From an archaeon GW2011_AR5 (lineage in GTDB: Archaea > Aenigmatarchaeota > Aenigmatarchaeia > GW2011-AR5), in NCBI GenBank assembly GCA_000806115.1, contig JWKQ01000001.1:217784-281783 (forward strand): a stretch of 64,000 nucleotides of DNA, in the 5' to 3' direction. Numbering within the stretch: the stretch's first letter is position 1; each line of letters opens with the position of its first letter. The notes beneath the pieces are model-generated. The model saw only the letters and a list, made by a program, of their open reading frames with translations, ran no database searches and was not told where the DNA came from. A program made the translations under genes and the position numbers. Shown here in pieces: positions 1 through 64,000 of this stretch.

Positions 1-1
1 C

Positions 2-106
2 CACATAAGCAGACGATATCAGGATATAGAAGAGATGAAGGAGAAGATATCGGGGCACGGCAACGTGAAGATTGCGAAAGATTTGATGAAGATCGTGATA
101 AAATAG
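2..106 (+). CDS. 3' end of an unidentified CDS entering from upstream (partial)
   Basis: Frame 2 is open from the window edge to TAG at 104-106 (...GNVKIAKDLMKIVIK*). Only 34 codons are visible and no motif is recognisable. Confidence 0.3.
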   Translation, partial: HISRRYQDIEEMKEKISGHGNVKIAKDLMKIVIK

Positions 107-1102
107 TTATTTCGTAACAGAGCCGTAAACAGAAAACCCCCTTTTGGTGTCCCAACTTCCTACCAGCCTTACGGGACCGATGACTTTGCCTCCGCTGATC
201 TTATGGCTTGTTATTTCCTTGTCTGCTTTTCGCGAATGCTCGAATCCGTACCCTCCTATGAAACTGTCGTGCATGCAGAACCCTTCTGCGCTGTACATAG
301 CAGTCCTTGTTTCTTCGTTCCTTGAGAATCTCGGTGAAAATGCACACGCTCCCTGTTCGCTCAGGTGAGTGTTCTGCGGGGGAAGTATTGGGTGGTACGT
401 CCAGTATCTCGAGTGCACTATGGGCTGCTGAAGGAAATCGAACCTGTCGGCATCGAACGCGCCCCTCGTGTAGGGAAGATAGCGCCCGCCCAGTCTGACG
501 AACCCGAAAAGCGACTGAAGATTCCCGTCATTTGCATAAAAGAATTTTGCCAGGCCGTCCCTTGAATAGTAAAGCAGCACCTGATTTTTCTCACTGAACG
601 GTATTTTCAGCTCCTTGCCGAGGTTGTCCGTTCTTTTTGCAAGGCCTGCAGCGACATGATTCCTTCCAACATCCGACATTCCGCCGACGGTTACTGTCGA
701 TATGCCATTTGTATTTCCGTAACCGGCGAAAGCAGCATGATTCTTACTGATGTTGATTTTCGCATGTACCTCTGCCGACAAGCCTCCATTGAGATGCTCC
801 GCCCCGGTTCCCATCAGCAAAGGACCCTTTTCCTGTGTGAAATATATGCCCTGTTCTTCGATGTCTCCCGTGTTGCCTGCCGCTATTTTCAGCTTGCTCT
901 TTGAAAGCGGTATGAACGTGCCAAACGTGAATTTATCATCGCCTTCGTAGCATAACCTGATACGCGGATTCGGATTCCAGTAGCTTGCGCAAACGTATTT
1001 CTGACCGTCGGAATAATTTGTCGTTAGTTTTCCTGATTGGGCAGCTGCGGCAGCAGGAACCAAGCTTATTGCAAGAGCACCAAGGAGTTTCTTGAACTTC
1101 AT
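107..1102 (-). CDS. secreted hypothetical protein
   Basis: ORF 107..1126. The likely start is the internal ATG at 1100-1102, giving MKFKKLLGALAISLVPAAAAAQSG, a classic signal peptide. No family recognised. Confidence 0.7.
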   Translation of the reverse strand: MKFKKLLGALAISLVPAAAAAQSGKLTTNYSDGQKYVCASYWNPNPRIRLCYEGDDKFTFGTFIPLSKSKLKIAAGNTGDIEEQGIYFTQEKGPLLMGTGAEHLNGGLSAEVHAKINISKNHAAFAGYGNTNGISTVTVGGMSDVGRNHVAAGLAKRTDNLGKELKIPFSEKNQVLLYYSRDGLAKFFYANDGNLQSLFGFVRLGGRYLPYTRGAFDADRFDFLQQPIVHSRYWTYHPILPPQNTHLSEQGACAFSPRFSRNEETRTAMYSAEGFCMHDSFIGGYGFEHSRKADKEITSHKISGGKVIGPVRLVGSWDTKRGFSVYGSVTK

Positions 1103-1164
1103 TGAAGTTTCTTGTACAACCGGCATTTAAACAAGACGAACTCATTTTTGAAATAATAAGATTA

Positions 1165-1198
1165 GTGGTGGTATATCAACACCACAACTTTATAAATA
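1165..1198 (+). promoter_or_regulatory. palindrome GTGGTG-N9-CACCAC followed by a TATA-like box upstream of the TrmB-family gene
   Basis: GTGGTG at 1165-1170 and CACCAC at 1180-1185. TTTATAAATA at 1189-1198 lies about 20-29 nt before the ATG at 1218. Confidence 0.4.
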
Positions 1199-1217
1199 AC
1201 CAAACTAATTAGGTTCC

Positions 1218-1955
1218 ATGGCAGACCTTACAAATATTGGGCTTTCTGAGAATGAGTCGAAGATCTATATGGCGCTTCTTGACAACGGAGCGTTGCCTGT
1301 AAGCAGAATACACGAAGAGACGGGAATTGACAGAAGAAATATTTATGACGTATTAAACAAGCTCATTTCCAAAGGACTTGTTACTTTCGCAATAGAGGAT
1401 AAAAAAAGAACATTTCAAGTCACTTCTCCAAAACGTATAATGCTTTTTCTGGAGGAGCAGAAGCAGATAATAAATGAAAAGAAGAAAATTGCAAAGAAAA
1501 TACTCTCAAGACTGGAGAGTAAATTTGAAACAAGAACGTCTTCTGTTGAAGCTGAGATATACAGAGGATATGAGGGCATAAAAACTATATGGGAAGACAC
1601 GCTGAATTATAAAGAGGCAATGATGATAGGCGCCGGCGGATTCGGCCATGACAGGATGCCGCGATACTGGATATCATTCAACAGAAAAAGGATAAAGCGC
1701 GGCATAAGATGGAAGGAGCTTGTTATAGACCGGATGAGGAATCACCCAATGCTAAAAGAAAAACTCATAGAATCCAAGTTCCTGCCGAAAGAACTGACAG
1801 GGCCGCCAAATGTGATATGGATATATGGGAATAAAGTGACAAATATACTATGGCTGGAAACAACGCCCATAGCATTCGTTGTCCATGACAAACAAATCGC
1901 TGAAAGCTACAGGAAATACTTCAATTTCCTCTGGAACAAAGTGGCAAAATGGTGA
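1218..1955 (+). CDS. TrmB-family transcriptional regulator
   Basis: The N-terminus LSENESKIYMALLDNGALPVSRIHEETGIDRRNIYDVLNKLISKGLV is a typical TrmB winged-helix. Length 245 aa. Confidence 0.85.
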   Translation: MADLTNIGLSENESKIYMALLDNGALPVSRIHEETGIDRRNIYDVLNKLISKGLVTFAIEDKKRTFQVTSPKRIMLFLEEQKQIINEKKKIAKKILSRLESKFETRTSSVEAEIYRGYEGIKTIWEDTLNYKEAMMIGAGGFGHDRMPRYWISFNRKRIKRGIRWKELVIDRMRNHPMLKEKLIESKFLPKELTGPPNVIWIYGNKVTNILWLETTPIAFVVHDKQIAESYRKYFNFLWNKVAKW

Positions 1956-1959
1956 ATTC

Positions 1960-3807
1960 ATGAAGCTAAAACAAACCATAGGCAAAAAAACCCTCCTCAT
2001 ACTCATCCTGAACTCCATACTTGGTACTGGAATATTCTTTCTTCCTGCAGTAGGCGCAGCATATTCAGGCAGCGGCTCGCTGCTCGCTTGGCTGGCGATG
2101 TCGGTTGTTGCCATAGTGATATCGCTCTATTTTGCCGAAATCGCCTCTGTAGGTTCAACATACGACTTCGTCAAGAACGCCTTCGGCAAATCAACTGGCT
2201 TTCTTTTCGGATGGATGTCGTGGATTGCGTCCAGCATAACCATATCTATGCTGATAGTCGGCTCACTCATCTACATATTCCCAGACGCTGGCATACTGCT
2301 GAAAATTTTTGCCGCACTGTTCTTCATCATACTCTTCAATTTTGTCAATTACCGTGGCATAGACTTTGCCTCGAAGATGCTCCTGATATTCGGTATTCTA
2401 ACAGTTGCTGCACTACTTGCGCTTATAATCCCAGGGATCCCTACAACAGACACGTCACGTTTTGCCGGGATGTTTTCAACGCCGCTGCCCGTGATATTGC
2501 TCACAATATATTTCATATCCGAAACATTTTTTGGATGGGAAACGGCAACCTACCTTTCGGAGGAAATAAAGGACTCAAAGAAAGTGCTTCCGAAAATGCT
2601 GGTGTTGTCGACGGCAATAATCGCCGCGATCTCCATTCTTCTGGTTTTTGTTTCCATAGGGAACGTCGGAGCAGACGCCTTCGGGGCGCAGAATGCGCCG
2701 CTGGCGTTCCTCGCCGACAGGCTTTTCGGCAGTGGAGTTGGTGCCGTATTTGCATTCATAATATTTGTGCCTTTGATAGGCACAGCCGCGTCATGGATGG
2801 TTTCCTCACCTCGTCTTCTCTACTCGATGTCCAGGGACAAGGTGCTGGTGCCGCGCTTTGCCCGTATTCATAAGAAATACAGGACGCCGCATGTCGCCAT
2901 ACTTTTCCAGACAATAGTCATAGGCGTACTCACAGTCCTTGCATTCGGGAATTTCCTCTTCCTTTTATCGCTGCTTGTGCCGCTGGTTATAGTCATGTAC
3001 TCGATTGTGATGCTGTCGGTGGTTAAACTCAGAATGTCCAAGCCAAAAATGAGGAGAGAATTCAACGCCCCGTTCCCGAAAACCGGCCCGGTTGCGATAG
3101 TCATATTCAACATAATGCTGCTTTACATATGGCTTTCACACGTGACGGGTGCAGTGTACATATTCTCCATGGGAATCATACTTGTGATACTTGGGCTGCC
3201 GCTGTATGTTGCAATCCGCCTCAGCGTCGACAAGAAATTCACGGAGAAATTCTACGACAGGATAGCTTTCTTCTGGGACAAGTTCTTCCATATATGGTAC
3301 GGGGAAAAGGAGGCTGAAAAAATCCTGAAGTACCTCAGACTCAACGACAATTCAAAAGCGCTTGATTTCGGCTGCGGTTCCGGGAACACGACTCTGTTTG
3401 TCTCGAGAAGGCTGAGGAAGGGCACGGTGGTTGCCGTGGACCTCAGCGAAAAACAGCTGGAACACGCGGTGAAAAAAATAAAGAAATATCATCTCCATAA
3501 TGTCATATTCGTCAAGGGAAGCTTCAAGCCTCCAAAGAACACTTTCGACGCCGTAACTGCCGTAGGCGTGCTCGAACATCTTGACAGGCCGCACAAATAC
3601 GTGGCGCAACTGGTCAATTCCCTAAAGAAAGGCGGGCGATTCTATTTTCTGTCTTTTGGCAAGAGCCTCGGCATACCGGGACCCGAATTCCTTGAGAACG
3701 ACAAAAAAATAAAAGAACTTTTCAAAGGAACAAAAACAGAGATACGCATAGAAAGAAAGAAGAAAAGGCTTGTTGAGTACGTCTCGATTTACGGCGTGAA
3801 GAAATAA
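1960..3807 (+). CDS. APC-family amino acid/polyamine permease fused to a C-terminal class I SAM-dependent methyltransferase domain
   Basis: Start chosen at ATG 1960 (MKLKQTIGKKTLLILILNSILGTGIFFLPA...), just after the TrmB stop. About 12 hydrophobic segments are followed by LDFGCGSGNTTLF...VGVLEHL...LKKGGRFYF, the methyltransferase motifs I and post-I. Confidence 0.85.
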   Translation: MKLKQTIGKKTLLILILNSILGTGIFFLPAVGAAYSGSGSLLAWLAMSVVAIVISLYFAEIASVGSTYDFVKNAFGKSTGFLFGWMSWIASSITISMLIVGSLIYIFPDAGILLKIFAALFFIILFNFVNYRGIDFASKMLLIFGILTVAALLALIIPGIPTTDTSRFAGMFSTPLPVILLTIYFISETFFGWETATYLSEEIKDSKKVLPKMLVLSTAIIAAISILLVFVSIGNVGADAFGAQNAPLAFLADRLFGSGVGAVFAFIIFVPLIGTAASWMVSSPRLLYSMSRDKVLVPRFARIHKKYRTPHVAILFQTIVIGVLTVLAFGNFLFLLSLLVPLVIVMYSIVMLSVVKLRMSKPKMRREFNAPFPKTGPVAIVIFNIMLLYIWLSHVTGAVYIFSMGIILVILGLPLYVAIRLSVDKKFTEKFYDRIAFFWDKFFHIWYGEKEAEKILKYLRLNDNSKALDFGCGSGNTTLFVSRRLRKGTVVAVDLSEKQLEHAVKKIKKYHLHNVIFVKGSFKPPKNTFDAVTAVGVLEHLDRPHKYVAQLVNSLKKGGRFYFLSFGKSLGIPGPEFLENDKKIKELFKGTKTEIRIERKKKRLVEYVSIYGVKK

Positions 3808-3810
3808 GCC

Positions 3811-3833
3811 CCTTTCTTTTCAAAAAAGAAAGG
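3811..3833 (+). terminator. T-rich hairpin 4 nt after the permease stop codon
   Basis: CCTTTCTTTT at 3811-3820 pairs with AAAAGAAAGG at 3824-3833 around a 3-nt loop. Confidence 0.4.
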
Positions 3834-4003
3834 CCCTTGGATTCAACTCGAGATTGAACAAGTTCAATCTGAGTTCCCGAAAGCAATCATGCTTTCGAGG
3901 AAAGAAAATTATTACGAATTTGGCTCACTGCAAGCATGAAGAAATCAAATCCGAAGGACACAAAGCGTCAGTCAATAGGAAAGGAAGAAAGTTCTTAATA
4001 TCA

Positions 4004-5698
4004 TCATTGTCCGCCGCCGCGCCCTCTCCCCTGCGCAGGCTGCGGCATCCTCAGCATTTCTCCGACAGCCCTGCCTCCCTGGCTTATTCCCTGGTTAATC
4101 ATCTGCCTGCTCCTTTCTGCGCCCTGCATTATGCCCTGCTGTGTAGCCCTGTCCATCTGCCCCGCGCTTTCGCGGATTGTCTGCGGCGGCGGGCGGCTGT
4201 TCAGGTACCTCGGATCTCCAGGCACATCAACAGGATTGAACGTGCGGGAGCTTCCGCTGCCTGACTGCGACGACCAGCTCCCGTAATTGGAAGAGTCCCC
4301 GCTTCCTCTTGCAGGTATTTTATCCTCCCTGACAACATTGTTTCGCGCGCTCCACAGTTCCTCTTCTGTCTGCGGATAGCGCCCTGTTGCATTCATGTGC
4401 GCCGCTATGAATCCGCTTTTATTCTGCGCGCGGTTCCACAAATCCATGTGGCGCTCCCAGTCGCTCCTCCCAAGCCTCTTCAATGTCATTACAAGCGATG
4501 CGCCGACGACGGATTTAGGATTTGAAATGTCAAGAAATACCGGTTCTGAAGAACGGCTATAAACTGCCTTGAAGAAGCCGCCGGGATCATCGGCATAGCG
4601 CGTCAGTGCGCGTTCACCCATCCCGGGATTTGTCCTTTCGACTTCCATTGCGTACTGCCTTACGTATTCGACATATTCGCTGCCCGTAGGCATTGTAAAG
4701 CCCGGCGGCGCCTGAGCCTGGAGGAATGCGCGCAATGCATTGTCTGTGCCTATTGTTTTTTCAAGTTCCCCGAGAAGCCTGCTTGTTTCTCCCGGATTCC
4801 TGTTGTCAAAGGACGATCGTATACTGTCGGCAACGGGCGGCAAAAATTCCGGCATAAAAAAGCTGTCACCTGTTGAGAATCTTTGTCCATCCCATGAGTA
4901 TTCAACAACCATGTCTATGAACCCGCCTCCCGGCAGGTAATGTTTTCTGATGTCAGAAACTACGGGCTTACCATTCACAGTTCTGCGCGATATACTGTCT
5001 ATATGAGTGTCAAGAATTTCCACATAGCCGGAGCCGTTGTTCTGATAAATTCTTCCGGAACATCCTCCGCTGCCGCATCCTTCCTGCAAATAGATCTCCT
5101 CGGCTCCGTCCCCTTCTATGTCAAATGCGAATGCGCCCGCGCCCAAGCCGTCGCCAAGCGGCGGCAAGCCCTCAGGGACGGGTATTTGCCTCATGTCACT
5201 CCCGGCAATCCGGCGGCTACTCCTGAAGTCTTCATGCCTTTCTTCTGACTGCCTTTGGTATTCATTGAATGCCGCTGTGTTGATATTCAAATTCATTCGC
5301 GGAGGCGTATTCGAACCGCCAGCTTGCCCGGTTGCATAAGCCTGTTCATTCTTTGGCGGGGAATAAAACCTGCCAAAAAAGTTGCCATTATATGCTCCGA
5401 TCAGAATAGTGGCTGCTGTTAAACCGAGAAACAATCCTTTTATTGGAAGATGATGGTTTACTGATGGATGCCCGGTTTCCCCTCTATGCACGTTGTCCCC
5501 GGTTGGCACATATAACTTACTGCGCGGTTCCTCCGGCGGCGCGGCACGTCTTGGCACCGGTTCCCATCCGAAACTTGCAGTCCTGAACGCGTCCTGCCCG
5601 TCGTCGCTTGTATCATGTCCCCGATAAGAATTCGTTTCACGGTCGTATACAATCCTTCTCCTGTCCGTGATTTTTAACGGCACTTCTTCTCCGCTCAT
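4004..5698 (-). CDS. single-pass membrane protein with an FG-GAP/VCBS-like motif and a low-complexity C-terminus
   Basis: ORF 4004..5824. The upstream part overlaps a repeat element, so ATG 5696-5698 (MSGEEVPLKITD...) is preferred. Features: TM segment GLFLGLTAATILIGAY, motif FDIEGDGAEEIYLQ, and an S/G/R/Q-rich tail. Confidence 0.7.
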   Translation of the reverse strand: MSGEEVPLKITDRRRIVYDRETNSYRGHDTSDDGQDAFRTASFGWEPVPRRAAPPEEPRSKLYVPTGDNVHRGETGHPSVNHHLPIKGLFLGLTAATILIGAYNGNFFGRFYSPPKNEQAYATGQAGGSNTPPRMNLNINTAAFNEYQRQSEERHEDFRSSRRIAGSDMRQIPVPEGLPPLGDGLGAGAFAFDIEGDGAEEIYLQEGCGSGGCSGRIYQNNGSGYVEILDTHIDSISRRTVNGKPVVSDIRKHYLPGGGFIDMVVEYSWDGQRFSTGDSFFMPEFLPPVADSIRSSFDNRNPGETSRLLGELEKTIGTDNALRAFLQAQAPPGFTMPTGSEYVEYVRQYAMEVERTNPGMGERALTRYADDPGGFFKAVYSRSSEPVFLDISNPKSVVGASLVMTLKRLGRSDWERHMDLWNRAQNKSGFIAAHMNATGRYPQTEEELWSARNNVVREDKIPARGSGDSSNYGSWSSQSGSGSSRTFNPVDVPGDPRYLNSRPPPQTIRESAGQMDRATQQGIMQGAERSRQMINQGISQGGRAVGEMLRMPQPAQGRGRGGGQ

Positions 5699-5724
5699 AA
5701 TACTCCTTTCTCCTGCAAAGTTCT

Positions 5725-5795
5725 TATAGTGAACCCAGAAAATAAACAGGATATGAATTCTGGGTTCACAGATAGTTCCCAAGGAAATAATACAA
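5725..5795 (+). repeat. structured repeat family, copy A (3' half diverged)
   Basis: TATAGTGAACCCAGAA...TTCTGGGTTCACAGATAG matches copies at 27406, 30105 and 52396(-). Hairpin arms are 5729-5740 and 5758-5769. Confidence 0.6.
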
Positions 5796-6053
5796 GAAAG
5801 AACGAAGTTCTTTCTGTACGGCAAGAATCTTTGATTCTTGCTCGTATCCAGATTGTTTCCTTGGAGAACTATAAACGAACTCCGAATTTAAGGTTTTCCA
5901 GGCAACTGACATGTAAGAAAAGAGGCCGGTGTATGCCCTACCAATGGATTCAGCGGTTTTAGCGGAGAACGCATCATGCTTAGGCATTTTTCTATTTCTC
6001 AGAGCTTTTAATTGGCAAATCCATAATAATCAAAGGAGTGGATTGACATCGCA

Positions 6054-7163
6054 ATGAAAGTGACGCCCTGGGAAGTTTCCGGGCGCATAGACTACGAGAA
6101 GCTGATAAAGGAGTTCGGCACGAGCCATATCACCCAGCCGCTGTTGAAGAGAATGGAGAAGCTCGCGGGCGAAAGCCATTTCATGCTGGAGCGCAAGATT
6201 TTTTTCAGCCACCGCGATCTGGACTGGCTGCTTGACCGCTATGAGCGCGGCGAGCAGTTCGCATTGTACACGGGGCGAAAGCCGTCCCTGGGAATACACA
6301 TAGGACACCTGCTTCCCTGGATGTTCTCAAAGTGGATTCAGGATAAATTCGATGCAGACCTTTATTTTCAGATGGTGGACGACGAGGGATTCCTTGCCAA
6401 AGAGGACATGGAGCTCCCTGAATCGACGCGCGTCGGCTACGAGAACGCGCTGGACGTAATAGCGCTGGGATTCGACCCGGACAAGACATCAATCATAATA
6501 GACACGGAGAACATCAAGCCCCTCTATAAAATCGCTCTTCAGGTTGCGAAGCGGACGACGTTCTCCACGGCAAAGGCTGTCTTCGGCTTTGACAACAGCA
6601 CGAACGTCGGCCTGCCATTTTATACTTCAATCCAGGCAGCCCCGTGTTTCCTCCCGAGCTACCTGAAAAAGATGAACGTCCCGGTGCTCATACCCGCGGG
6701 AATAGACCAGGATCCCTATTGGAGAATAACGAGGGATATAGCTCCCAAGCTCGGCTACTACAAGCCCGCCGCCATTCATAATACGTTCCTCCCGGGTCTC
6801 GAAGGGCCGGAAGGAAAGATGAGCTCGAGCAAGCCGGAGACGACAATATTCACGACAGACTCAGCCGAGCAGGTGAAGAAGAAAATACAGCGCGCGTTCA
6901 GCGGCGGCGGCGCGACGATGAAGGAGCACAAGGAGAAGGGAGGCAACCCGGACATAGACGCGGCTTGCCAGTACCTCTACTATATGTTCGAGCCTGACAA
7001 CGACAAGATAAAGGAAATATTCGACGGATACAGGTCCGGAGCGATAAGCACCGGCGAAGTAAAAGACATGCTCACGAAGAAAATAGTCGCATTCCTGACC
7101 GAACACCAGAAGAAGAGGGAGCAGGCACGCAAGCACATAGACAAGTTTTTGCTCAAAGATTGA
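6054..7163 (+). CDS. trpS: tryptophanyl-tRNA synthetase (archaeal/eukaryotic type)
   Basis: Features: N-terminus MKVTPWEVSGRIDYEKLIKEFG, HIGH-type motif (GIHIGHLLP), and the KMSKS variant KMSSSKP. Length 369 aa. Confidence 0.85.
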   Translation: MKVTPWEVSGRIDYEKLIKEFGTSHITQPLLKRMEKLAGESHFMLERKIFFSHRDLDWLLDRYERGEQFALYTGRKPSLGIHIGHLLPWMFSKWIQDKFDADLYFQMVDDEGFLAKEDMELPESTRVGYENALDVIALGFDPDKTSIIIDTENIKPLYKIALQVAKRTTFSTAKAVFGFDNSTNVGLPFYTSIQAAPCFLPSYLKKMNVPVLIPAGIDQDPYWRITRDIAPKLGYYKPAAIHNTFLPGLEGPEGKMSSSKPETTIFTTDSAEQVKKKIQRAFSGGGATMKEHKEKGGNPDIDAACQYLYYMFEPDNDKIKEIFDGYRSGAISTGEVKDMLTKKIVAFLTEHQKKREQARKHIDKFLLKD

Positions 7164-7164
7164 C

Positions 7165-7479
7165 ATGAAAATAAATTTGCAAGGGAAGATGAAAGCGATA
7201 AAGAAAGCTTGGACTCCGATAGACGTGGCTAAGTTCAATGACCAGGCTGTCAGGATGGCGCTGTTCAAGGGCGAATATCACTGGCATGTCCATAAGGAAG
7301 ATGAACTTTTCTACGTGCTAAAGGGACACATGACAATTCAGACAAAAGCAAAAGACATCAAATTAGCCAAAGGTGAAATGGCGACGGTTCCAAAGGGCAT
7401 GAAGCATTGCACAAAGAGCGAAAAAGGCGCTTATGTTTTAATGTTTGAGCCGTCTGTCCTGAAAAGCAAAGGCAATTAG
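7165..7479 (+). CDS. cupin-domain protein
   Basis: 104 aa. HWHVHKEDELFYVLKGHMTIQ...ATVPKGMKH resembles the two cupin His-containing motifs. The start lies 1 nt after the trpS stop. Confidence 0.7.
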   Translation: MKINLQGKMKAIKKAWTPIDVAKFNDQAVRMALFKGEYHWHVHKEDELFYVLKGHMTIQTKAKDIKLAKGEMATVPKGMKHCTKSEKGAYVLMFEPSVLKSKGN

Positions 7480-7490
7480 AAAGGGTTGAT

Positions 7491-9539
7491 ATGCTAACGA
7501 ACAAATTCCATCATAGAGTGACGATAACATCGGCAATTCCGTACGTTAACGGCGTGAAGCATCTCGGCAACCTTGTCGGTTCCATATTGCCGGCTGACAT
7601 ATTCCACCGTTTCTTGGACATCTTTTGCGTAGACAACATATTCATCTGCGGCACCGACGAACACGGCACAGCTGTAGAGCTTGCTGCGCTGGAAGAAGGA
7701 TTGACGCCGGAGAAATACTCGGAGAAGTATTACAAGATACAGAAGGACATATACGCAAAGTGGAATTTTGACTTCACGTTCTTCGGGCGCTCGTCGTCGG
7801 AGAGCAACCATCAAATCACACGGGACCTTTTCCTCTCCGGTTACGAGAACGGCTACATCAAGGAAGACATCATCATTGTTCCTTTCTGCAGGCATGATAA
7901 ACGCTTCCTTCCTGACAGATACATAATCGGCACATGCCCCGTCTGTGGATACGATTCCGCAAGGGGCGACCAGTGCGAGAAATGCAGCACCGTGCTGGAC
8001 CCGGAACAGCTGCAGAATCCCAGATGCAACGTGTGCAAAAAGCAGGAGATAGAGTTCAGAAAGGAGAAGCACCTTTTTCTCAACCTGCCTCTTCTTGAAG
8101 ACAGGCTGAAGGAATGGATTTTGCAGCAAAGCCACTGGCCCGACAACACGAGAAACCTCGCCCTGGGCTGGCTCAAGACGGGATTAAAACAGAGATGCAT
8201 AACACGCAACCTGAAGTGGGGCGTACAGGTGCCGCTCAAAGGGTACGAGCATCTTATATTTTATGTCTGGTACGACGCGCCCACGGCATATATTTCTATG
8301 ACAAAGGATGCGCATGACGCAAAAATAATCGGAGATTGGAAGAGCTACTGGAAAGACTCGCGAATTTATCAGTTCATGGGAAAGGACAACATACCTTTTC
8401 ACTCAATAATATGGCCGGCTATCTTATTGGCGGCGCGTGATTCAGAGCATCGCGACACAAATTACAGCCTTGTGCATCACCTCGCCGGCTATGAATACCT
8501 CAACTGGAACGGCGAGAAATTCTCCACGAGCAAAGGAGTCGGGCTCTTCAGCGACGAGGCTCTCGAGCTGTTTCCGGCTGATTACTGGCGGTTCTACCTT
8601 GCATCTATCCTGCCGGAGTCAAAGGATTCCAACTTCGACTGGAATGATTTTCAGAGCCGCGTGAACGGCGAGCTTATAGGCAACTACGGCAACCTCTTCT
8701 ACCGGACAACCTACTTCATAGAGAAGTATTTCGGCGGGGCTGTGCCAACCCCCGCATTGGGCGAGGCGGAGCGCAATCTCCAATGGAACCTGGAAAAGAC
8801 AATAAGCAAAGTGGAAGAACTGGTAGAGCAAGTCAAGTTAAGGGAGGCGCTGAAAGAGACGCTGGCTTTTGCCTCTCTGGTGAACAAGTACTTTCAGGAC
8901 AGCAAGCCGTGGGAGACCGTGAATACCGATAGGGAGAAAGCAGCGACCGCTCTTTATACTGCCGTGAACCTACTTAGACCTATATCAGTATTGCTATCGT
9001 CCTATATACCGGAAAGCGCACAGAAAGCTTTGGACTGCCTAGGAGGCGGAGCCGAACTAAATGACAAGTTCACAATAGCTCCAGGCAGCCCCGTAAGGGC
9101 GGAAATCCTTTTCAGGAAGATAGAGGACAGCGAGATAGAAAAGGTAAAGAAGTACAGGACGAAATATATTAAATCCGGGGACGTCCCGAAAGAAACCGCG
9201 GACGACTCGATAACTATTGTTGATGATATGCTTCCATACAAAGAATTCCAGAAAGTTGACATGAGAGTGGGTACTATCACCGACGTGAAGGAGCATCCCA
9301 ACGCGGAAAAGCTCTACATACTCAAGGTTGACATGGGCGACAGCCAGCGCCAGGTTGTGGCAGGGCTCCGCCAGCGCTACACAAAGGAACAGCTGGAGGG
9401 GCAGCAGATAATCGTACTGGTCAATCTAGAGCCCCGCGAATTAAGGGGAGTGCTAAGCGAGGGAATGCTACTGGCTGCCGAGGACGGCACCATACTTGAG
9501 CCTGCATCCGGCGTCCAGAACGGGTCGCGGATAATGTGA
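7491..9539 (+). CDS. metG: methionyl-tRNA synthetase with a C-terminal tRNA-binding (Trbp111/EMAP-like) domain
   Basis: Features: ITSAIPYVNGVKHLGNL, zinc knuckle CPVCGYDSARGDQCEKC, KFSTSKG, and the C-terminal VDMRVGTITDVKEHPNAEKLYILKVDMG. Confidence 0.93.
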   Translation: MLTNKFHHRVTITSAIPYVNGVKHLGNLVGSILPADIFHRFLDIFCVDNIFICGTDEHGTAVELAALEEGLTPEKYSEKYYKIQKDIYAKWNFDFTFFGRSSSESNHQITRDLFLSGYENGYIKEDIIIVPFCRHDKRFLPDRYIIGTCPVCGYDSARGDQCEKCSTVLDPEQLQNPRCNVCKKQEIEFRKEKHLFLNLPLLEDRLKEWILQQSHWPDNTRNLALGWLKTGLKQRCITRNLKWGVQVPLKGYEHLIFYVWYDAPTAYISMTKDAHDAKIIGDWKSYWKDSRIYQFMGKDNIPFHSIIWPAILLAARDSEHRDTNYSLVHHLAGYEYLNWNGEKFSTSKGVGLFSDEALELFPADYWRFYLASILPESKDSNFDWNDFQSRVNGELIGNYGNLFYRTTYFIEKYFGGAVPTPALGEAERNLQWNLEKTISKVEELVEQVKLREALKETLAFASLVNKYFQDSKPWETVNTDREKAATALYTAVNLLRPISVLLSSYIPESAQKALDCLGGGAELNDKFTIAPGSPVRAEILFRKIEDSEIEKVKKYRTKYIKSGDVPKETADDSITIVDDMLPYKEFQKVDMRVGTITDVKEHPNAEKLYILKVDMGDSQRQVVAGLRQRYTKEQLEGQQIIVLVNLEPRELRGVLSEGMLLAAEDGTILEPASGVQNGSRIM

Positions 9540-9665
9540 CGCGCCGTTTTTTGTGAGAAAACTGTCTTTCCAAAAGCCCATTACCGCCTTTAAGCGGTAG
9601 TTTTCAATGAATCCGGGATAAAAAGAACTCCGTTTTTTGAATCATTCTTTTTAATGCGAAGTCTT

Positions 9666-9792
9666 AACATTCCACCTATCTTCAGATGGTGGTATTATGT
9701 GTGGAATGTTGGACATAAAAAACACTGCGATTATATCAGTGGCATCTTATTCAAAAACTTCAGGATGCCACTGCCTTCAGGCAGTGGTTTTT
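9666..9792 (+). promoter_or_regulatory. two sets of overlapping (mutually exclusive) hairpins, the last followed by a T5 tract, upstream of the giant-protein operon
   Basis: First set: AACATTCCAC 9666-9675 pairs with GTGGAATGTT 9701-9710, against the inner pair CCACC 9672-9676 / GGTGG 9688-9692. Second set: CAGTGGCATC 9737-9746 pairs with GATGCCACTG 9764-9773, against CCACTGCC 9768-9775 / GGCAGTGG 9780-9787 followed by TTTTT 9788-9792. Confidence 0.35.
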
Positions 9793-9909
9793 CACGCAAA
9801 TAAAAGGCAATGATATCATAAATTTGCTTCACTTAAACCGTTCCGAGTCATGGTATTCAAACCTTTTCTTTGAACACTTTATATATCGGGAAATCCAAAT
9901 ATCATTTCA

Positions 9910-12900
9910 ATGGAATCGGGGAAATTTGTAGGCTTAGTTATATTGGCCGCCTTGATTATGGTTAGCGTTCCGCTACCTACTATTGGAGCTGGTGTGGTCA
10001 ATGCCGTCGATTTCCCAAGGGCCTTTGGCAGCCCCCCCGCAGACGGGGGCACATGCCTGTCTCGCGATTTCGAGAACAGGTGCATACTCAAAGGCGGCAG
10101 ATATGGCGTTGGCAGATGCGTAGGAGCATTTTCATATTCCTGGCACGTTGAACAGACATTGTATCTTACTGACATACCCACCCAGACTTCCCTAAGCGCC
10201 TGCTATGACTATTGCAAAAACAATTATGCGCAGACCTGCAGGGAACCTTACATAGATTCTTCTTCCACTGTGGCTGACGGAACGAACGTTCCTGTGGGAC
10301 AGACGGTCACTGTTACTTATTCCAGGAACCCCAACCTGCAGAACAGTGTCATAGGACAGCCCCTCAAAATAACGTTTAAACTGAGTAACGAGCCTACATC
10401 GTATGTTGATTCGTGCCAGTCGGCATCATGCCAGAAACCATTCATTGTCGGCAACAACCTCGGGCTCGATGTGAAGGCCGGAGATACTTTGCATTACTGG
10501 ATAGACATGAGCCTTACAGACGGCACATACATAAGGTCGCCGGCTTCTGGAGTGCATTCTTTCACTTTTGCATCAGGCGCAACGCCGCCAACGAACCCGC
10601 CTGCGCAGGGCAAACAGCGGCTCGCAGTGACTAAAACAGGCACAGGCACTGTAACCAGCAACCCACCCGGCATAAATTGCGGCAATACATGTACATTTGA
10701 TTTCAACACAGGCACCCCGGTAACGCTTACGGCGAACCCCGACACAGGCCAGACATTTTCCGGCTGGAGCGGCGGCTGCACCGGCACAGGAATATGCCAG
10801 GTGATTATGAACGGACAAAAAAATGTTGCTGCCGCATTCAGCAGCACCACCCCGCCCGGCACGACGGGCACAATAACAATGGAGGTTCTTGGACAGACAG
10901 TTGTCGGCGGCTCTGTGATGCTCAGGTTCAGGGACTTGCCTGCCAATGCCGATCCCGGAAGATCGCAGCTTGAGATTCGTGATCCAGGCGGGTTAAGAGT
11001 TTACAACAGTTTCCTGACTTCGACATTGACTCAGGGCGAATTTGACGCAAGGATAGCTTTTACGCCGAGAACCCAGGGCGAACATTCTGTTATCCTGGTT
11101 GTAAACAACAACGCAGGGCAAAGGCTGGGAGAACTGCGCGACCAGAAATTCACAGTTGCAGCTGCAGGCACGACACCAGCCGGCCAGTGCAATAGCGCAT
11201 GCATAGGCGACGGATTCGGTTCCGGCAGGTGCGAGAACACGCCGCTGTCAAATCCCCAAGCGACTTCGTCGGCAGGAGGATACGGCTGTCCATCAACCCA
11301 GTATTGCAATTGTTATTCAACTAGTGCTCCGCCCGGCACGCCTGGCGCAGGATGCTGCGCGGTGAAAGAAGTCAATACTTACAATTCAGAAAATAGCATA
11401 CGCACAAGGGATGAATGCTCGCGCCAAGGCGGAGTATGGGGCAGCACCTGCGACCAGGCACATAACAGTGCGTGCAACCAATTCTGCTCGGGCAACGGCT
11501 ACGGCACCGCCGGCACTTGCAATCCCGCCGGCACGTCATCGTTCACCAACATCTGCCTAAACCCAACCACACCGTGCGTATGTACAGGCACCGGACAGCT
11601 TCGTAATACAAACATCCCGTGCAGGCAGGCGTGCAGCACTGATACAAGGGTATCGAGTGGCTATGGATACGGCGGCTATGGATATCCCGGCTACAGCTCT
11701 CCAGTGGTGCAGTCACAAGCTGCGCAGATTCCGTTCGGGCAGTGCACTAACAACCCCGAAGCTCTGCGCTTCGCATGGATGGCAAGCACACAAACAACCG
11801 GTACATCCGGACAGTATGTGCGCGAGCCGTTCCCGCTGTCACAGATTCCGGGACAATACCAATGCGGTGACGACGAGTTCTGCGTCTGTACTTTTCTCAG
11901 CCTGAGCTCTTTCAGCGCGACTAATCCTTCTCCCGTGAGAAACACGCCGGGGAGCATACAATGGGATGCACCCGATGCCATACCCAACCCGCCGGTAAAG
12001 CAGCCGAACCAGCGCGACTGCACAGTGGCGGCGAACGCGACAATCACGGCGATGTTCGCAGGCAACCAGACGGTGGGCGCCGGCGCAGCTTCACCTACGC
12101 GACTGATTCAGGCAGGCGACTCGGTTACCATAACAGGCAACGTGGGCAAATTGTCGGATAGTTGCGAAGGCTACACGTACACATGCAGGAAAGAAAAGAT
12201 AATCCCTTGCGATACGCACAACCGCGTTTTGTGGACGTCATTAAGCGCCGAAGACTGCCCGGCGGGAACAACACTGGTGAATGACCCGCAGGAAGGCAGG
12301 ACAGCGAATTGGCGCACTATCGTAGGAATCGCGCTTATAGCTGCGAGCTTTACCCCGTGCGACGGGGCGTGCATGAGTGCAGGAATATCAAGTATAATAG
12401 ACGGCGCGGTGGCAGGATTGAATTGCGACAGCGGACGGACACCGCAGAGCAACGCGCTTTTATATTACTCGATGCTGCAGCAGGTTCAGGAAAGGAGCAG
12501 TCAAAATAATCCCAATAATCAGGGAGGCGGGGCTAATTTGAACTTCTGTTGCAGCCAGAATGACAATGCCTTCTGCGAGGACAACAGCAAGAGAGGCACG
12601 GGATACTGCATAGGTTCGTCGGTAAGCTGCCCGAACAGATATACAAAAAGGACTTGCCCCGGCACGAACACTAATGCAAATCAAAACGCGAACACCGGCG
12701 GAAACAATAACGCAGACATAGACTGCGTAAACCCAAGCGAGTATTGTTCTTTGGACGGTAATTGCAACGCCGGCAGTCAGGAAGAATGCTGGATAGGCGG
12801 GACGCAGGGAACTTGTTGTAGCTATTCTCCCACCGGCGCTGCCGTCGCCAGCAACGCAGGAACATCAGCAAGTGCGGCAAACAATGCTGCCAAATACAAC

Positions 12901-13254
12901 CCATATGCCATTGCCGCCACTGTGGCGCTCAGCCAGATACCCATTTGTCCTTCAGCGGAAGACCAGCAGGAATGCTTCTCTGTATGCGGCAGCACCTACA
13001 CGACGAACGTTTCGGCTGCGCCTGTCTGCCAGGGTCCCGTAATCGGATACCAGGATGCAAGGTACAAATGCCTGCCCGGAACATGCGGAGGCTATGATAA
13101 CAAACAGGTGAAGATTCTGGTTAAGGGGCCCGATGGAAGCACAGCCATAGATGACACAACCACAACGGACAGCAACGGCGACTTCAGTTACACGTTTATT
13201 GCGCCGGGCGCCGACGGCGAGTTCACCATCATTGCAAGCGTGCCAAGAAGTTAA
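9910..13254 (+). CDS. giant secreted cysteine-rich surface protein (1114 aa)
   Basis: Features: N-terminal anchor/signal FVGLVILAALIMVSVPLPTIGAG; a segment at about 10621-10842 (TGTGTVTSNPPGINCGNTCTFDF..VTLTANPDTGQTFSGWSGGCTG..ICQV) resembling divergent InlB B-repeat domains; many Cys-rich blocks; and a C-terminal Ig/CarboxypepD_reg-like KILVKGPDGST...DSNGDFSYTF. Confidence 0.85.
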   Translation: MESGKFVGLVILAALIMVSVPLPTIGAGVVNAVDFPRAFGSPPADGGTCLSRDFENRCILKGGRYGVGRCVGAFSYSWHVEQTLYLTDIPTQTSLSACYDYCKNNYAQTCREPYIDSSSTVADGTNVPVGQTVTVTYSRNPNLQNSVIGQPLKITFKLSNEPTSYVDSCQSASCQKPFIVGNNLGLDVKAGDTLHYWIDMSLTDGTYIRSPASGVHSFTFASGATPPTNPPAQGKQRLAVTKTGTGTVTSNPPGINCGNTCTFDFNTGTPVTLTANPDTGQTFSGWSGGCTGTGICQVIMNGQKNVAAAFSSTTPPGTTGTITMEVLGQTVVGGSVMLRFRDLPANADPGRSQLEIRDPGGLRVYNSFLTSTLTQGEFDARIAFTPRTQGEHSVILVVNNNAGQRLGELRDQKFTVAAAGTTPAGQCNSACIGDGFGSGRCENTPLSNPQATSSAGGYGCPSTQYCNCYSTSAPPGTPGAGCCAVKEVNTYNSENSIRTRDECSRQGGVWGSTCDQAHNSACNQFCSGNGYGTAGTCNPAGTSSFTNICLNPTTPCVCTGTGQLRNTNIPCRQACSTDTRVSSGYGYGGYGYPGYSSPVVQSQAAQIPFGQCTNNPEALRFAWMASTQTTGTSGQYVREPFPLSQIPGQYQCGDDEFCVCTFLSLSSFSATNPSPVRNTPGSIQWDAPDAIPNPPVKQPNQRDCTVAANATITAMFAGNQTVGAGAASPTRLIQAGDSVTITGNVGKLSDSCEGYTYTCRKEKIIPCDTHNRVLWTSLSAEDCPAGTTLVNDPQEGRTANWRTIVGIALIAASFTPCDGACMSAGISSIIDGAVAGLNCDSGRTPQSNALLYYSMLQQVQERSSQNNPNNQGGGANLNFCCSQNDNAFCEDNSKRGTGYCIGSSVSCPNRYTKRTCPGTNTNANQNANTGGNNNADIDCVNPSEYCSLDGNCNAGSQEECWIGGTQGTCCSYSPTGAAVASNAGTSASAANNAAKYNPYAIAATVALSQIPICPSAEDQQECFSVCGSTYTTNVSAAPVCQGPVIGYQDARYKCLPGTCGGYDNKQVKILVKGPDGSTAIDDTTTTDSNGDFSYTFIAPGADGEFTIIASVPRS

Positions 13255-13297
13255 CTGAGATATACACAAACACTTTGTTAGCGTAAAGGAGCCAAAA

Positions 13298-16200
13298 ATG
13301 AGAAAAAAATTCTCACCGAACGCCAAAATGGGAATGGCATCACTTGTACTTCTGGCAATCCTTTTCTCAGCCGTTATTCTTTCACAGCCGTCTTCGGCGT
13401 CGCTCACCTTTCAGGGAAGGGCGTGCAACCAGAACAGCATCTGCGACGTGATACGCAACTGCGACTCTAACGGATGCACAAGCCGCTATGAGAACTGCCA
13501 GGCTTGCGGCACAACCAGCAAGGTGTGTCCCAACGGGGTGGCTACCGCACCCAATTCTTGTGTCGACTCGGGAACGCCGCGTTGCGTCCCCGGCGTGCCT
13601 GTTTGCGGCGCCAGCCAGGGAAGCACCGATCCCCATGTCATTCTCACTTTCACTGTTTTCACCAAGAAGAACCTGATTATGAACGTTTCTCCTGAAAGTC
13701 AAACCGCGCTCGCAGGCAAAACCCTGAACTACAAAATCAGCGCAGAAAACAAGAACCCCAAACAGCTGAGCTTCCAGATTAGTCACCAGATACCGGTGAA
13801 CTGGCAGATAAACATACCGGCCACCGTGTCAATTGCGGCAAACGGAAAAACAGAAATACCTTTCCGGGTAACATCCAATGATTCCGCTTCAGACGCGAGC
13901 TACCCGATAGTTGTAGGCTTGTTCAACTCGGAGCTCAACCTTTTCGGCACGGCAACCGCGCAGTACATCGTCGCATCGCGCGGCTCGCCGACAATTTCCG
14001 CCAGCCCAAGGAGACAGAGAGGATACCCTGGACAACAGGTTCTCTATAATGTTTCTATAACAAACAACGATCCGACTGATTTCGACCCGTCAACAATAAG
14101 CCTGCGCACAAACGCGCCCGCAGGATTCAACGCAGTGTTCACGCCGAACAGCGTGAACCTGCAGCCCGGTGAAACTCGCTATGTGCGCCTTGATGTCACA
14201 TCTCCAAACAACGCGACAGAGGCTCTATACGGGCTCACAATCAACGCCACCGCCAACAGGCTTACCGCAGTGGAGTTCATAGAATACGAGATAGACTTCT
14301 GCGGCGACGGCGTATGCCAGCAGGGCGAGGAAGCAGGTGCTGACGCCTCCGGCGTATCTCGTTTTTGCAGCACGGACTGCCCGGCTGACAGCAATTTCAT
14401 TTGCAACGGACGCTGCGAGAGGGAGGTGGACGACGGGCTTGAATTTTCGGCAACCGTCACCGTACCTTACACGAAGTTCATCGTATGCAGCAGGAACTCT
14501 TCCCTGCAAACCTGCGTTGCGTCCGCCGGAAGGGCGTCGACAAGCCCTTTTCCCGGCATAAATAATACTAACACCTCGGCGAATTGCGGCATAGGCAAGC
14601 CGTGCCTGTGCACGTCGCAGCAACCGGCATGCAAGACGCTCTGCGTCGACAACCGCGGAGTATACTATCTTGCCGCTAGCACAGGGAACAGTTCCTTGCG
14701 GGGCATAGTGAACTGGAGCTACGCATGTCCATGGGTTGATTTGCCCGAGATAAAGGCACTGAGAGAAAGCTTTTCAAATGCAAGGAATGAATACGAGAAG
14801 GCGCAGAGCGCGCTGAGGGAATCTCTGAACGCGCCGAACATGACAGTGCAGCGGAAGGCTGAAATCCGCCCGTGCATTGATGCGCTGTCGACAATAATAT
14901 CCGACACGACAAACTACGTTTCTTACCTTGACGCTGTCATAGCGTGGCCCGGCATCACCAACACAACCGCCGCGCGGCTCCGCGCATCTTCGCTGCGCGC
15001 AACCATAGAATCAACCTATAATGCTTACTGCCGCGGCGCCTCGGGCCTGCTGCAGATTGACAGCATAGTCGCGCCGCAGCTTGAAAAAGGCGAAATCGGA
15101 CAGGTAGTTGTGTCCGTGAGCAACGTCGGCAACACGCCTTACTACGGCTATGTCCAGTGTGACTTCACAGGCGCCGCGGGCGAACGGACATCAGGCAACG
15201 GCACATGCATCGCCATCGCCGGGAGCACGGGATTCGGCTTCGACGTCAATGCCAGCTCGGCAGGCAGGTGGAACGCCCGCTGCCGCACATACGGCTCACT
15301 TTTGACCAACTGCACGCTTGCGGCAATTCACAGCGAAGCGTCATCTCAATTCAACGTTTCAACGCGCGAAACCTTCGTGGTTGACGTCTCAGGCACCTGC
15401 ACAAACACCACTCTAACCTGCAACGTGCGAGGGTCCCAGGCGAATTGTGCGGGATGTGCAGCGCTTGACATCGGAGAGTGTACTTTGACATCTGCCGGGA
15501 ACGGCACAAATTCCACCAGCAGATTTGACTGTCCAAGAGCCGCATACGGCAACCATACTCTGGTAGGCTATGTCCTCGACAACGCAAGGTGCAAGCCCGT
15601 TGCACCGGAACAGAAGAACGTTACTGTGAGATGCACCGGATGCGGCGACGGAATTGTCGATACAAACGAACAATGCGAACTGCCCTACACAAACAACAAC
15701 CAGCGATGCAGCCAGGCTCAGAGCACCTGCCAGGGGCGGCTGTTCGGCATCCGCGATTCAGCCGGATTCTGCAACACCGACTGTTCATGCAGCCCGGACC
15801 AGTATGAATTCTCATGCACACGCGGGCAGTGCGGAGCCGAGTGTGCCGATGGGAACACAAGAACCGTAACCATAAACAAGACTGGCGGAAGCTGCGTATG
15901 CACCCAGCAGTGCTCGCCTTCGTGCGGATGGAACGCCTGCGACTGCGAACCGGGCGGCGGTGGAGGAGGAGGCGGAGGTGGAATATTCACGACACCGCCA
16001 TCTGTCCTGATAAGTCATGCTCCGCAGTCACCGACGTCAACAGGGACAGTTATGCTTACGGCAACAGCAGTCAACGCCACTGAAGTGGAGATATATGTTG
16101 ACGGCTTCATCGTCAGGAGCTGCCAGTCATCAACCTGCGCGCTTACAGCATCGTACACTCCGGGTGTACACAGTTATTTCGCGCGCGCAGTGAACACGGT

Positions 16201-18268
16201 TGGCACGGACACAGACCCCGACCAGGGAACGAAGTCATTTACTATTCCTGCATCAGGCGGAGGAGGAAGCACGAATCAAACCGGCAACCAGACTGTCAAC
16301 GCAAGCGGTATATCTCTTGGAATATCACACTCGCCGCAGAGCCCGACAACAGCAGATACAGTAGCAATAACAGCCACAGCAAGCTCGAACGCCAACAGGA
16401 TAGAAGTTTATGCCGACGGGCTGTTGTCGACGGTATGCAGCAGCTCCCCGTGCATTTTCGAAAGCACATACACAACAGGCACTCACACATACTTTGCAGT
16501 CGCTTATAATTCTGCCGGCAATTCGGTATCAAACCCTGCAAGCGGAACAAGGTCTTTCACTGTGAGGGCTATCAGCACGCCGAACCAGACAACCCCGCCA
16601 GGCCAAACACCGCCGAACCAGACAACTCCACCCAACCAGACAACCACTACAAACAACAGCATATCACTAACGGTTTCGCACAACCCCCAGAGCCCGACCA
16701 CTGCGAACACCGTCACGATAACCGGCGCCGCAAGCGTCAATGCAAACCGCGTAGACATATATGTTGACGGGTTCCTGGCAAGGAGCTGCACCGAGTTCGT
16801 ATGTTCTTACGCATCGTCCTATGCCGCAGGCAGCCACACTTATTTTGCGCTGGCGTCCGACTCTGCCGGCAACTTCGTCACAAATCCTCTAACAGGCACA
16901 AGAAGCTTCACTGTAACACAAACGAACGTTGCCAACGGCACGGGCGGCACCAACGGCACTGGCGGCCTTGGAACTACCAATATTATACTGGATATCAGCC
17001 ATAACCCTCTTGAAATAACCACGAGAGACGCGGTTACGTTAACGGCTGTCGCGCACGGACCGCGCAGCTTCAGGGAGGTCAATATATTTGTCGACGGCAG
17101 CCTCAGGAAAACCTGCACCAACTCGCCGTCGTCACAACCTTGCACTTTCCGCTCCACGTTCCCGGAAGGAAGCCATGAATACTTCGCAACGGCCGTTGAC
17201 GTGACGAACAGCTCGGCTCGCGACCCGGCGTCTGGCTCGGAAGGCTTCACGGTGTCTGCGCCGGCGCCCATTGAGGAGCCGCCGCCTCCGGGCGGGCCCC
17301 CGATAGGAAGCGGGCCTCCGCCGTCGACAGGCGGATCGTCGCAGGGAGCGTGCTTCGCAAAAATCACCGACAGGAACTGCACGTACAACACCGCCACGAG
17401 GCGCTATGACTTGCGGATAGCGGCGATGTGGGACAACGGAACTCACGCGCACTGGGAGATTGACAACGGCGGCGAGAGCAAGATGATTTACACGAAGAAC
17501 TTCACCCACACGGAGCCGCTGTCTGCGCCCGGCATGAAGTCTGTCGAACTGCTAGTGCACAATGTCAACAACTCGCTGCTATGCAAGGACAGTACTGAAG
17601 TATATTGCGGGCCCGGCTCGGCAACAGGAAAGGACATTGACATGATAATAGACGTCAAGGACGTCGTGAAAACCGGACTCATAGACGTGCGCGTCATCGT
17701 TGCGCCTTACATCAACATCAACGGGCTACGCCTCCTCAGCTACGTGGAGAGCCCGCTGAACGTCACCAACGTACGCATGGAAGGCAACACGAGCCTGTCG
17801 AGCATCAGCGTGCCGGCACGCGTGGCCGAGGACAAGTCGTACACTGTCCACACCGCAAGCACGAACCTGCTTGCCGGGAAGAACGTCTCGCTGCTGTACA
17901 AGGTGCGCATAGACAACCCCGGCGAATACAAGCTCATGGCTGTCGCCAACTATTCGGGCACAAGCCAGAGAGTTACAAAGACCCTCAAGGCGACGAACTG
18001 CCCGCAGGCGTTCCCTGTGCTCGCGGTGTCGCCGAGCGGACTGTGCTTCGAATATGCCACGCCATGCGACAAGCCCGAGGGATGGACAATAGTGGAGAAG
18101 TGCCCGGACGCCACGCAGCCGGAGGAATCCAACCCATGGCCGCTTGTCATACTCATAATAATAGTCGTTGTCGCGGCGCTCCTGATATTCAAGAACAGGG
18201 AAAGGCTGAGGGGCATTTCTTTGAGAAGAAAGCCGAAAGAGGAGCTGCCGCGGTTCGAGGAAGAATAA
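13298..18268 (+). CDS. giant membrane-anchored surface protein (1656 aa) with CARDB/NEW3-like domains, Cys-rich CGDG repeats and four Ig-like repeats
   Basis: Features: signal peptide MGMASLVLLAILFSAVILSQPSSA; CGDGVCQQGEE and CGDGIVDTNEQCE motifs; a G9 run; four repeats of about 95 aa; and a C-terminal TM WPLVILIIIVVVAALLIF followed by KNRERLR. Confidence 0.9.
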   Translation: MRKKFSPNAKMGMASLVLLAILFSAVILSQPSSASLTFQGRACNQNSICDVIRNCDSNGCTSRYENCQACGTTSKVCPNGVATAPNSCVDSGTPRCVPGVPVCGASQGSTDPHVILTFTVFTKKNLIMNVSPESQTALAGKTLNYKISAENKNPKQLSFQISHQIPVNWQINIPATVSIAANGKTEIPFRVTSNDSASDASYPIVVGLFNSELNLFGTATAQYIVASRGSPTISASPRRQRGYPGQQVLYNVSITNNDPTDFDPSTISLRTNAPAGFNAVFTPNSVNLQPGETRYVRLDVTSPNNATEALYGLTINATANRLTAVEFIEYEIDFCGDGVCQQGEEAGADASGVSRFCSTDCPADSNFICNGRCEREVDDGLEFSATVTVPYTKFIVCSRNSSLQTCVASAGRASTSPFPGINNTNTSANCGIGKPCLCTSQQPACKTLCVDNRGVYYLAASTGNSSLRGIVNWSYACPWVDLPEIKALRESFSNARNEYEKAQSALRESLNAPNMTVQRKAEIRPCIDALSTIISDTTNYVSYLDAVIAWPGITNTTAARLRASSLRATIESTYNAYCRGASGLLQIDSIVAPQLEKGEIGQVVVSVSNVGNTPYYGYVQCDFTGAAGERTSGNGTCIAIAGSTGFGFDVNASSAGRWNARCRTYGSLLTNCTLAAIHSEASSQFNVSTRETFVVDVSGTCTNTTLTCNVRGSQANCAGCAALDIGECTLTSAGNGTNSTSRFDCPRAAYGNHTLVGYVLDNARCKPVAPEQKNVTVRCTGCGDGIVDTNEQCELPYTNNNQRCSQAQSTCQGRLFGIRDSAGFCNTDCSCSPDQYEFSCTRGQCGAECADGNTRTVTINKTGGSCVCTQQCSPSCGWNACDCEPGGGGGGGGGGIFTTPPSVLISHAPQSPTSTGTVMLTATAVNATEVEIYVDGFIVRSCQSSTCALTASYTPGVHSYFARAVNTVGTDTDPDQGTKSFTIPASGGGGSTNQTGNQTVNASGISLGISHSPQSPTTADTVAITATASSNANRIEVYADGLLSTVCSSSPCIFESTYTTGTHTYFAVAYNSAGNSVSNPASGTRSFTVRAISTPNQTTPPGQTPPNQTTPPNQTTTTNNSISLTVSHNPQSPTTANTVTITGAASVNANRVDIYVDGFLARSCTEFVCSYASSYAAGSHTYFALASDSAGNFVTNPLTGTRSFTVTQTNVANGTGGTNGTGGLGTTNIILDISHNPLEITTRDAVTLTAVAHGPRSFREVNIFVDGSLRKTCTNSPSSQPCTFRSTFPEGSHEYFATAVDVTNSSARDPASGSEGFTVSAPAPIEEPPPPGGPPIGSGPPPSTGGSSQGACFAKITDRNCTYNTATRRYDLRIAAMWDNGTHAHWEIDNGGESKMIYTKNFTHTEPLSAPGMKSVELLVHNVNNSLLCKDSTEVYCGPGSATGKDIDMIIDVKDVVKTGLIDVRVIVAPYININGLRLLSYVESPLNVTNVRMEGNTSLSSISVPARVAEDKSYTVHTASTNLLAGKNVSLLYKVRIDNPGEYKLMAVANYSGTSQRVTKTLKATNCPQAFPVLAVSPSGLCFEYATPCDKPEGWTIVEKCPDATQPEESNPWPLVILIIIVVVAALLIFKNRERLRGISLRRKPKEELPRFEEE
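15985..17255 (+). repeat. four tandem in-frame repeats of about 95-100 codons (Ig-like) separated by N/T/P-rich linkers
   Basis: The repeated peptide pattern is ISH.PQSPT....V.ITA.A......V.IYVDG.....C....C......Y..G.H.YFA.A....G......P..G..SFTV, seen four times. Linkers include TPNQTTPPGQTPPNQTTPPNQTTTTNN. Confidence 0.75.
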
Positions 18269-18275
18269 TACCGAT

Positions 18276-18296
18276 CTTTTTCTTTGGAAGAAAAAG
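18276..18296 (+). terminator. conserved T-rich hairpin 8 nt after the stop codon
   Basis: CTTTTTCTT 18276-18284 pairs with AAGAAAAAG 18288-18296 around the loop TGG. Almost the same sequence occurs at 59407 and 29388(-). Confidence 0.45.
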
Positions 18297-18330
18297 CTAG
18301 GTGTCCCAAAAAGAACTATAAGGTGATAAA

Positions 18331-18753
18331 ATGGAACTGCCGCTGAAAATAATTATAATTGTAGCGATACTGGCGCTTGTCCTTGTCCTGCTAAGCACGT
18401 ACTTCCTGCGCTCGAGCACCGAGTCTATAAGCAGGTCCGAGGCTGAGAGAATCTTCAATTCCGACTGCATCACGTACGCACAACGCGACTGCACATGGGA
18501 AGTAACCCGCGAGCCGGAGTTCGAGAACTATCTCAAGGCATGCAGGGTGCTCTACGGACCGTACAGGGAGGCTTATTCCTGCCTCTACTCGCTTTGCAAC
18601 GGATGTTTTGAGTCAATGGACCTCAAATGCAGCGGACTGTGCAAGATATGCAACGGGCACGATTACGCGAGCGTGGAGAGGGAAAGCTGCTGCCTGCGGT
18701 ACGGAAGCGAATGTTCCTCGAGCAGCGTCGACTGCACCGCCGCATGCCCTTAG
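18331..18753 (+). CDS. small N-terminally anchored cysteine-rich protein (MELPL family)
   Basis: MELPLKIIIIVAILALVLVLLSTYF is followed by 12 Cys. The SD-like GGTGAT lies 3 nt upstream of the ATG. It is a paralog of 25734..26105. Confidence 0.7.
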   Translation: MELPLKIIIIVAILALVLVLLSTYFLRSSTESISRSEAERIFNSDCITYAQRDCTWEVTREPEFENYLKACRVLYGPYREAYSCLYSLCNGCFESMDLKCSGLCKICNGHDYASVERESCCLRYGSECSSSSVDCTAACP

Positions 18754-18825
18754 GGGTATTTAAAGTAGTTACTTATAAATAGTGAAAATTGGAATCTTTA
18801 AATACACCGCAAGAAGAATACGATA

Positions 18826-19686
18826 ATGATAATCAGCCGGCGGGATTTCTTGACAGGCGCGGCGTGCGCAGCCGCTGTTGGGATAGCGTCAGACGGGCCT
18901 GCTTTCACATACGACAGCGCAAGCTGGGAGAATGTCCGGGAAGGGCTTGAATTCTCAAGAATACGCGTTTATGAAAGGGGAAAACCCATCGACACGCTGG
19001 CAGTACTCAGGGCAGACCCTGAAAGGAACAAATTCGATTTGTATCATGACAGGAACGGAAGAAAAACGGCAGAAGACTGGAGAAGGCATGTAGGCGCCGA
19101 TGCAGTTTTCAATGCGGGATTCTACAGGTATGTAAGAGGATACGGACTGTCCACAGAACCTGCTGCCCTTTCCATAAGCGAGGGAAGCATTCTTGGGCCC
19201 AGAAACAACAGAAGCGTAAAGGGCGCATTCGTTGCCGAACCAATGAGCGGAAGAAGACCGTACGCAAGGCTCATAGACATGGATCATGAAAAGGGGTATA
19301 ACCAATACAACTGGAACACTGCGGTTAATTCATGGCCCATGTTAGTTCATGCAAACGGAACTCTTGGAGGCTCCGGCTCCAAAAGCGACAGCCGGACAGC
19401 CGTTTGCGAGGACGGGCATGGAAGGATACTGGCGGTCACCACCGAGGACAATAACCTGACGCTTCCCGGCTTTGCCCGTGCACTGCGCGACAGCGGACTT
19501 GACGTGAAAAAAGCACTGAATCTGGACGGCGGGCATGCGGCACAAATGTATATCGAGCGCGGCGGGATAAGATATGCGACATACGGAAAGGAACAAAAAA
19601 TGCTTGGCATACAGTTCTTGGACAGGCTCGTGGAAAGCGTGAAAGTCCCAATACCCGGCGTCATAGGCATTTCGGAGAGGCGATAA
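18826..19686 (+). CDS. phosphodiester glycosidase (NAGPA/DUF2233) family protein with a twin-arginine signal
   Basis: The Tat motif is MIISRRDFLTGAACAAAVG. The C-terminal SRTAVCEDGHGRILAVTTED...LNLDGGHAAQMY is typical of the family. Confidence 0.7.
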   Translation: MIISRRDFLTGAACAAAVGIASDGPAFTYDSASWENVREGLEFSRIRVYERGKPIDTLAVLRADPERNKFDLYHDRNGRKTAEDWRRHVGADAVFNAGFYRYVRGYGLSTEPAALSISEGSILGPRNNRSVKGAFVAEPMSGRRPYARLIDMDHEKGYNQYNWNTAVNSWPMLVHANGTLGGSGSKSDSRTAVCEDGHGRILAVTTEDNNLTLPGFARALRDSGLDVKKALNLDGGHAAQMYIERGGIRYATYGKEQKMLGIQFLDRLVESVKVPIPGVIGISERR

Positions 19687-19688
19687 AG

Positions 19689-20261
19689 ATGAAGAAATTC
19701 CTCGCAGCTGCCGCTGCTTTGACTTATCTTGCACAGCCGGCACAGAACGATGCAACAGCCAGAACAGCGACTGATAATTTCAAGAGTTCGGCTTCGATAC
19801 TTATTGACAAGAGCGAAAGAAAAGTCATGGTTTACCAGAATGAAGTGCTTGCTTTCTCTTTTCCGGCCGACTTCGGAAAAGACTGCACAGACATGAGGGA
19901 CAAATCGGACGCAATAGACACTTGCACGCCCGAGGGCTCTTATAAAGTCCTTGAAAAACGCGGGATAAATCGGACAAGACGATACAAGGAACTTCTATTG
20001 GATTATCCGACCCAAGACGACCTGTCCGCCGGAGCAAGGGCCGGCGCCGTAGGCTGGCGGGATATTGTGAGGGATCTTTATTACAGGATAAGAAGGGGAC
20101 ATCCTGCTTACGACACGAAGCTTGGCGGACCGTTCGGCATACAGGGCTATGGCGGAACAGGCAAGGACTGGACAGACGGCTATGTCGCCATCAGCAACGA
20201 AGCTATGGACAAGATTTTTCCGATTGTCGTGAAAGGCAGCGCCGTGAACATAGTTAAGTAA
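19689..20261 (+). CDS. secreted L,D-transpeptidase (YkuD)-like protein, apparently lacking the catalytic His and Cys
   Basis: Features: signal-like MKKFLAAAAALTYLAQPAQ; ILIDKSERKVMVYQNEVL...TPEGSYKV; and FGIQGYGG...TDGYVAISNEAMDKIF, which aligns by eye to the GIHG...SxGCIR motif with Q152 and Y165 at the catalytic positions. Confidence 0.55.
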   Translation: MKKFLAAAAALTYLAQPAQNDATARTATDNFKSSASILIDKSERKVMVYQNEVLAFSFPADFGKDCTDMRDKSDAIDTCTPEGSYKVLEKRGINRTRRYKELLLDYPTQDDLSAGARAGAVGWRDIVRDLYYRIRRGHPAYDTKLGGPFGIQGYGGTGKDWTDGYVAISNEAMDKIFPIVVKGSAVNIVK

Positions 20262-23210
20262 TCAGGCATTAGTTCCAAGATGCAGCGCATCGACATCCGC
20301 CGTCACCTGCACCGGATTCTTGCAAAACAAATTTGTGCAATAGAAATTGTAGCTGTTTTTTGTCGCCTGCGCGTATGTCTTTGAGGTTTGTCCGTCTTTG
20401 CGCTTCTTGGCTTCAGGAACTATCGCATAGTCCGGCTCCTTTCCGAACTTCCTCTTCCATGCCTTCTTGATTTCCCTATAAACTGTCGTCTGCTCGAACG
20501 CCTTCGTCTTCTCCTTTCTCAGCTCGTTGCCAACCTGGATGTTCGTCATCTGGATATTTTGCGCGCTCAGGAAATCCCTTACTACGAGCTCGGTATTGCT
20601 TGGCCTGTCGACAGGTTCCGGCGGACACGTATCCTCATAGCTCAGCATGTCGCCGTCGAGCACAAGATTACTGCTCATCAATTCGTTGAGCTGCTTCTGC
20701 AGCGCCGCGTTCCTTGAGGAATATTCTCCGGCAGCGTAGTCGCCCGCTATGTACATGAGAGACGCGTCAGTGAAAGCGCCGTTGGGGGCGTATATGCCTG
20801 CCAATTCCTCCACGTACTTGTTTCCGTAGAGGAGGCAGCCGTTCATAGTGAGCATGCTGTTGTATATGTCTCCCATCCTCCGGGGCGGCACACCTGTCAG
20901 CACCGCAGCCTTGCAAAGCCGTATCTGCATGCATCCCAGCGTCGGGCCTCCCGTGTTCATTCTGAAAAGATCCTGGAACCAATACTGAGTCTTCGCGGCG
21001 GCTTCCTTGACGTTGAACGGGTTCGCCTCGAATTTTGATTCCTGTCCAGTGAAAGACGCAATGAGAGAAACATATTCAGGCTTCTTGTATTTCGCAGTAT
21101 TGACAATTGCGACCGCCCATTCGCGCGCATCCGGTTTTCCGTATTTTTCCTTTATGGATTTCTCAAGCTGCATAATCAAATCCTGGTTCTCTGCCCCCAG
21201 GCTGGCGTACTGATAAGAATATTTATCCGGAATATTTTGCGGTATCCGTATCGTGTTTCCTTCGTACTTTTCGATATTTGAATTTTCAACAAGTGAATTA
21301 ATTTGCGCCGTTAACCACATGTATTCCTCTTTCCTGCTGCCGAAAATCCCGGGCACAACCGAACGCAGCGTGTCACCCTCCTCTATCACCTTTGTTTCAA
21401 ATGAAGGGTTATAGTTCTCAACTACCCTGTACAGCTTCTCCCGGTTTGGCTTCATTAAAAACCTTATCTTGAAGCTGCTGCCGAATCTTGCCAGAAAATT
21501 TTCAAGCGACTCTATTCTTACAGGATCTTCGCTGCTTTTGGGAGGATGAAAAAGATGCGTTATTATGTGCTCTCTGCCGCGCTTTCCGAGGTACATTGCA
21601 GCGTGCGTGAAATCAATGTCAGGTGTGTTGCCAAGTTCGCGGCCTTTTTCCTTGTCAGCCCTGTAATCGCTGCCTGAATAATAGAAACCTATTATGTCGC
21701 CAGGCTCCATTATGTCGTAGTTGGTAAATATTTCACCGTTCCTCCAGTCAAATTTCGTTGCCGTGCCGCCGTGTTCTTCTATATTCTCCGGCATGTCCCA
21801 GGCATTTCCGCCGACGCCCGTAATGAAATGTTTCCCTATGCCGAAAACATATTCATGGACTCTTGTTACATACTGCGCGCAGTTCGCGCCAAGGCAAAGA
21901 GGGTCTTTCCTTATGAAGCCTTTGAAACCCCCCATAACCGAGCTGAGTCTTTCCGGAATTGTGCCTGCAGTTTCATAAACCTCTATATCGGTGCATATTT
22001 TGTAATTGCTGTTGTATGAGCATCCCAACTTCTCGCAGGAACTCTTTGAACAGCCTGAAATGAAGCCAAAGAGCCCTGAGCCGCATGATGAGCAGTCTTC
22101 TGAATTGTCTTTGCATGAGATTGATTTCGGATCCTTCGAACTTATCATGCCTGAAATCGAATTAATCAGCGCGACAAACGCCCTGTTGTAGTCAGATTTC
22201 TGGATAGCCGCCTTTATTTCTTCCTTCCCGATTATCCTGTCAATTTCCCCCGTAACGACACCGCATTTTGACGAATGCCCTATCACAAATTTGTTTTCCT
22301 TCTTTCCATAGAAAATAACCATGTTAAGAGCCGGCGTCCCAAGAGTTCTCATTTCTCTTTCAGTGAATTTTTTTGACACAAGCAATGCGCTGTCAGCACC
22401 GATAGAATTCAAGGTTTCAATAATAATCAGAACATTTTTTCTCTTATAGATATCCGACAGGATTTTTTTAATCTCGGCGTCATTTGTCAGAATATTTGCC
22501 CGGTCTTTCAGGTAGTCCGGCGATTCATCGTCAGGATTTGTTTCCTCCCCCATTATGCAGCATTGATTACCGGCAGCGCCCGGGCAGAGCCCTTTGACAG
22601 GCGTTCCGCTTTTTGACTTGCACAGTGCGGTGTCCATGCAGTAAAATTCCTCCTTTGGCGACCTGCATCTTGTTGTGCTTATCTCGAAAGTTCCTGCCCT
22701 GTGCGTCATGCCAAAAATTCCGCCATTGGACCATACGATGCACTCTCCGGATTCCTTGCAGTCCCCGTCACTTCCTACTCTTATGACAACTTCCGAATCA
22801 CATTCGATAGATGTCACCTCCCGAGTCCTGACTCCGTTATTCTCAACCCAATATCCGCAATCGGTGTTCCCCTCGATCCTGACAGTGAAGTCCGAGGTTT
22901 TTATGACACCCGTAAGCTCCTCACTCCTTGACGGTCCGCAGAACGTGTACTCCCCTTTCAGAATTTTTTCCTTTGTGCCGGTTCCTTCACTGCTCTTCAG
23001 ATAAGGACCCTCCGGCGTGCCGGGCAGCCCGCACATCTGTATCTTATTCGGGCCCGTACACCATCCCCTTATTTTCTCGAGCCCTGAGGGGCATTCAAAG
23101 TTCGCGGCAGACGTGTCAAAGCATGAGTATTTTTGGCACGGCGCCGCCGCATTAATCCCGTAAACGACGGGAAGCATCATGAGGATTAACACAAAATATA
23201 CAATTTTCAT
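20262..23210 (-). CDS. secreted multidomain cell-wall hydrolase-like protein (982 aa): Cys modules, TPM-like, papain-like (NlpC/P60/CHAP-like), LysM-like and lytic-transglycosylase-like regions
   Basis: Features:
- signal peptide MKIVYFVLILMMLPVVYG
- Cys modules CPSGLEKIRGWCTGPNKIQMC and GTPVKGLCPGAAGNQCC
- GANCAQYV (Cys444) paired with FTHAAMYLG (His536)
- IEEGDTLRSV...GNTIRIP, which looks LysM-like
- TGQESKFEANP...GPTLGCMQI, which looks SLT-like
The start overlaps the upstream gene by 4 nt. Confidence 0.85.
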   Translation of the reverse strand: MKIVYFVLILMMLPVVYGINAAAPCQKYSCFDTSAANFECPSGLEKIRGWCTGPNKIQMCGLPGTPEGPYLKSSEGTGTKEKILKGEYTFCGPSRSEELTGVIKTSDFTVRIEGNTDCGYWVENNGVRTREVTSIECDSEVVIRVGSDGDCKESGECIVWSNGGIFGMTHRAGTFEISTTRCRSPKEEFYCMDTALCKSKSGTPVKGLCPGAAGNQCCIMGEETNPDDESPDYLKDRANILTNDAEIKKILSDIYKRKNVLIIIETLNSIGADSALLVSKKFTEREMRTLGTPALNMVIFYGKKENKFVIGHSSKCGVVTGEIDRIIGKEEIKAAIQKSDYNRAFVALINSISGMISSKDPKSISCKDNSEDCSSCGSGLFGFISGCSKSSCEKLGCSYNSNYKICTDIEVYETAGTIPERLSSVMGGFKGFIRKDPLCLGANCAQYVTRVHEYVFGIGKHFITGVGGNAWDMPENIEEHGGTATKFDWRNGEIFTNYDIMEPGDIIGFYYSGSDYRADKEKGRELGNTPDIDFTHAAMYLGKRGREHIITHLFHPPKSSEDPVRIESLENFLARFGSSFKIRFLMKPNREKLYRVVENYNPSFETKVIEEGDTLRSVVPGIFGSRKEEYMWLTAQINSLVENSNIEKYEGNTIRIPQNIPDKYSYQYASLGAENQDLIMQLEKSIKEKYGKPDAREWAVAIVNTAKYKKPEYVSLIASFTGQESKFEANPFNVKEAAAKTQYWFQDLFRMNTGGPTLGCMQIRLCKAAVLTGVPPRRMGDIYNSMLTMNGCLLYGNKYVEELAGIYAPNGAFTDASLMYIAGDYAAGEYSSRNAALQKQLNELMSSNLVLDGDMLSYEDTCPPEPVDRPSNTELVVRDFLSAQNIQMTNIQVGNELRKEKTKAFEQTTVYREIKKAWKRKFGKEPDYAIVPEAKKRKDGQTSKTYAQATKNSYNFYCTNLFCKNPVQVTADVDALHLGTNA

Positions 23211-25732
23211 GCCGTGTCCTCCCCGAAAAGATCGATTCCAACTATGTCAAACCCGACCTCTCCATAGACATTTGCTTCCTGGCTGCACAAAGATGCCGGC
23301 ACGCACGCGCCGCCGGACCACATGCATCCCATCCGCGCGCAGGATTTTTGGCACCCTGACGAGTCGATAATGCTCCCCATGCTTTCAAGAATTCCGGAGC
23401 ATACAGAGCCGCACTGGACGCTGCTGCTCTTCACTGTGACGCGCGTGCCTGCCGCGACGCTGCCGAATACGCCTGAAATATCGTCGCACTCCGTGTCGTG
23501 CATGCCGACGCACTGAAAGCTGCGCTCGTTGTTGTTGATGCCGAGCCAGTAGTTGCCGGCTATATTGCATGACGAAGCCGCACCTTTTGTCGCTTTCTCG
23601 GTTATCTCCAGCCTGCCTTCCGGCAGCACGAAGGAATTGTCCTCATTCACAGTCTGCCGGCTAAGGCACGCCTTCCATCTTTGGTAATTTGCCGTGTACC
23701 TCGGGTTTTCCCTCTGTCCCATTATGTCCTCGACGAAATTCTCATCTTCCCGCAGGGGGTCGTTCAGACATCGCGCCGGCCAGCCGTTGTAGTAGCGAAG
23801 AACAACCTCTTCTATAGTGCCGTATGTTTTGCCCTTGCAGTCGTACACTTTCCTTCCCACGTCTCCTGCCTGCGTCCTTGCAAGGTTAGAGAGGTACTTC
23901 ACCCCGCAGTCTATTGTTGCGTCAACGTCATGTTCGCGTATTTTCTGCTGGTCACACTCCGGATGCACGGGAACGTTGATTTGCATTATGCCCGTGGACG
24001 AGCCGCTCTCTGCATTCTCGTTCCACGCGGACTCCTTGGAGATAAGCGCGGCGACTAATGCCTGAGGACTGTCTGTTAACGTCATACGGTATTTTTCTAT
24101 CTTCGAGTTGATGACGTCCCTGTAGGCGTTATACTTGTCTATGAAAGTTTGCGGTATGCCTTCGCACTGGCTTGATATGCCGGCGCTTGCCGTGGTTTTG
24201 CTAACTGCGGCTTTTATCGGATTGTCGGGCATTCCGTTCCTGCAAAGGTAAACGTCGTTACAATCAAGTTGCACGACGCCTCCGTCGTCATTCGGCGTGT
24301 TGCATTTCTCGCCCTTCTTCATCACTACGACTTCTGTGCGCCGCTCGCCCGGGCAGATGTTCTCGCATGCGCCGCCCTGCGGCGCATTGTTGTTCCACAT
24401 GCATCCGTCAATGCTGACGCATTTCTCCATGCTACAGCCGGGGAATGAGTCGCACTCTGTCCTGCAGTCTTTCACGTCGAACTTCTCGCGGCAGACGTCA
24501 CCAGAGGCAGATTTTTCTGCGATGACAGCTTCCAGCAATCTCACAAGATTGTTGAATGCCTCGTCGTACTGCTTCAGTTCCGCCTTCTTTCCCACGCTAT
24601 CGTCGGATATTATCTTCCTGAGCGTAGCCTCCTCGACGCCGCAATTCTCCGAGCCGCGCAGGATGTGCCACTGATTTCTCGCCTTGCCGTAAAGTATTAT
24701 CATGGTAAGCTTCTTTCCGCTCTGGTGAAGCTTGTACTTGAAATCAAACCTGTTCAGCATGCTCTGTTCCGCATCAGGCGGTATTTCATCAACCATCTCA
24801 ATTATTATTTTCGCGTCATAGTTCTGGCTTATCAGGTTTAGCCGGTTGTCGATTTCCGACAGTGAAAGCGTGCCTGTTGCGTCGTACGCAAAAGAATCGG
24901 ACGCCGCGTAGGTTTGCTGGTATATGCAGCATTCGATATTGCTCGGCGCGCTTGGACAGTAAGTTCTGATAGGCGTGCCGCCGGTGGCTGTGCATTCCGC
25001 CTTGTCAATGCACTGGCTTGTTGTGTATTTTCTGCACGATCCGTACGCGCCGGACGGGCGGTAGAATGTTATGCTGAATGTCCTGCTCTCCCCGCCGTTT
25101 GCAACGGTGCAGACGTTCTCCCCCTCGTCGCGGCAGTCGCCGTTGGGGCCCACCGTTATGGTTACCCACGAGCCGCAAGCCGCGCTGTCACGCTTCGTCT
25201 CGACATCCTTGCTCTTCACGGAGTATGTACATGTGCCCGTGCCGTCAAGGAAGAATCTGAAGTCCTGCACCTGCACGTTGGACGGAAGGCTCGTGACGAT
25301 ACCGGGGCCGTAAACGCGCCTGCCAACCGGCGTCCCGGGAGACGCGCAGCACTGGATATCATTCCCGCCAAGGCACCAGCCTCTCACATACGTAAGCCCG
25401 TCCTGACATGAATGCCTGTTTATGTCGTAGCATTTGTAAGTGCCGAGAGGCGCATCGCAGTATCCAACATAGCCCAGTCCTGGACCGCCCACCCTCGGCC
25501 CTTCGGGAGTGCCTGCAGGCGCGCAGCACTGTATGTTGTTTCCGCCGGGACACCATCCACGCACGTAGGTAAGTCCCTCTCCCGGACAGTAGGGAGTTTC
25601 TGTCTTGTCATAGCAATTGTAGGCTGCAGAAGACGAACTCAGCGGATTATCACAATTCCCATATGTTGTTCCCTGCGCCGCGAAGGCGGGAACTGCAAGC
25701 AGCAATGCAAACGCGATTAATACCAGTTTCAT
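23207..25732 (-). CDS. secreted multidomain protein (841 aa) with three RGWC..CC Cys modules, a TPM-like region and a soluble lytic transglycosylase (SLT/goose-lysozyme-like) domain
   Basis: Features: signal peptide MKLVLIAFALLLAVPAFA; LTYVRGWCPGGNNIQCC, LTYVRGWCLGGNDIQCC and TPIRTYCPSAPSNIECC; and the SLT motif LISKESAWNENAESGSSTGIMQINV, with the Glu567 codon at 24032-24034. Confidence 0.88.
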   Translation of the reverse strand: MKLVLIAFALLLAVPAFAAQGTTYGNCDNPLSSSSAAYNCYDKTETPYCPGEGLTYVRGWCPGGNNIQCCAPAGTPEGPRVGGPGLGYVGYCDAPLGTYKCYDINRHSCQDGLTYVRGWCLGGNDIQCCASPGTPVGRRVYGPGIVTSLPSNVQVQDFRFFLDGTGTCTYSVKSKDVETKRDSAACGSWVTITVGPNGDCRDEGENVCTVANGGESRTFSITFYRPSGAYGSCRKYTTSQCIDKAECTATGGTPIRTYCPSAPSNIECCIYQQTYAASDSFAYDATGTLSLSEIDNRLNLISQNYDAKIIIEMVDEIPPDAEQSMLNRFDFKYKLHQSGKKLTMIILYGKARNQWHILRGSENCGVEEATLRKIISDDSVGKKAELKQYDEAFNNLVRLLEAVIAEKSASGDVCREKFDVKDCRTECDSFPGCSMEKCVSIDGCMWNNNAPQGGACENICPGERRTEVVVMKKGEKCNTPNDDGGVVQLDCNDVYLCRNGMPDNPIKAAVSKTTASAGISSQCEGIPQTFIDKYNAYRDVINSKIEKYRMTLTDSPQALVAALISKESAWNENAESGSSTGIMQINVPVHPECDQQKIREHDVDATIDCGVKYLSNLARTQAGDVGRKVYDCKGKTYGTIEEVVLRYYNGWPARCLNDPLREDENFVEDIMGQRENPRYTANYQRWKACLSRQTVNEDNSFVLPEGRLEITEKATKGAASSCNIAGNYWLGINNNERSFQCVGMHDTECDDISGVFGSVAAGTRVTVKSSSVQCGSVCSGILESMGSIIDSSGCQKSCARMGCMWSGGACVPASLCSQEANVYGEVGFDIVGIDLFGEDTA

Positions 25733-25733
25733 G

Positions 25734-26105
25734 TCAGACGCTCCCCGGCCTTGTGTATATGTACAGCGAGTCAGAGCCTGCGTTCACTGCAGACAAGCTC
25801 TGCCCCGTTTCGCCGTCGGGCACATAGCAGCCGCACGCTTTCGCGCACTGGGCAGTGTCGCCAAAACCGCTCCTGCCGCATACGAAGCCGAAATTTGCCT
25901 CCTCAACGCTGATGCTGTTGACTTCCTTGTGGTCGCAGTCGTGGAAAGCCCGCAAAGATGCGCAGCCTTCGAGGAACAGCTTCTTGTTATTGACGCTGTC
26001 GTCGTTGAAGAATCCGAAGAAGAAGCCTCCTATGGCTGCGAGCACCAGCAGCGCTACGGCGACGAATATTATCACGTTAAGAGGGAGTTCCATACCCTTG
26101 GGCAT
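25734..26105 (-). CDS. small N-terminally anchored cysteine-rich protein (MELPL family), first gene of the minus-strand operon
   Basis: The N-terminus is MPKGMELPLNVIIFVAVALLVLAAIGGFFF. The stop lies 1 nt before the start of the 841 aa gene. A TATA-like TTATATAAC sits about 20-27 nt upstream on the minus strand. An alternative start is the ATG at 26093. Confidence 0.7.
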   Translation of the reverse strand: MPKGMELPLNVIIFVAVALLVLAAIGGFFFGFFNDDSVNNKKLFLEGCASLRAFHDCDHKEVNSISVEEANFGFVCGRSGFGDTAQCAKACGCYVPDGETGQSLSAVNAGSDSLYIYTRPGSV

Positions 26106-26664
26106 AATATTCTATTGTTTTGTGTTATATAACTGCTTTCGAGAGAAAAAAGGGGAAAACCCCGGGAGCCAGAAAAAGACGTTCTCCGAACGTCGTCCTG
26201 GACTTCCTCAGGGCTTAGGGGGTGCAACATTTCTTTTTTCAGACCACGTCTTGCCGAACAAACAGACGCACAATGTACGTCATGCATTTACCAGAACATA
26301 TCCGGGAGGTCTGCTGTAACTATCAATTTCTGCATAAATAGGGCTTTTGGTGCAATCGCTGAAAATTAGTGCATTTTATGAAACGAAGGAAATTTGTCTC
26401 ATGTGATGACATTTAGTGCAATAAATTTTTACTGTGCAACTGAAATAGCATTTGTGTTACTATGTTGGTATTCACTAAAAAGTAATGAAAATTACATCGC
26501 TTTAAGTAGTAGTCAGTAGATGTAAGGTTAGGTGGGAGTCATGAGATACAAAAAAATAAGGATAGAAAGAAGTTCTTCATTGACGCAATCGATATGGCAG
26601 ATGCAATCCAGATTCTTACCGTTTTATCCTATGCCAAATGTTTGATCTTCGATCAAGGACTGAT

Positions 26665-26758
26665 TTAAAGCGTTCCAAGAAAAAAAATCGAGATACTATA
26701 CCTTGGAACGCTTTAAGTGAACCAAATTTATAGTATCACGATTTATTATTTGGTTCAC
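26665..26758. repeat. two adjacent perfect inverted repeats in a long non-coding AT-rich region
   Basis: TTAAAGCGTTCCAAG 26665-26679 pairs with CTTGGAACGCTTTAA 26702-26716. GTGAACCAAAT 26717-26727 pairs with ATTTGGTTCAC 26748-26758. The second pair resembles hairpin 1 of the repeat family. Confidence 0.55.
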
Positions 26759-27059
26759 ATTGATAGGCGGATGACATGGAATCAAGGCTCGTCCGGAGCC
26801 GACTGACACAATCCGGCGATTTTGCCGGAAGAGACTCGTATCCTTCCAAGGATAACCTGAAATGCTAATTTGTCATTAACGTGTTTCTGATTCGTTAGCA
26901 ACGTGGTTTTGGGTTGCAGATTTGGCGTGTACAGTCTTTCTGGAAATTAACAGTAATCTGAATAAAATTTCCGGGATTCAGTCGCCAAAACCATGTTGTC
27001 CCTATTGAAATTTTTACCTTTTCAAATTTTACTGAAATTTTTCGATAATGGTGATAGGC

Positions 27060-27170
27060 ATGAAAGTATGCATCGAATGCAACAGAGGGTTTAGTGAGCA
27101 CAGAAGTTATAATACACGGTGTTTTGACTGCTGGCGAATTGGCTTGAAAGAAAGGAAAGGGTATTACTAA
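27060..27170 (+). CDS. 36 aa mini zinc-ribbon protein (below the ORF-track cutoff)
   Basis: Hand translation gives MKVCIECNRGFSEHRSYNTRCFDCWRIGLKERKGYY*, with a CxxC-N13-CxxC pattern. It resembles the Cys motif of 28266..28493. Confidence 0.4.
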   Translation: MKVCIECNRGFSEHRSYNTRCFDCWRIGLKERKGYY

Positions 27171-27187
27171 TTGAGGATGTGATTTAT

Positions 27188-27337
27188 ATGGCAAACAAAA
27201 TAAGCATGGACTGGTCCAAGATTTCAGTGGTTTCAGTGATAGCGTTTCTGGCTGGCTGGCTTATATTCGGACTTCTTGGAGCTGTAGTATTGGCTATTGT
27301 AGCCCTGGCTCTGATGGGAATCCTGAAAATCAGATAA
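27188..27337 (+). CDS. 49 aa small membrane protein (below the ORF-track cutoff)
   Basis: Hand translation gives MANKISMDWSKISVVSVIAFLAGWLIFGLLGAVVLAIVALALMGILKIR*. It starts 17 nt after the preceding mini-ORF. Confidence 0.4.
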   Translation: MANKISMDWSKISVVSVIAFLAGWLIFGLLGAVVLAIVALALMGILKIR

Positions 27338-27405
27338 CGATTTTATTGAGAGCTCAGTAAGGATTGCAAAGACTCCAGAATGAAAGACATGGAATAACAA
27401 AGAAT

Positions 27406-27500
27406 TATAGTTAACCCAGAAAAGATTTCGGACATGAATTCTGGGTTAACAGATAGCTCACAAGAAAGTAATATACTGTTTACTTCCTTGTAGAGCTATA
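27406..27500 (+). repeat. structured repeat family, copy B
   Basis: 95 nt reading TATAGTTAACCCAGAAAAGATTTCGGACATGAATTCTGGGTTAACAGATAGCTCACAAGAAAGTAATATACTGTTTACTTCCTTGTAGAGCTATA. It forms two hairpins. Confidence 0.7.
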
Positions 27501-27514
27501 AGGGGGTAATTAAA

Positions 27515-27634
27515 ATGGCAAAAATAAGCAGAGACGGCGGAATGACTGCTGCGAAGACGCGCGCATCAAAGTCAGCCGGCGGCAAAGGTCAAGTAAACGG
27601 CCGACCGGCTGGCAAACGAATAATGCGAACTTGA
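27515..27634 (+). CDS. 39 aa basic microprotein (speculative)
   Basis: Hand translation gives MAKISRDGGMTAAKTRASKSAGGKGQVNGRPAGKRIMRT*. AGGGGGT lies 7 nt upstream of the ATG. There is no homology evidence. Confidence 0.3.
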   Translation: MAKISRDGGMTAAKTRASKSAGGKGQVNGRPAGKRIMRT

Positions 27635-27829
27635 ATAAAGTTATGGGGGCGAATTAAAATAAACCCGAAGACTTATAGTAAAAAGTGGGCACGACGTGGA
27701 ACGCTTTTGAAATCCGTCTGGGTGATACAAATCTGAATATCGGATGGAGTAATAAACCTAGGTAGCGACATTTCTAATATTGACTTCAAGCCTTAAATAT
27801 TATCTGCGCGAAGTATATCCAGTGATAAT

Positions 27830-28048
27830 ATGAAATTCAAAGTTTTAATCGAAAAAGGCGAAGATGGCTATTTCGTAGCTACGGTGCCATCTCTTCCTGG
27901 GTGTATTTCACAGGGAAAGACAGAAGCTCAGGCAAAGGAAAACATAAAGGAAGCCATTGAACTGCATCTCGAAGCTTTGGCGGAGGATGGTATACCTATA
28001 ACTCAGCCAACGCACGGCAAAGTAACAGATGTACAGGTTAAGTTATGA
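27830..28048 (+). CDS. hicB: HicB-family antitoxin (UPF0150)
   Basis: MKFKVLIEKGEDGYFVATVPSLPGCISQGKTEAQAKENIKEAIELHLEAL is a typical HicB N-terminal domain. It overlaps the next gene by 4 nt. Confidence 0.85.
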   Translation: MKFKVLIEKGEDGYFVATVPSLPGCISQGKTEAQAKENIKEAIELHLEALAEDGIPITQPTHGKVTDVQVKL

Positions 28049-28260
28049 AACTTCCTGTTGTTTCGGGCAAGGAAACAATAAAGGCTCTTTCTAAGATTGG
28101 CTATTATATTCGTGACCAGAAAGGCAGTCATGTCCACATGCGGCATCCAATAAAAAGACCGCTTACAGTTCCAATGCACAATGAGATAGACAGAGGAACA
28201 CTGAGAGCAATACTCAAGGCTGCTGAAATTTCTGAAAAAGAGTTTATTGAATTGCTGTGA
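28045..28260 (+). CDS. hicA: HicA-family mRNA interferase toxin
   Basis: LPVVSGKETIKALSKIGYYIRDQKGSHVHMRHP...LTVPMHNEIDRGTLRAILKAAEIS matches the YcfA/HicA pattern (G-SH...P.H). Confidence 0.85.
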   Translation: MKLPVVSGKETIKALSKIGYYIRDQKGSHVHMRHPIKRPLTVPMHNEIDRGTLRAILKAAEISEKEFIELL

Positions 28261-28265
28261 TAAGA

Positions 28266-28493
28266 ATGGACGAAGAAAAAGACGGTGAAGAATTTTGGAC
28301 GGAAGGCTCATTTGTGCAATCTATGAGTTCGAAAGATTGGGAGAAGAAGAAACGGACATTCCACATGAAGCATGACGAGGAGATGAATTACAACTGCAAG
28401 AAATGCAACAAGAAAATCTCCGCGCACAACAAGGACTGGCATGACGGGATGTGCGACGACTGCTTCAATGAGACATATTTTCGTGAGGAATAA
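28266..28493 (+). CDS. 75 aa zinc-ribbon protein, third gene of the hicBA operon
   Basis: ORF 28257..28493. The ATG at 28266 is preceded by GTGATAAGA, which is SD-like. The Cys motif is CKKCNKKISAHNKDWHDGMCDDC. Confidence 0.55.
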   Translation: MDEEKDGEEFWTEGSFVQSMSSKDWEKKKRTFHMKHDEEMNYNCKKCNKKISAHNKDWHDGMCDDCFNETYFREE

Positions 28494-28518
28494 TCTCATA
28501 GAGTGACCTGAAATTCAG

Positions 28519-28667
28519 TGGGCCCGACGAGATTCGAACTCGCGACATCCTGCTAACCTTTTTAGAAAAAAGCTTAACCAAAAACTTCTTTCTATATTAA
28601 GAGGCAGGCGCTAGCGGCGTATGAAATGCGAAGCATTTCGTGCACTACCAGGCTGAGCTACAGGCCC
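28519..28667 (-). tRNA. tRNA-Lys(CUU) with two introns (32 nt in the D-arm and 43 nt at 37/38)
   Basis: The spliced reading is GGGCCTG TA GCTC AGCCTGGTA GAGC G CCTGC CTCTTAA GCAGG ATGTC GCGAG TTCGAAT CTCGT CGGGCCC A. The 74 nt of exon plus 75 nt of intron equals the 149 nt observed. Confidence 0.8.
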
Positions 28668-29011
28668 TTCAACTTGGAAGTATTGTACGTTAGATTTATA
28701 TTTGTGCGCTTCAGACATTTGACATGTCATTGAAGAGTCCCTGTAAACTTCTTTATCAGATAGTTCATGCTACAAAATACGCAAAAGATGCGACAACCGC
28801 TCAGCGGACATGGAGGGCGGACGGGCTCCTGCGCGGCATCGGGCAATACTTATCAGATAACAGCGCAGAATACATGCTAAAATACCCCGAGTATGTGGGT
28901 GAGATATCGAAGGCATTAAGGCAGGCCAGAAAACGCGTTTTTTCTCATGAAAGAAGAATCAGAGCCCAGGAAAGAGTGGGCCAATAGAGGACTTTGAATA
29001 ATTATAGCTTT

Positions 29012-29257
29012 TTATTTTCCGCTCTTGTGGCGGCCCTGGCGCGCCGTCTTCACTTTCTGGTGCTTGTGCACTATCGTCTTTCTTCCTGAGCGGTTGATCG
29101 GCTTCCATTTCCATGAGTCGTGCTTCAGCTTCGCTATCGGATAACCGCACGCGCTGCATTCCTTCTTCTGGATGTGATAACTATGACGGCCGCATCTCCT
29201 GCAACGGATATGCGTTATCTTGTTGAATTTTCCCCTTGCTGATGTTCCCTTACTCAT
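29012..29257 (-). CDS. rpl37e: 50S ribosomal protein L37e (eL37)
   Basis: [40 protein letters not shown] carries the eL37 zinc ribbon. Confidence 0.92.
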
Positions 29258-29367
29258 CTTCTCAACCCTGCAATTATCTTTTGTTACTTGAAAGACAAAG
29301 CTTAAAAAGTATATTTAATCACGGGCGCTAGCGATTCATCTAATAATATGTTTCTTTTTCCCAAGGA

Positions 29368-29388
29368 TTTTTCTTTTCCAAAGAAAAA
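29368..29388 (-). terminator. conserved T-rich hairpin 8 nt downstream of the Sm-like gene stop
   Basis: The minus-strand reading is TTTTTCTTT-GGA-AAAGAAAAA, with a 9-bp stem. Confidence 0.45.
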
Positions 29389-29395
29389 GGCTTAA

Positions 29396-29620
29396 TTATT
29401 CGCTCTTTTCAGGTGAGACGTAGAGTATGTTGTCGCCGCGCACAAGAATAGTTCCGAGCTTCACCTTGTCCTCATCGGACACCTGTTCGGCGCTTTCGAG
29501 CCACATGTTCAGGTGAAGGTCCATAGCCTGAAGAATGCCGGAAATTTCCCCGCCCTTCTTCAGCTTTATCAAAACTCTCTTGCCTTTTGCGTTGTTCAAA
29601 ACGTCTATAGGCCGTTCCAT
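29396..29620 (-). CDS. archaeal Sm-like (LSm/SmAP) protein
   Basis: PIDVLNNAKGKRVLIKLKKGGEISGILQAMDLHLNMWLESAE...ILVRGDNILYVSP carries the Sm1 and Sm2 motifs. It lies upstream of rpl37e, the conserved archaeal pairing. Confidence 0.9.
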   Translation of the reverse strand: MERPIDVLNNAKGKRVLIKLKKGGEISGILQAMDLHLNMWLESAEQVSDEDKVKLGTILVRGDNILYVSPEKSE

Positions 29621-29703
29621 AAAAGTCCTCCAAATTTCAAAAAATTTTACTGATGTTTAATTTCCCGCATATGCTTAAATAGATGTGAGATTTTAAGGTG
29701 TGT

Positions 29704-30084
29704 ATGACAAAGTGGCAGCTGCCTCCGAGAAAGAAAACAACCGGCGGCGCGATTAAGAAGCACGGCAAGAAGAACAGGCTCCAGAGGGGCCGCGACTACC
29801 TGCCTACGAGAATAGCGGAGCCAAAGATAAAGCAGAAGCGGACTCTTGGCGGAAACACGAAAAGAATAGCGCTTTCCATAAACATCGCCAACGTCTCGGT
29901 GGATGGAAAACATCAAAAAGTCAAGATACTTTCCGTTGCAGAGAACAGTGCGGACAGCCAGTTCGTAAGAAGAAACATAATCACGAAAGGCGCAGTCATA
30001 CAGACGGAACTCGGCAAGGCGCGGGTTACCAGCAGGCCCGGACAGGAAGGAACTGTAAATGCCGTCTTGATTGAGAAGAAATAA
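29704..30084 (+). CDS. rps8e: 30S ribosomal protein S8e (eS8)
   Basis: MTKWQLPPRKKTTGGAIKKHGKKNRLQRGRD. The ATG at 29704 is preferred over the GTG at 29698 because AGGTG precedes it. Confidence 0.92.
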   Translation: MTKWQLPPRKKTTGGAIKKHGKKNRLQRGRDYLPTRIAEPKIKQKRTLGGNTKRIALSINIANVSVDGKHQKVKILSVAENSADSQFVRRNIITKGAVIQTELGKARVTSRPGQEGTVNAVLIEKK

Positions 30085-30104
30085 AGCATCAGACTGTTTC
30101 TACA

Positions 30105-30199
30105 TATAGTGAACCCACAAAAGATTTCGGACATGAATTGTGAGTTCACAGATAGCTCACAAGGAAGTAATACGCTGTTTATTTCCTTGTAGAGCTATA
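30105..30199 (+). repeat. structured repeat family, copy C
   Basis: 95 nt reading TATAGTGAACCCACAAAAGATTTCGGACATGAATTGTGAGTTCACAGATAGCTCACAAGGAAGTAATACGCTGTTTATTTCCTTGTAGAGCTATA. Confidence 0.7.
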
Positions 30200-30377
30200 A
30201 CCTGCGGCGCTCTTTGGTTCTTAGGAAGAAAACATCAACTTCTGTTCAATCAGAAAAAAATGAGCTCGAGGCAGAACAAAAAACGAAACAGAAAGGCGCT
30301 CCGACCTGTCAAGAAACGGCTTGCGTCTTTAATAACGGTTTTTGTGCAACCATCGAAAATTGGCGCGCTTACGGAAA

Positions 30378-30977
30378 TTAAGCCTCAATTTTAAAGTCGC
30401 CGAGAATTGACATGTCGTAAGACGGCCATTCGTAACCCATCACCACGACGTCTTCGGCAGGCGCGCCGTCTATAACCAGCCCGGGCCTTGCCTTCGGCAG
30501 CCTCATGACGGGCCTTGCACCGTGCCTGAGATGCATCTTCACAGCCGCCCTTGTAGCCGGGCTGTAAGTTATCATGAACTCCACGCCGTCGTAATGTGAT
30601 ATGAGGTCCTTGAGAGCGGCATCCGTAAGGTGCGATCCGTTGACGCTTTGATGCCGCAGCGAAGGCTCTACCGTGAACGTCACGAACACAAGTGTGTTGC
30701 CTGCAGGATCGTAGTTCATGTACGTCTCGCCGCCGGTAAGCTCTCCCGACGTCTTCGGTATTTCAAGGCTGTTGCCGCCGGACTGAAATCGCATAGTCTG
30801 AAGAACAGCCGTCGGCTCGCCGTTGAAATACGCGCCGGCTATGCCGTCTCTTGTCCTCCGCAGGCGCATGCGGAAATCGTGAAAGTCGCTTCCTGCATAA
30901 TTCCCGAAATACCTTTGATTCAACTCGAAGAAAGGAGACGGGTTTCTTATTCCAGTGCCGAACTCATAGTGCAGCAT
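30378..30977 (-). CDS. hypothetical protein (199 aa)
   Basis: A long ORF with coding-like composition. No motif recognised. Confidence 0.65.
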   Translation of the reverse strand: MLHYEFGTGIRNPSPFFELNQRYFGNYAGSDFHDFRMRLRRTRDGIAGAYFNGEPTAVLQTMRFQSGGNSLEIPKTSGELTGGETYMNYDPAGNTLVFVTFTVEPSLRHQSVNGSHLTDAALKDLISHYDGVEFMITYSPATRAAVKMHLRHGARPVMRLPKARPGLVIDGAPAEDVVVMGYEWPSYDMSILGDFKIEA

Positions 30978-31029
30978 ATCCAGAACATTCTACGTCAAAT
31001 TTATAAGCCTGCTTCTAGATAATTCCCAT

Positions 31030-31416
31030 ATGTCAAGCAAACAGCTGGTTGCGCTTTACCTCGTGCTGATAATCCTCACGGGCGCGTACCTTTTCGCCGT
31101 TGAAGGCATTTCAAGCGGCAGATTTTCGCTGGACAGCGGAGGCAGGGACCACAAGATAAGCTTCTTCGACGTGACGCTTTTCCTTGTGCTCATCCTGGCG
31201 GCAGGGCTTGCCGTTATATCGTCCATGGCGTACGGCAAGAAGAACAGCCCGCGCCTGTTCTTCGTGTCGCTGGCGTTCTTCCTGTTCACGATAATGGCAT
31301 GCCTCAGGCTGGTGGACAATTTCCTGCTGGGAGGCTACACGTACATAGGAATCTCGGTGTCCACGCTTGAGTTCCTGATTTTGCTCTCGCTGTTTTACGC
31401 GCTCTTCAGGAAATAG
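31030..31416 (+). CDS. integral membrane protein (4 predicted TM segments)
   Basis: Four hydrophobic stretches, for example LVALYLVLIILTGAYLFAV and LEFLILLSLFYALF. Confidence 0.7.
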   Translation: MSSKQLVALYLVLIILTGAYLFAVEGISSGRFSLDSGGRDHKISFFDVTLFLVLILAAGLAVISSMAYGKKNSPRLFFVSLAFFLFTIMACLRLVDNFLLGGYTYIGISVSTLEFLILLSLFYALFRK

Positions 31417-31419
31417 CGG

Positions 31420-31971
31420 ATGCGCAAACAACAGGATGTCATGTTAATGAACGGCCATCACTCCCTAGACTTAGACGTCCGCAGGCAGATATACAACTGT
31501 ATCGCCGAATCACCCGGACTGCATTTCCGCGAGATACAGAGGCGCACGGGGCTCGCGACAGGCTCCATAGACTACCACATCCACTTTCTCCACAAGAACG
31601 GGCTCATACGCACCGAGCGCGACAAGAACTATGTGCGCTACTACCCCCTTACCAAGAACTGGAGCGAGGAAGAGAAAGGCGTCCTCAACCTGCTGCGCAA
31701 CACGAAGATGCGCCACATACTCATATTCCTGCTGGAGAAGAAGCGCTCCACGCCGCTGAAGATTGCCGAAGCCACGGGCATATCGTTCTCGACTCTCTCC
31801 TGGTACCTCAAGCAGCTCAAGGAGAAGAACATAATATCCGAAAAGAAGAAGGGGCGCTTCCGCTTCTACAAGATAAACGAGCCGGACATAATTGTAAAAT
31901 ACCTGGTTGCACACAAGTCGAGCTTCCTTGACACCGTTGTGGACAGGTTCATCGAGACCTGGGAGTTCTAA
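31420..31971 (+). CDS. transcriptional regulator with two ArsR-like winged-helix domains
   Basis: IYNCIAESPGLHFREIQRRTGLATGSIDYHIHFLHKNGLI and ILIFLLEKKRSTPLKIAEATGISFSTLSWYLKQLKEKNII. It starts 3 nt after the membrane protein gene. Confidence 0.75.
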   Translation: MRKQQDVMLMNGHHSLDLDVRRQIYNCIAESPGLHFREIQRRTGLATGSIDYHIHFLHKNGLIRTERDKNYVRYYPLTKNWSEEEKGVLNLLRNTKMRHILIFLLEKKRSTPLKIAEATGISFSTLSWYLKQLKEKNIISEKKKGRFRFYKINEPDIIVKYLVAHKSSFLDTVVDRFIETWEF

Positions 31972-32034
31972 TACCGACTTTTTTCTTAAGACGGAGCTTC
32001 GCTGTTTTCTTAAATTCAGCCCCGAACTATTATC

Positions 32035-32529
32035 ATGGACGCGTCGTTCCTGATAGGGCTTGTGGTAAGCTTCGGCTACCTTGGCGTTTTTCTTGCCAGC
32101 CTGATAGGTTCCGCATCCGTGCTGCTTCCCGTGCCTTCTTTTCTCATCGTTACCGCCGCAGGCACTACGCTGAACCCGATACTTGTCGGCATCGTGGCGG
32201 GGCTGGGCTCCGCCATCGGCGAACTTGTCGGCTATCTGATAGGACTGGGGCTGCTTTACGGCAAAAAGAAGATATCCAGGAAAAAAGAGAACAAGTACTC
32301 AAAGCTTGTCAAGAAATGGTTCTCCAGGAAGAAAGGGCCCGTCATAATATTCCTGTTCGCGCTCACGCCGCTACCCGATGACATAGTAGGAGTGATATGT
32401 GGGGCAATCAAGTATGACGTGAAGAAGTTCTTCGTCGCAACGCTCGCCGGAAAGATACTGCTGCACATCGCCCTTGCCTATGCGGGCTTGTACGGGCTGG
32501 AACTGATAAGGATGTTATTTTTTGCGTAA
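32035..32529 (+). CDS. DedA/VTT-domain membrane protein
   Basis: Features: GYLGVFLASLIGSASVLLPVPSFLIVTAAG, and later TPLPDDIVGVICGAIKY. Confidence 0.8.
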   Translation: MDASFLIGLVVSFGYLGVFLASLIGSASVLLPVPSFLIVTAAGTTLNPILVGIVAGLGSAIGELVGYLIGLGLLYGKKKISRKKENKYSKLVKKWFSRKKGPVIIFLFALTPLPDDIVGVICGAIKYDVKKFFVATLAGKILLHIALAYAGLYGLELIRMLFFA

Positions 32530-32585
32530 TTCAAAGGAATCACATTTTTAAAAATTATTTATACCGCATAAAATAATATTATCGA

Positions 32586-35528
32586 ATGCGTAAAGCGTTT
32601 CTGGCGCTTGTTGTGTTCATTGCATTTTCTGCCGTCGTTTATGCAGATTCTTCCACCCTGTCAGTGACGTCGACACCAAGCGGCGCGACCGTGAGCAATA
32701 TCAACACCGGGCAGGTTTACTGCCAGCAGACGCCGTGCAGCGTTCAGGTCACCGTCCCGCCCAATTCCGTCAACATAAAGATTTCACTGGCTGGATACTA
32801 TGACTGGACTTATCTTGTTTATCTCTATGCCAACCAGACGACGAACGTGAGCGCTTCGCTGTCCGCGGTTCCGGCAGATCCCTGCGCCAACGTGACTTGC
32901 AACGTGCAGCCTATTTCGTTGTGCGAGGACAGCTACCTGAGAACTTATAATTCCACAGGAACCTGCAATAACGGCGTATGTTCTTATTCCTCGTCCACGG
33001 CGCTGTGCCCATACGGCTGCTACAACAGCGCATGCGTTTCCCAGAATGCCTGCTCCAACGTGACGTGCAACAGCCCGTACCCTTCTTACTGCAGCGGCAC
33101 AAATCTCGTGACCTATACTCTTCCCGGGACTTGCAACCTTGGCGTGTGCTCCTACTCGTGGTCAATGGCTAACTGCACAGGCGGCTGCTCCAACGGCGCA
33201 TGCCTGAACAGCACAAACAGCACTGGTGGAGGTTCAGGAAGCGGCAACAGCACAAACAGCACTGGTGGAGGTTCAGGAAGCGGCAACACAACAGGAAACA
33301 GCACAGGAGCGCCGCGGGACAACCAGACTTGTACCGACACGGACAGCGGACTTAATTATTATGCACAGGGAACTATCACAGACGCCGCACACCTCACCCC
33401 TCCGACCCGCACCGACTACTGCCTGAAAGACAGTCCCAACGACAATGCCCTGAATTATATCAGCGGATCTCCATACACCTATCTAATAGAAATGTATTGC
33501 AACAGCACATACAATTCCGGCATGAGCTATATTTACAACTGCACATACGGCTGCACCAACGGCGCCTGCCTGAACCAGACTGCCGATCCGTGCGCGGGCG
33601 TCACTTGCAATAATCCGCCTGCGCCGCACTGCACCAACGGCACCATGATAACGCGATATTTTTCTCCCGGCATATGCTCCGGCGGCGTCTGCTCCTATGT
33701 GCCCTACACTAACTGGACATGCTCCGGCGGCTGCTCCAACGGAGTATGCATAAACCAGACAAACGCTTGCGGCAACGCAACATGCAACATTCCACCGTTG
33801 CCTTCATGCAACGGCAATATTCTCAATACTTATTATCCGGGCAGCTGCAATGCCACTACCGGCTCGTGTGATTATCCGCTCGTCACCACTGTGTGCATCT
33901 ACGGGTGTTCAAACGGTTACTGTAACGGAGCGCCTTCGAACGGCTCCGGCGGAGGCGGCGGTTCCAGTGGCGGCGGAGGAGGCGGACCTAGAAGCGCACC
34001 GGCGTGCCCGCAAGGCTGCGAGTGCAGGTACGATGTTTATGGAAACATTGCTTCTTCCTACTGCCAGACAGAACAGAGCTGCAACTACAACGGCGTATGC
34101 GACAAAGGCGAAGGGACAGACTGCCGCGATTGCATAGGAGCTGAATGCCCCGTAAGCAAGACATGCGGCGACGGCTCACTTGTAAACTGCTACCGGTCCG
34201 AATCCGGATGCTCATGCGGAACATGCCCAATACCCGTGCGAAACCTGCCGTTGGGATGCACCCAGGCAACTGAAAACGGCTTTGTGCGCATCATATGCGA
34301 GAACCGTGTAATATGTCCGCCCATTCAAAGCGGGGCAAAAGAGAAGTGCATAAACATCGGCGGCAAGCCGTCGGTTATCAGGGGCGCAAACAGCTGTGAT
34401 ATGTTCCAGTGCGACCTGGACGGGCAGGATACTGCATCCTCAATATTTGCCGCACCTGCAGGATGCCCCTCCCCGGATGACATTTCAATGGGGCTTGAAA
34501 AATGCAGGAGCCTCAACCTGACGGGCGTCATGGCGTTCGAGGGCGGCTGTAAGATCGGCAAGTGCATTGAAAGAAGCACCGGCTGCAAGCCTCTTGCAAG
34601 GGAGTCTGTGGAAGACTGCAGGAACAGGGGCGGCAACATAATAACGTCGGTAGGCGAGAACGGATGCCCGTCGTTCACATGCGCCCGGAAAGAAAGCGAA
34701 TGTGAAAAAGACCTGCCCAAGGACGCTTACCAGAAGTGCGGGGAAAACGGCGGGCAGCTTGTCGTGAGACATGACGACGACGGATGCGTGTCATTCGCCA
34801 GCTGCCTCACGCGCGGAGAGGTCTCGGATTCGTTTGTGGAAGACATAAAGGAAGTGCCAAGCCCGACGGAGATGCTTTCAATTGCATTAAAGCTGGAGAA
34901 CCTGAGGCTTGAATTTGACAAGCTGGCGAAGAAGACAAATGACATCGCGGACTATTACAAATCCGCCGGCTCCCCTGAGGAGAACCGGTTCAGGCGCGTG
35001 TCGGACATGTTCTCTTCGGCGAAAGACAAGGTGGACGAGATAAAGACTAAGATTCGCGACAACCTGGACAGCATTGACGCGGACAAGCTGCTGCAGATAA
35101 AGCAGGATGTCAGGTACCTGAAGGACGTTGTCATAAAGGACATATTGTACGTGATGCTGAGCAGCGGCGACGACATCGAACATATCAAGAGCGGGACAAC
35201 AAAGGACTGCGGAACCGACAACAGCTGCTTTGACCGGGCGATACGGGTATGCCAGCCCGTCACATTCATGCCGGACGGAACGCGCGGCATGCTTGTCGAA
35301 CTGGACGGACTTGAGGGCGACTCGTGCGTCATGCGCGCCAGCATCCCCGAAAGCAGCCTGAGCGCAAGCGGTATAAACCCGCCGTATGAAATGACGTGCA
35401 AGATTCAGAAGTACACCCTTGGCGTGAGCAACCCCGAGAGGGACATATTCCCCTACTGCACCGGCAATTTGCTGCAGGTAATAAAAACAGGCGGAGCAGG
35501 CTCGGCTGTGAAACAAACAGCCGGATGA
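32586..35528 (+). CDS. secreted giant Cys-module protein, paralog 1 (980 aa) with an N-terminal PEGA domain
   Basis: Features: signal peptide MRKAFLALVVFIAFSAVVYA; a PEGA-like segment LSVTSTPSGATVSNINTG...ISLAGYYDW; four modules of about 50 aa with the pattern C.NVTCN.P....C......Y...G.C..G.CSY....C..GC.NG.C; and a conserved C-terminal half with a coiled-coil segment. Confidence 0.9.
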   Translation: MRKAFLALVVFIAFSAVVYADSSTLSVTSTPSGATVSNINTGQVYCQQTPCSVQVTVPPNSVNIKISLAGYYDWTYLVYLYANQTTNVSASLSAVPADPCANVTCNVQPISLCEDSYLRTYNSTGTCNNGVCSYSSSTALCPYGCYNSACVSQNACSNVTCNSPYPSYCSGTNLVTYTLPGTCNLGVCSYSWSMANCTGGCSNGACLNSTNSTGGGSGSGNSTNSTGGGSGSGNTTGNSTGAPRDNQTCTDTDSGLNYYAQGTITDAAHLTPPTRTDYCLKDSPNDNALNYISGSPYTYLIEMYCNSTYNSGMSYIYNCTYGCTNGACLNQTADPCAGVTCNNPPAPHCTNGTMITRYFSPGICSGGVCSYVPYTNWTCSGGCSNGVCINQTNACGNATCNIPPLPSCNGNILNTYYPGSCNATTGSCDYPLVTTVCIYGCSNGYCNGAPSNGSGGGGGSSGGGGGGPRSAPACPQGCECRYDVYGNIASSYCQTEQSCNYNGVCDKGEGTDCRDCIGAECPVSKTCGDGSLVNCYRSESGCSCGTCPIPVRNLPLGCTQATENGFVRIICENRVICPPIQSGAKEKCINIGGKPSVIRGANSCDMFQCDLDGQDTASSIFAAPAGCPSPDDISMGLEKCRSLNLTGVMAFEGGCKIGKCIERSTGCKPLARESVEDCRNRGGNIITSVGENGCPSFTCARKESECEKDLPKDAYQKCGENGGQLVVRHDDDGCVSFASCLTRGEVSDSFVEDIKEVPSPTEMLSIALKLENLRLEFDKLAKKTNDIADYYKSAGSPEENRFRRVSDMFSSAKDKVDEIKTKIRDNLDSIDADKLLQIKQDVRYLKDVVIKDILYVMLSSGDDIEHIKSGTTKDCGTDNSCFDRAIRVCQPVTFMPDGTRGMLVELDGLEGDSCVMRASIPESSLSASGINPPYEMTCKIQKYTLGVSNPERDIFPYCTGNLLQVIKTGGAGSAVKQTAG
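33207..33284 (+). repeat. perfect 39-bp tandem duplication inside the CDS
   Basis: AACAGCACAAACAGCACTGGTGGAGGTTCAGGAAGCGGC occurs at 33207-33245 and again at 33246-33284. It encodes NSTNSTGGGSGSG twice. Confidence 0.9.
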
Positions 35529-35537
35529 GGCGACTAC

Positions 35538-35723
35538 ATGAACAAGAAAACTTTGATACTGATTGCGATCGTACTGGCATCAACGATATTCATAAGCGGA
35601 TGCGCGCAGAGCTCGATAAAGAACGTGGAAGAAGCGAGCGAGGCTGTGACAAATGTCAGCACTGATATCGACGACGTTGCGGGCACGCTCCAGGACATCG
35701 ACTCGCAGCTTGGCGGCGGGTAG
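35538..35723 (+). CDS. 61 aa lipobox microprotein ending in GGG, cassette copy 1
   Basis: MNKKTLILIAIVLASTIFISGCAQSSIKNVEEASEAVTNVSTDIDDVAGTLQDIDSQLGGG. The lipobox-like sequence is ISGC. It starts 9 nt after the giant gene. Confidence 0.75.
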   Translation: MNKKTLILIAIVLASTIFISGCAQSSIKNVEEASEAVTNVSTDIDDVAGTLQDIDSQLGGG

Positions 35724-35829
35724 CTTTTCCTTGCATTATGACAACAGAAAGGCGCCGCGCAGGAAACGTAATTAGAGCCAATCACGGCGCAGGAAAACTT
35801 AATATACAGCCCGGAACGATGTTATTAAA

Positions 35830-38800
35830 ATGCGTAAAGCGTTTCTGGCGCTTGTTGTGTTAATCGCAATTTCTACTGTTGTTTATGCAGAAAATGAAAC
35901 CGCTCCTGTTGACCCGTGCGCTAATGTGCAATGCAACAGCCCGCCGGCAACCGCATGCGAAGGCGGCAGCGTCAAGACATATTCTTCCGCAGGCACATGT
36001 TCCGGCGGCACATGTTCATATTCTTCTTCGCTGACAAGCTGCCCGAACGGGTGCGAGAACGGGCAATGCAAGGCGAACTTCTGTGACACAGCTTCGTGCG
36101 CTCCCGCCAGCAGAACATGCCCCGACGGGTTCACGGCAAGCTGCACAAACACCTGCGACAGGACAACACAGGCGTGCAGCACGTGTGAACCGAGCTGCGC
36201 CGGACATGAGACAGCCCCGACGTCAAACGGAACCTCGGGCGGTTCCGGCGGCGGTGGAGGCGAAGGTTCATCGAACACAAGCGGTTCCGGCGGCACTTCT
36301 TCGGACGCTTGCGCCACAATGACGTGCAACACGCCGCCTGCGAATACGTGCAACGATAATTTTGTGAGGATATTCTCGTCGCCAGGCGCATGCAGTAACG
36401 GACAATGCAGCTACCCTGAAACGGGATATGCGTGCCAGAACGGATGCTCGAACGGCGCGTGCGTCAGCGGGACGGGCGGAAGCGGAGGCACCACGGATGT
36501 TTCTTGCACAGACTCTGATGGCGGAAAAAATTATTTTTCCAGGGGGACCGCCGAATCCAGAAGATCTTCCCAAGACGTTCAGGTGCTCACTGACGGCTGC
36601 ACCTCATCCAGTACGCTGGCTGAGCAATACTGCGCTTCAGATGGTTTGCGAACGGATTATTATACCTGCCCCGGCGCCTGCAGTGACGGCGCGTGCGTTG
36701 AGGGCGGCACGGCCACTAATGGAACAGGTTCGGGAGGCGGCGGGACGACAGGTCAGCATTGCGAGTCAAGACAAACGCTTGGTGTGGACGGCTCAGGCAG
36801 GTGTTCATCATTCCCAAGCACGTGCCTACCACCCGGCTGGAGAGTAGTGGAATCCTGCCCGACTGAAGTACAGTGCGATAATGATAATGTTTGTGACAAA
36901 GGCGAGGAGTATGGCTGCAATGACTGCATTGGCGCAGATTGTCCCATCAAAAAGCAATGCCCTGACGGAAGCAGCGTCAGGTGCGAAAGGACTGAAAGGG
37001 GATGCAACTGCGAGCCCTGCCGGCTGGAAGAAATCCCAGATGACTGCAGGCAGGAAACCGACCAAAGCGGACTAATACGCGTGGTGTGCGACAGGCAGCA
37101 GGAATGTCCGCCTGTGCCGCAGGAAGTGCGGCTGAAGTGTGCGGACGAGGGCGGCACGCCGAGATTCAACAAGGACCACCGCGGCTGCAACGTTTTCCAG
37201 TGCGACTTCGGCGGAGAGAAAGGCAGCTCACCGGTATTCGCGAGCCGCGCGAACTGTCCGTCGCCTGATGCCGTCATAGCTTCGCTCGAGAAATGCAGGG
37301 ACTTGGGGCTGCCCGGCGTTATAGGCTTCGAGGGCGGCTGCAAGATAGGCAAGTGCCAGCAGCGCGAGGAGCGGCACGAGTGCCCGAATCCCACCGAGCC
37401 CGAGAAAATGGAGATGGAAAAGAAATGCAGAGAGGAGGGACAACAGCTTGTCTTCCAGTTTGACGGACAATGCAACCAGCCGAAGTGCGGACAGCGGAGA
37501 GGTAGCCAGTGCGAACGCGACCTGCCGAAGGAGGCTTATGACAGATGCGCCGACGGGGGCGGACAGCTCGTTGTGAGACGAAGCCAGGACGGATGCGTGT
37601 CATACTCGAACTGCATCAGAAGAGGAAACGCCGAGGAATCACTTGTCGACGACATTGACGAGATTCCGGACACGACCGAGTTGCTTTCCATAGCATTCAA
37701 GCTTGAGGAGCTGAAGCTTGAGTTTGACAAATTGTCCGCAAAAACGAATGACATAGCCGAATATTACAAGTCTACAGGCTCATCTGAAGAGAAGAGGTTC
37801 CGCCGGGTGTCGGACATGTTCTCGTCGGCGAAGGACAAGGTCGACGAGGTAAAGACAAAGCTGAAGGACAGGGCGAGGGATATCGACAAGGACGACGTGC
37901 TTGAGATAAAGCAGGATCTCAGGTATCTAAAGGACGTCGTGCTCAAGGACATACTGTTTATGATGCTCGGCAGCGGAGAAGAAATCGAAGAGATAAAGAG
38001 CGGTTCTGTAAAGAGCTGCGGCACTGACGAGAGCTGCTTCGACAGGGGATTCCGCGTCTGCCAGCCGCTCACGTTCAGGCCTGACGGAAGGGAAGGGCCT
38101 GTTGTTGAAGTGACGGGGCTTGACGGCGACGCGTGCGTGATGGAGGTCAAAATGGAAGCGGGACAGGGGCCTCCGGGAGGACCTTACTCAATGACGTGCA
38201 AGATTCAGAAGTACACATTGGGCGTGAGCAACCCGGAGACGGATATATTCCCGTACTGCTCCGGCAACCTTCTTGACATGATAAAGAAGTATGGAAACGG
38301 GCCTCCGGGCGTTCCGGGAAAGTGCAGCGGCGACGAATGCAAGGACTACTGCGGACGGGGGCCGACAGAGGCAAAGGAATGCCTGCAATACATGAGCGAT
38401 GTCCTGCCGCCTGAGGCGAAGCAGCACCTGACGGCGCTTGCTGAAGGCAAAAGTCCCGGCGGCTTTGGATTCGGAGGAAGAGATGAATCCGGGGACGACT
38501 TCGGCGAGGGCGAGTTCCGCGATGACTTCGGAGGCGATGATTTCAATCAGGGAGAGTTTCAGGACGATTTCAGCGGAGGCGGCGAATTTGAAGGGGAGTT
38601 CAACGAAGAATTCGGCGGGCAGCAGCTCTGCCCAGATGGCGACTGCGACGACTTCGAGCAGCGCACGGGCGCGTGTCCGCAGGATTGCGGCGGCTCTTCA
38701 GCTTCAGGCGGAGGCGGGGGCGAGTTTGAAAACGAGTTTGAAGGCGGCTTTGAATCAGGAAGTTCAAGCGGCGGAGGCGGCGGCTCCGGCGAATGCAGCG

Positions 38801-38868
38801 GCTGCCTGAACAATGGAATATGTGATCAGGGCGAATGCAGCGACTGCGGAGACTGCCGAAGAAGATAG
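35830..38868 (+). CDS. secreted giant Cys-module protein, paralog 2 (1012 aa) with an acidic D/E/F/G-rich C-terminal extension
   Basis: The first 13 residues (MRKAFLALVVLIA) match paralog 1 at all but one position. It carries the same Cys modules and a conserved C-terminal half (DLPKEAYDRCADGGGQLVVRR...). The tail contains GDDFGEGEFRDDFGGDDFNQGEFQDDF. Confidence 0.9.
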   Translation: MRKAFLALVVLIAISTVVYAENETAPVDPCANVQCNSPPATACEGGSVKTYSSAGTCSGGTCSYSSSLTSCPNGCENGQCKANFCDTASCAPASRTCPDGFTASCTNTCDRTTQACSTCEPSCAGHETAPTSNGTSGGSGGGGGEGSSNTSGSGGTSSDACATMTCNTPPANTCNDNFVRIFSSPGACSNGQCSYPETGYACQNGCSNGACVSGTGGSGGTTDVSCTDSDGGKNYFSRGTAESRRSSQDVQVLTDGCTSSSTLAEQYCASDGLRTDYYTCPGACSDGACVEGGTATNGTGSGGGGTTGQHCESRQTLGVDGSGRCSSFPSTCLPPGWRVVESCPTEVQCDNDNVCDKGEEYGCNDCIGADCPIKKQCPDGSSVRCERTERGCNCEPCRLEEIPDDCRQETDQSGLIRVVCDRQQECPPVPQEVRLKCADEGGTPRFNKDHRGCNVFQCDFGGEKGSSPVFASRANCPSPDAVIASLEKCRDLGLPGVIGFEGGCKIGKCQQREERHECPNPTEPEKMEMEKKCREEGQQLVFQFDGQCNQPKCGQRRGSQCERDLPKEAYDRCADGGGQLVVRRSQDGCVSYSNCIRRGNAEESLVDDIDEIPDTTELLSIAFKLEELKLEFDKLSAKTNDIAEYYKSTGSSEEKRFRRVSDMFSSAKDKVDEVKTKLKDRARDIDKDDVLEIKQDLRYLKDVVLKDILFMMLGSGEEIEEIKSGSVKSCGTDESCFDRGFRVCQPLTFRPDGREGPVVEVTGLDGDACVMEVKMEAGQGPPGGPYSMTCKIQKYTLGVSNPETDIFPYCSGNLLDMIKKYGNGPPGVPGKCSGDECKDYCGRGPTEAKECLQYMSDVLPPEAKQHLTALAEGKSPGGFGFGGRDESGDDFGEGEFRDDFGGDDFNQGEFQDDFSGGGEFEGEFNEEFGGQQLCPDGDCDDFEQRTGACPQDCGGSSASGGGGGEFENEFEGGFESGSSSGGGGGSGECSGCLNNGICDQGECSDCGDCRRR

Positions 38869-38880
38869 GAGGTTATGCAA

Positions 38881-39066
38881 ATGAACAAGAAGGCAATGGT
38901 GTTGATAATCCTTGTGCTGACATCCATGGTTTTCATAAGCGGATGCGCGCAGAGCTCGATAAAGAACGTTGAAGAAGCGAGCGAGGCTGTGACGAACGTG
39001 TCGACAGACATCGACGACGTTGCGGGCACGCTCCAGGACATCGACTCGCAGCTTGGCGGCGGGTAA
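38881..39066 (+). CDS. 61 aa lipobox microprotein ending in GGG, cassette copy 2
   Basis: ORF 38875..39066. The ATG at 38881 (MNKKAMVLIILVLTSMVFISGC...) is preferred by analogy with copy 1 and by its spacing from GGAGGT. The last 45 residues are identical to copy 1. Confidence 0.75.
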   Translation: MNKKAMVLIILVLTSMVFISGCAQSSIKNVEEASEAVTNVSTDIDDVAGTLQDIDSQLGGG

Positions 39067-39127
39067 ATATAAATTGACCGTGCTACTTTCATGCGGAAAT
39101 ATTTCGGGCTAAAGTCTGAAGATATTT

Positions 39128-39553
39128 ATGAAGATATTCGGAAAGACCATGAAGGAATACCTGTGGCCAGTAAAATATCATGTTCTGGTTTCTGTACTGG
39201 TTGTTATTTTCCAGTATTATGTTGCAGCTCCACTGTCGGATAGGTATCCTTTTCTCCTGAACCTCACGCAGGCGCTTTGGGCCTTGATTGTCGCGCTTGC
39301 GGTGATGAAGCTTGTCAAGGAGCACAATTTTAACATGAAAAACGTGATAGTAGCAGGCATCATTTTCTCGATCATAATTCACGGGCTGAAGGCATTCTTT
39401 TTTCGCGCATTCCTGTTTCCATACAGCATCCCCACCGAGCAGGTCCCGGCACAGCTCATGGGGAAATTCCTTTACGGAAGCTCTCTTGTAATGGCCACTG
39501 CAATCATCATCGGCGCCGTATTCATCTATGCAAAAAAGAAAAAGCTTCTGTAG
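39128..39553 (+). CDS. integral membrane protein (141 aa)
   Basis: Four hydrophobic segments. No family recognised. Confidence 0.65.
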   Translation: MKIFGKTMKEYLWPVKYHVLVSVLVVIFQYYVAAPLSDRYPFLLNLTQALWALIVALAVMKLVKEHNFNMKNVIVAGIIFSIIIHGLKAFFFRAFLFPYSIPTEQVPAQLMGKFLYGSSLVMATAIIIGAVFIYAKKKKLL

Positions 39554-39673
39554 AAAAATAAAAGTCAAGTAGTTTTCCGGCTAATTCTATTCATGGACAA
39601 GTAACAGCTGCTGCGCGAGCTCATAGAAGGGAAATATCTCAGGACAAGAGTTGTTATAGACGCGTTCAGGAAA

Positions 39674-40204
39674 GTGCCGCGCGAGAATTTTGTTCTTCCG
39701 GAGCAGGGACGCTACGCCTACGCAAACTATCCGCTGCCGATACCCGGGCAGCAGACTATCTCGCAGCCGCTAACAGTGGCGGTCATGACAGAAGCGCTTG
39801 AGGCGCGACGCGGCGACAAGATTCTTGAGGTCGGGACAGGCTCAGGATACCAGGCTGCTATATTGTCGGAAATCGTCGGGACGACCGGAAAAATAATCAC
39901 CACTGAAATAATTCCCGAGCTGTTTGAGTTCGCCAAGAAGAATCTTGCAGGATATGAAAACACGAAAGTGATATGCGCCGACGGCTCAAAAGGCTATCCT
40001 CCGGAAAAACCTTACGACGGGATAATCGTAACGGCAAGCGCGCCGAGCGTGCCCGAGCCGCTCACGGAGCAGCTGAAGGAAGGCGGACGGCTGGTCATAC
40101 CTGTAGGCGACCAGATGATAATTGTGGAAAAGAAAGACGGACTGCAGCAGAAATTCCTCGGCTATTACGCATTCGTGCCGCTCACCGGGAAACACGGACA
40201 CTAG
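39674..40204 (+). CDS. pcm: protein-L-isoaspartate O-methyltransferase; conserved N-terminal coding sequence continues upstream to 39605 but is cut off from ATG 39593 by an in-frame TAA
   Basis: Features: TISQPLTVAVMTEAL, ILEVGTGSGYQAAILSEIVG and GGRLVIPVG. The ORF track starts at GTG 39674. Upstream, in the same frame, the reading is MDK*QLLRELIEGKYLRTRVVIDAFRK. Confidence 0.85.
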   Translation: MPRENFVLPEQGRYAYANYPLPIPGQQTISQPLTVAVMTEALEARRGDKILEVGTGSGYQAAILSEIVGTTGKIITTEIIPELFEFAKKNLAGYENTKVICADGSKGYPPEKPYDGIIVTASAPSVPEPLTEQLKEGGRLVIPVGDQMIIVEKKDGLQQKFLGYYAFVPLTGKHGH

Positions 40205-40778
40205 CGTTCCCATTCATGGCGTCAAACTTGAAGAAGTAAGCGTGTACATCAGGAAATTCTTCTTTCAGTTCCATGTTTGAGTTGTCATCGCAGTAAAATC
40301 TTCCATAGCTCTCCGCCCAATGATCGTATGAACCCATCAGGGCTGCAGGCGTGAGGTTTCTAAAACGCGAATTCTGTGACGGGAAACCGTAAGCTTCATC
40401 AACCATATGACCTGCTTCGTGCAGTTCCGGAACGGTCATTCCATTTGAGGAGCCGCAGGTTTCGGAGTTCTCGGCGACATAGGCTTTTTTGTTGGCGTAA
40501 CCTGCGCCTGCAATGCTCAATAGGATAAGCTCCGACCTTCCAAGACCTTCGAGACTTGACACGCGGTCAAATATCACGAACTCCCCTCCGAATCCGTTCA
40601 GCTTCGCCCTCATGGGCTCAGGAACCCTTTGTAGATAACGGAGGATTTTCCCAACTTTTCTGCCGTCAGGGTTTTTTGAGACAACTGAATACCTTATTTC
40701 TTCAGACATGCGTTCAACAGGGCTGTAAATTGGCGACAGAAGTACAGCTGCAATGCCCAGTGCAGGCAAAAAACGCAT
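40182..40778 (-). CDS. secreted zinc metallopeptidase-like protein (HExxH)
   Basis: The internal start at 40778 gives MRFLPALGIAAVLLSPIYSP, which looks like a signal peptide. VPELHEAGHMVDEAYG has the form HExGHxxD, as in M34/ATLF-like peptidases. The 3' end overlaps pcm by 23 nt in convergent orientation. Confidence 0.6.
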   Translation of the reverse strand: MRFLPALGIAAVLLSPIYSPVERMSEEIRYSVVSKNPDGRKVGKILRYLQRVPEPMRAKLNGFGGEFVIFDRVSSLEGLGRSELILLSIAGAGYANKKAYVAENSETCGSSNGMTVPELHEAGHMVDEAYGFPSQNSRFRNLTPAALMGSYDHWAESYGRFYCDDNSNMELKEEFPDVHAYFFKFDAMNGNASVRVSR

Positions 40779-40818
40779 GTGAAAACTATAATAAAAGTCT
40801 TTATAACATAAATTTCTC

Positions 40819-41604
40819 ATGATAGACGCGCACTGCCACATGGAATACATGGAAGACCCCGACGACATAATATATCATGCCAAGAAGGCAGGAATGAGCG
40901 CGATAGTTACCTCCATCGCAGACATCAAGGACAGGGAAAAAGTAATCGCGATGAAGAAGAAGCATCCGGACTTCATATTCATCTGCCTCGGCTTCCACCC
41001 CGAGATAATGGGCAAATATGCTTCTGAAGATATTGACGACTATATGGAATTCATCAGGCAGAACAGGAAATTAATATCCGCAATCGGCGAGGTGGGCACC
41101 GACTACAACTGGCTGCCAAAAAGCGAGGACCAGGCGAAGTCGCAGATTATTTTTGAAAAATTCATTGATCTTTCAAAGGAGCTCGGACTCCCGCTTGTCG
41201 TACACTCGAGAAACGGAAGAGACAACAGGGAAGGCGAGAACGACGGGATAGGGGATGCAATAGAGATCCTGCGAAACAGGGGATGCAAGGACGTGATGAT
41301 GCACTGCTTCTCCGGAAATGAAGCACAGCTGAAAGACTGCCTGGAGCAGGGCTGGCTGATTTCTTACGCAACCGTTCTCGTGAAGAGCCCCAAACACCAG
41401 AAATTAGCTAAAATGACGCCGCCGGAGCAGATGGTTCTCGAGACTGATTCGCCGTGGCTCGACCCGGACAGCAAGGAACTTGTGAACAGGCCGTGGAAAA
41501 TAGAGAGGAGCGCAGAGATATTAGCCGGCATGATGAATATTGACAAGGATGAAATCCTTCGCACGACAGAGAAAAACGCCAGAAGGTTCTTCAGGATTGG
41601 ATGA
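40819..41604 (+). CDS. tatD: TatD-family metal-dependent hydrolase
   Basis: Features: MIDAHCHMEY, a GEVGTDY-type motif, LVVHSR and METDSPWL. Confidence 0.88.
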   Translation: MIDAHCHMEYMEDPDDIIYHAKKAGMSAIVTSIADIKDREKVIAMKKKHPDFIFICLGFHPEIMGKYASEDIDDYMEFIRQNRKLISAIGEVGTDYNWLPKSEDQAKSQIIFEKFIDLSKELGLPLVVHSRNGRDNREGENDGIGDAIEILRNRGCKDVMMHCFSGNEAQLKDCLEQGWLISYATVLVKSPKHQKLAKMTPPEQMVLETDSPWLDPDSKELVNRPWKIERSAEILAGMMNIDKDEILRTTEKNARRFFRIG

Positions 41605-41605
41605 A

Positions 41606-42526
41606 ATGAAAAAGATCATGCTGATTATTATTCTGTTTGCATCTGTTGCATTCGCTTCCCATCTTCCCCAGCCGACGGGATATGTCAGCGATTTCGCCGG
41701 CATACTCACCGATACTGCGGGACTTGAAAGCGAACTGCGCGCTTATGAGCAGAACACCACCATAGAGATAGCGGTAGTTACCATAAGCAATCTTCCACCC
41801 GACCAGACGCTGTTCAGCTACGGCGTGGAACTGTTCGAGGAGTGGGGCATTGGCAAAAGGGGCGAGGACAACGGGATACTTGTCCTGATCAATAAGGAGA
41901 ATGCGCCGGGCAACAGGCTCCGCATAGAACTGGGCTACGGCATACAGGGTTATATTACAGGCGCAGAAGCGGGACAGATACTTGACAACGCGCTGCCTTA
42001 TTATGAGCAGGGCGATTACCAGCTTGCCGCGGAAATAATATTGAACGGCTTGTCCGAGGAGCTTGCCGATTATGTTCCGGGACAGGAACCCCCAGATGAT
42101 TTTGGACTTTCTTCTGATGTGTACATGTTTGTGATACCGTTCTTCCTTTTATGGCTTGGACTTCCGCTCTTCTCAGCTTACTTCAGCGTAGAAGACAAGA
42201 AATGCCGGAAGAGCCTCAGACCGATATTTCTCATACTGCCCGCAGTCATAGCGGTCATTATCGTAAACGTTTTTATCGGATTTTTCCTTGCTATTGCCGT
42301 CTTTTTCGCCTTGATAATCTTTATGTCAGGAAGATGCCCGCGCTGCGGCTCCAGAAAAATAAAATGCACCGAACACGGCTGTACGTGCCAGAAATGCGGC
42401 AAGAAGTTCAAGTCGAGACGCTCAGGCAGCGGATGGATTCTGGCAGGAGCTGGAGGCTTCAGCGGCGGAGGCGGCGGAGGGGGTTTTGGCGGCGGCGGCT
42501 CGGGCGGCGGCGGAGCGGGACGATAA
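41606..42526 (+). CDS. TPM-domain membrane protein with an inserted zinc ribbon and a Gly-rich tail
   Basis: ATG 41606 gives MKKIMLIIILFASVAFA. Features: GYVSDFAGILTD...IEIAVVTISNLP...WGIGKRGEDNGILVLINKE...ELGYGIQGYI; TM segments; CPRCGSRKIKCTEHGCTCQKCG; and a GGFSGGGGGGGFGGGGSGGGG tail. Confidence 0.85.
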   Translation: MKKIMLIIILFASVAFASHLPQPTGYVSDFAGILTDTAGLESELRAYEQNTTIEIAVVTISNLPPDQTLFSYGVELFEEWGIGKRGEDNGILVLINKENAPGNRLRIELGYGIQGYITGAEAGQILDNALPYYEQGDYQLAAEIILNGLSEELADYVPGQEPPDDFGLSSDVYMFVIPFFLLWLGLPLFSAYFSVEDKKCRKSLRPIFLILPAVIAVIIVNVFIGFFLAIAVFFALIIFMSGRCPRCGSRKIKCTEHGCTCQKCGKKFKSRRSGSGWILAGAGGFSGGGGGGGFGGGGSGGGGAGR

Positions 42527-42560
42527 AATCTTTATAATCTTGAACTACAAGGGATAAACA

Positions 42561-43148
42561 ATGGCGCAGCAAAAATCTTTTCCGAAGAAATGGATTGGCA
42601 TAGGCATAGTCGTGCTTCTTTTTTTGATAGTTGTTGCCACAATCTGGGGTTCGTACAACAGCCTTGTGCGGCTGAATCAGGGCGTTGACAGCAGCTGGGC
42701 GAACGTCGAAACGCAGTACCAGAGAAGGATTGATTTGATACCCAACCTCGTGAACGTTGTTGAGAGCTACGCCCAGTTCGAAAGGGAACTTATCACCAAC
42801 GTGACTGCTATTCGTTCTCAATGGCAGACTGCCCAGACGCCTGAGCAGCAGGTCAATGCCGCAAACCAGTTTGAGTCGGCGATATCGAAACTGCTTTTGA
42901 TAAGCGAGAACTACCCTGAGCTCAAGGCAAGCGAGCAGTTCAGGGCGCTTCAAGATAACTTGGTTGAGACGGAGAACATGATATCAGTTGCGCGCACGAG
43001 ATACAACGAGGCAGTGAGGCAGTACAATACCGCGACAAAGGTGTTCCCGTCGAATATGATTGCAGGCTGGTTCGGCTTCTCCGAGAGAACGTACTTCCAG
43101 TCAAGGCCGGGCGCGGAGAACGCGCCTGTTGTCGACCTGAATGTTTAA
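42561..43148 (+). CDS. lemA: LemA family protein
   Basis: An N-terminal TM segment is followed by YNSLVRLNQGVDSSWANVETQYQRRIDLIPNLV...ENYPELKA...TENMISVARTRYNEAV...FP. Confidence 0.9.
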   Translation: MAQQKSFPKKWIGIGIVVLLFLIVVATIWGSYNSLVRLNQGVDSSWANVETQYQRRIDLIPNLVNVVESYAQFERELITNVTAIRSQWQTAQTPEQQVNAANQFESAISKLLLISENYPELKASEQFRALQDNLVETENMISVARTRYNEAVRQYNTATKVFPSNMIAGWFGFSERTYFQSRPGAENAPVVDLNV

Positions 43149-43171
43149 TAGTATTTGTTCTAATTAGAATC

Positions 43172-43849
43172 ATGGATTCGAAGGACGCAGTCAAGAAACT
43201 GAAGTCCCTTTCTTCTAAGGAAGCGCGCGAAAGCAATGAAAGGTTTGCCATACTTGGCAGTAGCATGCTGGGGGTCAGGGTGCCTGATATCCGCGCTCTT
43301 GCAAAGGGGATAGGAAAAGACCATCTTCTAGCCATAGAACTCTGGAAAACTGGCATACATGAGGCGCGAATACTCGCTACCATGATAGACCATCCCGACC
43401 ACGTTACGGAAGAGCAGATGGACAACTGGACGAAAGATTTCAACTCGTGGGATATCTGCGACCACGCATGTGGCAACCTCTTCGACAAAACAAAATTTGC
43501 CTACAAGAAAGCAGTCGAATGGACGAGCCGAGAGCGCGAATATGAGAAGCGCGCCGGCTTTGCACTGATGGCGTACCTTGCCGTGCACGACAAGAAGTCT
43601 GATGACAAACGATTTCTCAAGTTCCTGCCTATAATCAGGCGCGAATCAGGCGACGACAGGAACTTCGTGAAGAAAGCCGTCAACTGGGCGCTGCGCGAAA
43701 TCGGGAAGCGGAGCGCCGCTTTGAACAAGGCGGCGACAGAGACTGCGACGGAGATATGCAACTCGGGAAAGGGAAAATGGGTTGCTTCCGACGCGCTGCG
43801 CGAACTCCGGAGCGACGCCGTGCAGAAACGGCTTAAAGCAAAGAAATAA
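43172..43849 (+). CDS. DNA alkylation repair (AlkD-like HEAT-repeat) protein
   Basis: Features: RVPDIRALAK, LWKTGIHEARILATMI, SWDICDHACGNLF and FVKKAVNWALREIGKR. Confidence 0.8.
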   Translation: MDSKDAVKKLKSLSSKEARESNERFAILGSSMLGVRVPDIRALAKGIGKDHLLAIELWKTGIHEARILATMIDHPDHVTEEQMDNWTKDFNSWDICDHACGNLFDKTKFAYKKAVEWTSREREYEKRAGFALMAYLAVHDKKSDDKRFLKFLPIIRRESGDDRNFVKKAVNWALREIGKRSAALNKAATETATEICNSGKGKWVASDALRELRSDAVQKRLKAKK

Positions 43850-43856
43850 TAATTTC

Positions 43857-45038
43857 TCAGACATTATACCTAAGCAGCGCCCCGACGCCGCCGAGCTCGA
43901 GGAACTGCTGCCCTTCGCGCGTGTCCGCGGAGACGGCTGCAACCTTGCTCCCGTAGTTCTCCGCGAGCTCTTCCAGGAAATCAATTATATCCTTTTCGCC
44001 TATCAGGTCAAACCTCGGCTCGTTCGGCTTTGTCGCCGAAAAAACTATCTTCTTTTCCTGCGTCTGCGGATCGAGAAGTTCGTACGCTTTCAGCGGAGAC
44101 GCTTCGCTTACAATTATCTTGTCCACGGCGCCAGCCTCCGTTTTCTTCAGGACGTCTTCGATGCCGTAAGATACCCTGCCGTGGGGCTTCTGAAGTTCGG
44201 TGAGAAATTGTGTGAGGAGTTTCTTCTCCTTTGTCACTTCAGCCTCCTTTAACAGTTCATCTGACTTTGCCACTGTTTCCTCGACGCCGAATGCGCCTGT
44301 ATAGCTTGTGTCTATCATTCCTATTACTTTTTTCTTCACGTCAGCGTGCATATAATCTTCCTTCATGAACATCTCCTTTATTGGTCCAGAGCCGCTCACT
44401 ATAATACCTATCACCTCATCCTTATGTTCCTCAAAAATTTTGTTCGCAGCCTCCCCGACGTTCTTGAGCCAGTCATTCAGCATGCCTTCGCGGACACGTG
44501 AGAAACGCTGGCTGCTCTGTCCACCGGCGCGTGTCTTCCCCGGCACGATTGATTCCTTCTGGAAAATAGTCTCGATTCGCTTGCCTATGAGCAGCGCGAT
44601 GGTGCCCTCGCTTTTGTCAAGGCAGATTATGCCATAGATTTCTTTTTCCTTCACCATTTCTTGGAGAGGTTCCATGACGAAACGCTGGTCGCACCAGTAC
44701 ATCTTCACCTTGATGTCTTCAGGCGGCTCGACAACCCAGAGTTCTATGTCCGCGACGCCCTCTCGCTCGGAGATGTTGCCGCAGAAAATTGCCATGCCTT
44801 TCTCCGGCGTCTTCTTGTACAGCTGCATGTGCCGGATGATTTTGTCCAGCGCCGTTGTAACGTTCTTCCTTACCTGCTTCGACTTGATATTCTCGGCTGT
44901 GCTTTCCTCGTTGCGTAGCTGCGCAGCCACCTCGTGCAGGTTGGCGCCTTTGGGTATGTAAACAGTTACAAGCTCGGTATGCCTGCCCTTTATGGCTGCA
45001 AGCTGGCGTATCAGTTTTTTCAGCGAAACTTTTGACAT
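43857..45038 (-). CDS. prf1: peptide chain release factor aRF1
   Basis: The NIKS motif is TAENIKSK and the GGQ motif is RAGGQSSQRF. The start at ATG 45038 (MSKVSLKKLI) is preceded by GGTGA and lies 4 nt after the valS stop. Confidence 0.92.
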   Translation of the reverse strand: MSKVSLKKLIRQLAAIKGRHTELVTVYIPKGANLHEVAAQLRNEESTAENIKSKQVRKNVTTALDKIIRHMQLYKKTPEKGMAIFCGNISEREGVADIELWVVEPPEDIKVKMYWCDQRFVMEPLQEMVKEKEIYGIICLDKSEGTIALLIGKRIETIFQKESIVPGKTRAGGQSSQRFSRVREGMLNDWLKNVGEAANKIFEEHKDEVIGIIVSGSGPIKEMFMKEDYMHADVKKKVIGMIDTSYTGAFGVEETVAKSDELLKEAEVTKEKKLLTQFLTELQKPHGRVSYGIEDVLKKTEAGAVDKIIVSEASPLKAYELLDPQTQEKKIVFSATKPNEPRFDLIGEKDIIDFLEELAENYGSKVAAVSADTREGQQFLELGGVGALLRYNV

Positions 45039-45042
45039 CTTC

Positions 45043-47397
45043 TCACCTAATCTCCAGGTTCCCATAGCTTATTTTTTTCACGGAATGCGTAAGCATGATA
45101 TCTTTCTCTATTATCCTGAACTTCTCGTCCATAGTAAGCTCTTCAACTTCTGCCTTCAGCGAAAGCCCCTTGTCCTTCTTGTGCTTCCAGATTGCACTGT
45201 TCATGTCCATCAGTTCTTCCTTGGTGAACTGCGCAACCGGCACGCCAAGTGGCTGCGGAAACCTTTCCCCGTGGATGTCCTTTTCCGCAAGCTCCTTGTA
45301 CAACTTTGCCGTCACGAACGGCAGGATGGGCGCCAGGAGCTTGAGCATGTTCTCGAGGCAGTAGTGCAGCGCAAACAATGCGGAAGCCTGCTCGCTCTTG
45401 GCGAATTTCTCGTGCTCATTGTACGCGCGGTTCTTGACAAGCTCGAGGTAATGCGACGCGAATGTTTCCCACAAGAAGTTTCTGATGCGCACGGCAGGAT
45501 TGTGAAAATCGTAGCTCTCGTAGCATTTCCTTGAATAATCAATGAGGCTGTTCATCTCGTTTATTATCCATTCGTCAAGCGGCTGAAGCCTTTCAGGCTT
45601 GTTGACGTGCGGGAACATGGAGACAAACTTTGCGACGTTCCACAGCTTCGACAGCGTCTTGCCGGCGCCCTCAATCCTCTGGAAGGAACATTTCATGTCG
45701 CCCTCGGTCAGGTTGCCTTCAACAGCGCACCACAGCCTGAAAGGCTCTGCGCCAAAGCGCTGCAATATTTCGTGCGGATCAATGACATTACCGACGCTCT
45801 TTGACATTTTTTTGCCGTGGTCGTCCACGATGTGATAATGAATCCATATGTCGCGGAAAGCCGGCTTGCCTGTGAGCAGGTGAACCTTGAGCAGTGTATA
45901 GTACAGCCACGTTCTCACGATCTCCTTGCCCTGCGGGCGGAGCGTGCAGGGAGAATGTTTCGCGTAAAAATCGCTTCCCCATTTCATAACGTATAGCGGG
46001 CTGTTCGCCGAGTCGAACCATGTGTCGAACACGCGCTCCTCGCCGCGCGCTGTTGAGCCGCACTTGCATTTTTTCTGCTCCTTCCACGGCTGCACGTACC
46101 TGCCTTTTTCTCCGAGAATTATTTCCCCGCAGGACTCGCATTTCCAAAGAGGGATTTCAGTGGCATAGTAGCGCCGGCGCGAGATGGGCCAGTCGATTGA
46201 CACGGATTCAATCCAGTCGAGCAGTATCTGTCGCGAATGCGGCGCGAAGAACCCGCTTTCTTCTGCAATTCTCCTCATCTCTTTCTTGAACTCAACCTGT
46301 TTCAGGTAATATTCCGGCATCGAGATAAACTCTATCGGGTGCTTCGAGCGCTCGCATATCGGGGTTCTGTGAACCATCTGGCGCTGCTTCACCAGCAGCT
46401 GCCTTGTTTTCAGCTCCCCGATTATTTTTTCCCTCGCTTCCTTGACTTTCAGCCCTTCCAGAAAGCCTGCGTTTTCATTCATCCTGCCGTCAGCGTTGAT
46501 TGCAATTCTCGGCTCGATTCGCTGCTCACGAAAAAACCGTATGTCAGTCTGGTCGCCGAAAGCGCACATCATCATCAAGCCTGTGCCCTTTTCCATGTCG
46601 GCGTAAGGATGAGACTTGATTGGAACCTCCCTTTCGAAGACGGGCGTTACCGCAGTCTTTCCCTCGAGGTGCCTGTACCTCTGGTCTTCGGGATTGAAAA
46701 TAACCATACCGCACGTGCACACGAGCTCGGGGCGGGTGGTGCCGATTACTATCTTCTCGCCCGTTTCCTTCACGGTAAATATTATGTCATTGAACGCCGA
46801 CGGCAGCTCGACGTAATCGATTTCCGCGTCGGCTATTGTTGTGCGGCAGCCGGGGCAGTAGTTGTTCGTACGACTATCCTCATAAATCAGCCCTTTCTCC
46901 CAAAGGTCGACGAACGTTGCCTGGGTAAGCGCGCGATATTCCGGTGAATCGGTGAAGTAAACGTCGCCCGTTCCCGTGCCCTCCTTCCACGAGTTGAAGC
47001 TGATGCCAAGCCTGAGAAAAGAGTCAATCGACGACGCGCTGGACTCCTCCAGAAGCTTCTTGCAAGCCTCGGTGAATTTTTCGCGGGGCGTGGAGACAAA
47101 TGAAATTCCGAACTTCTTCTCCGCCGCGACTTCTATGGGCAGCCCGTTCCTGTCAAGTCCAAGGGGGAAAAGCACGGATTTCCCGCACATCCTCTGGAAG
47201 CGGGCAAACATGTCCATCATGGTGTACGTTGCAGCGTGCCCTATGTGGATGGGCGTGTTGACGTACGGAGGCGGCGTGTCTATCGCAAAAACTTCCTTCC
47301 CGGCATGGAATTTGTAATCCTCATTATGCTTCCATTTTTCGAAGATGTCCTGTTCCATCTCCTTTGACCAGTTTTTTTCCTGTATTTTCGATTCCAT
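45043..47397 (-). CDS. valS: class I aminoacyl-tRNA synthetase, most likely valyl-tRNA synthetase
   Basis: Features: DTPPPYVNTPIHIGHA, DWPISRRRYYATEIPLW and KMSKSVGN. The ATG at 47397 is preferred over the TTG at 47403. The choice of Val over Ile or Leu is judged from motifs only. Confidence 0.78.
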   Translation of the reverse strand: MESKIQEKNWSKEMEQDIFEKWKHNEDYKFHAGKEVFAIDTPPPYVNTPIHIGHAATYTMMDMFARFQRMCGKSVLFPLGLDRNGLPIEVAAEKKFGISFVSTPREKFTEACKKLLEESSASSIDSFLRLGISFNSWKEGTGTGDVYFTDSPEYRALTQATFVDLWEKGLIYEDSRTNNYCPGCRTTIADAEIDYVELPSAFNDIIFTVKETGEKIVIGTTRPELVCTCGMVIFNPEDQRYRHLEGKTAVTPVFEREVPIKSHPYADMEKGTGLMMMCAFGDQTDIRFFREQRIEPRIAINADGRMNENAGFLEGLKVKEAREKIIGELKTRQLLVKQRQMVHRTPICERSKHPIEFISMPEYYLKQVEFKKEMRRIAEESGFFAPHSRQILLDWIESVSIDWPISRRRYYATEIPLWKCESCGEIILGEKGRYVQPWKEQKKCKCGSTARGEERVFDTWFDSANSPLYVMKWGSDFYAKHSPCTLRPQGKEIVRTWLYYTLLKVHLLTGKPAFRDIWIHYHIVDDHGKKMSKSVGNVIDPHEILQRFGAEPFRLWCAVEGNLTEGDMKCSFQRIEGAGKTLSKLWNVAKFVSMFPHVNKPERLQPLDEWIINEMNSLIDYSRKCYESYDFHNPAVRIRNFLWETFASHYLELVKNRAYNEHEKFAKSEQASALFALHYCLENMLKLLAPILPFVTAKLYKELAEKDIHGERFPQPLGVPVAQFTKEELMDMNSAIWKHKKDKGLSLKAEVEELTMDEKFRIIEKDIMLTHSVKKISYGNLEIR

Positions 47398-47555
47398 AGA
47401 CAATTACCCAGGTTTTACCCTGCCATGATATTGTCAAGAGAAAAAGCAGGGCAAGCTAAACAAGTCTTAATTGCTACTTTACAATTACGTACAGGCTAAA
47501 GAGCGAAGCTCTCACCCGACTTGTGCTTTGCATAATTATCATTGAAGCGCGAGGC

Positions 47556-48407
47556 TTAAAAACCTGATTTTTTCTTCAGCTGGGACGCGGCCAGGGTGGA
47601 CAAATCAAGCGACATGAAGTCCTCTGCGTGTATCGTCCTCACCTTTGTGGCGTCCTGTATGATTTTCTCCTGTTTCCATAGGTTCGAGCGCAGGAACCAG
47701 AAGGAGAAGTGCGTGAGCACAACGAGAGACGGCTTCTGCTTCATCGCGTTCAGCAGCGTTATTATTCCGTCGACGCTCATGTAGCCCGGGCGTTTCGCCT
47801 CGCCTCCTTTCGGTATCACCACGTTTATTATGAGCACCCTGCAGCCGTCGTAATGGCGTTCCATGCCCCTGTAGTACTGCCCGTCTGACGTGTAGCCTAC
47901 GTCGAAAGATTGCATCACACCTTTGGCGTCAGTCTGACTTCCTGAAATCCTGAAGCCCGTTGTCGGTATATAGTGCGAGGCTTTGACTGCGGTGATTTTC
48001 ACTCCATTGACCTCGGCCGAAGTCCCGTCCTTCATTGCATGCACGCTTGATTTCTCCTGATGGTACGCGGTGACGCACGGATGATAGTCAAAATCAGTCT
48101 TTTCTTTTCCACGTTCCAGCGCCCTCTTCTCTATCAGGCAGTGCTCCTCAGCCACGAGGAACGGCGACGTCATGCCGTCAAGATATGCATTGACATCGGA
48201 AGCATGGTCCGGATGGAGATGAGAGAGCAGGACGCCGTTCCACTTGTCCGGCTGAAGACCGAGCGAGACTGCATGATAAAGCGAGCCGGGACCGGGGTCG
48301 AGGATGAACTTGGTTTTGTCAAAGTCAAAAAACAGCCCGCCGGTCCTGCGTTCCTGCGCAATCATCATGTCGCGCCCTCCGCCCGTGCCAAGAAAAACAA
48401 TTTTCAT
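47556..48407 (-). CDS. MBL-fold metallo-hydrolase
   Basis: KIVFLGTGGG...LLSHLHPDHASD is the HxHxDH motif. The start lies 5 nt after the methyltransferase stop. Confidence 0.8.
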   Translation of the reverse strand: MKIVFLGTGGGRDMMIAQERRTGGLFFDFDKTKFILDPGPGSLYHAVSLGLQPDKWNGVLLSHLHPDHASDVNAYLDGMTSPFLVAEEHCLIEKRALERGKEKTDFDYHPCVTAYHQEKSSVHAMKDGTSAEVNGVKITAVKASHYIPTTGFRISGSQTDAKGVMQSFDVGYTSDGQYYRGMERHYDGCRVLIINVVIPKGGEAKRPGYMSVDGIITLLNAMKQKPSLVVLTHFSFWFLRSNLWKQEKIIQDATKVRTIHAEDFMSLDLSTLAASQLKKKSGF

Positions 48408-48412
48408 GGACT

Positions 48413-49510
48413 TTACTTCTTTCTCAGAATTATTAAGCTTTCCCTCAGCGTCCCGACTTTTACGGTCCTGTTTTCCAGCGCGAACCGCTTGTTGAGAACG
48501 CAGATTTTCTCGACATCGAAGCCGATTTCGCCTGCCATGTGTGCCAGGATGAAGTCCGTTTCAATCTCTTTCTTGATATAAGCATTCCCTATGACAATCG
48601 CCGCGTGCGCGCCTGGCTTGCAGACACGATGCATTTCCGAAATCACATCTTTCATGTCATCAAAGTACGCCTCAGCCTGCTCCTGGCTCTCGCGTACCCC
48701 CACGAAGGAGCGAAGGGCGGGCACGTGCCTCATCTTCATGAAGAAATCCTCGATTGCGTAAAGCCTCGTGTAATCTATGTTGTTCAGGTACGGCGGGCTT
48801 GTGATGACTGCGTCGACTGAATCGTCGTCCAGCGATATCTCGCGCGCATCCTGCTGCAGTACACGGACAGACGCTTCAGAAGGCAGCGACTCCTCAATGT
48901 CTTTTATCATCTTATAGACTACCCTCTGGAAGAGCTTGCGCAGCGGCGGCACCGGGTGCTTCTTTATCTTGATTACGCCGCCGTCCTTCCATGCCCAGCT
49001 GACCTTTATTGACGCGTTCAGCAGGGCGAGCGTGAAGAAATCCTTGTTCTTCAAGCCGTCTATTATGCTTGAAAAGAAAGCAATGTCGTCAAGCGCGTAC
49101 TTGTTTATCATGCCCCTCATGATTTTCGGGAACTCCCATTCGAGCTTCCTGAACTTCCTCCTGAACAGTATCTTTGCCTCCTCCCTGAGATCTTCGGTGC
49201 TGTAATTAATTGTCTTTACCTGGCTTGCGAAAACAGCCGTGGGCAACACGTCCAATCCTATTGAATTAATATTATTCTGTTTGCAGGCGAGCAGCGTCGT
49301 GCCGCTCCCGCAGAAAGGGTCCAGCGCCGTATCGCCTTCCTTCAGCCCGAACATTTCTATAAGTTTTTCAACAAGCTCCTTCGCGAAGCCTTCCTTGTAA
49401 TAGAACCAGTTGTATATCGGCTGCGTCTTGTTCGGGACGAACGTCGCAAGTTCGCGCCAGTCAAGCTTCTCCTCAACCTTTAGCCGGCTTCTGAATTCCT
49501 CGTATTCCAT
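48413..49510 (-). CDS. SAM-dependent DNA methyltransferase-like protein (N6-A or N4-C type, SPPY motif)
   Basis: Motif I is ALDPFCGSGTTLLA and motif IV is VITSPPYLNNIDY. No adjacent endonuclease gene was recognised. Confidence 0.7.
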   Translation of the reverse strand: MEYEEFRSRLKVEEKLDWRELATFVPNKTQPIYNWFYYKEGFAKELVEKLIEMFGLKEGDTALDPFCGSGTTLLACKQNNINSIGLDVLPTAVFASQVKTINYSTEDLREEAKILFRRKFRKLEWEFPKIMRGMINKYALDDIAFFSSIIDGLKNKDFFTLALLNASIKVSWAWKDGGVIKIKKHPVPPLRKLFQRVVYKMIKDIEESLPSEASVRVLQQDAREISLDDDSVDAVITSPPYLNNIDYTRLYAIEDFFMKMRHVPALRSFVGVRESQEQAEAYFDDMKDVISEMHRVCKPGAHAAIVIGNAYIKKEIETDFILAHMAGEIGFDVEKICVLNKRFALENRTVKVGTLRESLIILRKK

Positions 49511-49560
49511 AAGGAAATCTTTTATAGTAGATTTTTAAACGGCACATTACAATTGATATT

Positions 49561-50637
49561 ATGCCGGTAATAGTCATTTCAGGCAAGCCCGGGTGCGGTT
49601 CAAGCACTACCGCGAAGCTGCTTGCCAAACGCCTTCAGCTACGCCATTTCTCCCTTGGCGACTACAACAAGAGCCACTCCAGGGCAAAAAAAGAGACTGA
49701 CAAGAGCCTGGACATGTGGAAAATTAAGGGGCAAAAACTGAAGTCTTTTCACCTGCATTCCGACAAGCTTGCCCGCAGCATCGCGAAGCACGGCGACGTC
49801 GTGATAGACGCGAAGCTTGGCATAAGGATGATAAAAGGATTGTACGACTGCGGAATCTGGCTTACGGCTTCCGGTTCCGTCAGGACAAAAAGATACGCGA
49901 AGAGGGACAGCATCACCCTTTCGGATGCCGCAAGGAAGCTTCGCGAGAAGGAACTGGCTGAAAGGAAGAACTGGAAAAACATATACGGCTTTGATTATTT
50001 CACGCAGGAAAAAGAGGCGGACATAGTCATAGACACGGGAAACAGGACGCCTGAACAGATAGTTGACATGATAATATCAAGGATGAAGAGGGTTTTCATC
50101 GTGCACAGATGGAACGCCAATCCGAAAAGCGACTGGTACGTTCACTGCAGGGAAGAACTGGAGAAGAAAGGCTTCATAGCGAGCGTGCCAAGAATGCCCA
50201 ATACCAGGAAGCCGGCGCTCGCCGAATGGCTGCCGTTCCTCAGGAAAGCGATAGGCGCGCCGACCGGCAACACTTTCCTTGTCGGGCACAGCGCAGGCGT
50301 GGCAACCATACTCAGATATCTTGAAACTTTGAAGAAGGGCGAAAAGATAGGCGGCTGCGTGCTGGTGGCGGGCTGGACGGACAACCTTGGATACAAACAG
50401 CTCACAAGCTTTGTCAGCAAACCTTTCAACTGGAAGAAAATCAGGAGACACTGCAAAAGCTTTGTTGTGATAGACAGCGACAACGACCCGTACGTGAAGC
50501 TTTACCACGGCAAAGCCTTCGAGAAGCAGCTGAAAGCGAAGCTGATAACGGAGCGCGGGAAGGGACATCTTGACGACGATTCCAGGGTAAAGAAGCTGCC
50601 CAGCGTGATAAAGACGATAAAAGGAATGACTAAATGA
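49561..50637 (+). CDS. cmk: fusion of archaeal-type cytidylate kinase and a YdeN/RBBP9-like serine hydrolase
   Basis: The N-terminal part has MPVIVISGKPGCGSSTTAKLLAKRL (P-loop) and ADIVIDTGNRTPEQIVDMI. The C-terminal part has VFIVHRWNANP...FLVGHSAGV (GxSxG) and DSDNDPYV. Confidence 0.78.
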   Translation: MPVIVISGKPGCGSSTTAKLLAKRLQLRHFSLGDYNKSHSRAKKETDKSLDMWKIKGQKLKSFHLHSDKLARSIAKHGDVVIDAKLGIRMIKGLYDCGIWLTASGSVRTKRYAKRDSITLSDAARKLREKELAERKNWKNIYGFDYFTQEKEADIVIDTGNRTPEQIVDMIISRMKRVFIVHRWNANPKSDWYVHCREELEKKGFIASVPRMPNTRKPALAEWLPFLRKAIGAPTGNTFLVGHSAGVATILRYLETLKKGEKIGGCVLVAGWTDNLGYKQLTSFVSKPFNWKKIRRHCKSFVVIDSDNDPYVKLYHGKAFEKQLKAKLITERGKGHLDDDSRVKKLPSVIKTIKGMTK

Positions 50638-51236
50638 AATCAATACACCGCAAAATCTGGAATCTAGCTCTGCCTTACCAGGACAAGCGGGACGACAAAG
50701 GCCATGCCAAGACAGTGGTCAGTTTTGCAATAAAACTTCTGAAAACTGAAAAGGCGGATCCTGATGTTGTTATACCTGCAGCAATCCTCCATGACATAGG
50801 ATGGAGCAGACTTTCCAAGAAAGAACGCTTCTCTATCTTCAAACCAGAACCTGCTGAAACTGGAAAAACGTTTTCAGGAGACATTGAAATAAGAAAAAAG
50901 CATCAGGACGAAGGCGTCAAAATAGCAAGACGCATACTTTCAAAAACAAAGTATAACAAAACCCTTGTTTCTGAAATCCTCGAAATTATATCCGAACACG
51001 ATACGAGGATCGGCTTTATCTCCAAAAACGAAGGCGTCATGCGCGATGCCGACAAGCTTTGGAGGTTCTCAAGAACAGGGTTCCTGGCCGACAGCAGAAG
51101 AAGAAACATGCCGCACTTGGAGAACCTGAGGCGATTGAAGCAAAAAACCCGGATGCATGGCTTCTTCTACTCTAAAACTGCAAAAAAGATAGCTGCAGAA
51201 GAGCTTAAGAAAAGAAAGAAGGAATTCAAGCTATAA
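50634..51236 (+). CDS. HD-domain phosphohydrolase
   Basis: GHAKTV...AAILHDIGW...SEHD. It overlaps the preceding gene by 4 nt. Confidence 0.8.
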   Translation: MKSIHRKIWNLALPYQDKRDDKGHAKTVVSFAIKLLKTEKADPDVVIPAAILHDIGWSRLSKKERFSIFKPEPAETGKTFSGDIEIRKKHQDEGVKIARRILSKTKYNKTLVSEILEIISEHDTRIGFISKNEGVMRDADKLWRFSRTGFLADSRRRNMPHLENLRRLKQKTRMHGFFYSKTAKKIAAEELKKRKKEFKL

Positions 51237-51237
51237 C

Positions 51238-51431
51238 GGGCTCGTGGTCTAATACAAATCCCTTCTTTGTAAAGAAGGTCTTTGTGAACCCCAAGAAACA
51301 GAGGGCTTCGCAAATATTAGGGATTTGTGGAGATTGGAATGACACTACGTTCGCATAACCTTTCCAGACCTCATGAAAACGGAAGGGTTCGAGGCACGTA
51401 GAGGCTCCGGGTTCAACTCCCGGCGAGTCCA
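51238..51431 (+). tRNA. tRNA-Ala(CGC) with two introns (82 nt in the D-loop, 51254-51335; 40 nt at 37/38, 51356-51395)
   Basis: Features: acceptor GGGCTCG/CGAGTCC with G3:U70; anticodon stem CTACG/CGTAG; loop TT-CGC-AA; T-arm CCGGG TTCAACT CCCGG. Exons total 72 nt and introns 122 nt, which equals the 194 nt observed. Confidence 0.75.
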
Positions 51432-51434
51432 TTT

Positions 51435-51806
51435 TCAGGCTTCAACTATAGTCTTGAACCCGCCGTAAGCCATGCGCTTCATGTCGAAAGGCATTGGCAT
51501 GTCCTTCCATTTCGGGTCGCTCATCGACTCTTTCATCACTTTTGTGTTTACCTTGTTGCGGTGGGCTTTCGACTTGAACACTATGAACGAGAACACGACC
51601 GTCTCCCCCGGCTTGGGCTTTGCCATCTTCGGGAACGTAGACAGCTTCATGTCGCCCGTGTCAGGGTTGAGGTCGTCGCCGACGCATTCAAAATACCTCA
51701 GCGCCCCGTGCTTCTTCCAGAGCTTCGCGCCCATCTGCGCCATCTTCCTGTACTGACCAAGCTTCTTCTTCGGCACAGTAAGAACAAATCCGTCGACATA
51801 CGCCAT
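51435..51806 (-). CDS. DUF1428-family protein
   Basis: MAYVDGFVLTVPKKKLGQYRKMAQMGAKLWKKHGALRYFECVGDDL...GGFKTIVEA resembles the DUF1428 pattern. Confidence 0.7.
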   Translation of the reverse strand: MAYVDGFVLTVPKKKLGQYRKMAQMGAKLWKKHGALRYFECVGDDLNPDTGDMKLSTFPKMAKPKPGETVVFSFIVFKSKAHRNKVNTKVMKESMSDPKWKDMPMPFDMKRMAYGGFKTIVEA

Positions 51807-51857
51807 GATACCAACCCCCGGTTATTTGTATATACGCAATATATGTCTGCACCTTTG

Positions 51858-52010
51858 CTAAAACGGCAGCAGATATCCGAAATAATAAAGGATGATTAGC
51901 AGAACCACGAACAGCACGATTGCAACAACCACGTTCTTGAGTATCTTGAACGCGATTATTACTACGGCTATCAATACCAGTATAGCCAGAATGCTCTCAA
52001 GGACAGCCAT
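51858..52010 (-). CDS. 50 aa small hydrophobic protein (below the ORF-track cutoff)
   Basis: Hand translation gives MAVLESILAILVLIAVVIIAFKILKNVVVAIVLFVVLLIILYYFGYLLPF*. It is more plausible than the antisense listed ORF 51892..52098. Confidence 0.4.
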   Translation of the reverse strand: MAVLESILAILVLIAVVIIAFKILKNVVVAIVLFVVLLIILYYFGYLLPF

Positions 52011-52083
52011 TTTCAATCACCGAATCCAACAAAAAAAGCAGCTTATTAAATGTAGTGTTGTAAAGTTATTAAAAACCAATTTG

Positions 52084-52217
52084 GGGCTCGTGGTCTAAAC
52101 TGGAAAAGCTTTTCTTTTGGCAGCAATGGAAAAGAACTATTATCCAGAGTGATGCTTCCATGGCATAGAGATTTTCGCCGAAGGAAGAGGCTCCGGGTTC
52201 AAATCCCGGCGAGTCCA
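52084..52217 (+). tRNA. tRNA-Ala(GGC) with two introns (44 nt at D-arm position about 21/22, 52106-52149; 16 nt at 37/38, 52166-52181)
   Basis: It has the same acceptor and T-arm as the other tRNA-Ala, including G3:U70. The anticodon stem is CTTCC/GGAAG and the loop is AT-GGC-AA. Exons of 74 nt plus introns of 60 nt equal the 134 nt observed. Confidence 0.75.
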
Positions 52218-52250
52218 TAAAATACTGACGGTTGGATAACAGGCATTACT

Positions 52251-52396
52251 TATGGCTCTACAAGGAAACAGTCTGACATTATTTCCTTGTAAGCTACAAG
52301 GTGAAGCTATGCTTCACCTGTACGGGAGAACCTTCGGTTCTCCCTGTATCTGCGAACCCAGAATTTATATCGGGATTCTTTTCTGGGTTCACTATA
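52251..52396 (-). repeat. structured repeat family, copy D (long variant with two extra internal hairpins)
   Basis: The minus-strand reading is TATAGTGAACCCAGAAAAGAATCCCGATATAAATTCTGGGTTCGCAGATA, then GGGAGAACCGAAGGTTCTCCC and GGTGAAGCATAGCTTCACC, then ...CTTACAAGGAAATAATGTCAGACTGTTTCCTTGTAGAGCCATA. Confidence 0.65.
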
Positions 52397-52428
52397 ACAC
52401 TTTTTAATCTGCGCAGCCAATTCTATTT

Positions 52429-52899
52429 ATGCGAATCAGAAAGCTGCGCGAGGACGACATAGGCAACATAGTCGCCATGATACACGACGTCATGGGACCC
52501 GACGACGCGAAGAAAGCGCTGCAGGACATAAGGATAAGCCTTGACAAGCACATTTACAAATTCGAGGAATTCTACGTCCTTGAGGTTGACAGCGAAATAG
52601 TCGCCGCCGGCGGGTTCTGGTCACTCAAGTACGACCCTGACATAGCGAGGCTTGACTGGTTCGTGGTGCCGAGGAAGCACCAGCGGCGCGGCTTCGGCAG
52701 GATGCTGATGAAGCACATAGTCAGCCGCGCAAAAATGCTAAAGCTGAGATTAATCCTTGCCGAAACAAGCGACGGGCAGCAGTACAAGGCGGCGAGGGAG
52801 TTCCTGATGAAGAACAGCTTCAAAAAAGCCGCAGTCATAAAGAATTACTGGAACGACGGCTCCTCCGCCGTTTATTTTATAAGACGATTGAAAAAGTGA
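52429..52899 (+). CDS. GNAT-family N-acetyltransferase
   Basis: WFVVPRKHQRRGFGRMLMKHIV is the acetyl-CoA binding motif Q/RxxGxG. Confidence 0.85.
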   Translation: MRIRKLREDDIGNIVAMIHDVMGPDDAKKALQDIRISLDKHIYKFEEFYVLEVDSEIVAAGGFWSLKYDPDIARLDWFVVPRKHQRRGFGRMLMKHIVSRAKMLKLRLILAETSDGQQYKAAREFLMKNSFKKAAVIKNYWNDGSSAVYFIRRLKK

Positions 52900-52903
52900 T
52901 ATC

Positions 52904-53785
52904 ATGAAACTAAGGAAAAAAAAGGCGCGCCTGAACAAGAAAGGCATCAACAGCGTCCTCATTGTTGCCAAGCAGAACAACGTCGGATTGCAGCACGCGA
53001 AAAAACTTGAGAAAATGCTGCAGAACAGGGTTCGCGAGGTTCATTTTGACAGGTCCACCGCCATACGCTTCAGGAAAATCGGCCATTCAATAAGGAAGTT
53101 CAACGGCGACCTTATAATAACGCTCGGCGGCGACGGAACTTTCCTCTGGACTGCGCACAAGACAGAGGTTCCCGTGCTTCCCGTAAAGCTTGAGGGTCAG
53201 GGATTCCTTTGCAGCTGCAATTTCAAGCAGCTCACCGAGAACCTGGAAAGGATACTCAAGAAGGATTTTGCCATAAAGGAGCGCATGAGGCTGCGCTGTT
53301 CCAGGATGCCTCTGGGAAAGATACAGAAATACATGAAAACCATACGGCACGGCGACTATCCATTAGCATTGAACGAGATCGCTTTTGCCCGCAAGCGCCC
53401 GTCGAAAATACTCAACATAGAGTTCAAGATAGACGGCGTGGTGTTCGACATGATAGGCGACGGCGTGATGTTTTCCACCCCAAGCGGCTCGACGGCATAC
53501 AGTTCCTCTGCAGGCGGCTCCATGATAGACCCCTCGATGGAAATGGTAAGCATAATACCGCTCTACCCGTTCTTCTCGAAAATCAAGCCGCTCATAGTGC
53601 CGAAGGACAAGAAAATAGAGGTGACGGTTGCGGGCGGCGACTGCGCCCTTGTGATAGACGGGCACGGCGGGGATTACATAAAGAAGAACTCAAGCTTTGT
53701 CATAGAGACAGCCACGCCGGTAAAGATAGTGTCGCTCTTTGAACAGAACTTCTACGAGAAGATACGGAAGAACCTGATGGGCTGA
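52904..53785 (+). CDS. nadK: NAD kinase
   Basis: Features: LIITLGGDGTFL and GDGVMFSTPSGSTAYSSSAGG. Confidence 0.9.
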   Translation: MKLRKKKARLNKKGINSVLIVAKQNNVGLQHAKKLEKMLQNRVREVHFDRSTAIRFRKIGHSIRKFNGDLIITLGGDGTFLWTAHKTEVPVLPVKLEGQGFLCSCNFKQLTENLERILKKDFAIKERMRLRCSRMPLGKIQKYMKTIRHGDYPLALNEIAFARKRPSKILNIEFKIDGVVFDMIGDGVMFSTPSGSTAYSSSAGGSMIDPSMEMVSIIPLYPFFSKIKPLIVPKDKKIEVTVAGGDCALVIDGHGGDYIKKNSSFVIETATPVKIVSLFEQNFYEKIRKNLMG

Positions 53786-53939
53786 CTATAATTAAAAGAC
53801 GAACTCAAGATTTTCCCAAGCTTTGCGCCTTTCTTTTGCATCTCCCCGTATCAACTGAATCCACGGCACCAAATATAATTTTCTTAAATACCTCAGACAA
53901 AGAAATAGCACAAGCAGGATATTGAGTTTTGCTGTGCTC

Positions 53940-54026
53940 GGGACGGTAGCTTAGCCTGGTAGAGCACTTGACTGATATCGCATGTCAGAGATCAAGAGGT
54001 CGCCAGTTCAAATCTGGTCCGTCCCA
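53940..54026 (+). tRNA. tRNA-Ile(GAU) with a 13-nt intron at 37/38
   Basis: The reading is GGGACGG TA GCTT AGCCTGGTA GAGC A CTTGA CTGATA[TCGCATGTCAGAG]A TCAAG AGGTC GCCAG TTCAAAT CTGGT CCGTCCC A. Confidence 0.85.
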
Positions 54027-54032
54027 CTCATT

Positions 54033-54048
54033 TTTTTCTCCGGAAAAA
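54033..54048 (+). terminator. T-rich hairpin immediately after tRNA-Ile
   Basis: TTTTTC 54033-54038 pairs with GAAAAA 54043-54048 around the loop TCCG. A T7 run precedes it. Confidence 0.4.
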
Positions 54049-54113
54049 TATCCCAAAAACAATTACAAATGAATTACACGCCCTGACTCCGTCAGGTTTT
54101 TAAGCATTTACGG

Positions 54114-54545
54114 ATGAGTAGTAACATGAAAAAGCAGGGCAATGCAAATTCAAGCAAAATGTACGTGCTCCCGATAGCCATACTTTTTGGAATCCTCACG
54201 TTCAGCAGCGGACAGTACCAGAGCGGCTCAGGCGCCAACGCAAACCTTTTCCTGCAGCCTACCATGCCGATGTTCTCCAACCCCAGCGGACTGGGTTCAT
54301 TCTACTTTGCCGCATCGCCGGTGCGCGTGAATCCAACTTACAACATGAACCCGAGCAGCGCGTTCCTCAACATAAACTACAGGTCCAAGCTGCCGACTTC
54401 GCCGACATTCTTCTACGCACAGCCGTCGCCAGTGCTTGTGAAATACTCAGCCATAGGAACTCCAGTGCAGCCGATTTACTACACGCCGACGCGCGCGCTT
54501 TTCGGAGTGCGCTACACTTATGACAATTTCGGACAGGTTTGGTAA
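54114..54545 (+). CDS. secreted or anchored P/N/S/Y-rich hypothetical protein
   Basis: The hydrophobic segment MYVLPIAILFGILTFSSG follows a polar N-terminus. No family recognised. Confidence 0.55.
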   Translation: MSSNMKKQGNANSSKMYVLPIAILFGILTFSSGQYQSGSGANANLFLQPTMPMFSNPSGLGSFYFAASPVRVNPTYNMNPSSAFLNINYRSKLPTSPTFFYAQPSPVLVKYSAIGTPVQPIYYTPTRALFGVRYTYDNFGQVW

Positions 54546-54563
54546 GAGAACGCCTTAATTCTC

Positions 54564-55682
54564 ATGAATTCAAACAGATTAGACGTCTCCGGGATTGCAG
54601 CAAACCAGACAGGGTTACTTACCGGAGCATTTGACAGGTTTTTAATAACAAACTATTTTGACGCCATGCAAAAAGGACTGTTTTCAAAAGGTGGAATATA
54701 CGCGGCTATTGACGGACATGTCCGGAGGCCTGACAGCCTCTATTTTGAAGTTCCCGAAACAAAAGCGCATGACGTAGCAGGTTATATTGGAAGAACACTG
54801 CAGCAGCACGGCTCGGCGTATCTGAAGGATGTCACGACAACGGTCGGCGGAGGCTGCGGAGTGATTAAAATCTACGCCGACGACGACCATGTTCACCTGG
54901 TTATTCCGCATTCTGCAACGAGAGAAAGAATAGAGAGAAACCTTGGAAGCTTGCACGGCACGGAGGATTTCCTTTACTTTTTTGCGTCACATCATCTTTC
55001 AGAAAACCCAAGGAATGTCCGCATTCCAATATTGAGAACAAGAGCGGACCAGCCTGCAGGAAGAATATTCGATGTAATGGCTCGCAGAGTCCTGAACCCG
55101 GGCGAATATGCGGTTGAAGCGCCTATAAAAATCCCCCTTTACAACGGGAAGACGTGGGAGGTAAGAAACCTGGTGCAGTGCCCCGGAGGAATACCTTCAG
55201 TCACGGCACATTATACAAAAGTGGGCGCGGGAGCGGATTTCAGCAACCTGCTTCTTGGCGGGGAGGCGCACGATTCACTGGAAGTTTTGCGCGAAATTCA
55301 CAAACACGCCGAAAAACCCGAGTCGGCGGCCCTGGAATACCTGCATGAAAACAAAAGAACGGCGCTTGCGGCGGCGGATGCATTTGTTTCGTACTGCCGC
55401 AAACTGGCACTTACACATCTTGAAGGCACGGAAGCTGAACAATTCTATCCAAGAGAATTTTCAGTTGATGTAACAGGAGAGTTTTTTGACGGAACCTTGA
55501 GGCCTGTAGTCGGGGAACTGCAATATCCCCTCGGTTTCAACAGCTTTCGCGATTCCCTGCTTGAAGTGGACCCAGTCGCACTTGGAAGATTCGATGAAAT
55601 TCATGATTTCATGATGCGCCATGACTCCGAACTTTTTCTGAATTTGGCTGCAAGGGCTGAAAAGACGACATCAACCCTTTAA
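54564..55682 (+). CDS. hypothetical protein (372 aa)
   Basis: A long ORF with coding-like composition. No motif recognised. Confidence 0.65.
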   Translation: MNSNRLDVSGIAANQTGLLTGAFDRFLITNYFDAMQKGLFSKGGIYAAIDGHVRRPDSLYFEVPETKAHDVAGYIGRTLQQHGSAYLKDVTTTVGGGCGVIKIYADDDHVHLVIPHSATRERIERNLGSLHGTEDFLYFFASHHLSENPRNVRIPILRTRADQPAGRIFDVMARRVLNPGEYAVEAPIKIPLYNGKTWEVRNLVQCPGGIPSVTAHYTKVGAGADFSNLLLGGEAHDSLEVLREIHKHAEKPESAALEYLHENKRTALAAADAFVSYCRKLALTHLEGTEAEQFYPREFSVDVTGEFFDGTLRPVVGELQYPLGFNSFRDSLLEVDPVALGRFDEIHDFMMRHDSELFLNLAARAEKTTSTL

Positions 55683-55850
55683 AACATTTAAATACTTTCT
55701 TTTTCAAGTTTAGTTTGCTCTCATGACTGGATATATGCCGAACGGTCAGAAATCGTTTGGCTTATTTCTGCAGTTAACTACGTACTAGTCGAGAGACTAG
55801 AGTCATGACTCGGGAAAATCGGAAATTAATGCTTAGACAGAGGTACGAGA

Positions 55851-56801
55851 ATGCCCAAGAGAACAAGACCGCGACACGGGTCGCTTCAGTACTGGCCGCG
55901 CAAACGCGCGAAGCGCATAGTCACACGGACGCGCCACTGGGCTCCGTCAAAGGACGCAAAGCCGCTGGGCTTTGCCGGATGGAAAGCCGGAATGACGCAC
56001 GTTCAACTGGTTGACCAGAACAGCAAGTCACCGACTTTCGGCAAGACAATCGTCAAGCCGGTGACGGTCCTGGACGCTCCTTCTCTCTTTGTTGCTGCAA
56101 TTCGCTTTTACAAAACTTCCTTCAACGGAGACCGCGCCGTCGGCGAAAAATGGTCGAAGCTTCCGAAAGACATCAAGCTGAAGCTCAAGACAGACATCAA
56201 GTCAGAAATGCCAAAGGAATTTGATAATATTACTCTCGTGGTTGCCACACAGCCGGCTAAAAGCGGCATGAGGCAGATAAAGAGCGACCTTTTCGAGATA
56301 GGAATCGGCGGAACCAGCGACCAGAAGCTTGCCTACGCAGACTCAGTTCTTGGCAAGGAGATAAACGCAAAGGATATTTTCAAGCCGGGAGAGTTTGTTG
56401 ACGCTTCCGCAGTCACGAAAGCGTTCGGCTTCACGGGCCCTGTAAAGAGGTTCGGCATCAGGATACAAACAAGAAAAGACAAGCAGATGCACCGACATGT
56501 TGGAAGCATTGGAAGCACAGTGCCCCGTCACATAGATTGGAGGGTTCCGGCAGCCGGACAACATGGATTTCACACACGTACTGACTTCACAAAAAAATTG
56601 ATAATGATCGATGACGCTTCGAAAGTTACTCCATCCGGCGGATTTGTCGGCTATGGCTTGCCGAAATCAGTAATACTTATAGAGGGTTCAGTTCCCGGGC
56701 CAAGAAAAAGGCTGGTAAGGATAAGGAAGGCTGCAAGGGACTCGAGAACAATCCCGATTGACGTAAAGTACATCTCAGTCGAGAGCAAGCAGGGGAAATA
56801 A
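55851..56801 (+). CDS. rpl3: 50S ribosomal protein L3 (uL3)
   Basis: MPKRTRPRHGSLQYWPRKRAKR...GFAGWKAGMTHV. Confidence 0.95.
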   Translation: MPKRTRPRHGSLQYWPRKRAKRIVTRTRHWAPSKDAKPLGFAGWKAGMTHVQLVDQNSKSPTFGKTIVKPVTVLDAPSLFVAAIRFYKTSFNGDRAVGEKWSKLPKDIKLKLKTDIKSEMPKEFDNITLVVATQPAKSGMRQIKSDLFEIGIGGTSDQKLAYADSVLGKEINAKDIFKPGEFVDASAVTKAFGFTGPVKRFGIRIQTRKDKQMHRHVGSIGSTVPRHIDWRVPAAGQHGFHTRTDFTKKLIMIDDASKVTPSGGFVGYGLPKSVILIEGSVPGPRKRLVRIRKAARDSRTIPIDVKYISVESKQGK

Positions 56802-56803
56802 TC

Positions 56804-57004
56804 ATGTCAGAATTAATGGGCGATTTGTGGTGCGGAATGGGCAACGGAAAAAGGTTCGTCATAGGCACCGTTCCTGTCGACATGCCGGTCGGCTATCACA
56901 GAAAAGGCGCAGTGAAAATAGGCATGGTAGTTTACGGGTCATCGGACACTGACGTGAAACAAAAAATCGGCAGGAAATATCCGGCAGCAGAAATTGCAGA
57001 GTGA
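56804..57004 (+). CDS. 66 aa unknown protein inserted between rpl3 and rpl4
   Basis: It fills the whole 208-nt gap. It starts at TAATCATG, 2 nt after the rpl3 stop, and ends in the conserved GAGTGATAATCATG junction before rpl4. Confidence 0.5.
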   Translation: MSELMGDLWCGMGNGKRFVIGTVPVDMPVGYHRKGAVKIGMVVYGSSDTDVKQKIGRKYPAAEIAE

Positions 57005-57009
57005 TAATC

Positions 57010-57798
57010 ATGAAAGCAAAAGTTTACGACATGAAAGGGACACAGACGTCGGAAGTGGAACTGCCCGGCGTATTCAGCACGCCTTACAGGCCGGACGTCA
57101 TAAAGCGCGCAGTGCTCGCGCAGCAGTCGGCGAAGCGCCAACCTTACGGCACAGACCCGCTCGCAGGTCTGCGCTCCTCAGCCCACTACCACGGCTCGCG
57201 GCACTACAGATACGCCATGATGAACAAGGAGATGTCAAGGATGCCCCGAATACACGGCAAGGTAGGCTACATGGCGTGGAGGGCGCGCGTTGCTCCGCAG
57301 GCAGTGAAGGGGCGAAGAGCGCACCCGCCAAAGGCGCAGAAGATATGGCTCCAGAAGATAAATCAACAGGAACGCAATCTTGCCATCCGGTCCGCCCTTG
57401 CAGCCTCAACCAGCCCGGAACTGCTGAAGATGAGGGGACACACCCACAAGTCGCCGATAATATTTACAGATGATTTTGACAACGTGAAAAGCACGAAGGA
57501 AGTGTACGGACTGCTGGAGAAGGTTGCGGGCGCGGAACTCGAGAGGGCTGAGAAGAGGAAGGTTCGCGCAGGCAAGGGGAAGATGAGAGGCAGGCGGTAC
57601 CAGCAAAAGAAAGGACCGCTAGTGATACTTCCGAAAACCTGCCCCGCAATAAAGGCGTCAAGGAACATACCCGGAATCGACGCAATCTCGGTGAGCAACA
57701 TCAACGTCGAGCTGCTCGCGCCGGGCACGCAGGCGGGAAGGCTTATAATCACAACGAAGTCCGCCATTGAAGCGCTTCAAAAAAGATTTGGTGAATGA
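57010..57798 (+). CDS. rpl4: 50S ribosomal protein L4 (uL4)
   Basis: MKAKVYDMKGTQTSEVELPGVFSTPYRPDVIKRAVLAQQSAKRQPYG. The ATG at 57010 follows the GTGATAATC junction. Confidence 0.93.
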   Translation: MKAKVYDMKGTQTSEVELPGVFSTPYRPDVIKRAVLAQQSAKRQPYGTDPLAGLRSSAHYHGSRHYRYAMMNKEMSRMPRIHGKVGYMAWRARVAPQAVKGRRAHPPKAQKIWLQKINQQERNLAIRSALAASTSPELLKMRGHTHKSPIIFTDDFDNVKSTKEVYGLLEKVAGAELERAEKRKVRAGKGKMRGRRYQQKKGPLVILPKTCPAIKASRNIPGIDAISVSNINVELLAPGTQAGRLIITTKSAIEALQKRFGE

Positions 57799-57800
57799 TA

Positions 57801-58202
57801 ATGGCAAAAGAAAACGACAAAAAAGCCGAAGAGAAGACAAAGCTGCCTGCAAAGGAAGCGAAGCCGAAAGAGGTAAAAAGCGCCAAGCCTGCAAAGAAAA
57901 AGCAGGAAAAGGAGATACCGAAGGCGGACGCAAAAGCTGTGTCGGACGCTTTCGACATCGTAAAGTTCGTGCTGATGACTGAAAAGTCAATCAGGATGGT
58001 TGAGAGCCAGAACAAGCTCGTATTCATAGTGAACCGGTCGTCAAAAAGGAACCAGATAAGGAAGTCAATAGAACACGCGTTCGGCTCACCCGTGTCCGGC
58101 ATCTCGATTGTCATAGACCAGTCGGGAAGGAAGAAGGCGTTCGTGAAGTTCAGCAACCCGGGCGCCGCGGGCGACATCGCGATAAAATTGGGAGTCATAT
58201 AA
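57801..58202 (+). CDS. rpl23: 50S ribosomal protein L23 (uL23) with a Lys/Glu/Ala-rich N-terminal extension of about 50 aa
   Basis: The core is FDIVKFVLMTEKSIRMVESQNKLVFIVNRSSKRNQIRKSIEHAFG. The N-terminus is MAKENDKKAEEKTKLPAKEAKPKEVKSAKPAKKKQEKE. Confidence 0.9.
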   Translation: MAKENDKKAEEKTKLPAKEAKPKEVKSAKPAKKKQEKEIPKADAKAVSDAFDIVKFVLMTEKSIRMVESQNKLVFIVNRSSKRNQIRKSIEHAFGSPVSGISIVIDQSGRKKAFVKFSNPGAAGDIAIKLGVI

Positions 58203-58222
58203 AGTAATAATCACGAAGACCA

Positions 58223-58290
58223 AAGGTCGAGTCTGAACCCTTTCTTGGGGTTAAGACCTAGACCTTCTTTCGGGAAAGAAGGGATTGGTA
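58223..58290 (+). ncRNA. structured intercistronic element, copy 1 (rpl23/rpl2 junction)
   Basis: Hairpin A is AACCC 58236-58240 with GGGTT 58248-58252. Hairpin B is CCTTCTTT 58263-58270 with AAAGAAGG 58275-58282. It ends in GGGATTGGTA directly before ATG 58291. The copy is about 85 percent identical, by eye, to 62942-63005. Confidence 0.5.
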
Positions 58291-59004
58291 ATGGGAAAGA
58301 ATCTTAGACAGCAGAGAAGGGGCAAGGGAAGCCCAAGATACAGCGCACATTCGCACAGGTACGACGGCAAAACCAGATACTCCGACGTTCAGGGCGAAGG
58401 CGTAGTCGTCGACATAGTCCACTCGCCCGGCAGGAGAGTGCCGGCTGCCGTTGTAGATTACAAGCATACAGACGCCAAAGGCGTCATCAGCTGGCGAAAA
58501 AGTCTGATGCTCCCGGCCGAGGGTTTGTTCGTCGGGCAAAAAATATCCAACACAAACGAGACTGGAAACATCACGCACCTCAAAAACCTCCCGGAAGGAA
58601 CCAAGATATTCAATATTGAACTTCATCCCGGGGACGGCGGCAGGCTCTGCAGGGCGTCCGGGAGCTTTGCCACTATAATTTCAAAAGATGTAAACAACTG
58701 CACGGTGCTTATGCCGTCGAGGGAGAAAAAAGTCATATCCACAGACTGCCGCGCGACTGTCGGCATCGGCGCATCCTCGGGACGCACCGAGAAGCCGTTC
58801 ATGAAGGCGGGAACGAAGCACTACTCAATGAAGGCGCTCGGCAAGCTCTATCCTCACGTGCAGGGCGTATCGATGAACGCATGCAACCACCCGTTCGGCG
58901 GACAAACAAGGCCGGGCAAGCCGAAGACGGTGTCGCGCCACATGCCTCCCGGCAAGAAAGTCGGAAGCATATCGCCGAAGAGAACCGGCAAGAGAAAGAA
59001 GTGA
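58291..59004 (+). CDS. rpl2: 50S ribosomal protein L2 (uL2)
   Basis: MGKNLRQQRRGKGSPRY...HPFGGQTRPGKPKTVSR. The ATG at 58291 is preferred over the TTG at 58285. Confidence 0.95.
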   Translation: MGKNLRQQRRGKGSPRYSAHSHRYDGKTRYSDVQGEGVVVDIVHSPGRRVPAAVVDYKHTDAKGVISWRKSLMLPAEGLFVGQKISNTNETGNITHLKNLPEGTKIFNIELHPGDGGRLCRASGSFATIISKDVNNCTVLMPSREKKVISTDCRATVGIGASSGRTEKPFMKAGTKHYSMKALGKLYPHVQGVSMNACNHPFGGQTRPGKPKTVSRHMPPGKKVGSISPKRTGKRKK

Positions 59005-59010
59005 TGAATA

Positions 59011-59400
59011 ATGGCAAAGATTTACAAATTCCGGGGCAAGACGCAGGAAGAACTCGAAGCGATGAGCCTTGAGGAGTTCTCCGGGCTGCTCAAATCAAGG
59101 CAGCGAAGGGCGCTGAGGAGAGGGCTTCCGAAGCAGCAGAAGAAGCTCCTTGAAAAGATAAGGAAGCAGAAAGGCAAGGACAAGCTGATCAGGACGCACT
59201 CGCGGGAAATGATAATACTTCCGGAGATGGTAGGCGCCAAGCTCGGGATTCACAACGGAAGGGAATTCGTCATGGTTGTAATAGACTCAAGCATGCTGGG
59301 ACACAGGCTCGGCGAGTTCAGCCAGACAAGGAAGAAGGTGCAGCACAGCGCACCCGGACTGGGAGCAACACGCTCGTCCAAGTTCGTGCCGCTGAAGTAA
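59011..59400 (+). CDS. rps19: 30S ribosomal protein S19 (uS19)
   Basis: Features: [24 protein letters not shown] and [12 protein letters not shown]. Confidence 0.95.
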
Positions 59401-59406
59401 GTGAGC

Positions 59407-59425
59407 TTTTCTTTGGAAAAGAAAA
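59407..59425 (+). terminator. conserved T-rich hairpin 6 nt after the rps19 stop
   Basis: TTTTCTTT 59407-59414 pairs with AAAGAAAA 59418-59425 around the loop GGA. Confidence 0.45.
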
Positions 59426-59466
59426 TCTCAATCAAAAGAAACATAATAATATGATGGTGGAATAAG

Positions 59467-60060
59467 ATGACAACAAAGCAAAAAACAAGCCCGGGGCAGA
59501 CTTTCGTGCCTGGACATAACTATGCAAGGGCTTTCGGCACAAGCATGAGGATATCGCAGAAGTCCGCCTCGATCGTGTGCAAGGCAATAAAGAACAAGCC
59601 GCTCACGCGCGCGAAGCGCCTGCTGGAAGACCTCAAGGCGGAAAGGCGTACGCTGGGCGGGAAATATTATTCCAAGGCTGTAAAGAACATGCTCATGCTG
59701 CTCAACAGCTGCGAGAAGAACGCGGAGTTCAAAGGACTTGACGCCGACAGGCTTTTCGTCCACGCGTCGGCGCACAAGGGCGCCAACGTTCGAAGGCGCA
59801 GGAGAAAGGGCGCGTTCGGCTCGACCATGAAGAACACCAACATGGAGATACTGCTCATAGAGCGCGGGAAGGAGCGCAAGGACAAGGTTTCGAAGAAGAA
59901 AGTGAAGGAACAGATGACAAAGAAGCCGACGGCTGCCGAGCAGGAAATCCGCGCGGAGAAGGAAGAAACAAAGAGGGAACTTGAGAGGCTGAAGGAAGAA
60001 CAGAAAGAGCTGCTGAAGGATGTGGAAGAGGCTGAAATGAAATCGGCTGCAAAAGAGTGA
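59467..60060 (+). CDS. rpl22: 50S ribosomal protein L22 (uL22) with a Lys/Glu-rich C-terminal extension
   Basis: ARAFGTSMRISQKSASIVCKAIKNKPLTRAKRLLEDL. The tail is KKKVKEQMTKKPTAAEQEIRAEKEETKRELERLKEEQKELLKD. Confidence 0.9.
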   Translation: MTTKQKTSPGQTFVPGHNYARAFGTSMRISQKSASIVCKAIKNKPLTRAKRLLEDLKAERRTLGGKYYSKAVKNMLMLLNSCEKNAEFKGLDADRLFVHASAHKGANVRRRRRKGAFGSTMKNTNMEILLIERGKERKDKVSKKKVKEQMTKKPTAAEQEIRAEKEETKRELERLKEEQKELLKDVEEAEMKSAAKE

Positions 60061-60065
60061 TAATC

Positions 60066-60770
60066 ATGAAAGAAAGACTTTTCATAGCAAAATCGAAGGA
60101 ACACGTCAAGCTTGAGGAATTCGTAAGAAAGCAGTTTGCCCAGGCGAAGTGCGGTTCCATTGAGGTGCAGTACACGCCCGTCGTGACGAGGATAATACTC
60201 CACACCACCACGCCCGGGCTCATAATCGGCAGCGGCGGGGAACGAATAAAGGAGACGGTCGAACTCATCAAGAAGGAGTTCAAGATAGACAATCCCCAGA
60301 TTGACGTGCAGAGAATAGAGGACCCGGACATCGACCCGATAATAATCGCGCAAACCCTCGCGGCGTCAATAGAGAGCGGGGTGAACTTCAAGAAGCTCGG
60401 GAACTTCTACCTCCAGCGCATAATGGAAGCGGGCGCAATCGGCTGCGAGATAGTGCTTTCAGGAAAGATCAGCGGGCAGCGCGGAAGGCGGGAAAGATTC
60501 GTAGCAGGATACCTGAAGAAGTGCGGCGAGCCGGCAAAGCGCGATGTGCTGAAGGGCTTCGCGGTGGCAAACCCAAAGCTCGGGAACATAGGAATAACGG
60601 TGAAAATCATGCTGAAGAGGACGGAACTTTCGATGAACATAAAAAAGCCCGAAGCTCCCAAGGAAGAGCCGAAGGCTGAGAAGGAAGCGCCTCCGAAAGA
60701 ACCTTCAAAAGAAGAGCCTGCCACAGAGCAGACAGAACAGATAGTGAACGAAGAGGGAACAGAGGAATAA
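60066..60770 (+). CDS. rps3: 30S ribosomal protein S3 (uS3)
   Basis: MKERLFIAKSKEHVKLEEFVRKQF...PGLIIGSGGERIKE contains the KH domain. The ATG at 60066 follows GTGATAATC. Confidence 0.93.
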   Translation: MKERLFIAKSKEHVKLEEFVRKQFAQAKCGSIEVQYTPVVTRIILHTTTPGLIIGSGGERIKETVELIKKEFKIDNPQIDVQRIEDPDIDPIIIAQTLAASIESGVNFKKLGNFYLQRIMEAGAIGCEIVLSGKISGQRGRRERFVAGYLKKCGEPAKRDVLKGFAVANPKLGNIGITVKIMLKRTELSMNIKKPEAPKEEPKAEKEAPPKEPSKEEPATEQTEQIVNEEGTEE

Positions 60771-60772
60771 TC

Positions 60773-60979
60773 ATGGCGATACTCAAGGCAAAGAAGATCC
60801 GGGAAATGAACGAGAAGGACATAGCGGAAAAAATGAAGGAGCTCCACCTGGAACTGTCAAAGGAAATGGCGTCCAGTGAGATAGGAAGCTCGGTGAAAAA
60901 CCCGGGAAGAATCCATGAGATAAAGAGAACGATTGCAAGGATAAAGACGATTGAAGGAAAAAAAGCGGTTAAACAATAA
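60773..60979 (+). CDS. rpl29: 50S ribosomal protein L29 (uL29)
   Basis: MAILKAKKIREMNEKDIAEKMKELHLELSKE...IKRTIARIKTI. Confidence 0.9.
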   Translation: MAILKAKKIREMNEKDIAEKMKELHLELSKEMASSEIGSSVKNPGRIHEIKRTIARIKTIEGKKAVKQ

Positions 60980-60987
60980 TGAGGTGA

Positions 60988-61299
60988 TTGAAGATAGCAG
61001 TTTGTCCCAAATGCGGATTGCCAATGGAACTGTGCGTATGCCAGACCATAGCAAAGGAGGCGCAGAAGATACGCGTCGAGATGGTACAGAAGCGCTATGG
61101 AAAGAGCATGACGATCATCAGGGGAATAGACACGGGCAAGATTGATGTCAGGGACCTGATGAAGAAGCTGAAGTCGAAGCTGGCTTGCGGCGGAACGTAC
61201 AAGAACAACGAAATAGAGCTCCAGGGCGATCACCGCGACCAGGTCAGGGAGATACTCGTGAAGGAAGGATTCCCGAGGGACATAATAGAGGTTTCGTAA
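60988..61299 (+). CDS. sui1: translation initiation factor aSUI1 (eIF1 homolog), apparent TTG start
   Basis: KIAVCPKCGLPMELCVCQTIAKEAQKIRVEMVQKRYGKSMTIIRGID...ACGGT. The frame opens immediately after a TGA at 60985-60987, so TTG 60988 is the first possible start. Confidence 0.88.
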   Translation: MKIAVCPKCGLPMELCVCQTIAKEAQKIRVEMVQKRYGKSMTIIRGIDTGKIDVRDLMKKLKSKLACGGTYKNNEIELQGDHRDQVREILVKEGFPRDIIEVS

Positions 61300-61563
61300 A
61301 TGAGGAACGCCGGCAACATACTCCGCCACGAGCTGATAGGGCTGAGATGCAAAGTGGTAAAGTCGAAGAACGCCACCCAGGCGGGCATTGAAGGAAAGAT
61401 CGTTGACGAGACCATGAAAACTGTTATAATTGACGGCAAAAGGGTCCAGAAGAAGGGCAGCGTATTCAGCGTGGCGCTTGGCGCGAAGCGCGTCGAGATT
61501 GACGGGAATTACCTGCTATCGCGCCCCGAGGACCGGATAAAGAAGAAGATATCAAAATGGTAA
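61300..61563 (+). CDS. rnp1: RNase P protein component 1 (Rpp29/Pop4 homolog)
   Basis: The call rests on LRHELIGLRCKVVKSKNATQAGIEGKIVDETMKTVII and on the conserved position between sui1 and rps17. Confidence 0.85.
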   Translation: MRNAGNILRHELIGLRCKVVKSKNATQAGIEGKIVDETMKTVIIDGKRVQKKGSVFSVALGAKRVEIDGNYLLSRPEDRIKKKISKW

Positions 61564-61573
61564 AGTGATGATA

Positions 61574-61909
61574 ATGGCAAAGAAAAAGAAAACAATCGGA
61601 ATCGAGGCGAAGCAGCCGAAGGAAGACTGCGGCAGCGGGAAGTGCCCGTGGCACGGACACACGAAGATACGCGGCAGAGTGTTTATCGGCAAGGTCGTGT
61701 CCTCAAAAGCTGCGAACACCGCCATCGTTCAGTGGGACTACTACACGCTGGTGCCGAAGTACGAGCGGTACGAGAGGAGAAAGACGAGGATAGCCGCGCA
61801 CAACCCGAAATGCATCTCGGCAAAAACCGGCGACATGGTGCGCATAGGGGAATGCCGCCCGCTGTCTAAGTCAAAAGCGTTTGTAATATTTGAGAAGGTG
61901 ACTGAGTAA
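61574..61909 (+). CDS. rps17: 30S ribosomal protein S17 (uS17)
   Basis: Features: CPWHGHTKIRGRVFIGKVVSSK and GDMVRIGECRPLSKSKAFV. The ATG at 61574 follows GTGATGATA. Confidence 0.92.
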   Translation: MAKKKKTIGIEAKQPKEDCGSGKCPWHGHTKIRGRVFIGKVVSSKAANTAIVQWDYYTLVPKYERYERRKTRIAAHNPKCISAKTGDMVRIGECRPLSKSKAFVIFEKVTE

Positions 61910-62094
61910 TGGCAATATGCAGATACGTTGGAAAATTTGCCGGAGACGGAACAAGGGTTACAAGAAGAGAACTGAGAAGAGCGTACCAAAGGCATGAAGA
62001 GTACCTAAGAATGCTATACGGAAACGACATTGGAAACATAAACCAGCCCAAACCCAGAAGTTCCTATCCGCGACACGAAACTCAGAGGCAGTGA
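61909..62094 (+). CDS. 61 aa basic unknown protein inserted between rps17 and rpl14
   Basis: MAICRYVGKFAGDGTRVTRRELRRAYQRHEEYLRMLYGNDIGNINQPKPRSSYPRHETQRQ. Its ATG overlaps the rps17 TAA (TAATG). It ends in the CAGTGATAATCATG junction before rpl14. Confidence 0.5.
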   Translation: MAICRYVGKFAGDGTRVTRRELRRAYQRHEEYLRMLYGNDIGNINQPKPRSSYPRHETQRQ

Positions 62095-62099
62095 TAATC

Positions 62100-62501
62100 A
62101 TGAAAGGATTAACTTCAAAGATGACGAGGCCGCTTCCGCTGGGAGCCAGGCTTGTTTGCGCCGACAATTCGGGCGCGAAGGAGCTTGCAATCATAGCCGT
62201 GAAAGGCTATCACGGACGCATCAGGAGACTGCCCCGCGCCGGAGTCGGCGACGTCGTTATCTGCTCGGTGAAAAAAGGGAAGGAAAAGGTCAGGCATACC
62301 GTCGTGCATGCCGTGATCGTCCGCCAGAAGAAAGAGTACATGAGATACGACGGCACGCGCGTGAAGTTCAGCGACAACGCGGCAGTGGTGGTCAACCCGA
62401 AGACGTACGAGCCGACCGGTACTGAGGTGCGGAGCGTTATCGCTAAGGAAGTCGTGGAAAGATTCACGGTAATAGGAAAAATCGCAAGCATGGTGTTGTA
62501 A
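62100..62501 (+). CDS. rpl14: 50S ribosomal protein L14 (uL14)
   Basis: LPLGARLVCADNSGAKELAIIAVKGYHGR...AVVVN. Confidence 0.95.
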   Translation: MKGLTSKMTRPLPLGARLVCADNSGAKELAIIAVKGYHGRIRRLPRAGVGDVVICSVKKGKEKVRHTVVHAVIVRQKKEYMRYDGTRVKFSDNAAVVVNPKTYEPTGTEVRSVIAKEVVERFTVIGKIASMVL

Positions 62502-62503
62502 TT

Positions 62504-62929
62504 ATGAAAGAATTTTCAGTAAAATGGATCTCGAGCAAGCAGCCCAGGAAGCAGAGAAAATACCGTTATAACGCTCCGATGCACGTCAGGCAGCGGCTCG
62601 TGAGCGCGCATCTCGAGAAAATGCTCCGCAAAGAATACGGCAAGAGGTCGCTTACCGTGAGGAAGGGCGACGAAGTCAGGATAATGACCGGGCAGTTCCG
62701 CGGCACGCGCGGCAAAGTATCGCGCGTGGACATGAAGGCGCTGAAGGTTTACGTCGAGAACGCAAAGATGAAGAAGGTCTCCGGGCAGGAAGTGGAAGTT
62801 GCAATAGACCCGAGCAACATAATGATAACAAAGCTGAACTTCGACGACAAGAGAAGAAGGAAGTTCATAATCAGGAAAGGCAAGAAGCAGGAAACGAAAG
62901 AAACCGGAGGAAAGGCAAAGGGAAAATAA
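62504..62929 (+). CDS. rpl24: 50S ribosomal protein L24 (uL24)
   Basis: Features: SKQPRKQRKYRYNAPMHVRQRL and VRKGDEVRIMTGQFRGTRGKV. Confidence 0.92.
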   Translation: MKEFSVKWISSKQPRKQRKYRYNAPMHVRQRLVSAHLEKMLRKEYGKRSLTVRKGDEVRIMTGQFRGTRGKVSRVDMKALKVYVENAKMKKVSGQEVEVAIDPSNIMITKLNFDDKRRRKFIIRKGKKQETKETGGKAKGK

Positions 62930-62941
62930 TATCCGAAACCG

Positions 62942-63005
62942 AAGGTTGAGTCAAACCCTTCTTTGGGGTAAGACCTAGACCTTTCTTCGGAAGAAAGGGA
63001 TTGGT
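62942..63005 (+). ncRNA. structured intercistronic element, copy 2 (rpl24/rps4e junction)
   Basis: Hairpin A is ACCC 62955-62958 with GGGT 62966-62969. Hairpin B is CCTTTCTT 62980-62987 with AAGAAAGG 62991-62998. It ends in GGGATTGGT directly before ATG 63006. Confidence 0.5.
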
Positions 63006-63683
63006 ATGGCAGTAACAAAAAGATACAACGCACCGAAATTCTGGGCAGTGAAGACGAAGGAAAAGAAATACGTAGTCACGCCGGCATCGGGCCCGCACAG
63101 CAAGTTCGAGTGCATACCTCTCGGCATAACTCTGAGGGACATACTCGGGCACGCGAGGACGATGAACGAGTCCAGGAGCATACTGCTCTCTGGCACCGTT
63201 AAGGTTAACAACATTGTCAGGAAAGAACACAACTTCCCGGTCGGACTAATGGACACGCTTGACATTGGCGGGGACTTTTACAGGGTGGTGCCATCAAAGA
63301 AGGGGCTCATGATACTCAAGATTGACGGCGACGCGGACATCAAGCTCGCGAAAATCGACAACAAAACTTCGGTGAGCGGTGGCAAAACCCAGCTCAACTT
63401 CCACGACGGAACCAACATGCTTGTGGAGAAGGGCGACTACAAGACTTCGGACGTCGTCGCAATAGACACCCGCCACAGCAAAATCACGGAGACAATAAAG
63501 TTCGAGAAGGGCAGCTTCGCCGTGGTAACGGGCGGCAACAACACGGGCTTCAAGGGAACAATAGAGTTCATTGACAGAGTCCTCAAGACTGTCGTGATGG
63601 CAGCCGGCGACACCAAGCTTCTGGTCCCGATAAGGTACGTGTTCGTTGTTGGAAAAACGTCGCCTCTTGTAAACATCGGATGA
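63006..63683 (+). CDS. rps4e: 30S ribosomal protein S4e (eS4)
   Basis: MAVTKRYNAPKFWAVKTKEKKYVVTPASGPHSKFECIPLGITLRDIL. Confidence 0.93.
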   Translation: MAVTKRYNAPKFWAVKTKEKKYVVTPASGPHSKFECIPLGITLRDILGHARTMNESRSILLSGTVKVNNIVRKEHNFPVGLMDTLDIGGDFYRVVPSKKGLMILKIDGDADIKLAKIDNKTSVSGGKTQLNFHDGTNMLVEKGDYKTSDVVAIDTRHSKITETIKFEKGSFAVVTGGNNTGFKGTIEFIDRVLKTVVMAAGDTKLLVPIRYVFVVGKTSPLVNIG

Positions 63684-63740
63684 ACTTTGCAGCAGAAAAA
63701 TAATGAAAGGTGAAACAAAAACGGAAAATAAGGGATTGAT

Positions 63741-64000
63741 ATGGGAATGAGAGACATCAGGATTGAAAAGGTAACACTGAACATAGGATGCGGGACGAAG
63801 ACCCCGCTGGAAACTGCGAAGACAGTCCTAAAGAACGTTTCCGGCGGAAAGGTCGTGCTTACCAAGACGAAGAAGCGAAGCACGTTCAACGTCCCCAAGA
63901 ACAAGGCAATCGGCTGCAAGATCACGCTCAGGAAGAACACGGAAAGCTTCCTGAAGAGGCTGTTCGAAGCCAAGGAGAACAGGCTCCGCGCGACGAACTT
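63741..64000 (+). CDS. rpl5: 50S ribosomal protein L5 (uL5), 5' part (runs off the window)
   Basis: Hand translation gives MGMRDIRIEKVTLNIGCGTKTPLETAKTVLKNVSGGKVVLTKTKKRSTFNVPKNKAIGCKITLRK.... It is absent from the ORF track because there is no stop inside the window. Confidence 0.85.
   Translation, partial: MGMRDIRIEKVTLNIGCGTKTPLETAKTVLKNVSGGKVVLTKTKKRSTFNVPKNKAIGCKITLRKNTESFLKRLFEAKENRLRATN

Follow-up and report, generated by a model that had tools for sequence, protein, structure and literature searches.

Four interrupted tRNA genes with seven putative protein-spliced introns in a genome of Candidatus Aenigmatarchaeota

All four tRNA genes of the window, the 64,000-nt stretch of DNA analysed here (C1:217784-281783), are interrupted, which raises the question of whether they are working genes with introns and, if so, where these introns begin and end, where they come from, and which enzyme removes them. 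The genome to which the window belongs comprises 858 kb in 3 contigs, with 49% G+C and an estimated completeness of 87.6%. Two introns each were found in the genes for tRNA-Lys(CUU), tRNA-Ala(CGC), and tRNA-Ala(GGC), and one in that for tRNA-Ile(GAU), giving seven in total. The four genes are colinear and contiguous, with no split or permuted gene among them, and a fifth tRNA gene was sought in the window by two independent scans, with the T-arm and the 5' end as the respective anchors, and not found. A sequence-only reading had already proposed four intron-bearing genes, three of them with two introns, and our coordinates, intron number, and approximate intron places agree with it. Intron lengths of 32, 43, 40, 44, 16, and 13 nt were likewise upheld, and three of the boundaries (both Ala(GGC) introns and the Ala(CGC) D-loop intron) had to be shifted by 1-2 nt, the rest being left as they were. 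It is highly probable that these are functional, single-copy tRNA genes carrying seven protein-spliced archaeal introns in a member of Candidatus Aenigmatarchaeota (DPANN). Each gene would be transcribed as a precursor in which an exon-intron pair folds into a bulge-helix-bulge (BHB) motif or a relaxed variant, in which bulges flank a central helix of 4 bp and at least one outer helix is weak. All possible cuts were scored, gene by gene, for BHB geometry (central helix of 4 bp, bulges of 3 nt, and cleavage past the second nucleotide of the bulge), the rule being calibrated on the canonical 37/38 introns of the Ile and Ala(CGC) genes; in what follows, a slash within a bulge or exon join marks the cut.

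The tRNA-Lys(CUU) gene (28519-28667, minus strand; 149 nt) consists of exons 28667-28645, 28612-28598, and 28554-28519, which add up to a mature tRNA of 74 nt, CCA not being encoded. Its first intron (28613-28644, minus strand; 32 nt) interrupts the D stem in its 3' strand, at 22/23. There, the central helix of UGGU with GCCG has all 4 pairs, with 3-nt bulges AG/U and CU/A and flanking helices of one pair each, and the intron itself contains a 7-bp hairpin. The second intron (28555-28597, minus strand; 43 nt, at 37/38) has a near-canonical hBHBh' form, with a 5-bp outer helix, a long inner helix in register, and 3 of 4 central pairs, the fourth being a C.A mismatch. The predicted joins are GGTAG/AGCG and CTCTTA/AGCAGG. 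This placement, which is that of the earlier reading, agrees with the BHB geometry, and for the D-arm intron it was confirmed by an empty site: the Lys(CUU) gene of a relative of the same genus (G005) lacks precisely the 32 nt at positions 24-55 of the window gene, with the exon join GGCAG/AGCG. An uninterrupted Lys D-arm, GCTCAGCCTGGTAGAGC, was also found in G013 and G020. In G004, a homologous 32-nt intron occupies the same D-arm site and differs from that of the window at 9 of 32 positions, versus 1 of 74 in the exons, and two of its hairpin pairs are changed on both sides, that is, in a compensatory manner. The 37/38 intron is kept at 82-95% identity in G005, G017, G019, G013, and G027; the copy in G005 is 95% identical and shows compensatory changes in the inner helix. 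The exons of G004, G013, G006, and G007 are all identical to those of the window at 73 of 74 positions, and their insert sites are 22/23 and 37/38 in G004, 30/31 and 37/38 in G013 (D-arm uninterrupted, 13-nt insert in the anticodon stem), and about 20 and about 34/35 in G006 and G007 (77-82 nt and 42 nt, respectively). Lys genes without introns occur in G020, G041, and G042.

The tRNA-Ala(CGC) gene (51238-51431, plus strand; 194 nt; exons 51238-51253, 51334-51355, and 51396-51431) starts 1 nt past the stop codon of the upstream ORF and has the very same 5' exon as the neighbouring Ala(GGC) gene. Parsed by modules, the Ala(CGC) gene has an acceptor stem of GGGCUCG with CGAGUCC and the anticodon arm CUACG-UUCGCAA-CGUAG; its variable loop has 5 nt, its T-arm is normal, and the surplus amounts to 40 nt in the anticodon loop and some 80 nt in the D-loop. 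The anticodon-loop intron (51356-51395, plus strand; 40 nt, at 37/38) forms a strict hBHBh' motif with 5-bp outer, 4-bp central, and 9-bp inner helices; it was the best of 14,532 cuts, and the MFE fold concurs. The D-loop intron (51254-51333, plus strand; 80 nt, at 16/17, with a 3' end that may lie 0-2 nt further on) has the HBh' form, with a 4-bp central and a 9-bp inner helix, between an exon ending in GTCTAAT and a next exon TTGGAATGAC. This cut ranked fourth or better among the 14,532, and the 82-nt cut that had been proposed for this intron ranked 734th. On BHB geometry, a length of 80 nt is thus more likely than 82 nt, although the D-loop site and the 40-nt intron of that proposal both stand; since D-loops of 7, 8, and 9 nt occur in the relatives, the length is left at 80-82 nt. 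The predicted joins are GTCTAAT/TTGGAA and TTCGCA/ACGTAG. Syntenic Ala(CGC) orthologues carry a D-loop intron at 16/17 in G005, G007, and G038, a 15-nt intron at 21/22 in G002, G006, and G009, and no D-region intron in G001, G017, and G012. The 37/38 intron is present or absent in combination with these varied D-region states, and the genes of G017 and G012 have no intron at all.

The tRNA-Ala(GGC) gene (52084-52217, plus strand; 134 nt) is composed of exons 52084-52105, 52150-52166, and 52183-52217. Its D-loop intron (52106-52149, plus strand; 44 nt, at 21/22) has a relaxed motif, in which a central helix of CUGG with CCAG, flanked by weak helices, forms only with the cut ...CTGGAA/...CCAGAG/TGATG; the cut placed 2 nt upstream by the earlier reading gives 1 of 4 central pairs. 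The corrected cut yields a D-loop, AAACUGGAA, that is exactly the uninterrupted sequence of G006, whose Ala(GGC) gene has an uninterrupted D-arm (GTCTAAACTGGAATGATG), exons identical at 74 of 74 positions, and a different, 72-nt intron in the anticodon loop. The anticodon-loop intron of the window gene (52167-52182, plus strand; 16 nt) has a central helix of UGGC with GCCG and a 3' bulge of 2 nt only. It lies most likely at 38/39 rather than at 37/38, as judged from the helix and from the spliced loop: the 38/39 cut gives AUGGCAU with U38, as in G006 and in the Ala(GGC) genes of G002 and G003, which are without introns, and a 37/38 cut would give A38 and 1 of 4 central pairs. The earlier lengths of 44 and 16 nt were therefore retained, with the D cut moved 2 nt in the 3' direction and the 37/38 assignment replaced by 38/39; the predicted joins are CTGGAA/TGATG and TGGCAT/GGAAG. 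The tRNA-Ile(GAU) gene (53940-54026, plus strand; 87 nt; exons 53940-53977 and 53991-54026) carries a single 13-nt intron (53978-53990, plus strand) at 37/38, as previously read. It forms a canonical BHB, with CUGA pairing with UCAG, bulges UA/U and AG/A, and 4 central, 5 outer, and 1 inner pairs; it was the best of 2,013 cuts, and the predicted join is CTGATA/ATCAAG.

Over the seven introns, the central helix has 4 of 4 pairs in six (3 of 4 in the Lys 37/38 intron), and the accepted cut was the top-ranked one of its own gene in three. The hBHBh' form with a long inner helix was seen in the 37/38 introns of Ala(CGC) and, bar the mismatch, Lys; the inner helix of the Ile intron is minimal, and the outer helices of the D-arm introns are weak. 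MFE folds of the precursors reproduced the central helices. Each junction can thus form a BHB or relaxed motif, the feature that the earlier reading had named as a check. However, relaxed motifs are frequent by chance: cuts as good or better numbered 61 of 7,872 for the Lys D-arm intron and 117 of 6,102 for the Ala(GGC) D-loop intron, so the boundaries of these two introns rest on the relatives and not on the motif. A brute-force approach, in which all relaxed-BHB cuts were made and ARAGORN was run on each spliced variant, was rejected; it returned hundreds of 'valid' tRNAs per gene and favoured spurious introns, an over-fit which also shows how common relaxed motifs are by chance. Removal of the introns from the Lys, Ala(GGC), and Ile genes left full cloverleaves of 74 nt, called Lys(ctt), Ala(ggc), and Ile(gat) by ARAGORN, whose calls were relied on for spliced sequences only. 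Together with the module parse of Ala(CGC), this bears out the claim that canonical cloverleaves remain after intron removal, and both Ala genes have the G3:U70 pair, as had been noted. Searches of the introns with Rfam at lax thresholds found no known RNA family, such as a C/D box sRNA, in any of them.

The comparison with relatives carries most of the argument. The exons are identical between species at 73-74 of 74 positions while the inserts differ, move, or are absent, so the inserts are not chance features. A mature tRNA that stays the same under differing interruptions is as introns predict, and not what pseudogenes or errors of assembly would produce. Congeners share the mature tRNA and differ in intron sites, and from these gene sequences intron content is seen to turn over fast. 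The empty-site comparisons are clean and show intron positions turning over within one genus with the mature tRNA unchanged.

A splicing endonuclease is encoded by a single gene on another contig (C2:183233-183721, minus strand; 224-aa frame), which matched PF01974 with 92.8 bits and PF02778 with 53.4 bits. The 70 best loci in public genomes, at most 86% identical, are nearly all from Candidatus Aenigmatarchaeota MAGs of groundwater and sediments, which places the lineage in DPANN, one of the groups that the earlier reading had named as known for such introns. The best solved relative of this EndA is the alpha4 enzyme of M. jannaschii (1A79, E=2.7e-32), with which it shares the one-unit architecture of full N- and C-terminal domains, a similar size, and the catalytic Tyr and His. 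It differs from that enzyme in a basic 6-residue insertion (KKGPKS, in the loop LKKGPKSAKEH) just before the catalytic His, and in an Ala at the position of Lys156 (RARM vs RKKL), both differences being conserved in 60+ relatives; the position is Ala, Ser, or Thr in all of them, and the KKGPK loop is nearly invariant. The enzyme thus departs from the classical Tyr/His/Lys triad, and the textbook chemistry does not simply carry over to it. The EndA of M. jannaschii accepts strict BHB motifs only. The segment GVQLKKGPKSAKEH of the window organism's EndA aligns without gaps to GVIPKKGKRSEREH of the N. equitans alpha subunit (NEQ205, 3IEY_A). The insertion is most likely the 'L3' loop of Kaneta et al. 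(2018), as inferred from the description in that paper, which reported alpha4 EndAs with the L3 loop from several lineages of DPANN, along with a larger number of disrupted tRNA genes (PMC5829648). RtcB is also present (PF01139, 487 bits); its frame of 971 aa includes an insertion of some 479 aa. As to how the introns are removed, we infer that the single alpha-type EndA, presumably an alpha4-like homotetramer, would cut two nucleotides into each bulge, that its basic loop may help it to accept relaxed motifs, and that RtcB would ligate the exons.

The sequence-only reading had offered alpha2beta2 or epsilon2 as the EndA type, and the enzyme found is neither. It might be argued that the introns are real but are removed by an (alpha-beta)2 endonuclease whose structural beta subunit went undetected, as (alpha-beta)2 and epsilon2 enzymes are those classically associated with non-canonical introns (PMC4033280, PMC5829648), the N. 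equitans alpha subunit shares the loop of the catalytic domain, and the roughly 12% of the genome that is missing could hold the second gene. However, a phmmer search against all ORFs of at least 50 aa gave no second EndA paralogue below E=0.9, and in this 87.6% complete genome PF01974, PF02778, and the NCBIfam beta-subunit models matched only the one gene. EndA matches were obtained in 38 of the 40 relatives searched, most with a single significant copy of alpha size, genomes at least 90% complete included, and one (G007) with two. In addition, both domains of the protein are complete, like those of the M. jannaschii alpha subunit, and loop-bearing alpha4 enzymes have been reported from DPANN with disrupted tRNAs (Kaneta et al., 2018; PMC5829648). 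An undetected beta subunit is thus improbable, and the lone, loop-bearing EndA supports the published suggestion that a one-subunit enzyme can accompany relaxed substrate choice.

As for the origin of the introns, the D-loop intron of Ala(CGC) had been described as structured and as containing a string like that of a repeat family. The structure was confirmed, with a stem ACAAATCCC...GGGATTTGT and a hairpin CCTTCTTTGTAAAGAAGG, and the second point went further than claimed, since the repeat spans the full intron, which is one copy of a dispersed mobile element. Among the 60 relatives searched, single genomes had as many as 19 copies, and in relatives of other genera copies were 89-94% identical over the whole intron and not over the exon. 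They lie in the D-loop of tRNA-Asn(GUU), after AGCTCAG(T/A), in G030 and G027; in tRNA-Thr(GGU) in G005 and G034; in Arg-like tRNAs in G028 and G021; in the T-loop of a tRNA in G016; and in a structured RNA gene in G006. The host genes of most copies were read by eye from the flanking exons, Rfam naming few of them. The best copies all share the orientation of the host tRNA. Within the same genome, the intron resembles the D intron of tRNA-Ser(GGA) (score 40 vs 17.4 +/- 3.5 for shuffles), and a further likeness, with a score of 73, is to the D intron of Ala(CGC) in G038, from a different family of the order. A blastn-short search of the five longer introns against their own genome found matches of 12-17 nt only; the repeat relationship was visible only in profile searches and searches of relative genomes. 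At least one intron, that in the D-loop of Ala(CGC), is by these sequence relationships a copy of a mobile element of about 80 nt, and a concrete mobile element is thereby indicated as one source of non-canonical introns.

The reverse complement of this intron matched a family of leader repeats (nhmmer E=0.003; pairwise score 59 vs 17.4 +/- 3.1 for shuffles). About 25 members occur in the genome, each with a TATA-like AATAATAT, a long covarying stem with the loop TTCTTTT, and a hairpin CCTTTTCTT..AAGAAAAGG; they end 7-9 nt before the ATG of rps4e, rpl6, rpl19e, rps3ae, aIF2-beta, and thiI, among others. No link between tRNA introns and promoter or leader repeats was found in the literature searched. 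A possible, if tentative, interpretation is that a small mobile element makes and moves tRNA introns in Aenigmatarchaeota, inserting into D- and T-loops in one orientation and supplying the TATA-plus-hairpin leaders of ribosomal-protein and translation-factor genes in the other, and that the lone EndA, without the textbook catalytic Lys, excises the introns and may use a Lys of the inserted loop. If true, one repeat family would have two uses, as a spliceable intron on one strand and as a promoter and 5' leader on the other. What deserves more study in this work is the derivation of one intron from a mobile element, together with the loop-bearing EndA that lacks the lysine.

The same copy of a dispersed repeat could be taken to mean that the tRNA genes were inactivated by MITE-like small repeats and are now pseudogenes, with decoding left to other tRNAs, for example Ala(UGC) and Lys(UUU) by wobble. 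The Ala isoacceptors with CGC and GGC and the Lys isoacceptor with CUU can be dispensable in some small genomes. This explanation is very unlikely, however, considering that the exons are nearly invariant across species while the inserts diverge and move, that a 4-bp helix, its bulges in the proper register, delimits each of the inserts, and that EndA and RtcB are conserved. Furthermore, a T-arm-anchored scan and Rfam recognised about 35 tRNA genes genome-wide, of which only about 10 are uninterrupted. About two-thirds of them exceed the length of a mature tRNA, D-region inserts occur in 12, and the interrupted genes include single-copy essential tRNAs; genome tRNA scans of the 87.6% complete assembly found no uninterrupted duplicates of the four window tRNAs. 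That the inserts are assembly or binning artefacts, chimeric joins within tRNA genes of a MAG-like assembly of 3 contigs, is hardly credible, given that dozens of independent assemblies show the same genes with inserts that are homologous or lie elsewhere, that the inserts carry compensatory changes, and that their removal restores perfect cloverleaves.

Functional genes with protein-spliced introns, the reading preferred here, represent a known archaeal phenomenon in a lineage new to the published lists. Aenigmatarchaeota are not among the 46 species analysed in PMC5829648, nor in the list of a 2014 review (PMC4033280), and with the present genes they are added to the few lineages that have several introns at unusual sites in the majority of their tRNA genes. 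The closest parallel is in Thermoproteales, with several BHB-type introns per gene, sites in the D-arm, most tRNA genes affected, and similar introns in different tRNA species, implying transposition between tRNAs (Sugahara et al., 2008; Fujishima et al., 2010; reviewed in PMC4033280). Similarly, two or more introns per gene at non-canonical sites in many genes, and similar introns across tRNA species, were found here. In contrast to Thermoproteales, the present organisms are DPANN known from mesophilic groundwater MAGs, with a genome of about 0.86 Mb, and one intron family is related, in reverse orientation, to promoter and leader repeats of protein genes. The enzymes differ as well: Thermoproteales have an (alpha-beta)2 enzyme with a crenarchaeal N-terminal loop, and here a lone alpha-type EndA has a loop in its C-terminal domain.

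Among other DPANN, ARMAN-1 and ARMAN-2 have an epsilon2 EndA (Fujishima, 2011), N. equitans has an (alpha-beta)2 enzyme, and Woese-, Pace-, and Nanohaloarchaea have also been analysed (PMC5829648). These are likewise ultrasmall archaea with non-canonical and multiple tRNA introns and an extra EndA loop, to which, in the N. equitans alpha subunit, the insertion of the present enzyme corresponds. Unlike ARMAN and N. equitans, however, the present genome yielded neither a three-unit epsilon enzyme nor a beta subunit.

A further likeness to other DPANN is that standard finders give incomplete tRNA sets, and the expectation that such genes are missed or miscalled was borne out here. The Rfam tRNA model RF00005 found Ile (53940-54026, plus strand) with 61.4 bits, Lys (28519-28667, minus strand) with 39.5 bits, and Ala(GGC) (52084-52217, plus strand) with 35.4 bits, with 39+45, 50+23, or 14 nt of the D and anticodon regions left unaligned in the three genes. 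Ala(CGC) (51238-51431) was missed at the gathering threshold and in lax scans of the window, and it appeared in the whole-genome scan only as a mis-registered 111-nt match with 30.7 bits. A 111-nt gene at 51321-51431, starting inside the intron, was considered and rejected; it would have A3:U70 in place of G3:U70, and its D stem fails. The 194-nt gene is preferred over it because its 5' exon is common to Ala(GGC) and the orthologues. The corrected exon coordinates of these four genes, missed or misnamed by standard annotation, bear on the tRNA complements and completeness estimates of DPANN MAGs. ARAGORN found one of the four window genes, with or without introns allowed, and in intron mode it took the Lys gene for Leu(aag) and that of Ala(CGC) for Pro(tgg); genome-wide, its anticodons were wrong for most of the interrupted genes.

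The genome carrying the window (G000) contains a repeat family of about 25 members, each approximately 85 nt long, whose 3' ends lie 7-9 nt upstream of the ATG of ribosomal-protein and other translation genes, including rps4e, rpl6, rpl19e, rps3ae, aIF2-beta, and thiI. In each repeat, a TATA-like AATAATAT is followed by a long stem, next by the hairpin CCTTTTCTT..AAGAAAAGG, and last by GGATCGAT. The long stem is closed by the loop TTCTTTT, and its pairs covary from copy to copy. Two members are located in the window (62923-63005 and 58205-58289, both +), and examples outside it were found at C1:282748-282835 (+), C1:42812-42726 (-), C1:66463-66384 (-), and C2:121785-121868 (+). The D-loop intron of tRNA-Ala(CGC) is a member of this leader repeat family in reverse complement.

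A copy of this intron element was also found in a host other than a tRNA. At locus L134 of the related genome G006 (C4:1263-1345), an element 94% identical to the intron splits a sequence that is rich in G+C, looks structured, and is not a tRNA (GGAGGCTAGATTGGGTGGGTAGCGGGCACCTGT | element | GATTGCCATCAACCCGC...). Rfam gave no name for the host sequence around it in G006; this host may be a further RNA gene that carries an intron, for example the gene for SRP RNA or RNase P RNA.

The hairpin of the tRNA-Lys(CUU) D-arm intron, GAAATGCTTCGCATTTC, has an exact 17-nt match at C2:257662-257678 of G000, between tRNA-Val(GAC) and tRNA-Thr(CGU), and this match could mark a further undetected interrupted tRNA gene. 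The 3' half of the Lys 37/38 intron (window 28555-28597, -), approximately GAAGTTTTTGGTTAAGCTTTTTTCTAAAAAGGTTA, seems, like the Ala(CGC) D-loop intron, to come from a dispersed repeat, in this case a hairpin repeat, as suggested by its many 20-35-nt matches of 90-100% identity elsewhere in related genomes; G043, for example, has five exact 21-mers matching it.

A second intron family, CAGCCCTTTCT..AGAAAGCGCTGGCGGAAAGAAC, was recognised by eye at five loci in relatives (L085, L087, L088, L110, and L111) and in a tRNA of G000 (C1:432695-432865). By the same inspection, the members in relatives lie inside the Ala(CGC) anticodon-loop introns of G002, G006, and G007, in a Lys D intron of G008, and, apparently in reverse complement, in the 37/38 intron of the G004 Lys(CUU) gene. 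In addition, G000 encodes a tRNA-Ile (C2:200812-200947, -) with a 62-nt canonical 37/38 intron; its anticodon is UAU and not CAU, the one usual in archaea.

The splicing proteins are encoded outside the window. Where the classical enzyme has its catalytic lysine, K156 in M. jannaschii, the sole EndA found in the genome (C2:183233-183721, -) carries Ala (RARM versus RKKL), and a nearly invariant basic insertion, LKKGPKSAKEH, adjoins its catalytic His. Both features are shared by more than 60 EndA homologues of Aenigmatarchaeota and Nanohaloarchaeota. The ligase RtcB lies in a single open frame of 971 aa (C1:388035-390800, -), and its Pfam match falls in two pieces (positions 1-50 and 49-426) with about 479 aa between them, a putative intein-like insertion.

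Follow-up and report, generated by a model that had tools for sequence, protein, structure and literature searches.

Two divergent versions of a probable two-gene cell-envelope module lie in tandem, with exchanged ends, in an Aenigmatarchaeota genome

GW2011_AR5 is an uncultivated groundwater archaeon whose MAG has been placed in Candidatus Aenigmatarchaeota. In a 64-kb stretch of this genome (the window), a cassette of one large and one very small gene occurs twice in succession, which raises the question of how two such cassettes came to lie side by side and what the gene pair does. The reading frames are the following.

32586-35528, + strand: big1, type 1 open reading frame of 980 aa
35538-35723, + strand: small1, 61 aa, beginning after a 9-nt gap behind big1
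35830-38868, + strand: big2, type 2 open reading frame of 1012 aa
38881-39066, + strand: small2, 61 aa (start codon ATG at 38881; 63 aa if the start is at 38875)

The two tandem cassettes of the initial annotation were thus recovered, one pairing a protein of 980 aa and the other a protein of 1012 aa with a product of 61 aa. The small2 start at 38881 is more likely, because it gives the MNKK start seen in homologs and a better spacing to GGAGG. The small1 and small2 proteins are identical to GenBank QT00_C0001G0287 and 0289 of archaeon GW2011_AR5, respectively. Eight independent assemblies from several ENA and JGI samples (L066-L073) crossed the cassette junction and were collinear across 35724-35829 with 99.3-100% identity, demonstrating that the tandem arrangement is not an assembly artefact, a concern raised at the outset. 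The variants among these assemblies were a few SNPs and a change in the number of a short repeat.

33207-33288, + strand: perfect 39-nt tandem repeat, 2.1 copies (TRF), encoding NSTNSTGGGSGSG in the big1 linker

In L068 exactly one unit (33207-33245) was missing, so that the number of repeat units varies within the population. Two relatives, L005 and L006, have the same flanking genes as the window (S8e, HTH and VTT before; a 141-aa membrane protein, PCMT, TatD and TPM after), yet carry one cassette only.

The big1 protein begins with a Sec signal peptide (aa 1-20), a PEGA domain (23-93) and two Cys modules (98-152 and 154-208); an Asn/Ser/Gly linker leads to a CTDTD domain (249-328) and two further Cys modules (334-390 and 393-447), and a Gly linker to the conserved C-terminal half (~470-972), which ends without an acidic tail. 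It contains 23 N-x-S/T sequons. In big2 the signal peptide is followed by a Cys module (28-81), another Cys-rich segment, a second Cys module (159-213), a CTDSD domain (226-291) and the conserved C-terminal half (343-824), and then by an extension with an acidic D/E/F/G repeat (877-985) and a terminal CSGCLNNGxCDxGECSDCxDC knot. The features first read from the DNA held up. The Cys module, of about 55 aa, is present in four copies in big1 and two in big2, each with an HMM E-value of 1e-19 to 1e-24; PEGA is found in copy 1 only (PF08308, 34.1 bits against a gathering cut-off of 20.8, E 2.6e-8), with no match in a Pfam search of big2; and the acidic tail belongs to copy 2 (38458-38784) and is absent from big1. 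An AF2 model of big1 aa 493-980 (pLDDT 79, pTM 0.73) predicted four Cys repeats, each made of a helix and a hairpin, together with a three-helix bundle (aa ~760-858) and a C-terminal alpha/beta domain. The four N-terminal Cys modules of big1 were predicted to be small all-beta domains (pLDDT 80-94), and model confidence was low for the PEGA segment.

The pair is widespread in the phylum. HMMER returned at least 215 protein clusters of the family at E < 1e-30. When relatives were searched for copy-number variation, one large gene each was present within a +/-6 kb flank at 59 loci from GTDB species genomes, almost all of which carry the label Aenigmatarchaeota, and AR5 was the only sampled genome in which both types were found together. 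A small-gene homolog lay immediately 3' of the large gene at 62 of 63 testable loci. Searches of Pfam, NCBIfam, PHROG, PADLOC, PDB sequences and Foldseek gave no match to the large-plus-small pair beyond the PEGA domain of big1, in agreement with the earlier remark that the family was not recognised. Kazal domains were detected in the N-terminal parts of 7 of 31 family members scanned; neither the Kazal_1 nor the Kazal_2 model of Pfam matched big1 or big2.

The relationship between the two cassettes was examined with NJ trees on Kimura distances. These placed big2 together with the single-copy orthologs of the syntenic relatives in a clade with 100% bootstrap support (type 2) that excluded big1. 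We found that big2 paired with P0003 (bootstrap 74-98%) and big1 with P0055 (65%, C-terminal half), and that big1 was equidistant from every type-2 protein, big2 included (54-59% identity). The gene for P0055, the sole other known type-1 member, is likewise single-copy at the corresponding locus, where it adjoins PCMT; its product shares with big1 a unique N-terminal architecture, PEGA, the long CTDTD domain and two modules, and likewise has no tail and an excess of sequons. A full-length big2 ortholog is encoded by a 1033-aa ORF at L006:6933-10034, and P0030, from a JGI metagenome, is a fragment 99.8% identical to big2. The position of big1 outside the type-2 clade, its kinship with P0055 and its equidistance from type-2 proteins indicate that the two are old paralogous (or xenologous) types and not young duplicates. 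Judged by phylogeny and synteny, cassette 2 is the resident unit, orthologous to the cassette that relatives carry once at this position, and cassette 1 is a separate, old, deep-branching type that has PEGA, is rich in sequons and lacks the tail. The original account, duplication followed by diversification, does not fit a tree in which big2 joins the syntenic orthologs and big1 joins P0055.

A promoter-like region is present before each cassette.

32526-32543, + strand: motif copy 1, imperfect palindrome GTAATT-N6-AATCAC, 43-60 nt 5' of the big1 ATG
35768-35785, + strand: motif copy 2, GTAATT-N6-AATCAC with the TATA-like box CTTAATATAC, 5' of big2

Motif copy 1 is followed by an A/T-rich TATA-like box, TTATTTATAC, and the two together may constitute the operator/promoter of cassette 1. 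The pattern GT[AG]ATT-N6-AAT[CT]AC occurred twice in the 64-kb window, once ahead of each large gene. The same motif was found at -60 in L008 and L010, and also in L007 if the true start lies downstream of the called ORF; variants were present in L006 and L074.

We then compared the two cassettes along their length. As described initially, near-identical ends enclose divergent middles. In their C-terminal halves the large genes are homologous (72% nucleotide and 54% amino-acid identity), and the N-terminal halves could be aligned module by module only, again as first reported. The regions of high identity are listed below.

32585-32647, + strand: 5' exchange tract, cassette-1 copy; signal peptide, 90% identity over 63 nt
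35589-35723, + strand: 3' exchange tract, cassette-1 copy; small1 from codon 18 through the stop
38932-39066, + strand: putative donor of the 3' tract; small2 mature part

The 5' tract includes a 33-nt identical run (32585-32617 = 35829-35861), and the small genes share identical runs of 38, 23 and 56 nt (35589-35626, 35628-35650 and 35667-35722). Over their final 135 nt the small genes show nine differences. Six synonymous codon changes cluster in codons 38-43 of small1 (35649-35666), a patch that appears unconverted and retains an AGC Ser codon found in L074. In the mature small protein the same codon was used at 36 of 43 identical-residue codons, compared with 67 of 119 in the best-conserved block of the large gene (Fisher p = 0.0015), and dS was 0.26 versus 1.05; elsewhere it ranged from 1.05 to saturated. 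At silent-informative positions, identical codons extended without a break over at most 18 codons (44-61 of the small gene; permutation P = 0.006). For the 5' tract, which encodes the signal peptide of the large protein, the same codon was used at 14 of 16 positions (p = 0.027) and dS was 0.21 versus at least 1 elsewhere, a 9-codon run there being not significant by itself.

The relatives revealed that different domains of cassette 1 have different affinities. The small1 signal peptide is nearest to that of the type-1 small protein of L074 (16/21), whereas the mature part is identical to that of small2 (39/39). Both mature parts are nearer to the type-2 protein of L006 (29/39) than to that of L074 (24/39), and the small2 signal peptide matches its L006 ortholog at 20 of 21 residues. 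Similarly, the body of big1 is type 1, yet its signal peptide is type-2-like and unlike that of the type-1 relative P0055, and its 5' coding sequence is identical to that of big2 and differs from L074 and L006. Silent-site identity and this domain-wise incongruence together show that sequence passed from cassette 2 to cassette 1, on strong evidence for the small gene and weaker evidence for the 5' tract, so that the gene conversion first proposed for the borders is substantiated.

The origin of cassette 1 is a separate matter. It is possible, though rather doubtful, that the cassette was captured from another type-1 Aenigmatarchaeota lineage and integrated beside the resident one via the conserved ends, for example by crossover of a circular intermediate within the signal-peptide sequence; in that case the identical ends would be, at least partly, integration footprints and not the result of later conversion. 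Consistent with capture, a single clade defined by PCMT shows three locus states (type 2 alone, type 1 alone in L074, and the two together in AR5), and no other sampled genome had both types. A crossover in the 5' tract would also yield the observed order, with big1 ahead of big2, and both tracts contain cassette-2 sequence. However, ancient duplication with differential loss fits the same distribution, in which the type-1-only state is read from the 4.6 kb covered by L074. Moreover, the small-gene tract is patchy, as expected of conversion and not of a single crossover, the window annotation had no mobile-element genes or integration scars beside cassette 1, and the GC content of the region is unremarkable.

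The small gene follows the large one after 9-12 nt, with an SD-like GAGG/GGAGG ahead of it. Lipoproteins were predicted by a positively charged n-region and a hydrophobic h-region, with a cleavage site that matches [LVI][ASTVI][GAS]C; both small proteins have MNKK, a 14-residue h-region and I-S-G-C22, and in small1 the signal peptide ends in the lipobox FISG|C with Cys22. The mature part of small1, about 39 aa, is acidic and forms, as far as heptads can be read from sequence, an amphipathic helix of ~32 residues. A lipobox was found in 39 of 59 distinct small proteins, and the remainder had an N-terminal TM helix before the same conserved helix. A hydrophobic 19-mer beyond the signal peptide occurred in just 2 of 64 large proteins. 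The predicted anchors are thus complementary, the membrane anchor sitting in the small protein and not in the large one. The n-region, h-region and lipobox resemble those of AliA/AliB-dependent lipoproteins of Haloferax volcanii, although to our knowledge lipidation has never been demonstrated in Aenigmatarchaeota. For DPANN, a high prevalence of lipobox proteins that use the Sec pathway has been predicted (PMC12462473). Braun's lipoprotein (Lpp/OprI) is similarly built, with a lipobox signal peptide and one short heptad-repeat tether helix, but the small protein here comes from an archaeon, where there is no peptidoglycan for it to bind; about one third of its homologs use a TM helix instead of the lipobox, and it is paired with a large gene. 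Membership of the Lpp/OprI alanine-zipper family was rejected (NCBIfam NF040598 and PRK15396; 18.2-18.8 bits against a cut-off of 43, and 22.8 against 108).

Among envelope systems, the closest parallel was with SlaA/SlaB of Sulfolobales, whose adjacent genes are transcribed bicistronically (PMC5744192). There, the outer protein SlaA, which is large, glycosylated and lacks an anchor, is combined with SlaB, a coiled-coil stalk with a membrane anchor, and the outer protein diverges while the anchor is conserved (PMC5744192, PMC12175726). The Aenigmatarchaeota genes are likewise adjacent and encode a presumed outer protein and a membrane-anchored one, suggesting an anchor-plus-cargo surface module analogous, but not homologous, to SlaA/SlaB. 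SlaB has ~400 aa, with a TM helix at its C-terminus besides beta-sandwich domains; the microprotein has 61 aa, a single helix and an N-terminal lipid/TM anchor, and the large protein here is disulfide-rich and modular. With no sequence or fold similarity in Pfam, PDB or Foldseek, homology to SlaA/SlaB was rejected. That the large protein is nevertheless the S-layer lattice protein of the phylum, with the small one as stalk in a true SlaA/SlaB-type layer, seems unlikely. The pair is large, secreted, phylum-wide and usually single-copy, type 1 has PEGA and an excess of glycosylation sequons, and the gene order with its membrane anchor recalls slaA/slaB; yet a survey predicts S-layers of the MSTP-like beta-sandwich class for Aenigmatarchaeota (bioRxiv 10.1101/2024.05.28.596244), and ~80 cysteines with long Gly/Ser linkers are atypical of lattice proteins. 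An MSTP-like/DUF1608 protein was rejected, as there was no Pfam match at E <= 1 and both AF2 models lacked this fold, showing Cys repeats, a helical bundle and all-beta modules instead.

We consider it less likely still that the large protein is a secreted effector or toxin and the microprotein its membrane-anchored immunity protein or chaperone. Tight linkage to a tiny downstream gene and a secreted, Cys-rich product, with Kazal inhibitor domains in some members, would suit such a pair. Its polarity is nevertheless the reverse of that of polymorphic toxins, the C-terminal half being conserved and the N-terminus variable; genomes throughout the phylum carry a single copy and lack orphan immunity arrays, searches for toxin and defence families (PADLOC) gave no match, and a lipid/TM anchor switch with a conserved ectodomain helix fits a tether better. 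A polymorphic toxin/immunity pair was accordingly rejected.

The divergent middles were also analysed for selection. In ortholog pairs the N-terminal regions were 44-72% identical in amino acids, compared with 82-94% for the C-terminal regions. dN/dS was 0.04-0.47 in all windows with finite dS in both ortholog comparisons, and below 1 throughout the paralog comparison; saturated dS leaves this test little power and the events undatable. Within these bounds the diversifying selection first suggested for the middle found no support. The N-terminal differences consist of gain, loss and rearrangement of whole domains (PEGA, Cys modules, the CTDxD domain and linkers), with faster but constrained substitution. 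A recent in-situ tandem duplication, followed by positive selection on an exposed middle while conversion kept the borders alike, is therefore the least probable history, for although the tandem layout and homogenised ends are real and the N-terminal regions do evolve faster, big1 lies outside the type-2 clade and equidistant from its members, a type-1 ortholog occurs elsewhere, and dN/dS stays below 0.5 in computable ortholog windows.

Gene conversion among tandem surface-protein paralogs is known from pilE/pilS in Neisseria and vlsE in Borrelia. The locus resembles these in its short non-reciprocal tracts between neighbouring surface-protein paralogs. However, conversion here homogenises conserved ends, namely the signal peptide and anchor helix, and does not move variable segments from silent donors, and each cassette has its own promoter-like region. 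We found no evidence of silent donor cassettes, invertible segments, hypervariability or programmed variation, and the population variants, a repeat-number change and few SNPs, do not bear out the likeness to variable surface or receptor-binding families that was first drawn.

Taken together, the reading we favour, with somewhat better than even confidence, is that two paralogous forms of a two-gene cell-envelope module, both old and with an anchor-cargo function, occupy the locus, and that conversion has acted between the cassettes. The large protein would be Sec-exported and disulfide-rich, without a membrane anchor of its own. The microprotein, probably co-transcribed, would provide the anchor (a lipobox Cys here, a TM helix in about one third of relatives) and the ~32-residue amphipathic helix; on the outer face of the membrane it may tether the large protein via the conserved C-terminal half, with the predicted three-helix bundle as the likeliest place for docking. 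The N-terminal Cys modules, which evolve fast, would then face outward and form an interaction or adhesion surface. Through non-reciprocal recombination, cassette 1 has received cassette-2 sequence in the signal peptide of its large gene and in the mature part of its small gene; by conversion of the latter, both large proteins are now paired with an identical anchor helix. The adjacency of the pair could also reflect linkage for reasons besides tethering.

More tentatively, and with clear reservations, we suggest that the pair is a previously undescribed, Aenigmatarchaeota-specific envelope system, in which a modular disulfide-rich surface protein would fit into a universal socket, namely a helix of 40 residues with a lipid or TM anchor. 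Types 1 (glycan-coated) and 2 (acidic-tailed) might then be alternative coats or host-attachment modules that are swapped, lost or, in AR5, co-expressed, with conversion keeping the socket identical so that either fits. If true, this would offer a handle on how these archaea, uncultivated and presumably dependent on hosts, construct their contact surface and make it vary.

The locus holds two cassettes in tandem, each consisting of a large gene and a small gene, and their open reading frames (ORFs) were laid out as the initial annotation had described:

32586-35528, + strand: big1, large gene of cassette 1, 980 aa ORF
35538-35723, + strand: small1, small gene of cassette 1, 61 aa ORF
35830-38868, + strand: big2, large gene of cassette 2, 1012 aa ORF
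38875/38881-39066, + strand: small2, small gene of cassette 2, 63/61 aa ORF

When the cassettes were compared using blastn, nucleotide similarity was confined to a few stretches, namely the large genes over their first 63 nt (90% identity), ~780 nt of their C-terminal halves (72%) and the small genes (85% across 185 nt). Exact comparison revealed a 33-nt identical run at the start of the large genes (32585-32617 = 35829-35861) and identical runs of 38, 23 and 56 nt in the small genes (35589-35626, 35628-35650 and 35667-35722). The C-terminal halves of the large proteins were 54% identical over 488 residues, whereas the N-terminal halves matched module by module only. This confirmed the earlier description of near-identical ends around a divergent middle, together with the PEGA domain found only in big1, the acidic tail found only in big2, and a Cys module of ~55 aa, which occurs in four copies in big1 and two in big2. 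Within each cassette the large and small genes share a reading frame, with only the stop codon and 2-4 codons between them; stop-codon read-through would fuse the two proteins, and the shared frame is probably trivial.

The small genes correspond to QT00_C0001G0287 (small1) and QT00_C0001G0289 (small2) of 'archaeon GW2011_AR5' (AR5) on a 440-kb contig, identified through identical proteins, and the presumably intron-containing tRNAs and the S8e gene were consistent with an archaeon. An assembly artefact was ruled out because eight contigs (L066-L073) from separate ENA and JGI assemblies matched the window collinearly through the inter-cassette junction (99.3-100% identity); the duplication is real, as first proposed. 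Few population variants were found at the locus among the compared contigs. One was in a perfect 39-nt tandem repeat (33207-33288) in the big1 linker, which encodes NSTNSTGGGSGSG with two N-glycosylation sequons per unit; exactly one unit was missing from contig L068, showing that copy number varies among assemblies of the same population. In a collection of 5.8 billion proteins, small1 and small2 each occurred on 16-17 contigs, and exact matches to big1 or big2 were not returned; the best match to big1 was 57% identical, and big2 was represented only by a 423-aa fragment (P0030, 99.8%).

We then considered the distribution of the gene pair. When the big1 C-terminal half was used as query in a word-indexed search, 39 proteins were retrieved, the named ones from Aenigmarchaeota MAGs. 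A HMMER profile search retrieved 485 clusters (50% identity), of which 215 had E < 1e-30. Scanning the GTDB species genomes gave 59 loci, nearly all labelled Candidatus Aenigmatarchaeota or plain 'archaeon' (four bear Woesearchaeota, Iainarchaeum or Methanosarcinales labels, as given in the database). Every one of these loci had a single large gene within ±6 kb of flank, so that the cassette is normally single and doubled only in the window; the genome CSMAG_2771 carried two loci on separate contigs. A small-protein HMM found a homolog directly downstream in 62/63 of the loci whose contig continues past the large gene. In two relatives, L005 and L006, synteny with the window extended to both flanks of a single cassette, preceded by genes for LSM, S8e, an HTH regulator of the HVO_0163-like kind and a VTT-domain protein, and followed by those for a 141-aa membrane protein, PCMT, TatD and TPM. 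Our literature search returned no mention of GW2011_AR5 or of this family.

To establish how the two cassettes are related, we compared them with single-cassette relatives. The full-length ORF of L006 (1033 aa; protein P0003) matched big2 end to end, including modules, acidic tail and a terminal Cys knot. In neighbour-joining trees of the C-terminal half, big2 grouped with P0003 and a further large protein, P0002, and the proteins of this tail-bearing type (type 2) all fell in one clade with 100% bootstrap that excluded big1. The profile search also revealed a protein, P0055, with the N-terminal layout of big1 (PEGA, a long CTDTD domain and two modules, without the tail; type 1), and the CTDTD domains of the two were 82% identical over 50 residues; their grouping received 65% bootstrap. 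Furthermore, big1 and P0055 contained 23 and 25 N-x-S/T sequons, where ~13-14 were expected from composition-preserving shuffles and 0-1 of 500 shuffles attained the observed value. The same test found no such excess in type 2 and more distant members (0-8 sequons). P0055 is the large protein of the one cassette at locus L074, where PCMT comes next, and this PCMT fell within a 100%-supported clade with those of the window, L006, L005, L007 and L010. Therefore, the locus occurs in three states within one clade, with type 2 alone, with type 1 alone, or with the two together, as in AR5. Collectively, these data indicated that the tandem consists of two ancient types of a phylum-wide, hitherto undescribed and probable two-gene envelope module.

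Two origins fit this pattern. Ancient duplication with differential loss of the types accounts for the three locus states in one PCMT-defined clade, and lateral capture of a type-1 cassette accounts for them likewise; dS was saturated even between orthologs, so synonymous sites neither separated the two nor yielded a date for the duplication. A recent duplication was contradicted by the position of big1 outside the type-2 clade and by its 54-59% identity to each type-2 protein, big2 among them. The initial annotation had proposed diversifying evolution of the middle. We found dN/dS of 0.04-0.47 in every 50-codon window with finite dS (big2 versus L006; big1 versus P0055) and below 1 throughout between big1 and big2, although dS saturation weakens these tests. 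Among type-2 orthologs the N-terminal half evolved faster (44-72% identity versus 82-94% for the C-terminal half), and between types it differed in whole-domain content. Recent duplication plus diversifying selection was thus not supported.

The near-identical ends were then examined codon by codon. The mature small proteins (codons 19-61) were 100% identical, with seven synonymous changes, six of them within codons 38-43, and dS was 0.26, compared with 1.05 for the large-gene block of 180 codons with the highest conservation. Just upstream, the small signal peptide differed at 7/18 residues of its hydrophobic part, where dS was saturated. Identical residues used the same codon at 36/43 positions in the small mature part versus 67/119 in the large-gene block (p = 0.0015), and at 14/16 in the large-gene signal peptide (p = 0.027). 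In a permutation test of run lengths over silent-informative codons, the longest identical-codon runs were small 44-61 (18 codons, P = 0.006), small 18-29 (12) and big 2-10 (9), the latter two individually non-significant; all three sit at the borders named in the initial annotation. Purifying selection alone was ruled out as the cause of this identity because small2 and its L006 ortholog differ at 10/39 mature positions, with large partners 81% identical in the C-terminal half. Gene conversion between the cassettes, as had been suggested, is therefore strongly supported at the small-gene end and moderately supported at the 5′ end.

The direction of exchange was read from the two parts of the small protein.

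Identical residues between small proteins, signal peptide and mature part
small1 versus small2: 13/21 and 39/39
small1 versus L074 (type 1): 16/21 and 24/39
small1 versus L006 (type 2): 12/21 and 29/39
small2 versus L006 (type 2): 20/21 and 29/39

The comparison showed that small1 has a type-1-like signal peptide and a type-2-like mature part. A six-codon patch encoding the family-invariant TNVSTD was spared homogenisation, and its Ser codon was AGC in small1 and L074, and TCG in small2 and L006. At the other end, the big1 signal peptide MRKAFLALVVFIAFSAVVYA was type-2-like, unlike that of P0055 (MRKLFVVSVLFFALLVSTTVHA), and the first 32 coding nt of big1 equalled those of big2, from which L006, L074 and L008 (a further relative) differed. 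Thus both tracts in cassette 1 carry cassette-2 sequence. In one other assembly of the locus, L069, small1 codon 30 reads GTT instead of GTG (window position 35627), which is the exact small2 base at one of the few sites distinguishing the paralogs; either continuing exchange or coincidence could account for this allele.

Beyond the lipobox Cys (I-S-G-C22), the mature part of the small protein is acidic and comprises ~39 residues, and inspection of the sequence placed its hydrophobic residues at heptad a/d positions from ~26 to 57. The lipobox was present in 39/59 distinct homologs. The others had no Cys there and instead carried an uncleaved-looking N-terminal hydrophobic helix before the same conserved helix (I-K-S-x-E-E...A-V-T-N-V-S-x-D-V...L-x-D-I-D-x-x-L-G); such partners, with a TM helix and without the lipobox Cys, were found at L020, L029, L030, L039, L041-L045, L048-L051, L053, L055, L056, L058 and L064. 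As predicted from sequence, then, the anchor type has been swapped in evolution, with about a third of the family using a TM helix in place of the lipobox. A high frequency of lipobox proteins has been predicted for DPANN archaea (PMC12462473). Almost all large proteins started with a signal peptide, and only 2/64 had another hydrophobic 19-mer (Kyte-Doolittle > 1.6). Because the small partner is always predicted to be membrane-anchored, by one or the other means, and beyond that consists of a single helix, the large partner is predicted to be exported without any anchor and the genes are adjacent, the simplest reading is a putative anchor-cargo pair. Judging from anatomy and conservation, the membrane-anchored mini-helix would most likely tether the secreted modular large protein.

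The C-terminal half of big1 (aa 493-980) was modelled using AF2 with pLDDT 79 and pTM 0.73. The model begins with a Cys-rich part, continues with four repeats of a short helix and a beta-hairpin, each with conserved cysteines, and closes with an alpha/beta domain. A three-helix bundle (pLDDT > 90; model 268-366, big1 ~760-858) holds the family's best-conserved motifs, ELLSIAFKLE, YYKSTGS, RFRRVSDMF..AKDKVDEIK and RYxKDV.IKDILYVML. In the N-terminal model (overall pLDDT 62), the four Cys modules were confidently predicted (pLDDT 80-94) to form small all-beta domains. Foldseek returned no match below E = 0.08 (C-half model against PDB and BFVD, N-half model against PDB), with sensitivity limited by multi-domain queries and tiny disulfide domains. 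Apart from PEGA, sequence and profile searches placed the large proteins in no family of Pfam, NCBIfam, PHROG, PADLOC or PDB sequences, in agreement with the initial annotation, which had not recognised the family; small-protein matches were signal-peptide or coiled-coil noise below the cut-offs. Some members carry Kazal domains in their N-terminal parts. A profile of the Cys module (A5) gave 74 database candidates, none significant at that database's size, and locally the module was found only in N-termini of the same family.

The SlaA/SlaB S-layer of Sulfolobales is the known system most analogous to the pair. Its genes are neighbours and code for a glycoprotein on the outside and, separately, for a coiled-coil stalk in the membrane (PMC5744192; PMC12175726). 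The two systems are not homologous, and their anchors differ in construction. The small protein also resembles Braun's lipoprotein in design, but fell under the thresholds of that family. A structure-prediction survey assigned the S-layers of Aenigmatarchaeota to an MSTP-like beta-sandwich class (Johnston et al., bioRxiv 10.1101/2024.05.28.596244); an S-layer role was therefore down-weighted, and the large-protein family is probably not the lattice protein, more likely being another tethered surface component.

We also found an imperfect palindrome, GTAATT-N6-AATCAC, at 32526-32543 and 35768-35785 and nowhere else in the 64 kb. Each copy lies 43-60 nt upstream of a large-gene ATG, with an A/T-rich box, which suggests a separate promoter for each cassette and a candidate operator common to both. 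The motif was kept at -60 in the close relatives L008 and L010, and likewise in L007 provided that its start codon lies downstream of the called one; L006 and L074 have variant forms. It is possibly an operator for the syntenic HVO_0163-like HTH regulator (31420-31971), two genes upstream of the cassettes. Elsewhere in the window, an intergenic element of ~95 nt occurs three times (30105-30200, 27406-27501 and 5725-5793; 83-91% identity) with two hairpins, GTGAACCCAGAA..TTCTGGGTTCAC and ATAGCTCACAAGGAAGTAA..TTATTTCCTTGTAGAGCTAT; it matched no Rfam family at gathering score, and candidates for its nature are a MITE-like repeat and a small RNA. Upstream of the cassettes, 13298-18268 (+) and 9910-13254 (+) encode two more very large secreted-looking proteins, one of 1656 aa (70 Cys, 41 N-x-S/T sequons, NPCBM_assoc/Big_7 matches) and one of 1114 aa (60 Cys, InlB B-repeat match), which are candidate envelope proteins. 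A gene pair for a HicB-like antitoxin and a HicA toxin lies at ~27830-28260 (L066 293-723), upstream of the L37e/LSM/S8e genes. The tRNA matches were:

28519-28667, - strand: tRNA
52084-52217, + strand: tRNA
53940-54027, + strand: tRNA

Two matches are 134-149 nt long and presumably intron-containing, and ARAGORN gave one further tRNA an odd four-base anticodon, 'gata'.

The Aenigmatarchaeota belong to the DPANN archaea and have not been cultivated, and the molecules of their cell surface are, to our knowledge, hardly characterised. No major paradigm is changed by these findings, and we infer function from the features described. The gene pair defined here occurs throughout the phylum, almost always in single copy, and carries no annotation; at 50% identity it comprises at least 215 clusters. 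As a testable proposal for its organisation, we put forward a modular protein that is secreted and a mini-anchor that is separate from it. A switch between predicted lipobox and TM anchors with a constant ectodomain helix would be a rare functional logic for a 60-aa protein. In summary, two ancient surface types can hold the same locus singly or together, and the AR5 locus is a clean case of concerted evolution limited to what both paralogs need in common, namely export signal and anchor.

Follow-up and report, generated by a model that had tools for sequence, protein, structure and literature searches.

In the genome of the archaeon GW2011_AR5 (Aenigmatarchaeota, assembly GCA_000806115.1), two very small open reading frames lie directly behind two large genes, and the question raised by this locus is what the small product does and how it is related to its large neighbor. 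The window, i.e., the whole stretch of DNA analyzed (64,000 nucleotides, positions 217,784 to 281,783 of the forward strand of contig JWKQ01000001.1), belongs to a genome of 858 kb in three contigs with a completeness of 87.6%, and it holds both copies of the microprotein gene found in that genome. Two tandem cassettes were recognized on the + strand, a 980-aa gene (giant1) followed by a 61-aa ORF (micro1) and a 1012-aa gene (giant2) followed by a second 61-aa ORF (micro2). The initial annotation, made from the sequence alone, had reported the two small ORFs, and both were recovered at 35538-35723 and 38881-39066 with 61 codons for amino acids each. It had also linked each of them to a “giant” gene; the linked large genes are real, their size being that given above. 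The features of the cassettes are collected in Table 1.

Table 1. Features of the two cassettes and their surroundings, numbered from the first letter of the window.
Feature	Position	Strand	Description
TATA-like box TTTATA	32558..32563	+	22 nt before giant1 ATG; read from sequence
giant1, 980 aa	32586..35528	+	Sec-type signal peptide (…VYA↓D); no membrane anchor
giant1 signal peptide codons	32586-32651		low synonymous divergence between copies
Linker repeat of giant1	33207-33284		NSTNSTGGGSGSG units
giant1 residues 760-858, three long helices	34863..35159	+	AlphaFold pLDDT 90-95 (fusion residues 261-359); alignments A2 and A7
giant1 residues 862-969, conserved Cys-containing alpha/beta domain	35169..35492	+	CGxDxxCFDRAxRxC … MTCKIxxYxLG … PYCxG
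SD-like GAGG	35527..35530	+	overlaps giant1 stop TGA (35526-35528); 7 nt before micro1 ATG
micro1, 61 aa	35538..35723	+	end QLGGG
micro1 predicted signal peptide, codons 1-21	35538-35600	+
micro1 lipobox I-S-G-C, Cys22	35601-35603	+
micro1 amphipathic heptad helix, ~codons 27-58	35616-35711	+
Six-codon synonymous patch (codons 38-43)	35649..35666	+	counterpart in copy 2: 38992-39009
Sequon N39-V-S41, micro1 codons 39-41	35652-35660		counterpart in copy 2: 38995-39003
TATA-like box TTAATATA	35799..35806	+	23 nt before giant2 ATG
giant2, 1012 aa	35830..38868	+	giant1 paralogue; acidic tail ends in family-typical CSGCLNNGICDQGECSDCGDC motif
giant2 signal peptide codons	35830-35895		low synonymous divergence between copies
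Terminal Cys-rich motif of giant2	38776-38868		right before the micro gene
SD GGAGG	38868..38872	+	overlaps giant2 stop TAG (38866-38868); 8 nt before micro2 ATG 38881
micro2, 61 aa	38881..39066	+	Cys22 at 38944-38946
Hydrophobic 141-aa ORF	39128-39553		directly after cassette 2
pcm and TatD genes	39674-41604

TATA-like boxes were found before both large genes, and the micro genes have none. Judged from the general geometry of archaeal promoters, the TTTATA box suggests a leaderless-type promoter for cassette 1, and cassette 2 appears to have a putative promoter of its own at TTAATATA. The gap between the stop codon of the large gene and the ATG of the small one measures 9 nt in cassette 1 and 12 nt in cassette 2, and this spacing, together with the GAGG or GGAGG present in both gaps, fits the link between giant and micro that had been claimed. 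In copy 2, the ATG at 38881 lies 8 nt after the GGAGG and an alternative ATG at 38875 only 2 nt after it, which makes the former the better start of micro2. A leaderless first gene followed by a downstream gene led by an SD sequence is the usual archaeal pattern. The layout supports, short of proof, a predicted co-transcription and coupled translation of the large and small genes. The ORF directly after cassette 2 had no family match; homologues with 81–82% identity occupy the same position in two loci of other assemblies (L022 and L026).

Both micro products start with MNKK and continue with a hydrophobic stretch, the lipobox I-S-G-C and then AQSSIKNVEEASEAVTNVSTDIDDVAGTLQDIDSQLGGG, so that the signal peptide, the ISGC lipobox-like motif and the acidic remainder described at the outset were borne out by both translations. 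This N-terminus (MNKK, 14 hydrophobic residues and I-S-G-C) has the lipobox precursor pattern [LVI][ASTVI][GAS]-Cys, and SSIKNVEEASEAVTNVSTDIDDVAGTLQDIDSQLGGG is an example of the peptide expected after predicted cleavage. When the two copies were compared codon by codon, residues 18–61 (FISGC plus 39 residues) were identical. The invariant C-terminal stretch is therefore of 44 residues and not of 45, and 39 identical residues follow the Cys where 42 had been counted. The signal peptides do differ, with eight amino-acid changes in codons 5–17. Across codons 18–61, seven codons differ by a total of 9 nt, namely codon 30 (GTG/GTT) and the six consecutive codons 38–43, including AGC/TCG at Ser41; careful alignment confirmed that all of these differences are synonymous, as had been stated. 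The stop codons are TAG and TAA, respectively. Since synonymous sites make up only ~22% of the identical stretch (29.7 of 132) and yet all seven differing codons are silent, the identity of the two peptides is not due to chance. The AGC/TCG switch at Ser41 is of a kind that single synonymous steps cannot reach. The same serine closes an N-glycosylation sequon, N39-V-S41, which is present in most members of the family described below (N in 32 and S in 39 of 45 aligned sequences).

The initial annotation had attributed this near-identity to strong purifying selection. In the window, the mature part of the micro genes showed a dS of 0.26 with no amino-acid change, the signal-peptide codons a saturated dS (pS 0.75) with a dN of 0.31, and the cores of the giants a dS of 1.1–2.0 with a dN of 0.22–0.55. 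A mature-part dS this far below that of the cores indicates that the 3′ end of the cassette was homogenized as well, by gene conversion or by mosaic recombination. The six-codon patch, flanked by DNA that is identical between the copies, looks like the signature of a mosaic tract. At the other end, the first 22 codons of the giants had a dS of 0.20 and a dN of 0.13; their signal-peptide regions thus show a dS of ~0.2 as compared with 1.1–2.2 in the rest, and these 5′ ends seem to have been homogenized like the micro genes at the 3′ ends. That both ends of the cassette are less diverged synonymously than its middle points to gene conversion.

The cleanest case for selection came from a member of a different genus (G012), which carries two unlinked giant-micro pairs on different contigs. 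Its two mature peptides are separated by 14 synonymous and two non-synonymous differences (dS 0.83, dN 0.021), its signal peptides have a dS of 0.76 and a dN of 0.57, and its giants' cores a dS of 1.29 and a dN of 0.23. The resulting dN/dS is ~0.025 for the mature peptide, 0.18 for the core of the large protein and ~0.75 for the signal peptide. On these sequence comparisons, strong purifying selection on the mature peptide is demonstrable; by the same estimates, the mature peptide is several-fold more constrained than the conserved core of its partner, and the signal peptide is almost free within hydrophobic limits. The selection claimed is thus real, but in the window part of the near-identity is ascribed to gene conversion.

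The microprotein belongs to a real, unannotated and unnamed family. A profile search against 1.84 billion representative proteins yielded 341 clusters (at 50% identity) with E ≤ 0.001, and 121 with E ≤ 1e-10, so that homologues of what had been presented as a 42-residue motif do exist; Pfam and NCBIfam contain no model for the microprotein or for the large protein. Nearly all members have 55–86 aa, with a match that reaches the C-terminus or ends within a few residues of it, and no fusion of a micro-like helix to a larger protein was found among the best 150. Clear homologues were detected in ~31 of 60 genomes of relatives, and the mature peptides share 44–60% identity between genera. The invariance noticed at first is a property of the copies in one genome; in an alignment of 26 sequences of the family, F18, G21, C22, L51 and D55 alone were invariant. 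Positions 27, 37, 40, 44, 47, 51, 54 and 58 are V, I, L, M or F in 98–100% of a 45-member alignment, and from position 33 the hydrophobic positions are spaced 4-3-4-3-4-3-4, i.e., they form an unbroken heptad stripe of a/d positions. With a net charge of -7 here and of -1 to -11 in the family, the mature peptide is acidic.

Furthermore, the family varies in its N-terminus. Among the best 150 representatives, ~135 have a lipobox-type Cys, mostly as VSGC or ISGC, and ~14 (~10%) lack the Cys and carry an N-terminal TM helix, often after a short basic cytoplasmic segment. The C-terminal helix is the same in both groups. Since the type of anchor varies and the helix is kept, the N-terminus is an interchangeable membrane anchor and the helix the conserved functional part. 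The terminal GGG, singled out in the initial annotation as unusual, is not family-wide: the C-terminus is exactly ...[DE]I[D]xxLG (typically ...DIDxxLG) in 84 of these 150 members, and on this alignment the two extra terminal glycines of the window are a lineage feature of a family that ends in LG. A ubiquitin-like small modifier with C-terminal Gly-Gly (SAMP/Urm1/ThiS), which would have a beta-grasp fold and be cytoplasmic, was discarded as an identity for the microprotein in view of its all-helical model, its signal peptide and its non-conserved Gly-Gly end. A duplicated piece of the large protein was likewise discarded as the origin of the micro helix (hhalign probability 0.2%, with BLASTP also against it).

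These data also bear on whether the small ORFs are translated at all. If they were not, the large genes would have to carry a conserved nucleic-acid element at their 3′ end, as the unusual DNA-level similarity of the 3′ part in this genome might suggest; nevertheless, next to no credit can be given to this explanation, given the hundreds of protein-level homologues with open frames of constant length, the dN/dS accompanied by 14 synonymous changes in G012, and the signal-peptide, lipobox and heptad features that are kept while the DNA diverges.

The association of the small gene with the large one extends beyond the window. Related loci were found by alignment of the large protein and belong to metagenome-assembled genomes (MAGs) of Aenigmatarchaeota, many of them from groundwater; in all 19 relatives' loci first fetched, a homologue of the C-terminal half of the large protein is directly followed by a micro ORF. 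When 370 Aenigmatarchaeota genomes were then searched with profiles of both proteins and the positions were tabulated, 81 of 94 micro matches, in 74 genomes, lay downstream of a large-protein core on the same strand. Conversely, a micro gene followed 71 of 81 strong large-protein cores, most exceptions being contig ends or weak matches. Homologues are therefore linked to similar large genes elsewhere, and the linkage proposed for the window is kept phylum-wide, together with a translational-coupling layout: the micro ATG is located 0–13 nt past the stop codon of the large gene, or overlaps it, in 25 of 38 loci (overlap in five), and in many genera the relatives have GGTGA or GGAGG over the last codons or the stop codon of the large gene. 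The two ORFs of a pair are in frame in both cassettes of the window. Programmed read-through joining them was rejected, since of the 38 relatives' loci with a micro gene only eight keep both ORFs in one frame, and two of these eight have further stops in between.

The neighborhood is stable in many genera, with an HTH regulator upstream and pcm and TatD downstream, and the tandem duplication of the window is read as having arisen in place. Behind the giant-micro pair, 16 fetched loci from several genera carry pcm (protein-L-isoaspartate methyltransferase) and seven carry TatD (the window and L022–L049). This adjacency may be simple conserved gene order, or protein repair may be tied to a long-lived surface protein.

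The order of a large gene for an exported protein and a tiny lipobox gene behind it recalls the colicin operons, in which release proteins are encoded downstream of the large exported protein, and a small lipoprotein of the release or lysis type could accordingly be imagined to help the large protein exit the cell. We consider this very improbable: the large proteins have Sec signal peptides of their own, no Pfam match to the colicin lysis family appeared at E up to 1, and neither the acidic heptad helix nor the TM-anchored variants resemble release proteins.

The large protein has ~80 cysteines, a Sec-type signal peptide, a variable N-terminal half and a conserved C-terminal core. The N-terminal half of giant1 comprises a PEGA domain, Cys-rich modules and a sequon-rich linker, and that of homologues elsewhere contains Kazal-like or fn3 modules; the cores of giant1 and giant2 share ~65–69% identity in their helical and alpha/beta parts. 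AlphaFold builds the core from four small alpha/beta Cys modules, a set of three long helices and an alpha/beta domain, the three helices of giant1 (residues 760–858) being the best-conserved part of the protein. No TM-like or other hydrophobic segment beyond the N-terminal signal was found in any of 53 large-protein homologues, and the large protein is on this account without an anchor of its own. Foldseek against the PDB gave no significant fold match for the core (best E 0.37), a PDB sequence search returned nothing known for either protein, and Pfam, NCBIfam and Foldseek revealed no toxin-like domain in the large proteins. The NCBI entries of the homologues, named for a ‘Candidatus Aenigmarchaeota/Aenigmatarchaeota archaeon’, are all annotated as ‘hypothetical protein’. 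The S-layer proteins of Aenigmatarchaeota have been predicted to be MSTP-like (bioRxiv 10.1101/2024.05.28.596244); the Methanosarcina-type S-layer family PF07752 had no match in this genome. From the architecture, our guess is an adhesin or host-contact role for the large protein.

Several details of the large proteins were recorded along the way. Most of them end, right before the micro gene, in the strongly conserved motif CSGCLxNGxCDxGECSxCxDC. A similar motif, NGVCDKGE..C.DC, opens the conserved core, and giant1 is devoid of the terminal copy; in one homologue, a nearby tail segment matches RET_CRD (Pfam). In a public variant of giant1 (P0012, 967 aa), otherwise identical, one NSTNSTGGGSGSG unit is missing, which shows that assemblies of this organism are polymorphic for the perfect 39-bp tandem duplication in the sequon-rich linker.

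The relation of the helix to the large protein was modeled with a fusion in which the TGA, read as Trp, joins giant1 residues 500–980 in frame to micro1. The alignment used (A7) combined trimmed cores with seven in-frame read-through fusions that occur naturally in relatives, and it contained no rows of the microprotein alone; alignments A3–A6 were set aside because MAFFT had placed tails or C-terminal domains of large proteins on the micro columns, once with CSGC against ISGC. The fusion model had a pTM of 0.80, with a pLDDT of 81–90 in the micro helix and of 34–46 in the signal-peptide “linker”. The microprotein modeled alone, from a deeper alignment of 45 rows, gave the same helix a pLDDT of 53–66 and a pTM of 0.29. 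Since the linker beside it is disordered, the gain of 25–30 points is an indirect sign that the helix may lie against the confidently modeled core, its three-helix bundle being the most plausible place; giant1 residues 760–858 are thus the proposed docking site. A search of the large proteins for a segment more alike within than between genomes, as a locator of the binding site, gave no clear candidate.

Taken together, these results lead to a reading to which we give about an even chance of being right, namely that Aenigmatarchaeota share a two-gene surface-protein module in which the microprotein serves as the membrane-anchor subunit. The analysis established the reality of the genes, the family, the strict synteny, the coupling layout, the interchangeable anchors, the lack of an anchor in the large proteins and the very strong constraint under which the helix has evolved. 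What we infer is the lipidation, the physical binding and the stoichiometry. The large gene would probably be expressed as a leaderless message from its own TATA box, and the micro gene would be translated by coupling through the SD sequence that overlaps the stop codon of the large gene, so that both products would be made together. Both would be exported by Sec. The large cysteine-rich protein would shed an ordinary signal peptide and have nothing else to hold it on the cell. Cys22 of the microprotein would be lipidated, presumably with thioether-linked archaeol as in Haloferax lipoproteins, and ~10% of the family would keep an uncleaved N-terminal TM helix instead of the lipid. The 30-residue amphipathic heptad helix would then pack on the conserved three-helix bundle of the large protein and thereby tether the N-terminal half, which is variable and probably adhesive, to the surface of the cell.

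The strict pairing and the coupling layout count in favor of such a tether, as does the complementary logic of large proteins without an anchor and microproteins with one. So do the interchangeable lipid and TM anchors, the highly constrained helix and its gain in pLDDT, and also the literature on archaeal lipoproteins together with ~15 other ORFs of this genome that carry a lipobox of the ISGC or VAGC style. Two observations count against it. The two microproteins are identical and the giants' cores only 65–69% identical, whereas divergence would be expected at an interface co-adapted strictly one to one; the identity fits binding to the most conserved helices, and equally a role independent of the giants. 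In addition, some paralogues of the large gene have no micro gene. One of them (L051, 2501-4757, in MAG CSMAG_2771) has three tandem C-terminal alpha/beta domains and is followed instead by a 136-aa ORF with paired Cys-x-x-Cys motifs, our guess for which is an aIF2-beta-like protein; the other paralogue of this MAG (L050) is followed by a micro gene.

The initial annotation had offered a partner, chaperone, anchor or immunity-like factor as possible roles. The same evidence of binding (synteny, coupling and the gain in AlphaFold confidence) could also be explained if the microprotein bound the large protein as an assembly factor, chaperone or ‘immunity-like’ inhibitor, for example by capping the helical bundle until the protein had folded or oligomerized. 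This seems unlikely. The large proteins would be left without other means of retention on the cell, the N-terminus of the microprotein is always some membrane anchor, of which a transient chaperone would have no need, and no toxin-like domain turned up in the large proteins. The roles of partner and anchor are favored over those of chaperone or immunity-like factor.

A different account would make the microprotein an envelope spacer like Braun's lipoprotein (Lpp), i.e., an abundant lipid-anchored homo-oligomeric coiled coil that organizes the space between the membrane and a surface layer and is co-expressed with the large protein but does not bind it specifically. The design is indeed similar to that of Lpp and the OprI alanine-zipper lipoproteins, tiny exported lipobox-Cys proteins of Gram-negative bacteria that consist of little more than a heptad helix connecting the membrane with a further layer of the envelope. 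The best NCBIfam match of the microprotein was Lpp itself (NF011925), far below its cut-off at 22.8 bits against 108, with NF040598 at 18.2 against 43. Moreover, the micro paralogues of one genome are identical or nearly so, as expected if they co-assembled. We nevertheless hold this account to be improbable, since strict phylum-wide pairing and coupling can hardly be accounted for unless the two proteins are directly linked in function, the confidence of the helix rises only alongside the large-protein core, and the mature part has no homology to Lpp. Homology to Lpp was rejected by hhalign against the mature E. coli protein (probability 1%), as only the signal peptide and lipobox align. The microprotein further differs from Lpp in being always paired with one particular large gene and in ending in Leu-Gly instead of a Lys cross-linked to murein. 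The archaeal host has no murein.

A bolder proposal, to which we would give little credence, combines both ideas: the lipid-anchored coiled-coil peptide would be a functional counterpart of Braun's lipoprotein whose terminal Leu-Gly is locked, tightly or even covalently, into the adhesin core, setting the distance between the membrane and the surface protein and being common to all paralogous adhesins. One microprotein serving all of them would explain the concerted evolution of the micro genes within a genome.

Among known systems, the tether reading has its nearest counterpart in SlaA/SlaB of the Sulfolobales, where a large secreted surface subunit likewise lacks an anchor and is combined with a separately encoded, membrane-anchored partner that has a helical or coiled-coil stalk. 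In that system, the separate anchor is conserved while the exposed protein varies (PMC12175726). The giant-micro pair is of the same type, an anchorless secreted subunit and an anchored partner encoded side by side. The differences are that the microprotein has only ~40 residues in its mature form with an N-terminal lipid or TM anchor, that the large protein is cysteine-rich, and that a lattice is not known for it. No homology to SlaA/SlaB or to any S-layer protein was detected for either protein (Pfam, PDB sequence and Foldseek). The likeness to SlaA/SlaB and to Lpp is, in our comparison, one of analogy and not of membership.

How DPANN archaea such as Aenigmatarchaeota, which live in attachment to other cells, hold and display their surface proteins is poorly understood. 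The microprotein family defined here, unannotated and comprising a few hundred sequence clusters, now has a concrete candidate role, that of tether for a cysteine-rich surface protein that is conserved but varies in its N-terminal part. If this is true, the pair would represent a minimal archaeal split design of “display subunit plus anchor subunit”, and the large partner would be a candidate host-contact protein. The locus also illustrates that genes of ~60 codons, often ignored by gene callers and annotators, can rank among the most constrained of a locus.

The predicted lipid anchor finally relates the microprotein to the lipoproteins handled by AliA/AliB of Haloferax volcanii, with which it shares a Sec-type signal peptide ending in [LVI][ASTVI][GAS]C. 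Archaeal lipoproteins carry thioether-linked archaeol in Haloferax and are predicted to be prevalent in DPANN, and AliA (arCOG02177) is reported there ‘with some gaps’ (PMC12462473). The known AliA/AliB substrates differ from the microprotein in being mostly solute-binding proteins and enzymes of normal size. A limited literature search found no description of a coiled-coil lipoprotein of ~40 residues dedicated to one partner. If the tether reading is true, the microprotein would be a very small and easily tagged substrate for the newly opened field of archaeal lipoprotein biogenesis. Additionally, four neighboring ORFs of 272–386 aa with a near-identical lipobox signal peptide start (…LLIASVVLISGC) were noticed on contig C2 at ~249.5–254.5 kb, a group that resembles a cluster of paralogous predicted lipoproteins.
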